A stretch of DNA of 32,000 bases from Halogeometricum borinquense DSM 11551 (lineage in GTDB: Archaea; Halobacteriota; Halobacteria; Halobacteriales; Haloferacaceae). Positions 1 through 32,000 of the stretch are shown here, in pieces. A model generated the notes under the pieces. It worked only from the letters and a program-made list of their open reading frames with translations, ran no database searches and had not been told where the DNA came from. Within the stretch, counting starts at the first letter, position 1; the number at the start of each line of letters is the position of its first letter. A program made the position numbers and the translations under genes. Where the stretch lies: assembly GCF_000172995.2 (NCBI RefSeq), contig NC_014732.1, forward strand, positions 120,001 through 152,000. The letters are read 5' to 3'.

Positions 1-498
1 CTCGTTTGCAACTTCGTCGATGCTCTCGCTCTGCTGTGTCGCCCCTTCGGCGATATCGTCTACCGAATCGGAGACGTTTCGGCTCGCGCTTCGACTGTCC
101 TCGACCGAATCAACGACGCTTTCGGTGGAGGCGGAAACCTGCTTCGCAAACACGTCCACGTCAGCCATCGTTCCGTGCAACTCCGCAAATAGATCGTTGA
201 GGGACTCCGCCAACTGAGCCATCTCGGGGTCGTCCGGCACATCCACTCGAACGCTCAGGTCACCGTCGGTGAACTGGTTTACTGCCGCGGTGAACTCCTC
301 GGCGAGAGCGGCCTTCGGAGACGAGTCGTCGGTGGTCGCATCTGTCGTCGCGTCAGGGGAGACGACGCTTCCACCGTCCGTGCCGACCCGTTCTGTTTCC
401 TGTGCCGACGACTCGCCGGTATCTCGCTTGAAAACCCTCGCTGCGAGTCGTTCTCGTAGCGATGGTTCCGGCGCGCTCGTGCCGTGGTTGTCTCTCAT
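1..498 (-). CDS. Halobacterial transducer / methyl-accepting chemotaxis protein, N-terminal part (C-terminus lies beyond the window start)
   Basis: Manual minus-strand translation from ATG 498..496: MRDNHGTSAPEPSLRERLAARVF...AAVNQFTDGDLSVRVDVPDDPEMAQLAESLNDLFAELHGTMADV (HAMP-like), then ...SVEDSRSASRNVSDSVDDIAEGATQQSESIDEVANE (start of the MCP signalling-domain heptads). The frame is open to position 1, so there is no stop in the window and the ORF is absent from the track. No hydrophobic N-terminal segments. Confidence 0.7.
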   Translation of the reverse strand, partial: MRDNHGTSAPEPSLRERLAARVFKRDTGESSAQETERVGTDGGSVVSPDATTDATTDDSSPKAALAEEFTAAVNQFTDGDLSVRVDVPDDPEMAQLAESLNDLFAELHGTMADVDVFAKQVSASTESVVDSVEDSRSASRNVSDSVDDIAEGATQQSESIDEVANE

Positions 499-569
499 TA
501 CGGTGACTTCTCTTGACTTTCAACTTAACCGTTGAGTGCGAAAAATCAAATGTGATAACGCCAGACAGC

Positions 570-1343
570 TTAGACTTCAGGCGATTCCATCACCTGTGGG
601 ACTCCCTGTGCCACGACTGTCTCACCGACGATGTACGACGAGGCGGGCGAGGCAAGGAACTGTGCGAGGTCGGCAATCTCCTCGGCTGTTCCGATGCGGC
701 GCTTTACCTCCTCACGGTCGATATTGTCGGCGGAGACGCCCATCTGTGATTCGACACCCGGCGTGGCGACGAATCCGGGTGCGATGCAGTTTACGCGGAC
801 GTTCTCGTCGGCCCACTCGTAGGCGAGCGTCGTCGTCAAATTGACCACGCCTGCCTTCGCCGCGCCGTAGTGACTCATAAACGGCGCACCCTCGGTTCCG
901 GCGACGCTAGCGAGGTTGATGACTGTCCCACCGCCGTCTTTCAGATACTCCCCGGCGACTTGGGTACAGTGGTACGTGCCGGTGAGATTGATGTCAACGA
1001 CGGTTTCCCACCCGTTCGCGGAGATGTCGTCGAACGACGACATGAACGACGCTCCCGCGTTGTTCACCAGACAGTCGAGGTCGCCGAACTCCTCGACGGT
1101 GGCCTCGACCAATGCCTCCACGGCCTCGCGGTCGGTCACGTCGCATTCGACGGCCAGCGCACGCCCGCCGTCGCCTTCGTTTATCCCGTCTGCAACAGGA
1201 TTTACGTTCCCTTGTTCGCGGGAGCAGACCACCACGTTCGCACCCTCCGCCGCGAAGCGTTCTGCGATGGTCTTTCCGATACCACTCGATGCACCCGTCA
1301 CGATGGCTGTCTGTCCATCAACACCGAATCGGTCCGCCGTCAT
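570..1343 (-). CDS. Short-chain dehydrogenase/reductase (FabG-like 3-oxoacyl reductase family)
   Basis: 257-aa ORF with ATG start and TAA stop. Rossmann motif TGASSGIGKTIAERFAAEGANVVVCSR, NNAG motif (LVNNAGA) and catalytic S...YGAAKAG (YxxxK). Confidence 0.9.
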   Translation of the reverse strand: MTADRFGVDGQTAIVTGASSGIGKTIAERFAAEGANVVVCSREQGNVNPVADGINEGDGGRALAVECDVTDREAVEALVEATVEEFGDLDCLVNNAGASFMSSFDDISANGWETVVDINLTGTYHCTQVAGEYLKDGGGTVINLASVAGTEGAPFMSHYGAAKAGVVNLTTTLAYEWADENVRVNCIAPGFVATPGVESQMGVSADNIDREEVKRRIGTAEEIADLAQFLASPASSYIVGETVVAQGVPQVMESPEV

Positions 1344-1489
1344 TGCTCTGCCTCCGTGATCCGTCTCTCGTCACTCATTCCGTCTTCTTCCTCTCGTGCA
1401 TCGTTAATCAAACCTCGCCTCAGGTTATCAACGTAAAACACTGACAACGTCGGAGTAACGCTTAAGAAATTTTGCGCACAACTGTGTGC

Positions 1490-1735
1490 ATGGGCGAGAC
1501 AGAGTACCGAAACGTCAGACTCACAGAAGACGCCTACCAGCGTCTGAAGATGCGTAAACAGGAGGGTGAGTCGTTCTCCGACACGGTCGCCCGAATTGCG
1601 GGCGAGCGGTCGCTGCTCGACTTAGCAGGAATCCTGTCCGACGACGAGGCCGACGCGATGCGCGATGCGATCCGAGAACGCGAGGAACAGTCACGTGACC
1701 GACTGGACCGCCTGTCCGACGAGATGGACTCGTGA
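1490..1735 (+). CDS. vapB: VapB-type antitoxin (archaeal PF02697-like putative antitoxin)
   Basis: MGETEYRNVRLTEDAYQRLKMRKQEGESFSDTVARI... matches the small archaeal antitoxin pattern (xVxLxxExYxxLxxxKxxxESFSDxIxRL). ATG at 1490; the track ORF starts upstream at TTG 1472. The stop overlaps the GTG start of the downstream PIN gene (GTGA, 1732-1735). Confidence 0.7.
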   Translation: MGETEYRNVRLTEDAYQRLKMRKQEGESFSDTVARIAGERSLLDLAGILSDDEADAMRDAIREREEQSRDRLDRLSDEMDS

Positions 1736-2124
1736 TCGTCGATACGAACGTTCTGATTCGGTTGATGCAGGGAGACGAGGATGCGACGCGGAAAATCCGC
1801 GAGTTGGAGGACGAACACGTTCCGCTCGCACTCTCGTCGATGACGCTGTTTGAACTGTATCACAGCGTCGAACGGGTGGACAGTCCCGACGAACGGCGTC
1901 GAAAGATTGCGTCCGTTATCGACTCGAAGCCGACGTACCCGGCTGACGGTGCAGTGATGAAGAAGGCGGGCCGCCTCGACGGTCGGTTGACGGACGACGG
2001 CCGCCAAGTCGGCATCGGAGATACGGTTATCGCGGCGACCGCGCTCGTTCACGAGGAACCCGTCCTCACCGAGAACGTCGCACACTTCGAGCGTATCGAC
2101 GGACTCGAAGTCGAATCGTATTAG
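1732..2124 (+). CDS. vapC: PIN-domain ribonuclease toxin VapC
   Basis: 130 aa. N-terminal MIVDTNVLI (first acidic PIN residue), GIGDTVIAATAL and the C-terminal LTENVAHFERI motif typical of VapC. Overlaps vapB by 4 nt. Confidence 0.85.
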   Translation: MIVDTNVLIRLMQGDEDATRKIRELEDEHVPLALSSMTLFELYHSVERVDSPDERRRKIASVIDSKPTYPADGAVMKKAGRLDGRLTDDGRQVGIGDTVIAATALVHEEPVLTENVAHFERIDGLEVESY

Positions 2125-2125
2125 C

Positions 2126-3340
2126 TTAGCCCTTGAACTCCGTGATTCCCTCGATGGCGGAGGGTTCAACGTCACGGTACGCGTCGCGTGCGATGACGCG
2201 TTTGTGTACTTCGTCCGCGCCGTCGATGAGACGGAACGCTCGCACGTCCTCGTAGAAGTCCGCAAGCGGCAGGTCCTTTGCGATACCGTTGCCGCCGCAC
2301 AGTTGCAAACAGTCGTCGATAACGTCTTGGACGACGTTCGCGGTGTACACTTTCGACATCGAAACGGGAATACGCGCCTCTTCGCCCGCAGCGATGCGTC
2401 CGGCGGCGTCTCTGACCATCGTCCGCACGGCGTGCAGGCGCGTTTCAGCCTCGGCGACGGTGAACCGTACCGACTGCTTCTCCGAGAGCGACGAGTCGAA
2501 CGCTTCCCGTTCTTTCGTGTACGCTTTGGCCACCTCCAGTGCGCGCGTTGCCATCCCGGTGTACCGCATGCAGTGCGTCAGACGCGCCGGACCGAGGCGT
2601 TGCTGGGCGTGTTCGAATCCACGGTTCTTCTCGCCCAGCAGGTTCTCTTCGGGCACGCGGACGTTCTCGTATCGGATCTCAGCGTGACTCGACCCGAGCA
2701 GGTCGCCGCCAACGTGGGGGATGTCGCGGACGATTTCCACGCCGTCGGCGTCGGCGGGGACGAGAAAGAGCGATGTCCCCTCGTAGGGATGTGCCTCGGG
2801 ATCCGTGCGCGCCATCACGATGAGCACGTCCGCCTCGCTTCCCTGCGTCGTCCACCACTTGTGGCCGTCGATGACCCATTCGTCACCCTCTTTGCGCGCC
2901 TCTGAGCGAATCATCTTCGGGTCGGATCCACCGCCCGGTGCGGGTTCGGTCATCGAGAATCCCGAGCGAATCTCGCCCGCCACGAGTGGCCGGAGATACT
3001 CCTCTTTCTGTGCCTCGGTGCCGACGAGTTCCAGCGTGTGCATGTTCCCCTCGTCGGGCGCAGCGATGCGCATCGCCGACGGTCCGAGGAGACTCCGGCC
3101 CGCCTCCTCGAACGCCGGCAGCACGTCACGGAAGTTCAACCCCTGCCCGCCGTACTCCGCAGGAATCTGCGGGGCATACAAATCCCGTTCGCGCGCCTCC
3201 TCGCGGAGGGCAGCTATCTCTTCGTCGGGCACCGGACCGTCCCCGAGGTAGTCGCGCTCGACCGGGATTACACGCTCGTCTACGAACTCCCGGACGCGTT
3301 TTGCGAGTTCGCGCGCTGTCTCGGTATCGTCGTACTCCAT
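2126..3340 (-). CDS. Acyl-CoA dehydrogenase, ACAD10/ACAD11 (FadE2)-like clade
   Basis: 404 aa. SGFSMTEPAPGGGSDP, KWWTTQGSEADVLIVMART, RLGPARLTHCMRYTGMATRALE and LIDGADEVHKRVIAR resemble the ACAD domain of ACAD10/11-type enzymes. Confidence 0.88.
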   Translation of the reverse strand: MEYDDTETARELAKRVREFVDERVIPVERDYLGDGPVPDEEIAALREEARERDLYAPQIPAEYGGQGLNFRDVLPAFEEAGRSLLGPSAMRIAAPDEGNMHTLELVGTEAQKEEYLRPLVAGEIRSGFSMTEPAPGGGSDPKMIRSEARKEGDEWVIDGHKWWTTQGSEADVLIVMARTDPEAHPYEGTSLFLVPADADGVEIVRDIPHVGGDLLGSSHAEIRYENVRVPEENLLGEKNRGFEHAQQRLGPARLTHCMRYTGMATRALEVAKAYTKEREAFDSSLSEKQSVRFTVAEAETRLHAVRTMVRDAAGRIAAGEEARIPVSMSKVYTANVVQDVIDDCLQLCGGNGIAKDLPLADFYEDVRAFRLIDGADEVHKRVIARDAYRDVEPSAIEGITEFKG

Positions 3341-3393
3341 ACGACATCCACGGAATAGAACAGTGTAAATCTATTTCCCGATAGAGGTTATTT

Positions 3394-4479
3394 TTGGTAG
3401 CGGAGCTGAACACAGTGACCGACGACGCGTACTTCCGGCGACTCGTGGACGTAGACGCCCTCCGTTCGTATCTCGAAACCGAACTCGGCCCGGAGTCGGC
3501 CTTCGACGTGGAACGGCATCCGGCGGGCCACTCGAACGAAACGCTGTTTCTGACGTGGGGGGCTCGTGATCTCGTTATTCGCCGTCCGCCACCGGGTGAG
3601 ACGGCTGAGACAGCGCACGACGTACTCCGCGAATATCGTGTCATGGACGCGCTACAACAGACACCAGTTCCCGTTCCGGAGACAGTGCTTGCGTGCGACG
3701 ACCACGACGTTCTCGGGAGCGACTTCTACGTCATGTCGCGTGTCGAGGGCGACGTCCTTCGAGACGAGGTGCCCGAACGGTTCGCTGATGAGGAGTCACG
3801 CCATCAACTTGGCTACGAACTCGTGGATACGCTCGCGGATATCCACGAGGTAGCTCCCGAGTCGGTCGGATTGGACGAGTTCGGGCACGCGCCGGGGTAC
3901 ACCGGACGGCAGGTCGAACGCTGGGGTAAGCAACTCGCGTGGGCGTTCGAGCGGACTACTGAGAAGCGCGCCGTCCCCGTCCTGCGAGAGGTGGGCGACT
4001 GGCTAGCGGAGAACGCTCCGACGGACCACCCCGAGACGCTGGTCCACGGCGACTACAAACTCGACAACGTGATGTACGCCCCGGAATCGGATCCGAATCT
4101 CGTCGCCGTCTTCGACTGGGAGATGAGTACGCTCGGCGACCCGCGTGCGGACCTCGGATGGATGCTGTCGTACTGGCGGGATGCGAAGGATCCCGATCCG
4201 GCGATTCCCGAACTGGAGACGACGTTCATGGAACGGTCGGGTTACGCGACGCGGCGCGAACTCGTCGAACGCTACGAGGAACGGACGGGAATCGAGTTCG
4301 AACACCACCGATTCTACCGCGCACTCGCCGTCTACAAACTCGCGGCCCTCGGAGAGATGTTCTTCCGCCGGTATCTGGAGGGTAACAGCGACGATCCGAT
4401 GTATCCGCTGATGGAAGAACGCGTCCCGGCGTTGGCTGACCGCGCAAAGCGCATCATCGATGGCGACGAACCCCTCTGA
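3394..4479 (+). CDS. Phosphotransferase-family kinase (APH / ACAD10/11 N-terminal kinase-like)
   Basis: 361 aa. HPAGHSNETLFLTW, catalytic loop HGDYKLDNVMY and FDWEMSTLGDPRADLG (APH Brenner and DxD-type motifs). Apparent TTG start at 3394. Divergent from the ACAD across a 53-bp spacer. Confidence 0.85.
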   Translation: MVAELNTVTDDAYFRRLVDVDALRSYLETELGPESAFDVERHPAGHSNETLFLTWGARDLVIRRPPPGETAETAHDVLREYRVMDALQQTPVPVPETVLACDDHDVLGSDFYVMSRVEGDVLRDEVPERFADEESRHQLGYELVDTLADIHEVAPESVGLDEFGHAPGYTGRQVERWGKQLAWAFERTTEKRAVPVLREVGDWLAENAPTDHPETLVHGDYKLDNVMYAPESDPNLVAVFDWEMSTLGDPRADLGWMLSYWRDAKDPDPAIPELETTFMERSGYATRRELVERYEERTGIEFEHHRFYRALAVYKLAALGEMFFRRYLEGNSDDPMYPLMEERVPALADRAKRIIDGDEPL

Positions 4480-4584
4480 GGCCGCGGCCCTTACTTTTCA
4501 TCTCTCCATCGTACAAGTCCAGGAACACGACGCAACGCATTTGTAACGCGTGTATCAACTCACAATACACACTGCCCTCCGATT

Positions 4585-5379
4585 ATGTCTGCAATCGACG
4601 CTACTGACCTCACGAAACGCTACGGGAACACGCTCGCCGTCGATGGTCTCTCGCTCGATATTCCCCAGGGAACCGTCTACGGCTTCCTCGGACCGAACGG
4701 TGCGGGCAAAACCACGACGATGCGGATGCTCACTGGACTGTTGCGACCGACTGACGGAACGGCCACTGTCAGTGGTGCGTCCGTCGCGGATCGGGACAAA
4801 CTGCGCCCGCGAATCGGATACCTACCCGAGGAGCCACCGTTATATGAACAGGCGACGGCGTACGAACAACTCGAATACGTCGGTGGCCTCCGCGGTCTCT
4901 CGGCTGACGACGTTCGCGCTCGCGGAGACGAACTGTTCGACGCGCTCGGTCTCGACGTCGGTTCCTCGGACCGCATTGCTGATTTCTCGAAGGGGATGCG
5001 ACAGAAGGTGGCGTACGCGCAGACGGTCATGCACGACCCGGATGTTGTCTTTCTCGACGAACCCACGTCAGGGCTGGATCCGCGAGCGGCCCGGACGCTT
5101 CGTGACCGGATTCAACGACTCGCGGACGACGGGACGACGGTGTTTCTCTCGACACATATCCTCCCGGTCGTCGAGGAGGCGGCCGACACCGTCGGTATCC
5201 TCTACGGCGGGTCGCTGGTCGCTGAGGGCTCTCCCGCGGAACTCGTCTCACGGGCCGAGAGCGGTGGCGGCGGAACGCTCGAAGACGCCTTCCTCGACGT
5301 AACGAGTGCCGACCCGACTGCGGACGACGATGCGGAGCGATCAGTGACACGGGACAAGGAGACAACGGTCGATGTCTGA
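4585..5379 (+). CDS. ABC transporter ATP-binding protein (ABC-2 / DrrA-like)
   Basis: 264 aa. Walker A GPNGAGKTT, signature FSKGMRQKV, Walker B VVFLDEPTSGLD and H-loop STHIL. Confidence 0.92.
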   Translation: MSAIDATDLTKRYGNTLAVDGLSLDIPQGTVYGFLGPNGAGKTTTMRMLTGLLRPTDGTATVSGASVADRDKLRPRIGYLPEEPPLYEQATAYEQLEYVGGLRGLSADDVRARGDELFDALGLDVGSSDRIADFSKGMRQKVAYAQTVMHDPDVVFLDEPTSGLDPRAARTLRDRIQRLADDGTTVFLSTHILPVVEEAADTVGILYGGSLVAEGSPAELVSRAESGGGGTLEDAFLDVTSADPTADDDAERSVTRDKETTVDV

Positions 5380-7039
5380 ACCGGGTTGGGTGCAGAACAC
5401 GATTCGAATCGGCCGCTTCGAGTTCAAACGCTCGTTCCGGGGCCTCCGTGAGAGTACGGGTCGATTCATCTTCACGATTCTCAGCACGCTAGTCCCGTCG
5501 GTGATGTTCCTCTTCATCGGTTTATTGCTCGTGAGTGCAATTTCCACCGACACAATCGCTATCTCGGACGGGCTTCGCGGCACGGTAGCGATGTTCTGGT
5601 CGTTCGCTGTCTTCCTCGTTACACAGCGGGTGGTTTCCACCTATCCCCGACCGGAGGCGGAGTCGTTGTTGCTCACCACGGCCTCCACGCGAAGCGTCGT
5701 GTTCGGCCTTGCTCTCGCGGAAACCCTCCGCGTCCTCGCCTACGCTATAGCGCCGATTCTCGTCCTCGCGGCACTGTTAGCCTATTCCATCGGGTCGGTC
5801 GTACTCATGGCCGTCGTTCCGCTCGTTGTCGTCCTCCTCGCCGTCACGGCTGTTGTGACTGGTTCGCTAATCGGCTACGGTATCGCGCTTCTCCTCGCCA
5901 CCTCGCCGTTCGTCGCACGGCACAAGACGGCGCTCAGTGTACCCGTTGTCCTCGTCTTCATGGGTGTGTTTTTTGTCTTTCAGGTCCCCGAAACGCTGGG
6001 CGTGAGTCGTTCGGCGTTCGGTTGGCTCCCGATGGGGTGGCTCGCCGACCTCGTGGCCGTCGGCACGCCGCTTTCCGGGTCCTCGGTCAACGCCGTCGGC
6101 GCGTTCGCGGGATCGATTCTCGTCCTCGTTCTCGGCGGCGTCCTCCTCGAACGCGAGGCGACAGCGTTGTGGTTCGGTGACGAGGTAGACCCAACGGCGA
6201 CGACGGACGAAAGCGGAATCGATTCACCTGTCGCTGACGCGGGAAGCAAGACTCGAACGTGGACTGGACTCCGTACCGCTATTTCACCGCTCGTCATTCC
6301 GTCTCGAATCGACCTCCCGACACGCCGCGTCGCTGAAATGACGCTCCTGCGCGCCCGCCGGGACCCGCGCCGACTCTCGTTCCTCATAATGCCGTTGGCC
6401 GTCCTTGTGGGGCCGTTATCGACTTCTGGGTCGTTTTCGAGTCTGCTCGAACAACTCCCGATTCTCTGCGTTACGTTCCTCCCGTGGATTTTCGGTGCGG
6501 CGATGACACTCAACCCGCTTGGTGACGAGGGGTCGGTTCTCCCGGTGACACTCGTCGCCGCGACACCCTCGCAGTTCATCCGTGGCATTCTCCTTCCGGG
6601 CGTCGTCTACGGCGCTCCGGTCGCCGCCGTCATCACCGCCGTCACCGCTGTTGGTGGTGGTTACTCGCTCCCCGTCGTTGTCGGTCTGGCGGCTGTCGCG
6701 GCGTTCGTCACGCTCGTCGCCGCGCCCGCGGGTGCCGCCGTCGGCGTCTACCTCCCCCGATTCAGCGCTGTCAGCGTCGGGCAGAGTAACGATGTACTCC
6801 CGCCCCGGACGAGCGCGATGATTGTCCACGGAATCCTGATAATCCCGCCTGCTGGACTCCTCGCGTATCTCGTCGCTTCGCCGGGCGTCGCCGAGTTCGT
6901 TTCCGAGATACTGCCGATAGTGACCCCGACAGCCGTTAGATTCGGTGTGTCGGCGGCTGCCGTTCTTGTGGGCGTCCTCGTCGGACTCACCGGCTACCGA
7001 ACCGCGATTCACCGCGTCCGCGATTACGAACCCACCTGA
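5372..7039 (+). CDS. Polytopic membrane protein, putative permease partner of the ABC ATPase
   Basis: 555-aa ORF with many long hydrophobic stretches. Its start overlaps the ATPase gene by 8 nt (5372-5379), consistent with translational coupling. No family motif recognised. Confidence 0.7.
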   Translation: MSEPGWVQNTIRIGRFEFKRSFRGLRESTGRFIFTILSTLVPSVMFLFIGLLLVSAISTDTIAISDGLRGTVAMFWSFAVFLVTQRVVSTYPRPEAESLLLTTASTRSVVFGLALAETLRVLAYAIAPILVLAALLAYSIGSVVLMAVVPLVVVLLAVTAVVTGSLIGYGIALLLATSPFVARHKTALSVPVVLVFMGVFFVFQVPETLGVSRSAFGWLPMGWLADLVAVGTPLSGSSVNAVGAFAGSILVLVLGGVLLEREATALWFGDEVDPTATTDESGIDSPVADAGSKTRTWTGLRTAISPLVIPSRIDLPTRRVAEMTLLRARRDPRRLSFLIMPLAVLVGPLSTSGSFSSLLEQLPILCVTFLPWIFGAAMTLNPLGDEGSVLPVTLVAATPSQFIRGILLPGVVYGAPVAAVITAVTAVGGGYSLPVVVGLAAVAAFVTLVAAPAGAAVGVYLPRFSAVSVGQSNDVLPPRTSAMIVHGILIIPPAGLLAYLVASPGVAEFVSEILPIVTPTAVRFGVSAAAVLVGVLVGLTGYRTAIHRVRDYEPT

Positions 7040-7070
7040 GTCGGATGCCCACCTGAATCGGGTGATTGCG

Positions 7071-7586
7071 TTACTCGGTTTCGTCGAGTCGTTCGAACAG
7101 TTCCGGATCGGTTTGGAACTTCAAGACGTTGTGAACCGCCGAGTTTCGGAGGTTAGACACGACCTTACCGTGGTTTTTGTAGAACTCGTGAATCCACTTC
7201 GACTGGGCTTGCGCCGACTCGAACATCATCACCGACTTCCACTGGTACTCGCCGTCCGAGAGGAAATAAAAGAGCGTGTGCGGGTCGTCGCGGATGTGGA
7301 CCATCGCGTCGTGCCACTCGTCGGCAAAGTGTTCGGGGTCGAACTTGAACTCGAACAGCGCGAAGGTGTAGTACTCCTCGTTCGGGACGATGGCCTCTCG
7401 GAAGACGCCTTCCTCGCGCATCCGACGAATCGTCTCCGAAATCGTGACGTGCGACACGTCGATGTCGTGTTTCTCCGCGAGAATCTGCGTTAACTCCCGC
7501 GAAGAGCGCTGCGGGTCCGCCGCTAACTCGCGGAGGATGACGGTGTCGCGCTCTTTAAACGTCCAGTCGGGGGCGTCGTCGTTCAT
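7071..7586 (-). CDS. Winged-helix (Lrp/AsnC-type HTH) transcriptional regulator
   Basis: Real start taken as ATG 7586 (MNDDAPDWTFKERDTVILRELAADPQRSSRELTQILAEKHDIDVSHVTISETIRRMREEGV...). The track ORF extends to 7898 through an R/S/T-rich, non-protein-like segment that overlaps the next gene. Confidence 0.7.
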   Translation of the reverse strand: MNDDAPDWTFKERDTVILRELAADPQRSSRELTQILAEKHDIDVSHVTISETIRRMREEGVFREAIVPNEEYYTFALFEFKFDPEHFADEWHDAMVHIRDDPHTLFYFLSDGEYQWKSVMMFESAQAQSKWIHEFYKNHGKVVSNLRNSAVHNVLKFQTDPELFERLDETE

Positions 7587-7680
7587 TCTCGTCTCGGTGA
7601 TTTCTGTCCCGGGTGGTGTCGCTTTCGGTCTGCCATCCACGTTGGGCCGAAGTGATTGTGAGTGGTTGCTCGTCTCTCCC

Positions 7681-8820
7681 CTAGAGTATCTGGTCTGCGA
7701 TGATGTTCTTTTGAATCTCGCTCGTCCCCTCGTATATCTTCGTAATGCGGGCGTCGCGGTAGAACCGCTCTGCGGGGTGGTCAGTGACGAATCCGGCTCC
7801 CCCGTGAACCTGTATCCCCTCGTCTGCAACATCGACTGCCTGCTCGCTGGCGAACAGTTTTGCCATGCTGGCGAATTTGGCGGCCGTCTGGTCGTCACCG
7901 TCTTCGACGTGCGTCGCCGCCCGATACGTCAGCGACCGCGCCGCTTCGATGTTCGTCGCCATCTCGGCCAGTTTGTGGCTGACCGCTTGATACTCGTGTA
8001 TCTTCTGCCCGCCCTGTTCGCGTTCGTTTGCGTAGTCGGTCGCGGCGTCCACTGCCGCCTGTCCGACGCCGACGGCCTGTGCGGCGACGCTCGTTCGACC
8101 ACCCGCGAAGAAGGTCATCAGTTGGTAGAAGCCCTGATCTACCGCGCCGATCACGTTCTCCGCAGGGACGCGAACGTCGTCGAGGACGACTTCAGCGAGG
8201 TCGGAGGCGCGGATGCCGAGTTTGTTCGATATTTTCGTCGTCTCGAACCCGTCGAGATCAGTCGGGACGAGAAACGCCGTGATTCCTCGGTGGCGCTCGC
8301 CGGGCGTCGTCTTCGCCATTACGACCGCCACGTCCGCGATGGTGCCGTTCGTAATCCACATCTTCGTCCCGTTCAGGACGTACTCGTCACCATCTTCTTC
8401 CGCACGCGTCTCGATACTAGCGACGTCCGAGCCGTGGGCCGGTTCGGAGATGCACGAACACGTCGCTGTGTCGCCGGCGGCGACTTTCGGCAACCACTCT
8501 TCTTTCATCCACTCGTCGCCGAATTTCTCTATCATCGTCGTGCCGAACCCGCGGGACCCGATTGCGCTTCCGATACCGGGATCGGCACGCCACAGTTCTT
8601 CGGTGATGACGGCCGTTGTCAGCATATCCATCCCGGCACCGCCGTATTCCTCGGGGATGCTCGGCGCGACGAGGTCGTACTTCGCCGCTTTCTCGACCAA
8701 CTCGTGGGGGTACTTTCGCTCTTCGTCGTGTTCGCGGGCGACAGGTCGGATCTCGTTCTCGCCGAACTCTCGCACCACGTCTCGAATCGTCCGTTGCTCC
8801 TCGTTCAGTTGGAAACTCAT
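7681..8820 (-). CDS. Acyl-CoA dehydrogenase (short/medium-chain type)
   Basis: 379 aa. CISEPAHGSDVASIETRA, KMWITNG, YQAVSHKLAEMAT and the C-terminal YRDARITKIYEGTSEIQ are classic ACAD motifs. The ATG overlaps the upstream ligase stop (ATGA at 8817-8820). Confidence 0.93.
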   Translation of the reverse strand: MSFQLNEEQRTIRDVVREFGENEIRPVAREHDEERKYPHELVEKAAKYDLVAPSIPEEYGGAGMDMLTTAVITEELWRADPGIGSAIGSRGFGTTMIEKFGDEWMKEEWLPKVAAGDTATCSCISEPAHGSDVASIETRAEEDGDEYVLNGTKMWITNGTIADVAVVMAKTTPGERHRGITAFLVPTDLDGFETTKISNKLGIRASDLAEVVLDDVRVPAENVIGAVDQGFYQLMTFFAGGRTSVAAQAVGVGQAAVDAATDYANEREQGGQKIHEYQAVSHKLAEMATNIEAARSLTYRAATHVEDGDDQTAAKFASMAKLFASEQAVDVADEGIQVHGGAGFVTDHPAERFYRDARITKIYEGTSEIQKNIIADQIL

Positions 8821-10397
8821 TTGTTGTCACCTCGAATGGCCGCATCGCGTTCGCGCAGTTCGAATTTCTGTACCTTTCCGGTGGTCGTCCGCGGCAGTTC
8901 GTCGATGAACGACACCTCGCGGGGGTGTTTGTACTCCGCGAGATTTTCCAGACAGTACGCTTTGACCGCCTCGGGCGTCACCTCGGCGTCCGGGACAGGG
9001 ACGACGAACGCCTTGACCGTCTCGCCGCGACGTTCGTCCGGAATACCGACGACGGCGGCGTCCGCGATGTCCGGGTGTTCGAAGAGGAGTTCCTCGATCT
9101 CCCGCGGGTAGACGTTGTAGCCGCCGGTCACGATCATGTGCTTCTCGCGGTCAACGATGTAGTAGAAGTCGTCCTCGTCGCGGTAGCCGATATCCCCGGT
9201 GTGGTACCAGCGTTTTCCGTCTGCTTCGGTGAACGCTTTCTCGTTCGCGTCCGGGAGGCCGTGATAGCCTTTCATCACGTTCGGTCCGTGGATGACGAGT
9301 TCGCCCGTAATCTCGTCTAAGTCGATCTCCGCTTCGTTGACCGGTCCTTTCTCGACCGGCGGCACGTCCTCGAAGTTCTCGTCTACGATGCGAGTGTCGA
9401 GACCGTCGAGAGGTTTGCCGATGCTTCCCGGCCGTCGCGTGCCGGGATAGTTCGCGTGCGTTACCGGACTCCCTTCGGTGAGTCCGTACCCTTCGTACAG
9501 TTCGACCCCGAACAACGATTCGAACTGCCGCATCACCTCGATTGGGAGACTGCTCCCACCGGAGTTGGCAAAGCGAATCGAGGAGGTGTCGTACTCGTCG
9601 GCGTCCTCGAAGTTGATGAGGTCGTTGAACATGGCGGGCACGCCGTGCAGTACGGTCAACTCCTCGGACTCGATGAGCGCCAACGACTCCGCCGCGTCCC
9701 ACGACGGAAGAGGATAGTAGCTCCCTCCCTCGAACAGCGTTCCGATCATCGTCACCGTCATTCCGTAAATGTGGAAGAGCGGGAGGACGCCGAGGTACTT
9801 GTCGTCCGGTCGAACGCCGTCCGGCATCAGTCTCGCCGTCGCCCGCGCGTCCCACGCGAGGTTGTGGTGTGTCAAGAGGACGCCCTTCGGCTTCCCCGTC
9901 GTCCCCGACGTGTACGGTTGTACCGCCACGTCGTCGTCGTCGCGTTCGACTATCTCTGTGCCTTCGTCCGCGAGGAATTCCTCGAACGGAATCGCACCCT
10001 CTGCTTCGCCGCCGACGCTCACGACGTGCTCGACGTCGGTCTCGTCGCGGACGCTGTCCACGAACGGAACGAGGTCGGCGAGTGCGACGACGACAGTGGC
10101 ACCGCTGTCACCGAGGAGATGCGAAATCTCCCGCGTCTTGTACTGTGGATTCATCGGCACGACGATACCGCCCGCGTGAAGTGTTCCTTGGAATGCAGTG
10201 ACGAACTGCGGAAGATTCGGAAGGTAGACGGCGACTCTGTCTCCCGGTTCGACGCCGTGGTCTTCCAACCCGGCCGCGAATCGGGAAACCATTCCCCATA
10301 ACTGCTCGTAACTCCACTCCTGCCCGCGGAATCCGACGGCCGTCTCGTCGGGAGACGACTCGGCGGTCGCCGCGATATCCTTGACCATGTTTGTCAT
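8817..10397 (-). CDS. AMP-dependent acyl-CoA synthetase (long/medium-chain fatty acid-CoA ligase)
   Basis: AMP-binding motif YTSGTTGKPKGV, plus GYGLTE, YHTGDIGYRDEDDFYYIVDREKHMI and the C-terminal PRTTTGKVQK. ATG at 10397 (MTNMVKD...). The track ORF starts further upstream at 10457. Confidence 0.92.
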   Translation of the reverse strand: MTNMVKDIAATAESSPDETAVGFRGQEWSYEQLWGMVSRFAAGLEDHGVEPGDRVAVYLPNLPQFVTAFQGTLHAGGIVVPMNPQYKTREISHLLGDSGATVVVALADLVPFVDSVRDETDVEHVVSVGGEAEGAIPFEEFLADEGTEIVERDDDDVAVQPYTSGTTGKPKGVLLTHHNLAWDARATARLMPDGVRPDDKYLGVLPLFHIYGMTVTMIGTLFEGGSYYPLPSWDAAESLALIESEELTVLHGVPAMFNDLINFEDADEYDTSSIRFANSGGSSLPIEVMRQFESLFGVELYEGYGLTEGSPVTHANYPGTRRPGSIGKPLDGLDTRIVDENFEDVPPVEKGPVNEAEIDLDEITGELVIHGPNVMKGYHGLPDANEKAFTEADGKRWYHTGDIGYRDEDDFYYIVDREKHMIVTGGYNVYPREIEELLFEHPDIADAAVVGIPDERRGETVKAFVVPVPDAEVTPEAVKAYCLENLAEYKHPREVSFIDELPRTTTGKVQKFELRERDAAIRGDNK

Positions 10398-10575
10398 TCT
10401 CGACCGTTTGGGATATCCGAAAGCAGAGGACAAAAGTGTTCGCCAAAAATTTAGCAACGATTAGCTAATCGGCTTTCGAATTTTGTACCGTTAGAAAATA
10501 AGTCGGTGGCGGGCGTAACGCGCGACGGTAACACAAGTCGGCACACAAGACACCCTGTCCCACTCGCTGCTGCGG

Positions 10576-11523
10576 TCAGTCGATCGCGTACGGTTCGGCA
10601 CTGAACGCCGGAAAATCAAGCGCCAGTAGACGTTGGCTTAGAGTGATCGCAGCGTCTGTATTTGAGACTGTATCGACCCAGGCAGTAGGAAAGGCGGTTG
10701 CTCCAAACCGGGCCCCGAGCAATGCACCAGTAAGTGCCCCAATTGTATCTGCGTCCCCACCATGGTTGACTGATTCACAAATTCCCTCACGTGGTGACTC
10801 TGCCGTGAGCCCATGGTATAAGGCGGCATGGAGGGTGCTGATTACGTAGCCGCTATCATATGTGGGTTCGGTTGCGCGCCAGTTTGAGACTCCGTCTTGC
10901 AGTTCACTGGGGAGTCGATGCTTGTATTCCTGTAGGAACGGCGTTAGTTCGGGTTTGTCGCCGCGAATGAGTTGTGCGACAATATAATTAAACAACGCAC
11001 AGGACCACTGACATCGTGTATCATAGTGGGTGATTGCAGAGATCACTCGACTCCCGCTGACCAACGACTGTGGATCTGCTCGGAATGCCACTGCAATTGG
11101 TGTACACCGCATGAGACTGCCGTTCCCTGCATCACGTCCGTCAGGTGCCTGCATCGACGCCTCATAGCTTGCAAGCGACCAGTCTTTCCCAGCAGCGATC
11201 TTTTCAAGCACATCTCTGGTTAAGTACCCGACATCAAGTGGCGAACTCCCTAACCAGTCTACAAACCGTGCAGACACGTCTTCGGGATCTAGTCGGTGGC
11301 AGTCAACCAAACTACGCGCCGTCCGAAGTGTTAGCTCGGTGTCGTCGGTCACAGTGCCTGCTGGCCGTGGCGGACGTCCGCCGTCTACGGGCCCGTCTAT
11401 CGTTCCGAATTGTTCGCTGACAGCTGTTTGGGATACAAACTCGACAGGCCGGCCAATTGCATCACCACACGCAACCCCAACAAGGACGCCAGCGGCACGG
11501 TCCTGTACGTCTTCAGGTGGCAC
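10576..11523 (-). CDS. ADP-ribosylglycohydrolase family protein (DraG/ARH/Tri1-like)
   Basis: 315 aa with a GTG start. Family motifs are all present: GVACGDAIGRPVEF, GTVTDDTELTL, GNGSLMRCTPIAV and HGGDADTIGALTGALLGARFG (di-metal site residues). Confidence 0.88.
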   Translation of the reverse strand: MPPEDVQDRAAGVLVGVACGDAIGRPVEFVSQTAVSEQFGTIDGPVDGGRPPRPAGTVTDDTELTLRTARSLVDCHRLDPEDVSARFVDWLGSSPLDVGYLTRDVLEKIAAGKDWSLASYEASMQAPDGRDAGNGSLMRCTPIAVAFRADPQSLVSGSRVISAITHYDTRCQWSCALFNYIVAQLIRGDKPELTPFLQEYKHRLPSELQDGVSNWRATEPTYDSGYVISTLHAALYHGLTAESPREGICESVNHGGDADTIGALTGALLGARFGATAFPTAWVDTVSNTDAAITLSQRLLALDFPAFSAEPYAID

Positions 11524-11538
11524 TAAAACGAACCGCGA

Positions 11539-11817
11539 TTAGTCGCTTGCGTGGAATTCACGCTCGACGTTCGAAGACTCTCGGGCCTCAAGTGCTGCTG
11601 TCACACGGTCGAGCTTGTCGTCCAGTTCGTCCTCTGAACAGTTTGTGAAGCGCGTATTCTGCGGTTCTGATTGCTGACGATAAGCTTGCAGCCACGTGAG
11701 GTCTCGGTCGTGGCTTACCCGGACCTGGATTGGATCCTTGGGGATGGAATCGATCGAGCGGTCTCGAACAACCGTTCGATCAAATGGGGCCCCTCGGTCG
11801 CCAGGTTGGTCACTCAT
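11539..11817 (-). CDS. Hypothetical small protein (92 aa), middle gene of the ART/ARH cassette
   Basis: ATG at 11817 (MSDQPGDRGAPFDRTVVRDRSIDSIPKDPIQVRVSHDRDLTWLQ...EDELDDKLDRVTAALEARESS...). The track ORF begins at TTG 11877 inside an AT-rich spacer. The stop lies 15 nt upstream of the ARH GTG. No recognisable family. Confidence 0.5.
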   Translation of the reverse strand: MSDQPGDRGAPFDRTVVRDRSIDSIPKDPIQVRVSHDRDLTWLQAYRQQSEPQNTRFTNCSEDELDDKLDRVTAALEARESSNVEREFHASD

Positions 11818-11839
11818 ACATTGACAACTTAATTGGTAC

Positions 11840-11845
11840 AATAAA
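11840..11845 (-). promoter_or_regulatory. Candidate TATA box for a leaderless small-ORF + ARH transcript
   Basis: The minus strand reads ...cttcTTTATTgtaccaattaagttgtcaatgtATG. The TTTATT lies at -28..-23 relative to the ATG at 11817, which is the expected spacing for haloarchaeal leaderless mRNAs. It sits in the 62-bp AT-rich spacer between the ART-like gene stop (11880) and this ATG. Confidence 0.3.
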
Positions 11846-11879
11846 GAAGCTTTGCTTTTTTCAATATCTCTTTGCAAGG

Positions 11880-12923
11880 CTACGCGCCGAGATCTCGGGG
11901 GCCAACTACGTATTCCGCATAGTTCGAGAGTACTTCGATCGTTTTGGGGGCGAATATTGACTCCGCTGTAATGTAGTCAATCCAGTTCCACAGTCGCTCA
12001 TTTGGATCTGGCGCCTGTACTGTCAAATCCATCTCTGTCTGTATGTCCTGTTCAACGGTGATATCAAGCAGATCAGCAATATCCTGATGCTGGACTTCAT
12101 CTAATCTCACAGGCGTACTCAGCAACTGGATCGTCCGCCGGAGTTTTCGGGGCTCGCGATCACTGTCACGGTCATAAAAGTGGACCAGAAGCTTGTCTAT
12201 GGGGAGTTGGATTGCTCCTGTCAGGACGTGGAATTCACATTCTAATCCCGTATGTGCGGGTGGTTGGAAAAAACAGTCCGGCGCAAAGGCGATGCCTGTT
12301 CGCTGGGGATCGAACTCACAGACAACTCCTCGAGAAAAGCCACGCGCAACCTGTTCTCCAAGCGAAAAGCTACTGACAACTGCTGATTCGATTTCGATCA
12401 TCTGGCTGTCGGGTTGCTCTAATACTGCAGTCACAATGGGTGCAATCTCCTCTGGATAGAGCCCCCGGTAAAGCCCTCCCCTATATCCAGTTTGCTGTGA
12501 GAGAAACACCTGCGTTAGTCGATAGAACTCACGGTAGACATGAAACGACTCGCGTGGAAGCGGTTGAACCGATTTTCCATCACCCCGAATATATCCTGAA
12601 CAGCCCAGTGATTCCCGAACGACGTGGTCGTATGTTTGACCAACTGCTGGCTGATTACTCGCAGTCTTCATATGGTCTAATAAATCTTGAACCTCTCTGG
12701 CGGGAGTTTCACCATGCATGGCTGCAACTGCGTCGATAAATTCCTCTACGACCTCGTCTTTCAATTTGTAATATGTCGGCGTAGCTTGGGAGATACAGAC
12801 CTGCTGGGAGAGATCAAGCCCGAAATCGTCTTCAAAAGTACTGAGAGGGTCAACGAGTGGTAAATTAAGTTCACCTGCCATTTCGGTCATTCTGTGGTTA
12901 TTTCGCCATACGTTCTTGTCCAC
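11880..12923 (-). CDS. Predicted mono-ADP-ribosyltransferase (R-S-ExE class); otherwise a hypothetical protein
   Basis: 347-aa ORF (GTG 12923; alternative ATGs at 12890 and 12881). Ordered motifs: GGLYRGLY (R153, codon 12467..12465), AVVSSFSLG (S184-S187, 12374..12363) and GLECEFHVL (E228-x-E230, 12242..12234). Spacings are 31 and 41 aa, close to those of C3/iota/cholera-type ARTs. No signal peptide. The function call rests on motifs only. Confidence 0.55.
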   Translation of the reverse strand: MDKNVWRNNHRMTEMAGELNLPLVDPLSTFEDDFGLDLSQQVCISQATPTYYKLKDEVVEEFIDAVAAMHGETPAREVQDLLDHMKTASNQPAVGQTYDHVVRESLGCSGYIRGDGKSVQPLPRESFHVYREFYRLTQVFLSQQTGYRGGLYRGLYPEEIAPIVTAVLEQPDSQMIEIESAVVSSFSLGEQVARGFSRGVVCEFDPQRTGIAFAPDCFFQPPAHTGLECEFHVLTGAIQLPIDKLLVHFYDRDSDREPRKLRRTIQLLSTPVRLDEVQHQDIADLLDITVEQDIQTEMDLTVQAPDPNERLWNWIDYITAESIFAPKTIEVLSNYAEYVVGPRDLGA

Positions 12924-13106
12924 GGCATATAATGATCGTGATAACGTTCTGTCGGGCTGTTAGGTCCCAATTCGGGCGGCTCCTGAGACGGTGGGCAGTC
13001 CGAGCGTCACTCTTGAACGCCGGGCACTGTATCAGGAAAGACCCATTTACCGCTGATTGCTCTCACCGAGTCAGCAATCACCGGGAAGACATGGCACCCG
13101 TCCGCC

Positions 13107-15347
13107 TCAGAGTTTCTCTGCGGCGAGTGCTTGTTCGGACCGGCGGGTCGCTTGGTCGAGTCGGTTGCGCGCGGCGTTCGCTGCCGGGTCAGGCAGGCCG
13201 TCGCTCGCCGCTTCAAGTCGGTCCTTCGCTCGCTGAAGGTTATCCGTGGCGGCTTCGAGTGCCTTGTCCGCTCCCGGTGCATCGTTCGATTCGGCACGCT
13301 CTGCGGCTCGGTCGGCGGCCGCCGCGATGGCTTCGAGCGATTTCGTCAGGCCGTGGATGGCGTTCGCGCTGGGTCCACCGCCGGTACCGGAATCGTCGCC
13401 GCCGCTCTCGTTTTTGTCTCCGCCGCTTCCGTTTTTGTCTCCGCCGCCGTCCGTCCCTTCTGCCGCCTCCTGCACCGTCGTTGCCGTTTCACGCGTCACA
13501 TCTGCGAGGAACGAGGCGAGAGACGCTTTCCCCGTTCTCGGTCGGTCGATGGTAACTGACGGCTCCTCCGCCGGATTGACCCTGAACGCGCCGATGGCGT
13601 CGTCGGTGTCGCGGACTTCGGTCGTGTACGCGCCGCCGCGGTGGACGTAGACGGCGTCAGAGCCGTTTACGGGCGAGTCGTACAGTCGCCCGGCGAAGTC
13701 GTCTTCGACGGCCACGTCGGTCAGCGTCGCATCGGTTCCGTCAGCATCCACGCGTAGCTTCACGGCGTCACCCGACGCAACCAGTGGTATCTCGCCGTCT
13801 ACACCCGCAACGGCGACACCCGGCGGCGTCTGGTCGGCTTCGTTTTCGCTTTCGGTTTCTTCGGCCGTCGCGTCGTCAGTGCCGCCCGCCGCTGTCTCCG
13901 TTTCAGTCGCGTTGTTTGTCGCTGTCTCGTTCTCTGTCGCGTCGCTGACGCTGAGTTGCTGACTGTACGGTGCCGCACCGGCTCGGTTGACAGTCAAGCG
14001 GTGTTCGCCCGGCGGTACGTCTCTGAGGAGGGCGACGCCGCCGAACGTCGGAACTGCCTCGGGGTCGCTTTCCAAGAGGGCGACGGCCTCTACGTTCGAC
14101 GTTTGGGTTGTGAGCCCCTCGTTTTCCGGCGCGTCGTCGGTCGTCACGGCTTCTGTCACCGCCGCGACGACGCTGCCGACCGAACCCGGCGCACCGATTG
14201 CATCGTACTGTTCCGCCAGCGCGGCCCGGTGTGCCGGTTCGGTGATATCCGCCGCCGGATCCTCGTATCGCTCTTGCGTCCACGGTGCGTCTGTCGTCGT
14301 CAGGTGGCCAGCAATGGCGTCCTCGGCAAACTGGGTAACGTTGAACTCGAAACTCAACTGTGTGCCGGTGAACGCCGTGAGATGTTCGACCTCTGTGGCT
14401 GGAACCAGTTCGTACGTCTCGTCTCCTTCAGGGTCGTTTCGGCCCTCGAAGTCGAGAGCGAGTCCCGTTTCGCGGCCGGGAAGGTCCGTCGGCGGCGACG
14501 TGAGGTCGTCGAACGACCGGATGGTGAGTGCCTCGGGGACGAGCGTATCACGCGTGACCGCGGGGAGTCGCTCGTGTTCGTACACCGGTTTCCCGTCCAG
14601 TTCGGGGACGACGAACGGCAGGCGGAATCCCTCGTCGCGCGGTAGTCCGTACGCCGCGGGAACGTTCTCGAGCGAGGACAGGCCGCGAATCGCCCGGTTG
14701 GTGATGTCGGCCGAGATGTCGCCGACGGAGACGCGCTGGAAGCTCTCTCGCTCCTCGTTCAGCGAGAGCGCACTGGAATGTGACCCCAACTCCGAGAGTA
14801 TCCTCGGGACTTCCTCCATCGGATCGAGGTGTTCGTTGTTCGGCACGCGCCGGGAGTGCGAACTCGCGACGTGTAACCGTGCGCTGTCGCGTTCGGTATC
14901 GATGAAAACGTGCACTACTTCCCAGTCGTGCCAATGGAAATTCGTCGTGAACTGGTCGAACGCCGAGTAGAACCAGTACTGGACCACAGTCAGTGGCGAC
15001 TCTTCGTACGACCGGACGTTGTAGAACACCGTCGGGTCGGGAACGGGCGTTTCCGTCGCACGTTCGCTGTAGCCGTCGAGGGCGTCGAACCCCTCGACAA
15101 CAGGTTCGCCGTCGCTCTCGGACTCGTACGGTCGGGGGTCCGTCGGGAACCAGCGCTCGTTTGCGTCGAAGTACAACACCGGTGCGTAGCGCTCGGCCAG
15201 CGTCCGCGCCTCGTCCGTCGGAACCGCGGTGGTAGTGGCGTTCGGTTCGCTTTCTGTCGCCGAACAGCCGGCGACGGCCGCAGCGCTCGCGCTGGCAACG
15301 GCTGCGAGGAGTCGTCGCCGTGTGAGTTCGCTCCCGCCGTCCGTCAC
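13107..15347 (-). CDS. Tat-exported lipoprotein with an N-terminal Vps62/DUF946-like domain and an acidic low-complexity, coiled C-terminal region
   Basis: 746 aa. Twin-arginine signal plus lipobox: MTDGGSELTRRRLLAAVASASAAAVAGC. YAPVLYFDANERWFPTDP ... VVQYWFYSAFDQF..NFHWHDWEVVHVFID...VASSHS resembles the Vps62/DUF946 signature. T/E/D/A-rich linkers, a GGDKN repeat and an Ala-rich helical C-terminus. Confidence 0.8.
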   Translation of the reverse strand: MTDGGSELTRRRLLAAVASASAAAVAGCSATESEPNATTTAVPTDEARTLAERYAPVLYFDANERWFPTDPRPYESESDGEPVVEGFDALDGYSERATETPVPDPTVFYNVRSYEESPLTVVQYWFYSAFDQFTTNFHWHDWEVVHVFIDTERDSARLHVASSHSRRVPNNEHLDPMEEVPRILSELGSHSSALSLNEERESFQRVSVGDISADITNRAIRGLSSLENVPAAYGLPRDEGFRLPFVVPELDGKPVYEHERLPAVTRDTLVPEALTIRSFDDLTSPPTDLPGRETGLALDFEGRNDPEGDETYELVPATEVEHLTAFTGTQLSFEFNVTQFAEDAIAGHLTTTDAPWTQERYEDPAADITEPAHRAALAEQYDAIGAPGSVGSVVAAVTEAVTTDDAPENEGLTTQTSNVEAVALLESDPEAVPTFGGVALLRDVPPGEHRLTVNRAGAAPYSQQLSVSDATENETATNNATETETAAGGTDDATAEETESENEADQTPPGVAVAGVDGEIPLVASGDAVKLRVDADGTDATLTDVAVEDDFAGRLYDSPVNGSDAVYVHRGGAYTTEVRDTDDAIGAFRVNPAEEPSVTIDRPRTGKASLASFLADVTRETATTVQEAAEGTDGGGDKNGSGGDKNESGGDDSGTGGGPSANAIHGLTKSLEAIAAAADRAAERAESNDAPGADKALEAATDNLQRAKDRLEAASDGLPDPAANAARNRLDQATRRSEQALAAEKL
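13399..13447. repeat. 21-bp tandem repeat (about 2.3 copies) inside the lipoprotein gene
   Basis: ccgccgctctcgtttttgtct (13399-13419) and ccgccgcttccgtttttgtct (13420-13440), followed by a partial ccgccgc. These encode GGDKNES/GGDKNGS on the minus strand. Confidence 0.7.
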
Positions 15348-15642
15348 GGCGACAACCCTCCTGTCACGGTCGGTAGGTGGTGCCCGGAGATGCTCCCGAA
15401 CGTGTCGTGATTCACAACACTGGGTACGAGAACACCAGAATAGGTCTTGTGGTCCTGAACCACTTTTTGTCGGCTGAGTACCACGTTTGTCGTCCGGATG
15501 CCGCCGAATTCACCGATACGGTGTCGCTAACTCACCCATGCGAGAGAATCCGGTTGGCGGACACTCCGCGCCGCGGAATCGGTAATTTCCAAATAGTTGT
15601 AATCTAGCTAATACTTATGGTGTTTTCGTTCGACTCGCCGGT

Positions 15643-16704
15643 ATGCGTGCCGCAGTGTTAGAGGAGTACGGCGAACCGCTCAGTATCGAAGACGTGGCTG
15701 CACCTGATGCCGCCGCGGACGGCGTGGTTGTCGAACTGGAGGCCTGTGGCATCTGCCGGAGCGACTGGCATGCATGGCAAGGCGACTGGGACTGGTTAGG
15801 TCTCAAACCGCCGAAAGGCCAGATTCTCGGCCACGAGCCCGCCGGACGCGTCGTCGGAGTTGGATCTGACGTGGAGACGGTCCGCGAGGGTGACCACGTT
15901 GCGATTCCGTTCAATCTCGGTGACGGAACCTGTCCGCAGTGCGCTAACGGCCACGGAAACACCTGCGAGAACGTCGTCCCGCTCGGTTTCGCTGAGGTAG
16001 CGCAGGGAGCGTTCGCAGAGCAGGTACACGTCCCGGCCGCCGACTACAACGTCGTTGGTCTGCCCGAGGGCGTCTCGTCTATCGATATGGCCGGTCTCGG
16101 TTGCCGGTTCATGACCTCGTTCCACGCGCTCGCTCACCGCGCGGACATCGAGGCGGGCGACTGGGTTGCCGTCCACGGGTGCGGCGGCGTCGGTCTCTCG
16201 GCCGTCCACATCGCTGATGCACTCGGCGGCAACGTCGTCGCCGTGGACCTCGACGACCAGAAACTGGAACTGGCTGAAGAACTCGGCGCGGCGGCGACGG
16301 TGAATGCCAACGATGCGGGGAGCGTCCCCGGCGCAGTTCGTGCTATCGCGGACGACCACGTCGGCGTCTCGGTCGATGCACTCGGTATTCCGGAAACGTG
16401 CCGGAACTCCATACAGAGTCTCGGTGCACGTGGGCAACACGTCCAGATTGGGCTGACGACCGAAGCGGAAGGCGGTACTATCGAACTACCCACGGACGCG
16501 ATGGTCATGAGCGAAATCGAGTTCATCGGGTCGTTGGGGATGCCGCCGACGAAGTACGACGAAATATTCCGGATGGTAGCGAGCGGAAAACTCGACCCGA
16601 GTGCCGTCGTCACGGACCGTGTTGCCCTTGACGACGTTTCCGAGACACTTGCCGCGATGACGAACTTCGAAACGGTTGGCATCCCGGTTATCGACGAATT
16701 CTGA
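15643..16704 (+). CDS. Zinc-dependent alcohol dehydrogenase (MDR superfamily)
   Basis: 353 aa. CGICRSDWH, GHEPAGRVVGVG, the structural-zinc cluster CPQCANGHGNTC and the NAD-binding VAVHGCGGVGLSAV. Confidence 0.92.
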   Translation: MRAAVLEEYGEPLSIEDVAAPDAAADGVVVELEACGICRSDWHAWQGDWDWLGLKPPKGQILGHEPAGRVVGVGSDVETVREGDHVAIPFNLGDGTCPQCANGHGNTCENVVPLGFAEVAQGAFAEQVHVPAADYNVVGLPEGVSSIDMAGLGCRFMTSFHALAHRADIEAGDWVAVHGCGGVGLSAVHIADALGGNVVAVDLDDQKLELAEELGAAATVNANDAGSVPGAVRAIADDHVGVSVDALGIPETCRNSIQSLGARGQHVQIGLTTEAEGGTIELPTDAMVMSEIEFIGSLGMPPTKYDEIFRMVASGKLDPSAVVTDRVALDDVSETLAAMTNFETVGIPVIDEF

Positions 16705-16758
16705 ATCTCGTCCGGAATCTCTCACCCGTGAGATTCAATACTGATAAGATAAAACAGG

Positions 16759-17043
16759 TTGATAGAATACCCTCTGGTGATAGTAGTGCCGACACAAACC
16801 CACCCCGTCGCGTTTATACTCGCCGTCTTCATGGACGTGACGTTATCGGTTACGATGCCAGTATCAGTTCTTGTATTCTGGCGTGTCGCGCTCGGTCCGA
16901 TTGGGATCATGGAGTCGGTCATCTGCGTTGTGATCGGACTCATCGGGTACATCTTCGCACGCGGTATCGTCCTCCCGCGACGATTGTTCGTCACACAGGC
17001 TGACGACGCTAAAGAGCCAGAACGGCCGCCGCCGCCGGACTGA
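16759..17043 (+). CDS. Hypothetical small membrane protein
   Basis: Two or three hydrophobic segments (VSVLVFWRVALGPIGIM, VICVVIGLIGYIFARGIV) and an acidic, Pro-rich tail. The start is uncertain (TTG 16759; ATG at 16831 gives 70 aa). Confidence 0.4.
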   Translation: MIEYPLVIVVPTQTHPVAFILAVFMDVTLSVTMPVSVLVFWRVALGPIGIMESVICVVIGLIGYIFARGIVLPRRLFVTQADDAKEPERPPPPD

Positions 17044-17212
17044 TCGTTCTCCGCTCCCGGGACGAGGCCGACGCATACTCACGACTTGCAGTCAACTGCT
17101 TTCTCCGGCAACTCGACATCAAGGAGGATAGAGACCGGATGGTCGAAGCATTCGATGTGACTGGGTCGTCGAAGTGTTCGACGCACCCGGGCAGTAGCGC
17201 CAGCGGGTGAGT

Positions 17213-17362
17213 TCAGGCACGCTGGGTGCGTTTACGCATCACTTCGGCGATACCGGCGTTAGCCGAACAGTTCGGGCAGGCGCGGACCGCCCCCGAGTCG
17301 TCCGCGAAGACACGGACGAACCGCTCGGAGACGTGCGTACTGCAGTGGTCACACGTCGCCAT
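17213..17362 (-). CDS. Small zinc-ribbon protein (CxxC...CPxC, 49 aa)
   Basis: Manual translation: MATCDHCSTHVSERFVRVFADDSGAVRACPNCSANAGIAEVMRKRTQRA with a TGA stop. It is below the ORF-track length cutoff. It resembles the small CPxCG-related zinc-finger proteins common in haloarchaea. Confidence 0.6.
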   Translation of the reverse strand: MATCDHCSTHVSERFVRVFADDSGAVRACPNCSANAGIAEVMRKRTQRA

Positions 17363-17531
17363 TCTCTTGCTCCTGTGCTGCGGTCATCTGTGTGTTCCTC
17401 GTTCTCAAGGTAGTCGAAATACCTAATGAGCATTTTCCGGTTTTTCACCCAAATTCGTGGTAGATCTTCGCCGAGCGGTCGGATACTTCCGGCTCCGAGG
17501 GGCTTTTGCTCGTGCCGATGCAAGGCGACGT

Positions 17532-18077
17532 ATGAGCGATACGGAACGTGCGACACTCGGTGGTGGCTGTTTCTGGTGTCTCGAGGCACCGATGAAAGAA
17601 CTCGTCGGCGTCGAGTCCGTTACCTCGGGCTACGCCGGCGGCCACGTCGAAAATCCCACGTATGAGGAAGTTTGCGAAGGAACGACGGGCCACGCCGAGG
17701 TTATACAGGTCGAATTCGACCCCGAGGAAATCAGTTTCGCGGAACTCCTCGAAGTGTTCTTTGCGATTCACGACCCGACGACTGAGGACCGGCAGGGCCC
17801 TGATGTCGGATCGCAGTACCGTTCTGCGGTGTTCTATCACACCGAAGCGCAGCGTGAAACGGTCGAATCGCTCATCGACGAGATGAACGAGTCCGGCGTC
17901 TACGACGACGACATCGTCACCGAAGTCGCGCCGCTCGATACGTTCTATGAGGCCGAAGAGTACCACCAGGACTACTACGAGAAGAATCCCGACCAGCCCT
18001 ACTGCGCGGTTCAGATTCCACCGAAACTGGAGAAAGTCCGCGAGAAATTCGAGGGGAAGGTCCGCGGCGTCAACTAA
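17532..18077 (+). CDS. msrA: Peptide-methionine (S)-S-oxide reductase
   Basis: From ATG 17532: MSDTERATLGGGCFWCLEAPMKEL...GYAGG...NPTYEEVCEGTTGHAEV..V.FDP...FAELLEVFFAIHDPTT..RQGPDVGSQYRS, the classic MsrA GCFW active site. The track ORF has a spurious R-rich N-terminal extension. Confidence 0.93.
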   Translation: MSDTERATLGGGCFWCLEAPMKELVGVESVTSGYAGGHVENPTYEEVCEGTTGHAEVIQVEFDPEEISFAELLEVFFAIHDPTTEDRQGPDVGSQYRSAVFYHTEAQRETVESLIDEMNESGVYDDDIVTEVAPLDTFYEAEEYHQDYYEKNPDQPYCAVQIPPKLEKVREKFEGKVRGVN

Positions 18078-18191
18078 TATTCACGCCAGCGTTCACTCGG
18101 CCCAGCGGTAGATTTTTATCAACTGAGTGAACACACAGTGGGGCGGACGTGCCACCGCGGCCGGTGGACTTCCCGTAGTCCAGTTCCAACG

Positions 18192-18713
18192 ATGACACCG
18201 CCAGCCACTGAAGAGACGACCGAATCGACGGCAATCGGCCCCATAACTGACCTTGACGCTCTCCGAGACGCCGGTGTTCCGTTCTTCGAGGAGACAGACA
18301 CTGTCGAAGAAGCGCAGTTCGAACTGCTCGACAACCTCGATGATTTGGCTCCTGTCGGTGTCGTCAACGAGGACGGCGAAGTGTTGGTCATGCGCGTCAG
18401 CGAGGACTGCACGCCGAAGATTCCCTCCGCGGCAGTCGAACCGGGTGAGGACTACGCGGCGGTGGCCCAACAGTGGGTACGCCAACAGGCGGGTATCGAC
18501 GTGACGCTCGACGGTGTTGAGGGCGTCTGGACGGTTACGGTTCGTTTGGAGGACGAAGCACGCGAGGCGACCCGGAACTTCGTCGTCTTCGCGGCGACAC
18601 CGGAAACGGGCGATGCGGCAGTACACGAGGGCGACGCGTTCGAAGCCGACTGGTACGCAGAACTCCCGGACGACGCGGCCGACGTACCGGGAACGAACCG
18701 CTTTTTCGACTGA
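18192..18713 (+). CDS. Nudix-fold-like protein with a degenerate Nudix box
   Basis: From ATG 18192. The segment AAVEPGEDYAAVAQQWVRQQAGI keeps the spacing of Gx5Ex7REUxEExGU, but REUxEE is replaced by QWVRQQ. Confidence 0.45.
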   Translation: MTPPATEETTESTAIGPITDLDALRDAGVPFFEETDTVEEAQFELLDNLDDLAPVGVVNEDGEVLVMRVSEDCTPKIPSAAVEPGEDYAAVAQQWVRQQAGIDVTLDGVEGVWTVTVRLEDEAREATRNFVVFAATPETGDAAVHEGDAFEADWYAELPDDAADVPGTNRFFD

Positions 18714-18745
18714 GGAATCTGTCCCCCGCTCTTCGATTTCGGAAC

Positions 18746-19996
18746 TTACCCTCGGAGCAACAGCATCGCTGCGACCAGCAAGCAGACGACAAGTCCGCCG
18801 AACGCGTACGCGTAGGAGGCGTAGGTAACGACGACGCCGACGTACGCTGGACCGAGGGCGTTCGCTCCGAGAAACAGGGCGCGCGCCGCGCCAAGGTCAG
18901 CACCCATTCCGTCGGCGGGCGCGTCGTCCATGATAATCGCGTCTGCGAGCGGGAACCCGGTTTTGTAGCCCGCGGCGGCGACGACAGTTGCCGCGAGGAG
19001 GCCGACAGTCGATGTGGCAAGGGTCAGACCGGCCAGTGCGACGGCGGCGAGGAGCAGACCGCCGACAGCGATGCTCCGGCGCGAGTACCGGTCGCCGAGA
19101 CCGCCAGCGAGCGGTTTGACGGCGAGACCGACGAGGAAGACGACGGCAAACGTTGCGCTCGCCTGTCCGTCCGAGAACTCGTGGGCGCGAGCGAGATACG
19201 TCGGGAAGAAGTTGATGAATCCGCCGACCATGAAGTAAAACAGCGAGAACGCAAGCAGCGTCCCGCGTTGCTCGGAACTGGCGACGAGGCGGCGCACCGT
19301 ACTCACCGCGTCGAGCGAGGACGAGCCAACGCGGAACGTTTCGCGCGTCCAGACCGCGTACAGTACCGTGACGACGGCGAGAATGACGGCGACTGGGAGA
19401 AACGGCGTCCGCCACGTCGCGTAAGTGAGCGCGAGGACGGCGATACCCGAGGCGAGCAAGCCGCCCACGTCCGTCCCTGCGGCGTAGATGCCGAGTGCGC
19501 GGCCGCGACGCGCCGTAAACAGGTCCGAGACGAGCGCGCGCGACGGGATGGCGAATAGCCCTTTGCCAAGCCCGACGACGACGGCGGCGACAACGAATAT
19601 GGCGAGACTGGTGGCGACGCCGAACAGGAGGAATCCGACGACAAGTATCGCCAGCCCCGGAAGGATGAGCGTCGTCCGGTTCCAGTTGTCGGAGTACTCG
19701 CCGCCGGGGTACTGTGTCAGCGCGTAGACGCCCTGAAACGCCGCGAGCGTGAGACCGGCCGTCGCTTCAGTAATTCCGAGGTCGCTGATAATGGCCGGAA
19801 GGAGCGGCGAAAGGAGGAATCGGCCCATCTGGAGAACGGCCCAGCCGAGGGAGACGGCAAGCAGCATCCGTGTCGCGTACGTCCGGCCGTCGTCCCTCGT
19901 CGTCTCTGTCACGTTTGAGACTCCGGGATGGGGGACCACGTGGCTTCTGATTCCGGAAGCCTTCGCAGGTGCCGACAGCTTCTGTCCCGCCGGCAA
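18746..19996 (-). CDS. MFS transporter
   Basis: About 12 hydrophobic segments. The MFS loop motif GGEYSDNWNR / GDRYSRR lies between TM2 and TM3 in each half. The start is uncertain (TTG 19996, GTG 19912 or ATG 19867). Confidence 0.85.
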   Translation of the reverse strand: MPAGQKLSAPAKASGIRSHVVPHPGVSNVTETTRDDGRTYATRMLLAVSLGWAVLQMGRFLLSPLLPAIISDLGITEATAGLTLAAFQGVYALTQYPGGEYSDNWNRTTLILPGLAILVVGFLLFGVATSLAIFVVAAVVVGLGKGLFAIPSRALVSDLFTARRGRALGIYAAGTDVGGLLASGIAVLALTYATWRTPFLPVAVILAVVTVLYAVWTRETFRVGSSSLDAVSTVRRLVASSEQRGTLLAFSLFYFMVGGFINFFPTYLARAHEFSDGQASATFAVVFLVGLAVKPLAGGLGDRYSRRSIAVGGLLLAAVALAGLTLATSTVGLLAATVVAAAGYKTGFPLADAIIMDDAPADGMGADLGAARALFLGANALGPAYVGVVVTYASYAYAFGGLVVCLLVAAMLLLRG

Positions 19997-20005
19997 CGAC
20001 GTTTT

Positions 20006-20803
20006 TCAGAGATTCGACGCGCCGGACCCGCCGTCGATGGGGACGGCGACGCCGTTGATGTACTCCGACTGCGGCGACGACAGGTACGCGACAGTGCGTC
20101 CGAGATCCATCGGATCTCCGATGTGACCCACCGGAATTCCCTGTCCCCAGTCGTCGAGTCCGTCTTCGTAGTCCTCGTATTCGCCGCGTTCGACGCCCTG
20201 TTCGATGAGTTCCTCGATTCGCGGCGTTTCGTGGGACCCCGGGAGGACGGCGTTTGCCCGTACTTCGGGAGCGAGTTCCTTCGAGAGCGTCTTCTCCAGT
20301 CCGATAACGCCCATTCGGACCGAATTCGAGAGGACGAGACCGTCGATGGCCTCCTTGACGCTTCGAGAGGTGATATTCACGATGGTCCCGCCGTCGCCCG
20401 CCCGAAGGTGGTCTGCGGCCGCGCGAACGGACCGGACAACGCTCATCACCAACAGGTCGTACGCTTCGTACCAGTCGTCGTCGGTCGTCTCCATGAACGG
20501 TCCCGACGGCGGGCCGCCGGCGGAGGTGACGAGATGATCTAACCGGCCGAACTCCTCGACAGGGCGTTCGACCAGCGCCTCGATGTCCTCGGGGTCGGTC
20601 AGATCACCTGTCTGCCCGACCACAGTTGCGTCATCGGCGGCATCGGCTTGCACCTCCGCTACTGCCGATTCGAGTCGGTCCTCGTCCCGGCCGTTCATTA
20701 CGACGTTCACGCCTTCCTGTGCCAGTGCGCGCGCCGATGCGTTACCGAGTCCGCTACTCGACGCCGTCACCAGCGCCGCGTTCCCTGCGATTTCGAGGTT
20801 CAT
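20006..20803 (-). CDS. SDR-family oxidoreductase
   Basis: From ATG 20803: MNLEIAGNAALVTASSSGLGNASARALAQEGVNVVMNGR (TGxxxGxG variant), VTSAGG, and a catalytic region with S...K. A track ORF upstream extension of 9 aa was ignored. Confidence 0.88.
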   Translation of the reverse strand: MNLEIAGNAALVTASSSGLGNASARALAQEGVNVVMNGRDEDRLESAVAEVQADAADDATVVGQTGDLTDPEDIEALVERPVEEFGRLDHLVTSAGGPPSGPFMETTDDDWYEAYDLLVMSVVRSVRAAADHLRAGDGGTIVNITSRSVKEAIDGLVLSNSVRMGVIGLEKTLSKELAPEVRANAVLPGSHETPRIEELIEQGVERGEYEDYEDGLDDWGQGIPVGHIGDPMDLGRTVAYLSSPQSEYINGVAVPIDGGSGASNL

Positions 20804-21013
20804 ACGGATAGGCTGGTGTGACTCCCTCAAAACGCTACCCGTGTCGGTGGCTTTCGCGGTGTTTTGTTCGGAATGGACACTCAGTATTCGGTTGAGTCTT
20901 CACTCGCTGCTCAGTAACTACGCGCTGTGTTTCTGGACCAAACGGCTGTGCTAGCGGCTTAAGGATGTGCTAACCCGACGTAACGATGTGAACACCAATA
21001 CCCTTCGGCCCCC

Positions 21014-21205
21014 ATGGTATTCGTCATGCAAGCGGACCTGACGGACGATCTCGAGGCGGACGTGTGGAGTCTCTTCGAGTCGGGTGTTCTGTCCGAAGAA
21101 GTGACGCGACATCTCCTCGGGGACCGCTCGTTCGAGGCGTGGGCCGAGAAACGACGGATGCCGCAGGATCTGTTCTGGGGAGACGCCAACCAGTTTTTCG
21201 GCTGA
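21014..21205 (+). CDS. Hypothetical small acidic protein (63 aa)
   Basis: ATG start and an acidic, haloarchaeal-like composition (MVFVMQADLTDDLEADVWSLFESGVLSEEVTRHLLGDRSFEAWAEK...). No motif recognised. Confidence 0.4.
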   Translation: MVFVMQADLTDDLEADVWSLFESGVLSEEVTRHLLGDRSFEAWAEKRRMPQDLFWGDANQFFG

Positions 21206-21339
21206 CTTCCGCCGCTACTGTTGCGGTCGTCCCCGTTTGTCTATCTGCACGTGGTGCTGTCTCACGGCTTCTGTCGGTTGATCCGAGCGGTATAGATCTG
21301 TCGCTGGCGGCACGCCGCTCGTCAGGTACAACACTTTTG

Positions 21340-21357
21340 ACTGACTAGACAGTCAGT
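21340..21357. promoter_or_regulatory. Putative TetR operator (7-4-7 inverted repeat) upstream of the tetR-MATE operon
   Basis: ACTGACT-agac-AGTCAGT, a perfect 7-bp-arm palindrome ending 34 nt upstream of the tetR ATG (21391). This is the region where a promoter for a short-leader or leaderless transcript would lie. Confidence 0.45.
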
Positions 21358-21390
21358 ACATGTAGTGACCGATTTTCTCGGTTGGTATGC

Positions 21391-21990
21391 ATGAGTTCTG
21401 ACGCTGCCGACGACATCATGGATGGGACGCACAGCGCACTCCGTACGCACGGGTACGCGGCGTTGACGATGCAAGATATCGCGGACGAGGCTGGATTGAG
21501 TAAAGCGGCACTTCACTACCACTTCGACTGCAAACACGACCTCTTGCTCTCGTTTCTCGACCGCCTCTACGGCCAGTTCGAAGAGCGTATCGCGGACCCG
21601 CCGGGTGACGACCCAGCGGAACAACTGCTCTCGCTCATTGAAACGGTGATGCTGCCACCCGCTGACGACGACCCGCACGAGTTCCGGACGGCGCTCCTCG
21701 AAATCGAAGCGCAAGCACCCTACGACGAGTCGTTCCGGGAGCGACTCGAACGGTTTGACGACGCTTTCACCGAACGCATTCGCTCGATACTCGCTGCGGG
21801 CGTTGAGGACGGGACCTTCCGTGAGGACGTTGCCCCCGACGAGGCGGCGTCGTTCGTCGCCACCTACGTTAGGGGGGCACGGACGCAGAACGTCGCTGTC
21901 GGCACTCCGCTGGACGATTCGCTGTCGGCGTTTCGAAGCTACGTCGAGAGTACGCTCCTCCCGGCGTCCGCTGAGGTGGACACCGAATGA
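21391..21990 (+). CDS. TetR/AcrR family transcriptional regulator
   Basis: N-terminal HTH: ALRTHGYAALTMQDIADEAGLSKAALHYHFDCKHDLL. The stop overlaps the MATE start (ATGA 21987-21990). Confidence 0.9.
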   Translation: MSSDAADDIMDGTHSALRTHGYAALTMQDIADEAGLSKAALHYHFDCKHDLLLSFLDRLYGQFEERIADPPGDDPAEQLLSLIETVMLPPADDDPHEFRTALLEIEAQAPYDESFRERLERFDDAFTERIRSILAAGVEDGTFREDVAPDEAASFVATYVRGARTQNVAVGTPLDDSLSAFRSYVESTLLPASAEVDTE

Positions 21991-23459
21991 GTATCCGCGA
22001 CCGGTTGGATCGCGTATTCAAAGGACGCGACGAGTTCGACCTCACGTCCGGCGATATCGCCAGACCGCTGTTTTATCTGTCCCTCCCAATCGTCGTCACT
22101 AACCTCCTCCAGACGGCGTACAACCTCGCGGATACGTACTGGATCGGTCGGTTCAGCACGGACGCGCTTGCGGCGATCAGCTTCGCGTTCCCGATGGTGT
22201 TTCTTCTCATCTCCTTCGGGATGGGCCTGTCCGTCGCCGGGAGCGTCCTCGTCGCCCAGCATACGGGTGCCGGAGAGGAGGACGAAGCCGAATACGCCGC
22301 ATCGCAGACGGTGACGTTTTCGCTCGTTGGATCGCTGTTTCTCGGCGTGTTAGGCTACGTTGCAGTTGGCCCGTTCCTCGGAATACTGGGTGCGTCGCCG
22401 GACGTGCTTCCGCTCGCGCGAGACTATATGCAGATTATCTCGCTCGGCCTGCCGTTCATGTTCGGCTTCTTCGTCTTCGTCGCTCTCATGCGAGGGTACG
22501 GCGACACGATTACGCCGATGCTCGTCATGTTCGGGTCCGTCGTCCTCAACATCGCCTTAGATCCCATCCTCATCTTCGGGTTCGAGGCGAATCCGCTGTT
22601 TACGATGCTCGGACTCGGCAATCTCCAGTCGCAACTGTTCGCCATGACGGGCTATACCGGATCCGGAATCGCGGGCGCGGCTATCGCCACTGTCTTCTCG
22701 CGCTCGCTCGCGCTCATCGTCGGCCTGTACATCATGTTTGACGGATCGCGCGGTGTCCAGATTCACCTCTGGCAGATGAGTCCCAACTTCGACTTTCTCG
22801 AACGACTCCTCTCTATCGGCATTCCTGCCTCCATCGAGGGGACGGGCCGTGCGCTCTCTGTGAATCTGCTCCTCATCGTCGTCGGCATGTTCCCGACGAC
22901 CGTCGTCGCCGCGTACGGTATCGGTGTGCGGGTGTTTTCGGTCATCTTCCTCCCCGCTATCGCCGTCGCCCGCGGTGTTGAGACGATGACCGGGCAGAAC
23001 ATCGGTGCTGGAAAGCCGGCGCGCGCCGAGCGGGCGGCAAACATCGCGGCGATGGCGATGTTCGGTATCCTTACGCTCGCCGGTGTCATCGCGTTCGTCG
23101 CCGCCGAACCGATCATTGCGGTGTTCACCAACGATCCGGATGTAATTCGCGTCGGCGTGGACTTTCTCTACTGGGTCGCGCCGACGTTCGGTTTCATCGG
23201 TATCATGCGCTCGTACACCGGGAGTTTCCGCGGTGCGGGCGAGACGTTGACGGCAGCGGCTATCGCCGTCCTGATGCTCGGGTTCATCCGCCTGCCGTTC
23301 GCGTATTTCGCCTCGCAGTCATTTGACCACGGTTCCACGGGCATCTGGATGGCGTTCACCGTCTCCAACGTCGCGGGCGCGGTCATCGCCTATGCGTGGT
23401 ACCGTCGCAGCACGTGGCGTGACAAGTCGCTCGCCCGAACCGTCCCTGCGGACGACTGA
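21987..23459 (+). CDS. MATE family efflux transporter
   Basis: 490 aa with 12 predicted TM segments. The N-terminal PIVVTNLLQTAYNLADTYWIGRFSTDALAAISFAFP is typical of MatE repeats. Confidence 0.9.
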   Translation: MSIRDRLDRVFKGRDEFDLTSGDIARPLFYLSLPIVVTNLLQTAYNLADTYWIGRFSTDALAAISFAFPMVFLLISFGMGLSVAGSVLVAQHTGAGEEDEAEYAASQTVTFSLVGSLFLGVLGYVAVGPFLGILGASPDVLPLARDYMQIISLGLPFMFGFFVFVALMRGYGDTITPMLVMFGSVVLNIALDPILIFGFEANPLFTMLGLGNLQSQLFAMTGYTGSGIAGAAIATVFSRSLALIVGLYIMFDGSRGVQIHLWQMSPNFDFLERLLSIGIPASIEGTGRALSVNLLLIVVGMFPTTVVAAYGIGVRVFSVIFLPAIAVARGVETMTGQNIGAGKPARAERAANIAAMAMFGILTLAGVIAFVAAEPIIAVFTNDPDVIRVGVDFLYWVAPTFGFIGIMRSYTGSFRGAGETLTAAAIAVLMLGFIRLPFAYFASQSFDHGSTGIWMAFTVSNVAGAVIAYAWYRRSTWRDKSLARTVPADD

Positions 23460-23605
23460 TTGGGTTCGAAAAGCTCGGCGACGTAGCACAGACTGTGTGG
23501 CGGCACCCGGGGTTCTCCAGGGTGCGACACGTAAAACGTCCTCGTTCACGGGCATTCCCTCCGACATTCTGTGGACCTATGTGTGTCCAGTCCGTAGTTG
23601 GAACG

Positions 23606-24691
23606 ATGAGCGAGACGGCTCCCGGCGATGCCCCTCATCCCAGTCACTTTGCTGACACGTTCGACGTGTACGAGGTGGAATCGACGGCCGATGCGGTGCG
23701 TTACTACGGCGAACCGCGTTCGGACCACGAATCAGTTGTCCGTGCCGTCGCTCCGCTGTTCCGTGACCGCGGCTACACCGTTTCGATGGAACACGAACTC
23801 GGAGAGTACGCTCTCGTCGCACGAGAGCGGTCGGTCGGTATCGACGGCTTCCCGACGACGAATGTCATCCTCTTTCTTGCGACCGTCTTGACGACGCTGT
23901 TCGCTGGGTCACAGTGGTACGGCATCGACACCCTGTCGCATCCTGCGCGTATCGTGGAAGCGTGGCCGTTCACCGTCGCCGTCTTGGGTGTGCTCGGCGT
24001 TCACGAACTCGGCCATTACGTCGCCAGTCGCTATCACGACGTGCAGGCGTCACTTCCCTATTTCCTCCCTCTCCCGACGCTTCTCGGCACGATGGGCGCG
24101 GTTATCCGCATGAACGACACGCTTCCCGACCGGAAGTCGCTGTTCGATATCGGCGTGGCTGGTCCACTGGCAGGCCTAGGAGCGACAGTTATCGTGACGG
24201 CCGTCGGCGTCACGCTCCCGCCTGTTGAAGTCGGCGCGTTCCCCATACAGTTGGGCTACCCGCCGCTCATTCAACTCATCGCGGCCGCACTCGGTGAGCA
24301 ACTCGTCTACGCCGACGCATCCCTCATGGCCAATCCCGTCGTCGTCGGCGGGTGGGTTGGAGCGTTCGTTACGTTCCTCAACCTCCTTCCAGTCGGGCAA
24401 CTCGACGGTGGTCACATCGTCCGCGCGATGTTCGGGCGCGCACACGGGACGATTCAGCGTCTCGTCCCGGCCGCTCTGTTCGGTCTCGGCGCGTATCTGT
24501 ACGCTTTCGGTGACGGTCAGTCGGTGAGCCTCTGGGTCGTCTGGGGATTCCTGACGCTCTTTTTCGCCCGCATGGGGAGCGCAGAACCGCTTGACGATTC
24601 CGCGCTCGGAGCGTCTCGACTCGCGATTGGTGGACTCACGCTTCTCCTCGGCGTACTCTCCTTTACGCCCGTTCCGCTGGTTCTCACGTGA
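23606..24691 (+). CDS. Site-2 protease family (M50) membrane metalloprotease
   Basis: HELGHYVASRYH (HExxH in a TM segment) and FLNLLPVGQLDGGHI (NxxPxxxLDG). Start taken at ATG 23606 (MSETAPGD); the track ORF has an R-rich extension. Confidence 0.85.
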   Translation: MSETAPGDAPHPSHFADTFDVYEVESTADAVRYYGEPRSDHESVVRAVAPLFRDRGYTVSMEHELGEYALVARERSVGIDGFPTTNVILFLATVLTTLFAGSQWYGIDTLSHPARIVEAWPFTVAVLGVLGVHELGHYVASRYHDVQASLPYFLPLPTLLGTMGAVIRMNDTLPDRKSLFDIGVAGPLAGLGATVIVTAVGVTLPPVEVGAFPIQLGYPPLIQLIAAALGEQLVYADASLMANPVVVGGWVGAFVTFLNLLPVGQLDGGHIVRAMFGRAHGTIQRLVPAALFGLGAYLYAFGDGQSVSLWVVWGFLTLFFARMGSAEPLDDSALGASRLAIGGLTLLLGVLSFTPVPLVLT

Positions 24692-24772
24692 CGCCTGAAT
24701 CGGGGTCGCGTCGTCTCGTTTGAACGCTTGTGGCCCGGGAGAAACGGATCCCGGTCGAAAAGCACGCGCGGT

Positions 24773-25012
24773 TCAGAGTCGGTCGTCGTTGATTCCGCCG
24801 GGGTCGCTCGCGGTGTCGAACAGGTTGTTTTCTGCGCCGTCCATGAAGTCGTCGCCGGGCGTGGATTCGTCCACGACACTGACGTTGTAGGCGTCGATAC
24901 CCATACTCAGAAGCTCTTCGACGGCTTGCTCCTCGGTCACGAACTCTTCGTCTACGAGCTGTTCGAACTCGGTCAACAACTCGTCGGGGAGTGTCACTTC
25001 GACGATTGGCAT
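24773..25012 (-). CDS. Small acidic protein, probable ribbon-helix-helix (CopG-like) domain
   Basis: MPIVEVTLPDELLTEFEQLVDEEF... matches the beta-strand plus helix start of RHH proteins. Acidic disordered tail. Confidence 0.5.
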   Translation of the reverse strand: MPIVEVTLPDELLTEFEQLVDEEFVTEEQAVEELLSMGIDAYNVSVVDESTPGDDFMDGAENNLFDTASDPGGINDDRL

Positions 25013-25126
25013 CGGTCAAGGTTCGAACTCCTCCTACTTGAGTGGCCGGTTGCTGAGCGTTCGTTCGCGCCGCCCGTCACCGATTCACCTTTCGTCTGGA
25101 ATCGCCGCTACTCGGTTCCCTTTTCC

Positions 25127-25570
25127 TCACCAACCCCATGCGGTGTCTCGGCGTGGCAGGTTACGCGGACCGGTTCGCCGTCTCGTTCTGTCTCGACGGC
25201 CCCACATCTGCCCGCATCCGAGGAGTGTCACCCAGTCATCACCGCGGCGTTGGTCCACCGTCACGAGGATATCGTCGGTCTCGCTGTCACGCCCGGCGTA
25301 CTCGATGCGAATCTGCTCTCCGTACACTTTCAGGCCCGTCGGCCCTTGCAGTTCGACCACTGTCGAGTCGGTCCGCCCATCCGGGTGTTCGACGAGAACT
25401 TCCACCATCGGTGCGTCGCCGTCGGGCACGGAGAACGATACTGAGAGTACGTTTTCGTCCACGTCTACGTTTTCGATTTCGACGAGCGACGCAGAGACGC
25501 CGGCGGCGTCAGCTACCTGTTGTCTGAGTACGTTGACGGGTACTCGGGCCGTGTCACGTTGTCTGTCCAT
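25127..25570 (-). CDS. Hypothetical protein (possible C-terminal frameshift)
   Basis: ATG 25570 (MDRQRDTARVPVNVLRQQVADAAGV...VEVLVEHPDGRTDSTVVELQGPTGLKVYGEQIRIEYAGRDSETDDILVTVD...). The last 23 aa are strongly Arg-rich (10 of 23), which is atypical, while an alternative frame gives an acidic tail (see findings). Confidence 0.45.
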   Translation of the reverse strand: MDRQRDTARVPVNVLRQQVADAAGVSASLVEIENVDVDENVLSVSFSVPDGDAPMVEVLVEHPDGRTDSTVVELQGPTGLKVYGEQIRIEYAGRDSETDDILVTVDQRRGDDWVTLLGCGQMWGRRDRTRRRTGPRNLPRRDTAWGW

Positions 25571-25636
25571 ACGGTCTCTGTGCGTGATATACAACGGAGG
25601 GTTTTGACTGCACCGCCGTTGCGGGCACGGCGGCTG

Positions 25637-26425
25637 TCATCCGATCAAGGGTATCGCGTCGGACCACAACTGTTGAAACTGTCGCTCGAACTCGGCGACG
25701 ATATCGGTTTCTTTCACTCCCACGACTCCGAATCGGTCGGCTCCTCCCCGTGGATTTGGGATATCGATCATCGTCGTGGTTTGATCGATGATGTCGAAGG
25801 AAACCGGAATCTCCGGCAGCACGCTGATCGAGATGTCTACCGATTTCGATTTTACCAACTCCGGGAAGGTTTCAGGGAGCGTCGTTAGCACCTCGTCACT
25901 GAATATGAGCGAGACGCTGACGTCTGTCTGCATCGCGCCGAAGAACGCATCGAACTCCGACCGGAGCGTCTCCCACGATGCATGCTCGTAGGGTGGCCCT
26001 ACGGTGCCGCGTACGGAGCGAGTTGCAGTCTGGACGTGTTGCCGGATGGCAGTGTTCATCTCGTCGCTACCGAGTGTGCCAAGCCAGACACTGCCGTCGG
26101 CCGCTGGGGTTGGCGGTAGATTAGAGTGGATTGTCGCTGCCAGTTCGTGGTAGCGGTTCCATTCCCGTTGTAGTTCATCCGTTCGTTCGGCGAGCAGTCT
26201 GTCAACTGCGGTCTCGGGGTCTACGGCGATGTATCTCGTCGGATCAGTTGATTGACTTTGAATCAGTGTTCGGGCTTCGAGACCATTGAGAACATCGTAA
26301 ATGCGACCTTTGGGGACGCTACTGGCCGCTGATAGCTCCGTCGCTGTCGCCGTCCCGGTTACGAGGAGCGTCCGATAGACTTTCTCTTCGTAACTTGAGA
26401 GGCCCAGTTCGCTCAGCGCCGTCAT
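25637..26425 (-). CDS. TrmB family transcriptional regulator
   Basis: From ATG 26425: MTALSELGLSSYEEKVYRTLLVTGTATATELSAASSVPKGRIYDVLNGLEARTLI, the canonical TrmB N-terminal wHTH. Divergent from the SMR gene. Confidence 0.85.
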   Translation of the reverse strand: MTALSELGLSSYEEKVYRTLLVTGTATATELSAASSVPKGRIYDVLNGLEARTLIQSQSTDPTRYIAVDPETAVDRLLAERTDELQREWNRYHELAATIHSNLPPTPAADGSVWLGTLGSDEMNTAIRQHVQTATRSVRGTVGPPYEHASWETLRSEFDAFFGAMQTDVSVSLIFSDEVLTTLPETFPELVKSKSVDISISVLPEIPVSFDIIDQTTTMIDIPNPRGGADRFGVVGVKETDIVAEFERQFQQLWSDAIPLIG

Positions 26426-26561
26426 AGCGAACTGTCTCTCTGTTTTCAGTAAATATGTGTATGATACCGTTTCGACGTACCGGTTGCTGTACTTCCTGAA
26501 ACGGACCACAAGTGGTGCTATATTCCAATAACTCCATACTATCGTGGTTGGAGCATATTGT

Positions 26562-26894
26562 ATGAACCCCTATCTGTTGCTTGTCAGCGCAATCATCGCT
26601 GAAGTCATCGGAACGACCGCTCTCAGACTTTCGGAAGGGTTTTCGAAACCACTTCCCAGTTTGGGCGTCCTCCTCGGCTACGGGATTGCGTTCTATCTGG
26701 TTTCGCTGACCATGGAGGAACTCCCAATCGGCGTCGTGTACGGAACGTGGGCGGCGTTGGGAATCGTCGGCATCGCAGGAATCGGCATCGTGTTTTTTGA
26801 TGAGTCGATTGACCTCGCCGGTGTTCTTGGTATCCTCCTGATCGTTGTTGGTGTGTACTGTATCAATGTTGTTTCCGACGTATCTGTTCACTAA
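26562..26894 (+). CDS. SMR family small multidrug resistance transporter (EmrE/QacE-like)
   Basis: From ATG 26562: MNPYLLLVSAIIAEVIGTTALRLSEGFSK... with the conserved membrane Glu (AEV), a YAxWxGxG-like motif (VVYGTWAALGIVG), four TM segments and about 110 aa. Confidence 0.88.
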   Translation: MNPYLLLVSAIIAEVIGTTALRLSEGFSKPLPSLGVLLGYGIAFYLVSLTMEELPIGVVYGTWAALGIVGIAGIGIVFFDESIDLAGVLGILLIVVGVYCINVVSDVSVH

Positions 26895-27321
26895 TTGTCT
26901 CTTTTGATAGTACTATTTGTTTATATGGGTATAAATAGGCACGGTCAAGTATCATAGCTTGGCTATCTGGTCTTATATATGGTGTAACCACACTGACTGT
27001 ACTGGATAATGCTTCGGGACACATCTCTTTATTCGTTGAACGGGGGGATGAGAAGCGGTGTTAGCATTGGATAACCTGATCGCTCGGGTGGAACGCCCAC
27101 ACTCACCGAACTCAACTGGTTTTCCCTTCGATTGTCACTGTGCCATTTGTCTCGCGGTTGGAATGAGGGGACAGCGCGGACCCCCTCGAATCCACTTGTC
27201 TTTATTGAGGTAAAACAAAGTTCTGTACTGATGGTCTGAATCGTCCGAATTTAGACAGTAGCGCTGCAAAATACGCTGGTTCTACATTTTATAAATCATA
27301 TGTCGATATATCTATTTGTGA

Positions 27322-27343
27322 AGACTGGAAGTTGAGACTACAT
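27322..27343. repeat. Left terminal inverted repeat of the IS4-like element
   Basis: See the mobile_element entry; 18 of 22 positions match the reverse complement of 29247-29268. Confidence 0.6.
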
Positions 27344-27518
27344 CCAGTATAGAGGGCCTCTGATGCGTGGATGTAGCCGAACTGAGGAAGGGGAGTCGCT
27401 TCAATTCCCCGTCTCCACGCCGATTTATTCTAAAACACTAACTGGTTATGATACGCAGCAAGCATCAGGAGGGACCTGCTGCTCACCACCAGGGCGGACG
27501 TCGAAACGGGACGGTAGC

Positions 27519-29197
27519 CTACCCAATCCCTGTCTGCTTCTTCAACAGCGTCAAGACGCTATTTGCCGTCACCACTGGTGGCCGGTCGTATTCACCAGCC
27601 AATTCGACCTGCACGAGGAGATCAACTGACCTCCAGATCGAATACAATAGGCACGCGAATGCGAAGTAGAAGAACCGCAGCACGAAGTTCTTCGACGTCG
27701 TTGCGGCCATGAACCGCTTGATACTCTTGTAACCGCTCTCGATTTCCCAGCGCGACCCATATTTTCCGATAGCCTCGGTTTCGTAATTCGTCATGAACAC
27801 TGAGTACTGCCGATAGTCCGTGTGCTCAGAGTTCTCCTTCCGTCGATACACGAGAGTTGTCTCGTGCCACTCATCGTCTCCTAAATGCAGTCCACGGTCG
27901 ACCGATTGACGGTCAATATCGTGTTCGCACAATTGACGAGCTGTTTCCTTCTCGCTAGTCCGCATCCGCTTCGGAACTACGTACTGAAGTCTCCGAGAAG
28001 AAATCTCTTCTAAGACGTGCTGGCTATCGAACTCTCGATCCATCAAGACGTCGTCGACCATCACCATCTCTTCTGCCGAGTCGAGTAGGTCGCGCACTAT
28101 CTCAAGACGGGTATCGCCCTTCCGGACTGGCCTGGCGTCTAAGACCAACGGGACTGCATTACCCACAAGTTGGACCGTCGCCCATTGATACGCGTATTCA
28201 TCCGTCTTCTCCTTCGTCCCGATAATCTCACTCTCATGTCCCGCCCGGTCCCCGGTGAATGGGTCATCTTCTGTGATGTCGATTGCAACGGTTCCCGCAC
28301 GATAGAACTCGTTCGTCTCTGCGAGTCGGTCTATCAGCCGTCCAACGGCCTCACGATACATTCCTCGAACCTCCCCGATGGAGAGTTCTCGTAGGCTGGA
28401 TCGGTGAGTGTGACCCAGTGGTGTGCGTTCACGGTCGGATTCGAGTGTGAAGCTCCGTGCTCCCTCGTTCGCAGCGAGGTTCTCTCGGAGTCCGAGGTAC
28501 GTCTGGAGGTCCCAGAACGAGTTCGTGTGAATCTCTCTGGACTCACCTCGATGCAACGAGAACGAGGGATACGCGACTCTTTGAATTTCCTCGACGACCT
28601 TGTCTGTTTTCGAGAGTACTTCTTGGTCATTGAGAGCAGTATCCTCGTCGTTCTCGTCGAGACGGTTGATCGTCCGTGGGGGGCTTCGGGGGACATCTAC
28701 TCCAGCCATCTCCGCTTTGACGAGAATCGTTTGAGCAGCCTTCTGAATCGTCTCCTGAACTTCAGTAGTAAACCGTTGGTTCCACGTTCGCCACAGCGTC
28801 GACTGGTCGGGTAACGTCTCGGAGCCAAGTTGTTCACCGAGCGACGGACGCTGTTGGAGGTATTCGACGAGAGCGGTCTCGTGGCTCCAGCCGTGGAGTG
28901 CTTTGAGGAGAAACGCCCTGAACAATTGAGCCATCGGATACTGAGTCGAGACAGAATAGCGCGGTCGTGCGGGTCGAAGTCGATGTATTCGAGGGGATAG
29001 TGAACTACGAACGTCTCGACTGAGTCGTGAGCCTCGTGGTCGAACCATTCTGCTGCGACGGTTCTGATGTCTTCTGTGAGGCCTCCGAGTGAACTTCGGT
29101 CGTAGAGGGGTGTGGAAGAATAGGTCGGCCATGTCGAATACTCGTGCTGTGCGAGAGATCGGTAGACGTCGCGTCGAGAGAGTTGTGTGGAGGGCAT
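27519..29197 (-). pseudogene. DDE transposase (IS4 superfamily) split over two frames
   Basis: The protein-like N-terminal part lies in the frame starting at ATG 29197 (MPSTQLSRRDVYRSLAQHEYS...HYPLEYIDFDPHDRAILS). The remainder lies in the 27519..29132 frame from about ...VSTQYPMAQLFRAFLLKALHGWSHETALVEYL. DDE signature: VAIDITEDD, VLMDREFDS and YGSRWEIESGYKSIKRF. The frame change is equivalent to -1 and lies near 28935-28975. An alternative reading is two separate ORFs, with the transposase starting at ATG 28934. Confidence 0.6.
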
Positions 29198-29246
29198 AAT
29201 TCCTTACTATGGCTCAGAATTCAAGTAGATGACCGCAACGCTCGAA

Positions 29247-29268
29247 ATATAGTCGCATCTTCAAGTCT
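29247..29268. repeat. Right terminal inverted repeat of the IS4-like element
   Basis: See the mobile_element entry. Confidence 0.6.
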
Positions 29269-29363
29269 AAGTAATTCGTTGGATACATGCATCAAAGGCG
29301 TCCTATACCGGTGTCGTCCAACTCTCACGTTATCGGGAAGATTATAACAAACCAACATTTATT

Positions 29364-29576
29364 ATGAGTGTGGATAAAATGACCAGTATGTTAGAAGATC
29401 GTTTAACGAACCGAGGGAAGATAACTGCTGTATTTGTGTTGGGTACCGTTCTAGTTTTGTTGGGTATTGGACAACTGTTTGACTACGATCTATTATCGAT
29501 TCCCCCACTAATATATGCCACCTTGGGTGGATTTTTACTTTTATGGGGGATTCTTGAACTTTTTGTGAACCGTTGA
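29364..29576 (+). CDS. Hypothetical small membrane protein (70 aa, 2 TM)
   Basis: ATG start. Hydrophobic segments ITAVFVLGTVLVLLGIGQLF and PPLIYATLGGFLLLWGILELF. Low-G+C DNA immediately outside the IS end. Confidence 0.4.
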   Translation: MSVDKMTSMLEDRLTNRGKITAVFVLGTVLVLLGIGQLFDYDLLSIPPLIYATLGGFLLLWGILELFVNR

Positions 29577-29625
29577 ATTGAATCTGAAAAATACTGAAAA
29601 TGTGTTCTAAAAAATAACCAATTAG

Positions 29626-29952
29626 TTACTGAGATTCTACGTTTCGGTAGCCGACAGTAGGAAGAGGAGGAGCTGTGGATTGGACCTCTATGTGAACCCC
29701 ACATCCATCAGCTTTCAAATTGATTTCCCCCTTAACAACCAAGAGAGCTCCTGCAATCAGAGTTCCGACAGCGGGTGGTGTGCCAGCCTCAAGAACACCC
29801 CATTTATACAGAGCATCAGCAATAGCTGAAGCCCCTGCCCCGATATCGAACAGTGCATTCAAGTCATCGATATTTCCTTCGCTCAGCCAAATGTCGTACC
29901 TATTGTACACGCCATATATCTCATAAGCGTATCCAGACTTGTTGCACGTCAT
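29626..29952 (-). CDS. Hypothetical protein (108 aa) with a Gly/Ala-rich hydrophobic segment, coupled to the upstream Tat-signal ORF
   Basis: The ATG overlaps the upstream stop (ATGA at 29949-29952). Sequence MTCNKSGYAYEIYGVYNRYDIWLSEGN...AGTPPAVGTLIAGALLVVKG.... No signal peptide and no family recognised. Confidence 0.5.
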   Translation of the reverse strand: MTCNKSGYAYEIYGVYNRYDIWLSEGNIDDLNALFDIGAGASAIADALYKWGVLEAGTPPAVGTLIAGALLVVKGEINLKADGCGVHIEVQSTAPPLPTVGYRNVESQ

Positions 29953-30359
29953 TTATCCGATTCTCCGTTTTTGTTAGCTCTTTTTACTTCTGGGACTCCA
30001 TTTGAATTCACACTGGCGATTTTTAGTTCCCCAGACTCAATTTTCTCGTTGATTGCCCCAACTTGTAGTTGGATTTCTTGGAGAGTCACCAATTTGGCAC
30101 CTTCTGGTGCTTCAGGAAAGTCTGAGATGTCAAGTTCGTCAATTTCTTCCTGAGTCACATTCAACTTGACCTTGTTTCCTTGCGCCTTAATCCAGCCCTT
30201 TCCAACAGCAGAACTACCTTTGCGATCTTTTTGGGTTGATTCACTACCAGGGTCCGCACTGACTGCGCCCATAGACGCCAATCCAGCAATAGTGAGACCA
30301 CTCACTTCCATCAATGTTCTTCTACTGATCTTGTTTGGAGGTTTCATCCGATTGATCAT
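29949..30359 (-). CDS. Small Tat-exported, Lys-rich hypothetical protein (136 aa)
   Basis: Twin-arginine signal KISRRTLMEVSGLTIAGLASMGAVSA followed by DPGSESTQKDRKGSS.... The mature part is about 100 aa and rich in K, E and N. The ATG at 30359 lies 10 nt from the IS6 left end. Confidence 0.55.
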   Translation of the reverse strand: MINRMKPPNKISRRTLMEVSGLTIAGLASMGAVSADPGSESTQKDRKGSSAVGKGWIKAQGNKVKLNVTQEEIDELDISDFPEAPEGAKLVTLQEIQLQVGAINEKIESGELKIASVNSNGVPEVKRANKNGESDK

Positions 30360-30369
30360 ATTAGGAGAT

Positions 30370-30385
30370 AGGCACTGTCTAGTTA
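30370..30385. repeat. IS6 left inverted repeat
   Basis: AGGCACTGTCTAGTTA, a perfect match to the reverse complement of 31101-31116. Confidence 0.85.
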
Positions 30386-30420
30386 AGCCAGTTTGAGGAA
30401 CGAGCAGGTCGTTGAGTTAG

Positions 30421-31107
30421 TTGGTCAAGATGCTCGCAGACCTGCTCAGCGAGTGCTTTGAGACGGATTATGAAGAAACTTGGGAGCGTGAGCGGACGGC
30501 GACACCCGTCAGGGTGTTCGCCGTCCAGCTCCACGCGACCGGGTGTTCGCTTAGAGAGACAAAAGAAATTCTTCGAATACTCGGCGTTGAACGCTCTCAT
30601 CAAGCTGTTTGGCAGTGGGTACATCGACTGGCTGACAGCGGTCACAACCCGCCTGAGGCAACGCCGAAGCGGGTTGCGGTTGATGAGACCGCTGTCAAAA
30701 TCAACGGTGAGTGGTCTTGGTTGTACGCCGCAATAGACATCGAGACGAAGCTGATTCTCGATGTCGAGTTGTTTGGACGGCATGGTACCGATCCGGCTGC
30801 TGCGTTTCTCCATCGACTTTCCGAGAAACATGATCTCTCAGATGCTGTGTTTCTGGTTGATGGCTATGGCTATCAGACTGCCCTCTCTCGATTAGGATTG
30901 AGCGGTCGGCTTGACTACGTCGAGCGAAACCTCATCGAAAAATGGTTTCATACCCTCAAAATGCGAGTCGACCGCTTCCATAATTCGTGGGTGGGCAGTC
31001 ACGGAAGCGTCCGCGAGTGGTTCATACAATTTGCGCAATACTATAACTTTCAACGACCGCATCAATCGCTCAACGGACGTACGCCGGTTGAGGAGGTCAC
31101 TAACTAG
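30421..31107 (+). CDS. IS6 family DDE transposase
   Basis: 228 aa (TTG 30421; ATG at 30430). Residues VAVDETAVKINGEWSWLYAAID (D), FLVDGYGYQ (D), NLIEKWFHTLKMR (E) and the C-terminal YYNFQRPHQSLNGRTP are typical of IS6/IS26-like, haloarchaeal ISH14/ISH29-type transposases. Confidence 0.88.
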   Translation: MVKMLADLLSECFETDYEETWERERTATPVRVFAVQLHATGCSLRETKEILRILGVERSHQAVWQWVHRLADSGHNPPEATPKRVAVDETAVKINGEWSWLYAAIDIETKLILDVELFGRHGTDPAAAFLHRLSEKHDLSDAVFLVDGYGYQTALSRLGLSGRLDYVERNLIEKWFHTLKMRVDRFHNSWVGSHGSVREWFIQFAQYYNFQRPHQSLNGRTPVEEVTN

Positions 31108-31116
31108 ACAGTGCCT
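31101..31116. repeat. IS6 right inverted repeat
   Basis: TAACTAGACAGTGCCT. Confidence 0.85.
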
Positions 31117-31339
31117 TCTGCGTCGTGCCCTCTACTATGTGATCTTCTTTACTGGGACATTGCTGCTGGCCCTGGAGACATTAAATCGAATTTTCGCATC
31201 AATGTAGTCCAAGCCAGATACCATCCCTGAACTGCGAGGATATACTCAAAAAGAGAAAGTATAATATTTTCAACGAATAATTCAGGTAACGCTCAATCGT
31301 CGATCGAGTCCTCACTGTCATCCCTTGGAGCGCGTCATC

Positions 31340-31504
31340 GTGAAATCGAACTACCCGAAGATGGCGAGCGGATACAAGAAAGACGGCGAGTACAAGCGTG
31401 GATACAAGTACGCGACAATCACCTTCGTAGGAGATTACGCACCGATTGTTCTCGGATTTCACGGATTTGATGTCTTAGAGTATGTCGCTATCCATTTATT
31501 CTAA
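31340..31504 (+). pseudogene. Probable remnant of an IS4-superfamily transposase
   Basis: Manual translation: VKSNYPKMASGYKKDGEYKRGYKYATITFVGDYAPIVLGFHGFD.... The core resembles EKTDEYAYQWATVQLVGNAVPLVLDARPV of the transposase at 27519-29197 (pattern Y.[YW]AT[IV].[FL]VG...P[IL]VL). No start codon and no rest of the protein. Confidence 0.3.
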
Positions 31505-31745
31505 GTTTGAGATAGACGAGTCTATGGTGCGAATAGCAGAATCCGTTCAGGCAGTCGGCGCGTATATTCTCTCTTTATTTACTGCATTGATTGTAGCTAT
31601 GCTCGCCGGCGTTGTCGTTGGCGGAAACGCTGAGCCGAGAACAATCTCAAGGGCTGTTGTTGTTCTCGTGTTCTTCACGACTCTCATCGGATCGATGATA
31701 TTTCTCAAAAAGTATAAAAATGAGGTTTTCTCCACCTTTACTTGA
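31482..31745 (+). CDS. Hypothetical small membrane protein (87 aa, 2 TM)
   Basis: ATG start. Hydrophobic segments AVGAYILSLFTALIVAMLAGVVVGG and AVVVLVFFTTLIGSMIFL. Low-G+C accessory DNA. Confidence 0.4.
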   Translation: MSLSIYSKFEIDESMVRIAESVQAVGAYILSLFTALIVAMLAGVVVGGNAEPRTISRAVVVLVFFTTLIGSMIFLKKYKNEVFSTFT

Positions 31746-32000
31746 ATATCGGTCGTTCAGTCTCTGAGAACGTCATAGAACGCCTATCCAAGAGTCTATG
31801 TGTGAATGTGAGTCATTTGCACGTATGCTGAATCGTCTCTCGAAAGCCGTGGGAGGCGACGGTCCTGCAGGAAATTCAAACACCGTTACCAGATAGAGGA
31901 TGAACACAGCGCTCGTACTTGGGGGGTGTCTACGAATATCAAATCCGAGACAAATCGCGGAAAATACTGATCTCAGTCAAGGCGCACGATACTAACGCGT

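Follow-up and report, generated by a model that had tools for sequence, protein, structure and literature searches.

A 195-kb plasmid of Halogeometricum borinquense carries a cassette of three co-directional minus-strand genes encoding, in order, an ADP-ribosyltransferase (ART)-like protein, a small protein and an ADP-ribosylhydrolase (ARH) (336/347, 92 and 315 aa). Sequence comparison supports well the assignment of the first product to the R-S-E class of ARTs, as a remote relative of DraT with conserved catalytic residues, and its family is one that current domain libraries miss. The constant companion of the ART is the small protein; the ARH is a third member found at some loci only. We propose, with confidence evenly balanced for and against, that this is a plasmid-borne toxin-antidote module belonging to haloarchaeal mobile elements, in which an arginine-ADP-ribosylating toxin is combined with a small inhibitor and with an eraser enzyme; its toxicity, its toxin-antidote function and its biological trigger are what we infer. 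The features lie as follows within the window, that is, the whole 32,000-nucleotide stretch of DNA that was analysed.

10458..13106, no strand: low-GC islet with the cassette, between the acyl-CoA synthetase gene and a 746-aa gene
12927..12933, minus strand: ATTATAT, TATA-like element ~35-43 nt upstream of the ART ATG
11880..12890, minus strand: 336-aa DraT-like ADP-ribosyltransferase gene, predicted toxin/effector
12171..12488, minus strand: predicted catalytic ART core, residues 135-240, the region aligning to DraT
12462-12473, minus strand: LYRG, ART core motif
12363-12374, minus strand: SSFS, ART core motif
12228-12242, minus strand: ECEFH, ART core motif
11883..12143, minus strand: C-terminal domain of helices peculiar to the family (residues 250-336; H268 and W303 conserved)
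11841..11848, minus strand: TTCTTTAT, TATA-like and A/T-rich element, 24-31 nt ahead of the ATG of the small ORF
11539..11817, minus strand: 92-aa partner gene, predicted inhibitor/antitoxin
10576..11523, minus strand: 315-aa DraG/Tri1-like ADP-ribosyl-arginine hydrolase gene, predicted eraser

The three open reading frames that a sequence-only reading had picked out were confirmed, with tight gaps of 62 nt (ART-like gene to small gene) and 15 nt (small gene to ARH), and only the start of the first had to be moved. Its frame is open to the GTG at 12923, from which 12923..11880(-) reads as 347 aa; homologues and the NCBI annotation use the ATG at 12890 (M12), which gives 336 aa. The small ORF, 11817..11539(-), encodes 92 aa from its ATG, or 112 aa if an upstream TTG is used, and the ARH ORF, 11523..10576(-), encodes 315 aa. 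Compared with the Haloferax copies, dN/dS is 0.148 for the ART-like gene, 0.152 for the small gene and 0.112 for the ARH, indicating that all three are real genes. The element TTCTTTAT is conserved between the window and Haloferax, and A/T-rich elements are found at similar distances at the relatives' loci L011 and L004; it could serve as an internal promoter from which the small ORF and the ARH are transcribed. ATTATAT at 12927..12933, conserved in the Haloferax upstream region, may likewise be the promoter of the cassette.

The DNA is poorer in G+C than both flanks, as the sequence-only reading had it: 0.49-0.57 over 10.5-13.0 kb compared to 0.60-0.65 on either side, and GC3 of the three genes (0.48/0.58/0.50) is also lower than in four flanking genes (0.72-0.77). 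Horizontal acquisition is the best reading of this foreign base composition and the plasmid location, and no tRNA, flanking repeat or recombinase was found at the window's islet to show how the cassette moves. Its neighbours in the window are acyl-CoA synthetase and acyl-CoA dehydrogenase genes and, on the islet's other flank, the 746-aa gene; no transfer, virion or secretion genes lie near it. No signal peptide had been noticed, and indeed none of the three proteins begins with a signal-like stretch or contains a transmembrane segment or twin-arginine motif, so that all three look cytoplasmic.

No model from Pfam, NCBIfam or PADLOC matched the 336-aa protein, whose rare family yields 41 matches among 1.8 billion proteins, from hypersaline samples. 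The ordered R / S-x-S / E-x-E signature described earlier is present, as R153, S185-F-S187 and E228-C-E230 in the 347-aa numbering, or R142, S174-F-S176 and E217/E219 in the 336-aa protein. Since R142 and E219 are either unchanged or conserved to at least 90% across 24-26 relatives of only 18-37% identity, the signature goes beyond chance motif-spotting. S-x-[ST] is widely kept in the family, and E, N, D or S stands two positions ahead of the catalytic Glu. In an AF2 model of the 336-aa protein (pLDDT 91) the three motifs fall on successive strands (E140-143, E172-176 and E219-223), and the C-terminal domain comprises helices 250-258, 265-285, 294-309 and 315-329.

Comparing the family profile to a 22-sequence DraT profile with hhalign gave 89.3% probability (E 2.1e-6, 90 columns), with YRG, S-F-[ST] and E-x-E..GG of the two families paired, and the core-only family profile reached 93% (E 3.4e-7); as controls, reversed profiles gave E 0.25 and the best column-shuffle E 0.024. 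Against a single DraT the alignment spans 157 columns, and the alignment to DraT stops at family residue ~232, two residues short of DraT's C-terminus. Sub-threshold matches of two relatives to Pfam DRAT (PF07357) cover the same region (P0024, 20.6 bits, E 2.9e-4; P0034, 14.7 bits), while the gathering threshold of 25 bits was reached by neither the window protein nor any relative. When the core HMM was used, the best ORF outside the family was a genuine DraT, with a weak E of 0.028. Thus the profile search, which had been suggested as a check on the ART assignment, brought up no non-ART fold and instead a DraT match over the catalytic core. No DraT structure exists (PMC8120803). With the whole protein as query, Foldseek placed the SpvB ART structures 2gwl and 2gwm first and second in the PDB and VahC twelfth, at non-significant E values of 0.6-2.3. 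Because no member attains the gathering score of Pfam DRAT and no PDB fold match is significant, ART membership rests on profile-profile similarity and motifs; catalytic activity and arginine specificity are predictions.

The 315-aa protein is, with good support, a DraG/Tri1-like ADP-ribosylhydrolase whose metal-binding and catalytic motifs are intact. It matches PF03747 at E 7.5e-70 (236 bits against a cut-off of 26.2), and its alignment to DraG 2WOC retains PVEF, TDDTE, LDVG (the D97 position), GNGSLMR and GGDADT, so the family motifs recognised by eye hold up. The PDB matches are DraG 2WOC (E 3e-36) and Tri1 6DRE (E 2e-25). Since it scores below both equivalog cut-offs (161 compared to 337 bits for DraG, TIGR02662; 121.5 compared to 490 bits for Tri1, NF041672), it is a related paralogue and the orthologue of neither. 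These nearest structures are arginine-ADP-ribose hydrolases, and the Arg-type E-x-E of the writer therefore fits the eraser.

The small protein belongs to an orphan family, with no match in Pfam, PDB, PADLOC or PHROG, none to a known antitoxin or immunity family, and no DNA-binding domain. P26, D28, V32 and W42 are invariant and the C-termini of the subfamily are -ASD. A protein of 76% identity occupies the same position in Haloferax, and iterative HMM searches found matches downstream of the relatives at L004, L011, L006, L007 and L024, with L002 borderline. Its acidity is uninformative, being a property of haloarchaeal proteomes in general. We predict that it acts as an inhibitor, but roles as activator, as chaperone or even as substrate are just as conceivable.

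Haloferax denitrificans and Halorubrum plasmid p163 have the three genes in the same arrangement, as does a distant branch whose ART is fused to an HhH domain. The sequence-only reading, which had described a writer/eraser pair with an extra gene, was thus right about the trio; the weight of its members is different. A small gene lies downstream of the ART-like gene at all 13 non-virion loci (homology supported statistically for 7-8 of them), whereas the ARH is present at only four of the 13, the distant branch included, and is absent from two close relatives (L004 and L024). Flanks are not conserved: the other loci each differ and are mostly surrounded by mobile-element genes, with integrases, TnpB, an nSTAND NTPase, DUF262, ApeA and a resolvase among the neighbours. 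No nif genes were seen in the window or at the family loci examined, which are haloarchaeal plasmid, virus and integrative-element contexts. The family offers, judged by sequence, what is expected of a type II-like toxin-antitoxin system, namely a tightly linked predicted toxin and small partner, co-inherited and carried on mobile elements.

These loci also bear on whether the 336-aa protein is an enzyme that works with the ARH. Instead of an active transferase it might be an ART-like scaffold that has degenerated or lacks catalysis, or else an NAD+ glycohydrolase, with the ARH acting elsewhere, for example on marks from invading viruses, and the adjacency reflecting a shared conflict island. 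Such a reading would account for the lack of a curated model at threshold and of significant PDB fold matches, for the many haloarchaeal plasmid ARHs that have no ART and often sit in conflict-type operons, and for the absence of an ARH from most family loci. We consider it improbable, however, as the near-invariance of R142/E219 and the wide retention of S-x-[ST] in very divergent members indicate selection on catalysis. Moreover, two branches of the family that are only 23% identical both have the ARH next to the ART-like gene and in the same order, which is far above chance given an estimated few ARH copies per genome, and the three genes have diverged in step (identities 68/76/72% and 39/30/47%; dN/dS 0.11-0.15).

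Under the toxin-antidote reading, the product of gene 1 would be a cytoplasmic mono-ADP-ribosyltransferase using NAD+ to modify an arginine of an essential intracellular protein, which in this setting cannot be of the NifH type. The ~90-aa product of gene 2 would bind the transferase and keep it inactive, as a stoichiometric antitoxin or immunity factor, and the hydrolase encoded by gene 3 would strip marks that escape, a second, enzymatic safeguard acquired by some lineages only. If the element were lost, or the labile partner disturbed during virus infection, the transferase would be set free and arrest the cell, resulting in plasmid addiction or abortive infection. Imm-ARG proteins are strictly associated with R-S-E ART toxins (PMC3482391), ART-ARG pairs have been predicted to be toxin-antitoxin pairs (PMC9503650), and DraT/DraG has been seen as a domesticated toxin-antitoxin system (PMC8120803). 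The toxin-first gene order and tight spacing can be counted on the same side. On the other side, copies of the domain in a virion module and a conjugation operon point to offensive use as a delivered effector, no orphan immunity copies were found, and a search of PADLOC-DB v2 (E <= 1), a check that the sequence-only reading had recommended, matched none of the three proteins to a catalogued defence-system family.

The delivered copies raise the possibility that the transferase is an establishment or host-takeover effector, modifying host transcription, replication or defence factors to the benefit of the plasmid or virus in the manner of T4 Alt/ModA/ModB. The small protein would then serve as its chaperone, specificity factor or timer, and the modification would be limited or reset by the ARH. 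Such an injected role was absent from the options of the sequence-only reading. Although on balance unlikely, it is a serious rival, because the same ART-like domain forms residues 837-1048 of HCTV-5 gp114 (1,293 aa, a Zeta-toxin-domain protein), encoded beside head protease and major capsid genes, and an 858-aa form is encoded directly behind the relaxase and TrwB coupling protein genes of a conjugation operon. Consistent with it, the window protein matches phrog_24083, which its large homologues match strongly, its significant fold matches in BFVD are large, uncharacterised haloviral and phage proteins (one named 'head morphogenesis domain-containing'), and tandem-domain as well as HhH-fused forms exist. 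That injected polyvalent proteins can bear ART domains is well established (PMC5512222), and ART-less plasmid ARHs in conflict-type operons are expected if ADP-ribosylation is a common weapon (PMC9503650). The stand-alone form, however, is under purifying selection in an isolated three-gene islet among metabolic genes, away from transfer or virion genes, and self-protection better explains why the eraser is encoded together with the writer it opposes and why a small partner is obligatory. In addition, no small partner gene is called alongside the virion form, suggesting that only an enzyme that remains in the cell producing it needs the partner.

A domesticated switch in the style of DraT/DraG, in which reversible arginine ADP-ribosylation, dependent on a metabolic signal, controls a specific plasmid or host enzyme, appears to us quite unlikely. 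Here the small protein would sense the signal and act as regulator, much as PII proteins do for DraT and DraG. The closest detectable relatives of writer and eraser are indeed DraT and DraG, and the window cassette adjoins the acyl-CoA synthetase and dehydrogenase genes; in other organisms, AMP-forming acyl-CoA synthetases are under the control of a reversible post-translational modification. DraT activity, too, requires a partner protein (PMC8120803). Against this, the metabolic neighbours are not conserved at the other loci, and foreign composition together with a patchy, rare distribution is unlike a housekeeping regulator. A switch that must be reversible is moreover incompatible with the absence of an ARH from most loci.

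No description of an archaeal ART/ARH writer-eraser pair was found in the literature, in line with what the sequence-only reading had supposed. In bacteria such pairs are known as the DraT-DraG switch, the Tre1-Tri1 effector/immunity pair and predicted ART-ARG toxin-antitoxin pairs. The analysis defines an unannotated ART family with which a small partner is obligatorily associated, joined in part of the lineages by an eraser, and links its domain to a halovirus virion-module protein and a conjugation operon. If active, the cassette would offer a genetically tractable entry to archaeal protein ADP-ribosylation, Haloferax species being among its carriers, a possible evolutionary source of DraT, a natural experiment with non-enzymatic and enzymatic immunity on separate genes, and new models with which defence and anti-defence genes of haloarchaea could be annotated. 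More speculatively, and only as a tentative possibility, reversible arginine ADP-ribosylation by a single, hitherto unrecognised DraT-like ART domain may be a general conflict currency of haloarchaeal mobile elements, offensive in virion and conjugation polyvalent proteins and defensive or addictive in stand-alone cassettes. The two jobs of Tri1 would then be split between the small inhibitor (active-site occlusion) and a separate ARH (erasure), and ART-less ARH operons would be a counter-measure. This would make the cassette the first archaeal writer/inhibitor/eraser system of protein ADP-ribosylation and would suggest that a mobile toxin family gave rise to bacterial DraT or has an ancestor in common with it.

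Among known systems, DraT-DraG is the only one with detected homology to the writer. It shares the YRG / S-F-[ST] / E-x-E..GG core, the adjacent, writer-first gene order and the expected arginine chemistry, and DraG structures are the eraser's best relatives. The window writer and eraser nevertheless both fall below the curated DraT/DraG thresholds, the writer has an extra ~90-residue C-terminal helical domain past the DraT-aligned region, and the cassette, on haloarchaeal plasmids and viruses with no nif context at the loci examined, has an obligatory small third gene, foreign composition and a mobile, patchy distribution. According to the literature, DraT homologues are restricted to nitrogen-fixing bacteria (PMC8120803). 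The target of DraT itself is Arg101 of dinitrogenase reductase.

Tre1-Tri1, a type VI effector/immunity pair of Serratia, resembles the cassette in having an R-S-E ART followed by an ARH able to reverse arginine ADP-ribosylation, and shares with predicted Imm-ARG/R-S-E ART pairs the concept of an enzymatic immunity protein (PMC3482391). The cassette differs in its archaeal host and in the lack of an accompanying secretion system or secretion signals, so its target would be intracellular. Ting and colleagues reportedly found in 2018 that an N-terminal extension of the ARH immunity protein occludes the ART active site. The window ARH is without this extension, lacking Tri1's first ~63 residues (alignments start at Tri1 residue 64), and non-enzymatic inhibition may instead be supplied by the separate small protein, whose profile has no sequence similarity to Tri1.

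With DarT-DarG the cassette shares an intracellular ART toxin and a toxin-first writer/eraser logic on mobile elements, but its eraser is an ARH where DarG is a macrodomain. Its ART is of the R-S-E/DraT-like class rather than the DarT or Res class, which also sets it apart from ParT-ParS and Res-Xre, and unlike these it has three components and a partner that is not an Xre/HTH antitoxin. The polyvalent-protein ARTs and T4 Alt are closest in their injected-effector theme (PMC5512222), the same family being found inside HCTV-5 gp114 and the 858-aa post-relaxase protein. Those described are, however, mostly of the H-Y-D type (Tox-ART-HYD2), and a paucity of polyvalent proteins has been noted in archaea (PMC5512222), whereas the window gene encodes a free-standing protein of the R-S-E/DraT-like class that has both a partner and an eraser.

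Three co-directional genes on the minus strand are confirmed as a tightly packed cassette, with gaps of 62 and 15 nt between them:

12923..11880, minus strand: 347-aa ORF called from a GTG; an ATG at 12890 gives 336 aa (ADP-ribosyltransferase-like, the putative writer)
11817..11539, minus strand: 92-aa ORF called from an ATG (small protein)
11523..10576, minus strand: 315-aa ORF (ADP-ribosylhydrolase, ARH, the putative eraser)

The ATG at 12890 is where an identical protein in the databases and the homologue from Haloferax begin, so the first protein most likely starts there; residue numbers below follow this 336-aa frame, and adding 11 converts them to the numbering of the sequence-only reading. 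The proposal that these genes form a G+C-poor islet also holds. G+C falls to 0.49-0.57 across 10.5-13.0 kb, compared with 0.60-0.65 on either side, and third-position G+C is likewise lower (0.48, 0.58 and 0.50 in the three genes versus 0.72-0.77 in four flanking genes). Neighbouring genes have ordinary roles in metabolism, coding for an AMP-forming acyl-CoA synthetase, an acyl-CoA dehydrogenase and a Zn-alcohol dehydrogenase, and a search of the islet boundaries for a tRNA, flanking or att-like repeats and a recombinase found none. Two of the genes are annotated as Hbor_37220 and Hbor_37210 on the 194,834-bp plasmid of H. borinquense DSM 11551, and the cassette is present in at least three further H. 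borinquense assemblies; despite the plasmid-borne annotation, megablast of the region against PLSDB gave no match. As had been noted for the two enzymes, there is no signal-like N-terminus, and all three proteins also lack a transmembrane segment and a twin-arginine motif.

Three other parts of the window deserve mention. Directly upstream of the cassette, a 746-aa ORF (13107-15347, minus strand) begins like a Tat lipoprotein (RRRLLAAV...AGCS), contains long acidic stretches of low complexity and is without a Pfam match. A second, larger low-G+C zone at 26000-32000 (0.44-0.56) contains a DDE transposase (DUF772 and DDE_Tnp_1; ORF 27519-29132, minus strand) and is probably another acquired or IS-rich segment. 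A 555-aa ORF (5372-7039, plus strand) without a Pfam match adjoins an ABC ATPase gene (L026) and is kept in a second assembly (L027).

The predicted ARH identity of the 315-aa protein is solid. It matches Pfam ADP_ribosyl_GH with E 7.5e-70, and its best solved relatives are DraG of Rhodospirillum (2WOC, E 3e-36) and Azospirillum, followed by Tri1 (6DRE, E 2e-25). Alignment to DraG retains PVEF, TDDTE, LDVG (the D97 position), GNGSLMR and GGDADT, in agreement with the earlier statement that all family motifs are present. On the NCBIfam equivalog models it scores 161 bits for DraG (cut-off 337) and 121.5 bits for Tri1 (cut-off 490). These scores are far under both cut-offs, and the protein is therefore a paralogue of DraG and Tri1 and an orthologue of neither. 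An apparently truncated ARH in run ERR481281 (L027) was considered as a sign of dispensability and rejected, as the DNA is identical and the difference lies in the start codon chosen by the gene caller.

The 336-aa protein, the putative writer, has no match in Pfam, NCBIfam, PADLOC or PDB sequences (the 92-aa protein is also without a PADLOC match, the check proposed earlier). In a 5.8-billion-protein collection it has a single close relative, in Haloferax denitrificans (69% identity), and an alignment-based search of that collection brought almost no further members. When HMMER was run exhaustively over 1.84 billion representatives, 41 proteins reached E <= 1e-3, of which 19 had E <= 1e-10; one of the 41, P0020 (2,220 aa), was excluded as a cadherin-repeat false positive. 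Twenty-six members, sharing only 18-37% identity with the window protein, were aligned. Conservation is at least 90% for R142 (within YRG), G143, E219 (second Glu of the E-x-E motif), R102, P160, D205, H268 and W303, and the S-x-[ST] motif is widely retained, so that the ordered R / S-x-S / E-x-E signature first seen in one protein is unlikely to be a chance motif. AlphaFold2, which reached a pLDDT of 35 with three sequences, gave a model with pLDDT 91.3 and pTM 0.87 from the 26-sequence alignment. In the model, strand 140-143 carries YRG, strand 172-176 carries SSFS and strand 219-223 opens with E-x-E; helices separate these strands. This is the order expected of R-S-E ADP-ribosyltransferases (ARTs). 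The two top-ranked Foldseek hits in the PDB are to the SpvB ART domain, and VahC is at rank 12, all at non-significant E values of 0.6-2.3; DraT has no solved structure (PMC8120803). HMMER searches of PDB sequences with the family profile and with a profile of the predicted catalytic core (YRG / SSFS / E-x-E) found no ART and returned only noise (eIF3m, HisF).

Sequence profiles are the deciding evidence for the predicted ART identity. Two family members have sub-threshold Pfam DRAT matches (P0024, E 2.9e-4, 20.6 bits against a cut-off of 25; P0034, E 0.018), which cover the predicted core and the C-terminal part of the DRAT model. As reference we used a genuine draT beside draG on a Rhodobacter plasmid, together with collected DraT homologues that all carry PF07357. 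The family profile aligns with the DraT profile over 90 columns (probability 89.3%, E 2.1e-6), pairing YRG with YRG, S-F-S with S-F-[ST] and E-x-E..GG with E-x-E..GG, and no profile search placed the protein in a non-ART fold. The core-only profile aligns with DraT at 93% and E 3.4e-7, compared with control values of E 0.25 for reversed profiles and E 0.024 for the best column-shuffled DraT profile. Against a single DraT, 157 columns of the family profile align, including an upstream W-[KN]-x-x-S motif, and when the core HMM was run over the ORFs of all fetched loci the top non-family ORF was the Rhodobacter DraT, at a weak E 0.028. We conclude that the 336-aa protein represents a predicted, previously unannotated DraT-like branch of R-S-E ARTs.

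The small gene is, by its conservation, a real gene and the constant partner of the writer. Its Haloferax counterpart has the same length and start and is 76% identical, with a dN/dS (0.152) in line with the values of both enzymes. A small gene (61-125 aa) lies directly downstream on the same strand in every fetched family locus except that of the virion protein (L001, L002/L003, L004, L006, L007, L008, L009/L010, L011, L014, L015, L016 and L024). An iterative HMM seeded with the closest four and searched over ~1,800 ORFs recovers the small genes of L006 (E 1e-6), L007 (E 7e-7) and L024 (E 2e-25), with L002 borderline (E 5e-3); P26, D28, V32 and W42 are invariant among the HMM-supported proteins. 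The small genes of L008, L009, L014, L015 and L016 are non-significant in this search and are positional analogues only, having in common a central Trp and an acidic C-terminal helix. Acidity itself is uninformative in a haloarchaeon. The closest five proteins (window 11539-11550, L001, L004, L011, L024) end in -HASD, -RASD or -QASD. The family has no match in Pfam, NCBIfam, PADLOC, PHROGs or PDB, Tri1 included, and no orphan copies were found on plasmids. The idea of a split Tri1 was rejected, as the small-protein profile showed no similarity to Tri1 or anything else in PDB and Pfam.

Four loci carry an ARH downstream of the small gene: the window, Haloferax denitrificans (ARH 72% identical to that of the window), the Halorubrum sp. 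BOL3-1 plasmid p163 (47-48%; flanked by two integrases and a DUF262 gene) and L016, where the writer is distant (23% identical) and the ARH is 43% identical. The relevant loci are:

L016, 846-3723: helix-hairpin-helix (HHH_5) and ART-like domain fusion (488 aa), then a 125-aa gene and a 309-aa ARH
L018-L022, L012 and L017: seven ART-less plasmid ARH loci, ARHs 40-48% identical

The fusion in L016 hints at a DNA-associated target. Across the three closest trios the gene-by-gene identities are ~68/76/72% and 39/30/47%; the three genes diverge in step, which fits inheritance as a unit. The ARH is missing from two close relatives, L024 (4 kb of downstream sequence) and L004 (174 nt only, with no ARH start there), and, L016 apart, from the more distant members with enough flank. 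Eight ARH paralogues from haloarchaeal plasmids were sampled, and this ART lies beside just one of them, the p163 copy; the other seven are in different conflict-type operons, and screening them with the family HMMs revealed no hidden ART-like genes. These operons combine McrBC with ARH; VWA with HEAT or AAA, then ARH and a metallophosphoesterase; ARH fused to a CRISPR ring nuclease; or a CBS-domain gene with small ORFs and ARH, once with XseAB. The trio thus recurs beyond the window without being fixed, and the suggested writer/eraser pair with an additional component stands in that all three genes occur together, with the weight reversed: the small gene is constant and the ARH, found in four loci, is optional. 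We take the eraser to be an optional third layer, linked non-randomly to the writer. A regulatory switch in the style of DraT/DraG appears less likely, because the neighbouring genes are not conserved between loci and the ARH is usually absent.

Related loci were few: the genome scan found Haloferax denitrificans only and the metagenome scan two loci, tblastn of the window ART found Halorubrum p163 alone among plasmids and no match in phages, and IMG/VR scans with two subfamily alignments gave no loci. Family members sit in mobile or defence settings:

L001 (Haloferax denitrificans): integrase, TnpB, nSTAND NTPase
L002: TrwB-like gene, Orc1/Cdc6
L008: resolvase, ApeA
L009: family-B DNA polymerase
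L015, 3060-8377: 858-aa ART-like-domain protein right after a relaxase-like gene and a TrwB-type coupling protein, then 63- and 62-aa genes
L023 (Halovirus HCTV-5), NC_021327.1 70811-74692, locus 2367-6248: gp114, 1,293 aa, annotated "zeta toxin and ParB nuclease domain protein"

The L001 island that holds the Haloferax trio (16173-19685 and 2036-4977) encodes a 1,170-aa nSTAND NTPase-TPR protein, two TnpB/IS605-type proteins, a Y1 transposase and a phage-type integrase. Larger forms include P0032, with two tandem domains, and P0033, with an N-terminal helix-hairpin-helix fusion. The window protein matches phrog_24083 with E 3e-6, and the large homologues match this same PHROG with E 7e-17 to 6e-22. 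Those BFVD fold matches that reach significance are to large proteins from phages and haloarchaeal tailed viruses. In gp114, Pfam Zeta_toxin covers residues 145-317 and an unannotated C-terminal domain of the DraT-like family covers 837-1048 (E 3.6e-31), retaining HRG and E-G-E. Its gene immediately precedes those for the head protease and the major capsid protein, and gp114 therefore looks like a polyvalent virion protein of an archaeal virus. The L015 protein is possibly a conjugation-delivered effector of a haloarchaeal element. Because of these virion and conjugation forms, an effector by which mobile elements would take over the host is the main rival explanation for the cassette.

The best-supported reading of the gene content is a three-component toxin-antidote cassette. 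Here the toxin would be an intracellular mono-ART, presumed Arg-directed because of its E-x-E motif and the DraG/Tri1-type eraser; the small partner would neutralise it stoichiometrically, and in some lineages the ARH would erase leak-through ADP-ribosylation. In four loci, TATA-like A/T-rich elements located ~24-35 nt before the ATG of the small gene give a weak hint that the antidote genes may be expressed separately.

The general concept of ART/ARH pairing is already known: ARH immunity proteins are strictly associated with R-S-E ART toxins (PMC3482391), and pairs of ART and ADP-ribosylglycohydrolase (ARG) in bacteria and phages have been predicted to be toxin-antitoxin systems (PMC9503650). 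Our literature search found no description of an archaeal ART/ARH pair, as the sequence-only reading had supposed, nor of this DraT-like family or the Hbor_37220/Hbor_37210 tags. The new elements are a DraT-like ART family that lacks annotation and is confined to mobile elements of haloarchaea, the small protein that is its obligatory partner, the layout of three genes, and the reuse of the same domain both in a virion-module protein of a halovirus and in a conjugation operon. The ART-less haloarchaeal ARH operons are similar to predicted bacterial systems that counter ADP-ribosylation and are centred on an ARG (PMC9503650). Polyvalent injected effectors are scarce in archaea, and the ARTs described among them are mostly of the H-Y-D type (PMC5512222); forms such as gp114 and the L015 protein match this theme but would belong to the R-S-E, DraT-like family. 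Tri1 has no sequence similarity to the small partner, and the 315-aa ARH lacks the N-terminal extension of Tri1, since its alignments begin at Tri1 residue 64. With DraT the 336-aa protein shares the YRG / S-F-[ST] / E-x-E..GG core, whereas an extra C-terminal helical domain of ~90 residues lies beyond the DraT-aligned region, and we would place the protein outside the curated DraT family.

Follow-up and report, generated by a model that had tools for sequence, protein, structure and literature searches.

Pairs of an ADP-ribosyltransferase (ART) and a hydrolase are known in bacteria, for example DraT/DraG and Tre1/Tri1. DraT is the dinitrogenase reductase ADP-ribosyltransferase, whose target is Arg101 of NifH and whose action is tied to PII regulation. 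In both pairs, transferase and hydrolase are encoded within one operon. Tre1/Tri1 combines an R-S-E arginine ART, a Serratia type VI toxin, and a DraG-like hydrolase by which the modification is undone, and an N-terminal extension of Tri1 also occludes its toxin (PMC8120803). The homologues of DraT are, according to a review, confined to nitrogen fixers, and DraT is still without a solved structure (PMC8120803). ARTs that are packaged in the head and injected are, in addition, a known theme in phages (PMC9503650, PMC5512222).

Here we describe a gene of the haloarchaeon Halogeometricum borinquense DSM 11551 whose product is probably an active mono-ART of the R-S-E (cholera-toxin-like) class, belonging to a rare family related to DraT and acting, within a mobile operon, in a manner resembling that of toxin/antitoxin systems; its activity is predicted from comparison with other proteins. 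The stretch of DNA analysed, called the window throughout, comprises 32,000 nt (NCBI RefSeq assembly GCF_000172995.2, contig NC_014732.1, positions 120,001-152,000 of the forward strand). The features discussed are collected in Table 1.

Table 1. Features of the ART gene and of the two genes that follow it, in window coordinates; residues are counted from GTG 12923 unless marked "from M12".
Feature	Position	Strand	Remarks
ART-like protein gene	11880..12890	-	ATG 12890, 336 aa, stop TAG 11882..11880
N-terminal helical region	12606..12890	-	residues 1-95 from M12; conserved family-wide
ART catalytic core (predicted)	12153..12605	-	residues 96-246 from M12 (107-257 GTG-based)
R113 (R102 from M12)	12585..12587	-	second invariant Arg, ~40 residues ahead of the R motif
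L-Y-R-G (R motif)	12462..12473	-	R153 (R142 from M12), first core strand
S-S-F-S (S-x-S motif)	12363..12374	-	S184, S185, S187
D216 (D205 from M12)	12276..12278	-	between S-x-S and E-x-E; 31/31 in the family
E-C-E (E-x-E motif)	12234..12242	-	E228, E230
C-terminal helical domain	11883..12143	-	residues 250-336 from M12
Small acidic protein gene	11539..11817	-	92 aa; separated by 62 nt from the ART gene and by 15 nt from the hydrolase gene
ADP-ribosylglycohydrolase gene	10576..11523	-	315 aa, DraG/Tri1-like; Pfam ADP_ribosyl_GH 7.5e-70

The ART-Like Gene and Its Motifs

The ART-like protein is identical to the H. borinquense hypothetical protein C499_12680. Its open frame occupies 11880..12923 of the minus strand and is translated into 347 aa when read from GTG 12923, the most upstream start, but translation is more likely to begin at ATG 12890, the start shared by the NCBI model (P0001, 336 aa) and by the Haloferax denitrificans orthologue, which is 69% identical and has the same start Met; counting from the GTG thus probably overstates each residue number by 11. 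For continuity, the GTG-based numbers are kept here unless marked "from M12"; renumbered from ATG 12890 (M12), R153 becomes R142, S184/S185/S187 become S173/S174/S176, and E228/E230 become E217/E219.

In an earlier note on this DNA, an ART signature was read in three segments, which begin at residues 146 (GYRGGLYRGLY), 179 (ESAVVSSFSLGEQ) and 224 (HTGLECEFHVLTG) in the GTG-based numbering. Retranslation of the minus strand returned the codons there described, that is CGG for R153 (12467..12465), AGT, AGC and TCG for S184, S185 and S187 (12374..12363) and GAA for both E228 and E230 (12242..12240 and 12236..12234), and the recomputed spacings were again 31 residues from R153 to S184 and 41 from S187 to E228. 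The codon positions of the earlier note are right, and only its residue numbers, counted from GTG 12923, are in need of the likely correction given above.

The string of motifs is by itself weak evidence for an ART. A loose pattern at these spacings ([YFHW]R..S.[ST]..E.E) is found in 4.9% of shuffled versions of the protein and, of the 76 long open frames that the window contains, in 3, while a strict one ([YFHW]RG..S.[ST]..G.E.E) is found in 0.045% of the shuffles and, among the frames of the window, in this one alone. The observation rises above chance because homologues conserve the motifs and because of the homology to DraT, as described below.

Conservation in a Rare Family

An exhaustive HMMER search of 5.8 billion proteins returned about 33 sparse relatives of the ART protein, and a word-indexed profile search with the family returned 7 proteins only. 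The window protein had zero matches in Pfam, NCBIfam and PADLOC, and its single match in PHROGs was the unannotated phrog_24083, a profile of 1,233 positions matched by residues 61-205 (GTG-based). The family is rare and uncatalogued.

Members are as little as 18-25% identical, yet R153 and E230 are invariant (30/30 and 31/31, respectively). R153 is preceded by an aromatic residue (Y, H or F) in 30/30 members and followed by G154 in 29/30, and E228 is present in 26/31, being otherwise S (3), V (1) or D (1). The Ser motif is conserved more loosely than the R and E motifs and is not strict, with Ser or Thr in 24/31 members at position 184 and in 29/31 at position 187; at position 185, 21 members have Asn and 7 have Ser. 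These frequencies bear out the expectation of the earlier note that homologues would keep the three motifs.

Two further residues of the core are invariant in the family. One is D216, which the earlier note did not mention and which is unconserved in DraT and in gp107 of the halovirus HCTV-1; the other is R113 (30/30), retained by both gp107 and gp109 of HCTV-1, which may bind the NAD+ phosphate. The N-terminal region aligns across the whole family and to HCTV-1 gp107 from its residue 388, and the C-terminal domain contains H279 (30/31) and W314 (31/31). The flanks of the core, which according to the earlier note could specify the target, are no free add-ons; they are conserved throughout the family, with R113, H279 and W314 invariant or nearly so.

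Relationship to DraT and to Other ADP-Ribosyltransferases

Profile-profile comparison shows the catalytic core to be distantly homologous to DraT. By hhalign, the family profile matched a single DraT sequence with an E value of 1.5e-5 and a 20-sequence DraT profile (PF07357) with 95.1% probability and E 3.2e-8, and the catalytic core alone matched the latter with 95.6% probability and E 1.3e-8, whereas reversed and 20 column-shuffled profiles, used as controls, gave E values of at least 0.03 and scores not exceeding 20, against 58 for the real comparison. The LYRG, S-F-[ST] and E-x-E motifs of the family superpose on invariant DraT columns in the hhalign alignment, and with hmmalign LYRG, SFT and ERE of DraT share columns with the family motifs; the DraT counterparts are R188-G189, S216-F217-T218 and E256-x-E258. 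The invariant Ser of DraT is aligned by hhalign opposite family position 185, which is mostly Asn in the family. Among the ART families of Pfam, DRAT is the only one matched by members, with P0028 reaching 25.5 bits (E 9.2e-6), over the cut-off of 25, P0022 20.6 bits (2.9e-4) and P0033 14.7 bits (0.018); the window protein itself lies below the gathering threshold, with no match to Pfam DRAT at E <= 1, and the Alt/VIP2-type Pfam models gave no match.

The similarity to DraT spans only about 90 residues, corresponding to residues 181-272 of DraT. Upstream of this segment hhalign found no counterpart of the ~180 N-terminal residues of DraT, which at its other end stops straight after the E-x-E strands, whereas the family adds a C-terminal helical domain of about 90 residues with no DraT counterpart. 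The earlier note had anticipated a profile match to ART families and had compared the motif spacings with the ~40 aa of C3 and iota toxins. An ART match was indeed obtained, but its partner is DraT and not C3 or iota, and the spacings of 31 and 41 are closer to the 28 and 38 of Rhodobacter DraT. The R-to-Ser distance of 31 is also shorter than in CTX (54), MTX (45), Scabin (40) and ModA (37) (PMC8120803). No PDB chain was matched by the DraT profile, so that no DraT structure could serve as reference.

The AlphaFold (AF2) model of the full protein has a pLDDT of 90.6 and a pTM of 0.87, and that of the core domain a pLDDT of 88.7. In the residue numbers of the model, where E230 is 219, the R motif is on strand 1 (E140-143), S-x-S is on strand E172-176, with helix H179-184 coming next, and strand E219-223 starts with E230; helices are predicted at 45-95 in the N-terminal region and at 250-329 in the C-terminal domain. 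The motifs occupy, in the model, the strands expected of an ART, and the traits of the R-S-E superfamily are found, namely aromatic-Arg on the first strand, Ser-x-Ser/Thr followed by a helix, and [Q/E]-x-E opening a strand. From this strand topology, R153, S184/S187 and E230 would converge on one pocket.

Comparison of the models with the PDB by Foldseek gave SpvB (E 0.19) and VahC (1.2) for the full protein, and VahC (E 0.11), the Yersinia RHS2 toxin (0.22) and then PARP10/12/14, KptA and SpvB for the core. About 24 of the best 50 PDB matches are ART-fold chains, none of them with E <= 0.001, and even the best of them, the ART toxins SpvB, VahC and RHS2, are non-significant (E 0.1-1, TM ~0.3). 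The structural part of the earlier proposal is in this way borne out as regards a confident model with its motifs on ART-like strands; the best fold matches are to ARTs, at non-significant E values of 0.1-0.2. In general, R-S-E toxins of the C3, iota, SpvB and VahC type share with the window protein the logic of the three motifs and their placement on strands, but no link at the sequence level, and PDB sequence searches with the ART protein and with three alignments (A1, A2 and A5) gave no ART. Two other PDB similarities were considered and rejected, one to eIF3m over the N-terminal helices (sequence match, E 0.003) and one to HisF that covers a strand-helix unit of 33 residues around the Ser motif, where an engineered duplicated HisF scored best (E 3.7e-4); both are regarded as local chance similarity, because they are short and neither an eIF3 nor a TIM-barrel fold is among the best 50 Foldseek matches.

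The Linked Small Protein and Hydrolase

The ART gene is the first of three genes on one strand, followed at short distances by those for the small acidic protein and the hydrolase (Table 1). The same gene order is present at four loci including the window (the others being L001, L011 and L006), and the cassette was found in Haloferax denitrificans, in plasmid p163 of Halorubrum sp. BOL3-1 and in a metagenome. At L006, the transferase is a 21%-identical member of the family fused to helix-hairpin-helix (HhH) DNA-binding motifs. Among the 5.8 billion proteins searched, carriers of the cassette are limited to three genomes plus a few metagenome contigs. Most members of the ART family are without a hydrolase, so the coupling of writer and eraser is not family-wide; conversely, an hmmsearch around other DraG-like hydrolases of haloarchaeal plasmids (42-45% identity) found no ART family member nearby, their neighbours being McrBC, VWA/AAA, CBS or CRISPR ring-nuclease genes.

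The hydrolase is matched in NCBIfam by DraG (3e-47) and Tri1 (3e-35), both under the equivalog cut-offs, and its best PDB matches are DraG (2woc, 3.2e-36, and 3g9d) and 6dre/6drh (2.4e-25), the Tri1 entry (PMC8120803). Its alignment keeps GDAxG, TDDTE, PxDVG and GGDADT, the metal and catalytic motifs being intact. The small acidic protein had no match in any family library scanned; with jackhmmer, relatives were found to follow the ART gene in Haloferax (L001), on the Halorubrum plasmid (L011) and at L004, L009 and L010, the last two of which have no hydrolase, and together they make up a conserved family.

The resemblance to DraT/DraG lies in the homologous segment from the R motif to E-x-E and in the presence of transferase and hydrolase within one operon, the best solved relative of the window hydrolase being DraG. 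The differences are an archaeal host, a mobile setting, a third, small gene between writer and eraser, and the lack of a nitrogenase/PII context. Outside positions 1-1880, 24728-25444, 26510-27518 and 29133-32000, to which the gene calls and scans do not extend, the genes called in the window include no nif or PII gene, nor are such genes, NifH included, in the annotated parts of the related loci examined. Haloarchaea are not known as nitrogen fixers.

Tre1/Tri1 offers the second likeness, with the same combination of genes and, in both cases, the logic of a conflict system. By contrast, no type VI or other secretion genes are found in the window or at the related loci, and PDB searches with the window ART gave no sequence match to Tre1. 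The window hydrolase, moreover, lacks about 60 positions at the start of the Tri1 model, its NCBIfam match starting at position 64 of 361 right at the start of the hydrolase; these positions presumably include the N-terminal extension that occludes the toxin in Tri1, and the small acidic protein may take over this occluding role.

The setting would fit a type II toxin-antitoxin or abortive-infection module, with a compact operon, low GC, nearby integrases and defence genes, and a sporadic distribution. The GC content is 49.9% in the ART gene and 50-56% in the cassette, 5-15 points lower than in the flanking genes (60-65%). In Haloferax and Halorubrum the cassette is surrounded by integrases, TnpB/IS200 genes, methylase and restriction genes, and on p163 it is placed between two integrases, beside methylase, DUF262 and restriction genes. 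Scans for repeats and tRNA genes around the island in the window showed no clear borders, and PADLOC gave no match.

Relatives in Viruses and Conjugative Elements

Family domains are present in gp107 and gp109 of HCTV-1, within the head module of portal, Mu gpF (MuF) and capsid genes, and gp107 matches the family by hhalign with 98.7% probability and E 3e-16. In gp107 the aromatic residue, the Gly and the first Ser or Glu positions are lost, while gp109 retains HRG, F-T and E-G-E. Searches by tblastn with the window protein and with P0024 against the phage collection gave nothing, gp107 and gp109 being found later by HMM and profile methods, and tblastn with P0028 against plasmids gave the Halorubrum homologue only. 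Other members adjoin a relaxase and TrwB coupling protein, ParA, or PolB; one carries a multi-pass membrane domain as a fusion and directly follows relaxase and TrwB genes, and three (P0031, P0035 and P0036) have N-terminal HhH DNA-binding domains. Giant phage proteins containing MuF and DEDDh are among the structural matches. The relatives in the halovirus head and on conjugative elements probably serve as effectors that are co-delivered with DNA. In this respect the family resembles the head-packaged and polyvalent-protein ARTs of phages, namely T4 Alt and the MuF-fused ARTs, from which the window copy differs in that it stands alone, as a cellular or plasmid gene, and has an eraser of its own.

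Proposed Function and Alternative Explanations

In the mechanism that we favour, R153, probably aided by R113, would hold NAD+, the S184-x-x-S187 strand would shape the nicotinamide-ribose pocket, and E230 would be the catalytic glutamate, with E228, in the E-x-E form, pointing to arginine as the acceptor. The DraG/Tri1-type ADP-ribosylarginine hydrolase of the third gene would erase the mark, and the small acidic protein may, by conjecture, inhibit the transferase directly or act as its antitoxin or chaperone. The cassette would most likely be a toxin/antitoxin-like conflict module, functioning in addiction or abortive infection on haloarchaeal mobile elements, and not a housekeeping regulator; toxicity is, likewise, conjectural.

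The domains in the portal/Mu gpF/capsid module of HCTV-1, the MuF-fused phage proteins among the structural matches, the match to phrog_24083 and the member with a multi-pass membrane domain after relaxase and TrwB would all fit a different role, for which the head-packaged phage ARTs offer a precedent (PMC9503650, PMC5512222): an Alt-like effector by which a mobile element modifies proteins of its host, such as RNA polymerase or those of defence, for take-over or anti-defence, to the benefit of the incoming virus or plasmid, the cassette being a captured or remnant copy whose partners only protect the carrier. For the window copy this is a possible but unlikely explanation, given that the protein is free-standing (336 aa) with no virion or transfer genes near; its tight linkage to an eraser and the island beside defence genes on the Halorubrum plasmid fit, instead, a self-contained toxin/antidote unit. 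A target other than protein arginine, whether the enzyme be a NADase toxin or an ART acting on bases or ends of DNA or RNA, is suggested by the HhH domains of P0031, P0035 and P0036, by the replacement of E228 by S, V or D in 5/31 members and by the occurrence of guanine-specific DNA modifiers among ART-fold enzymes of the R-S-E class (table in PMC8120803). It seems rather improbable for the window protein, which has the full E-x-E form, since the tabulated E-x-E enzymes cholera toxin, MTX and SdeA, as well as DraT and Tre1, modify arginine, while Scabin and SCO5461, which are specific for guanine, carry Q-x-E (PMC8120803); the linked hydrolase is, furthermore, closest to DraG and 6dre/6drh (Tri1), both arginine-ADP-ribose hydrolases, and a pure NADase would gain nothing from a partner that hydrolyses ADP-ribosyl-protein.

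That DraT and DraG are the closest known families could also suggest a housekeeping switch that reversibly silences a metabolic enzyme of the host, and an AMP-binding enzyme and an acyl-CoA dehydrogenase are in fact encoded on the same strand, 118 nt past the hydrolase. We give this reading little credit: the annotated portions of the examined loci contain no NifH or PII genes, its neighbours in Haloferax and Halorubrum are those of mobile elements, its GC content is well under that of its flanks, and three genomes and a few metagenome contigs are a narrow distribution for 5.8 billion proteins; the downstream acyl-CoA synthetase/dehydrogenase genes were rejected as a target in cis because the neighbourhood is not conserved. 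Least probable of all, and already disfavoured, is the view that the motifs are coincidental or a dead scaffold and the protein not an enzyme. The loose pattern does occur in ~5% of shuffles, no direct family match or significant PDB fold match is available and a stretch of 33 residues looks like a beta-alpha unit of HisF, but R153 and E230 are invariant at 18-25% identity, the homology to the DraT profile goes far beyond the controls, the HisF match is short, with no HisF or TIM-barrel fold in the best 50 matches, and at four loci the operon also encodes a hydrolase that would act on the predicted product.

Significance

The assignment of the window protein as an ART remains a prediction, within a known mechanistic class. 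What the comparison adds to the bacterial pairs is a distant relative of DraT in Archaea, representing an uncatalogued family with N- and C-terminal domains of its own and a constant small partner, copies of which are also present in a halovirus head module and on conjugative elements. More tentatively, and with more doubt than confidence, the cassette may be the first archaeal ADP-ribosylation conflict system, consisting of writer, small stoichiometric inhibitor and eraser and working as a toxin/antitoxin or abortive-infection defence, in which ARTs that circulate among haloarchaeal viruses, conjugative elements and plasmids were captured, with HCTV-1 gp107 and gp109 as capsid-packaged, injected effectors and with this pool as the source from which bacterial DraT was "domesticated". 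If so, the theme of injected ARTs would reach archaeal viruses, in which polyvalent proteins had been considered scarce (PMC5512222), a high-confidence structural model would bear on the catalytic core of DraT, and research on archaeal viruses and defence would gain a tractable ADP-ribosylation system that could be tested in Haloferax volcanii.

Features of the ART-like cassette, its surroundings and related loci
Feature	Position	Strand	Remarks
ART-like ORF	window 11880..12923	minus	347 aa by translation
R153 codon	window 12467..12465	minus	CGG
S184, S185, S187 codons	window 12374..12363	minus	AGT, AGC, TCG
E228, E230 codons	within window 12242..12234	minus	GAA each
HisF-like segment	window 12363-12400		33 residues; Ser-motif strand and next helix
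Region of TTATAT element	window 12891-12932	minus
Acidic ORF	62 nt after ART gene		92 aa
ADP-ribosylglycohydrolase gene	15 nt after acidic ORF		315 aa
Upstream protein	window 13107-15347	minus	746 aa
DDE transposase	window 27519-29132	minus	537 aa; DUF772 + DDE_Tnp_1
Second low-GC region	window 26000-32000		45-52% GC
HCTV-1 gene 107 (R4TI14)	L021:17967-19994 (KC292029)		annotated hypothetical
HCTV-1 gene 109	L021:20928-24560 (KC292029)		1,210 aa; annotated 'zeta toxin domain protein'
Member with membrane N-terminus	L007:5584-8160		858 aa
Member with HhH module	L006:41-1507
Member P0159	L022-L025:6001-7074

The ART-Like ORF and Its Start Site

Translation of the putative ADP-ribosyltransferase (ART) gene places GYRGGLYRGLY, ESAVVSSFSLGEQ and HTGLECEFHVLTG, together with the codons of R153, of S184, S185 and S187, and of E228 and E230, where the earlier note had read them. 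The protein is 100% identical to C499_12680, a hypothetical protein of Halogeometricum borinquense DSM 11551, whose database model comprises 336 aa and starts at ATG 12890. Since the Haloferax denitrificans homologue (69% identity; the sole close relative found) begins at the same Met, the residue numbers, which were counted from GTG 12923 and are retained here unless otherwise stated, are probably 11 too high. The hexamer TTATAT is found 37-42 nt 5' of ATG 12890 and downstream of GTG 12923; if it is an archaeal TATA box, the transcription start would be 3' of the GTG, which would favour the 336-aa product. A loose form of the motif pattern turns up in 4.9% of shuffled versions of the protein and in 3 of the 76 long frames in the window, and a strict form in 0.045% of shuffles and, within the window, in the ART-like ORF only; by itself, the pattern is weak evidence.

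Family Membership and Residue Conservation

Family scans of Pfam, NCBIfam and PADLOC gave no match to the ART-like protein, and its sole match in PHROGs is an unannotated family of 1,233 positions (E 3.5e-6). A word-indexed search of 5.8 billion proteins returned two haloarchaeal proteins only, while an exhaustive search with HMMER, covering 1.84 billion cluster representatives, returned 33 at E <= 1e-3, mostly 18-40% identical. In the 31-sequence family alignment (A2), the aromatic residue at 152 and R153 are each present in 30/30 sequences, G154 in 29/30 and E230 in all 31, E228 being found in 26/31 and otherwise replaced by S, V or D. The invariance expected of the motif residues is thereby borne out for R153 and E230 and only in part for the Ser motif, where Ser or Thr occupies position 187 in 29/31 members and position 184 in just 24/31; at position 185, 21 members have Asn. 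On the whole, these residues behave like catalytic residues in the alignment. Further positions, unflagged in the earlier note, are as strongly conserved (D216 and W314, 31/31; R113, 30/30; P171 and H279, 30/31), so that the N- and C-terminal flanks, described there as having no recognisable family, are conserved parts of the family rather than variable add-ons.

Relation to DraT

In a member-by-member Pfam scan the only ART-type family matched was DRAT (PF07357), by P0028 (E 9.2e-6, 25.5 bits; cut-off 25), P0022 (E 2.9e-4) and P0033 (E 0.018), with each match confined to the C-terminal portion (positions 152-255) of the 256-position model. The hydrolase search led to a genuine draT-draG pair, annotated as such, on a replicon of Rhodobacter sp. 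CZR27, and a 20-sequence alignment (A4) was built from the collected DraT homologues. Comparison by hhalign gave the family profile 79% probability (E 1.5e-5) against one DraT and 95.1% (E 3.2e-8) against the DraT profile, and the ART core only 95.6% (E 1.3e-8) against the latter, whereas the reversed and 20 column-shuffled profiles gave E >= 0.029 and scores <= 20 (58.4 for the real one). Profile-profile comparison thus yields a significant match to an ART family, which is DraT and not the C3 and iota toxins that the earlier note had named.

The aligned span joins the R-to-E-x-E segment of the family with DraT residues 181-272 of 273: LYRG is aligned to LYRG (R188 and G189 invariant in DraT), S-F-S to S216-F217-T218 (S216 and F217 invariant) and E-C-E to E256-R-E258 (E256 and E258 invariant), and an independent hmmalign run gave identical motif columns. 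The motif spacings, 31 and 41 residues in the window protein and 28 and 38 in DraT, are nearer each other than to those of cholera toxin, MTX, Scabin or ModA (table in PMC8120803). By contrast, the first ~180 residues of DraT have no matched counterpart in the ART-like family, and the C-terminal helical domain of the latter is lacking in DraT; for these reasons the family is read as a sister of DraT sharing the catalytic core and not as its orthologue.

Predicted Structure

The AlphaFold2 model computed from the family alignment (mean pLDDT 90.6, pTM 0.87) consists, in numbering from ATG 12890, of a helical N-terminus (~45-131), a beta-rich core and a C-terminal helical bundle (250-329). In the core, strand 140-143 carries R142 and leads into a helix; strand 172-176 carries the Ser motif and leads into helix 179-184; and E219, preceded by a loop, opens strand 219-223. 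In R-S-E ARTs, the R motif, the STS motif and the ARTT-loop/E-x-E element have an established arrangement, and the core motifs of the model follow it in order and placement. A summary of this arrangement is available (PMC8120803).

Foldseek searches of the PDB ranked SpvB (E 0.19) and VahC first with the full model, and, with the core-only model (pLDDT 88.7), VahC (0.11) and the Yersinia RHS2 ART toxin (0.22), followed by PARP10/12/14, KptA, AvrPphF ORF2 and SpvB, none of them significant. ART-fold chains make up ~24 of the best 50 PDB fold matches, none individually significant and with TM-scores of ~0.3. DraT is without a solved structure (PMC8120803), and a DraT profile search of the PDB found no reference for it. 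The segment of the Ser-motif strand and next helix repeatedly resembles a HisF beta-alpha unit at sub-significant to marginal level; this local resemblance (with the core profile, E 3.7e-4 to PDB 4j9j) was judged to be chance, because no fold support appeared among the best 50 Foldseek matches.

The Cassette and Its Genomic Setting

The hydrolase of the cassette matches Pfam ADP_ribosyl_GH (7.5e-70) and, in NCBIfam, DraG (3e-47) and Tri1 (3e-35), both under the equivalog cut-offs. Its best solved relatives are DraG of Rhodospirillum rubrum (2woc, 3.2e-36) and of Azospirillum brasilense (3g9d); 6dre/6drh, the Tre1-Tri1 entry (PMC8120803), is matched at 2.4e-25, and the GDAxG, TDDTE, PxDVG (DraG Asp97) and GGDADT motifs are kept. 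The three genes have a GC content of 50-56%, against 60-65% in flanking genes. The same order occurs in Haloferax denitrificans, amid integrase, IS200/TnpB and nSTAND NTPase genes; on plasmid p163 of Halorubrum sp. BOL3-1, with an integrase on either side and adjoining helicase, DNA methyltransferase, DUF262 and restriction-endonuclease genes; and on a metagenome contig, where the transferase is just 21% identical and fused to helix-hairpin-helix (HhH) DNA-binding motifs. As the flanks differ at every locus, the cassette itself is the mobile unit. The HhH N-terminal module, found at L006 with small ORF and hydrolase still downstream and also in P0031 and P0036, hints at an enzyme acting on or near DNA in this subgroup.

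The small ORFs downstream of the transferase are united by jackhmmer in the window, Haloferax, Halorubrum, L004 and L009/L010, the last two having no hydrolase, and further loci carry an ORF of 67-137 aa at that place; those that can be aligned are all acidic and have a 'D-W-L'-like motif in common. The transferase and small protein are therefore the constant unit, and the hydrolase one subgroup's addition. In Tri1, an N-terminal extension occludes the Tre1 active site (PMC8120803), whereas the window hydrolase has no counterpart of the first ~60 positions in the NCBIfam Tri1 model, for which reason the small protein is proposed as a direct inhibitor that would act on the transferase in trans.

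Upstream of the cassette, a protein with a twin-arginine-like signal, a Cys lipobox and long acidic low-complexity regions has a weak, sub-threshold match to Pfam NPP1 necrosis-inducing protein (E 0.032). The DDE transposase sits in the second low-GC region, and the three small ORFs after it match no family, so this is probably an insertion sequence or a further island. DraG-like hydrolases 42-45% identical to that of the window are encoded on plasmids of Haloplanus, Halorubrum (p117), Halocatena, Halobaculum, Halapricum and Halorientalis (L014-L019), adjoining McrBC, VWA + AAA/HEAT, CBS-domain or CRISPR ring-nuclease genes; hmmsearch found no ART-family member at these loci. They may be 'orphan erasers' against foreign ADP-ribosylation, as predicted for bacteria (PMC9503650).

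Relatives in Viruses and Other Mobile Elements

Against viral models, Foldseek gave significant matches to R4TI14 of halovirus HCTV-1 (E 1.1e-5) and to an uncultured archaeal virus protein (1.7e-5), with DEDDh- and MuF-containing giant phage proteins at 6e-4 to 4e-3. R4TI14, encoded between gene 105 (portal) and gene 108 (Mu gpF-like), aligns over residues 388-667 with the whole family (hhalign 98.7%, E 3e-16; hmmsearch 6.6e-26) and retains the Arg and the catalytic Glu. The product of gene 109, which has a zeta-toxin domain as well, is matched by the family HMM (5.4e-25) and retains H-R-G, F-T and E-G-E. Genes 107 and 109 flank the Mu gpF-like gene in the portal-to-major-capsid stretch of the head module, and gp107 and gp109 are candidates for capsid-packaged, injected ARTs of an archaeal virus. 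One metagenomic member has a long N-terminal region of the multi-pass membrane type. Its gene comes immediately after those for a relaxase-like protein and a coupling protein of TrwB/VirD4 type, an arrangement suggestive of a conjugative-element effector or channel fusion in a haloarchaeon; other members lie next to ParA or in an island by the ribosomal operon of a Halobacteriales MAG. P0159, the most often sampled member (listed in 73 collection blocks), has S-D-E in place of E-x-E and no hydrolase; it is preceded by family-B DNA polymerase and DUF8156 genes and followed by a 73-aa ORF, and may be part of a mobile element that encodes PolB. The literature describes ARTs packaged in phage heads, polyvalent effectors and toxin-antitoxin pairs of ART and hydrolase (PMC5512222; PMC9503650), polyvalent proteins being scarce in archaea (PMC5512222), and the contexts of the family match these themes.

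Interpretation

Taken together, the conserved R / S-x-[ST] / E-x-E triad, the profile homology to the catalytic segment of DraT and the ART-like strand topology of a confident model support the earlier note's reading of the protein as a putative ART, and the residue invariance and the controls disfavour motifs arising by chance. We infer that the window protein is an active mono-ART, with arginine as the predicted acceptor, since the motif has the E-x-E form and the partner is of DraG/Tri1 type; the rival to this prediction is NADase activity or a target other than protein.

The operon, in which the transferase gene is joined by those for a small partner and an eraser of DraG type, is conserved, and its neighbourhoods are mobile and of conflict type. 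The small protein would inhibit or escort the transferase, and the cassette would constitute a toxin/antitoxin-like addiction or abortive-infection module. A metabolic switch in the style of DraT/DraG is disfavoured, the neighbours not being conserved and the distribution being sporadic, while an element-borne take-over or anti-defence effector competes with the addiction or abortive-infection module. The reversible ART/ARH pair is already known as a mechanism class; what is new is a family absent from Pfam, NCBIfam and PADLOC, a distant relationship to DraT that reaches beyond nitrogen fixers, an archaeal and haloviral distribution, and a constant small third component along with additional N- and C-terminal domains.
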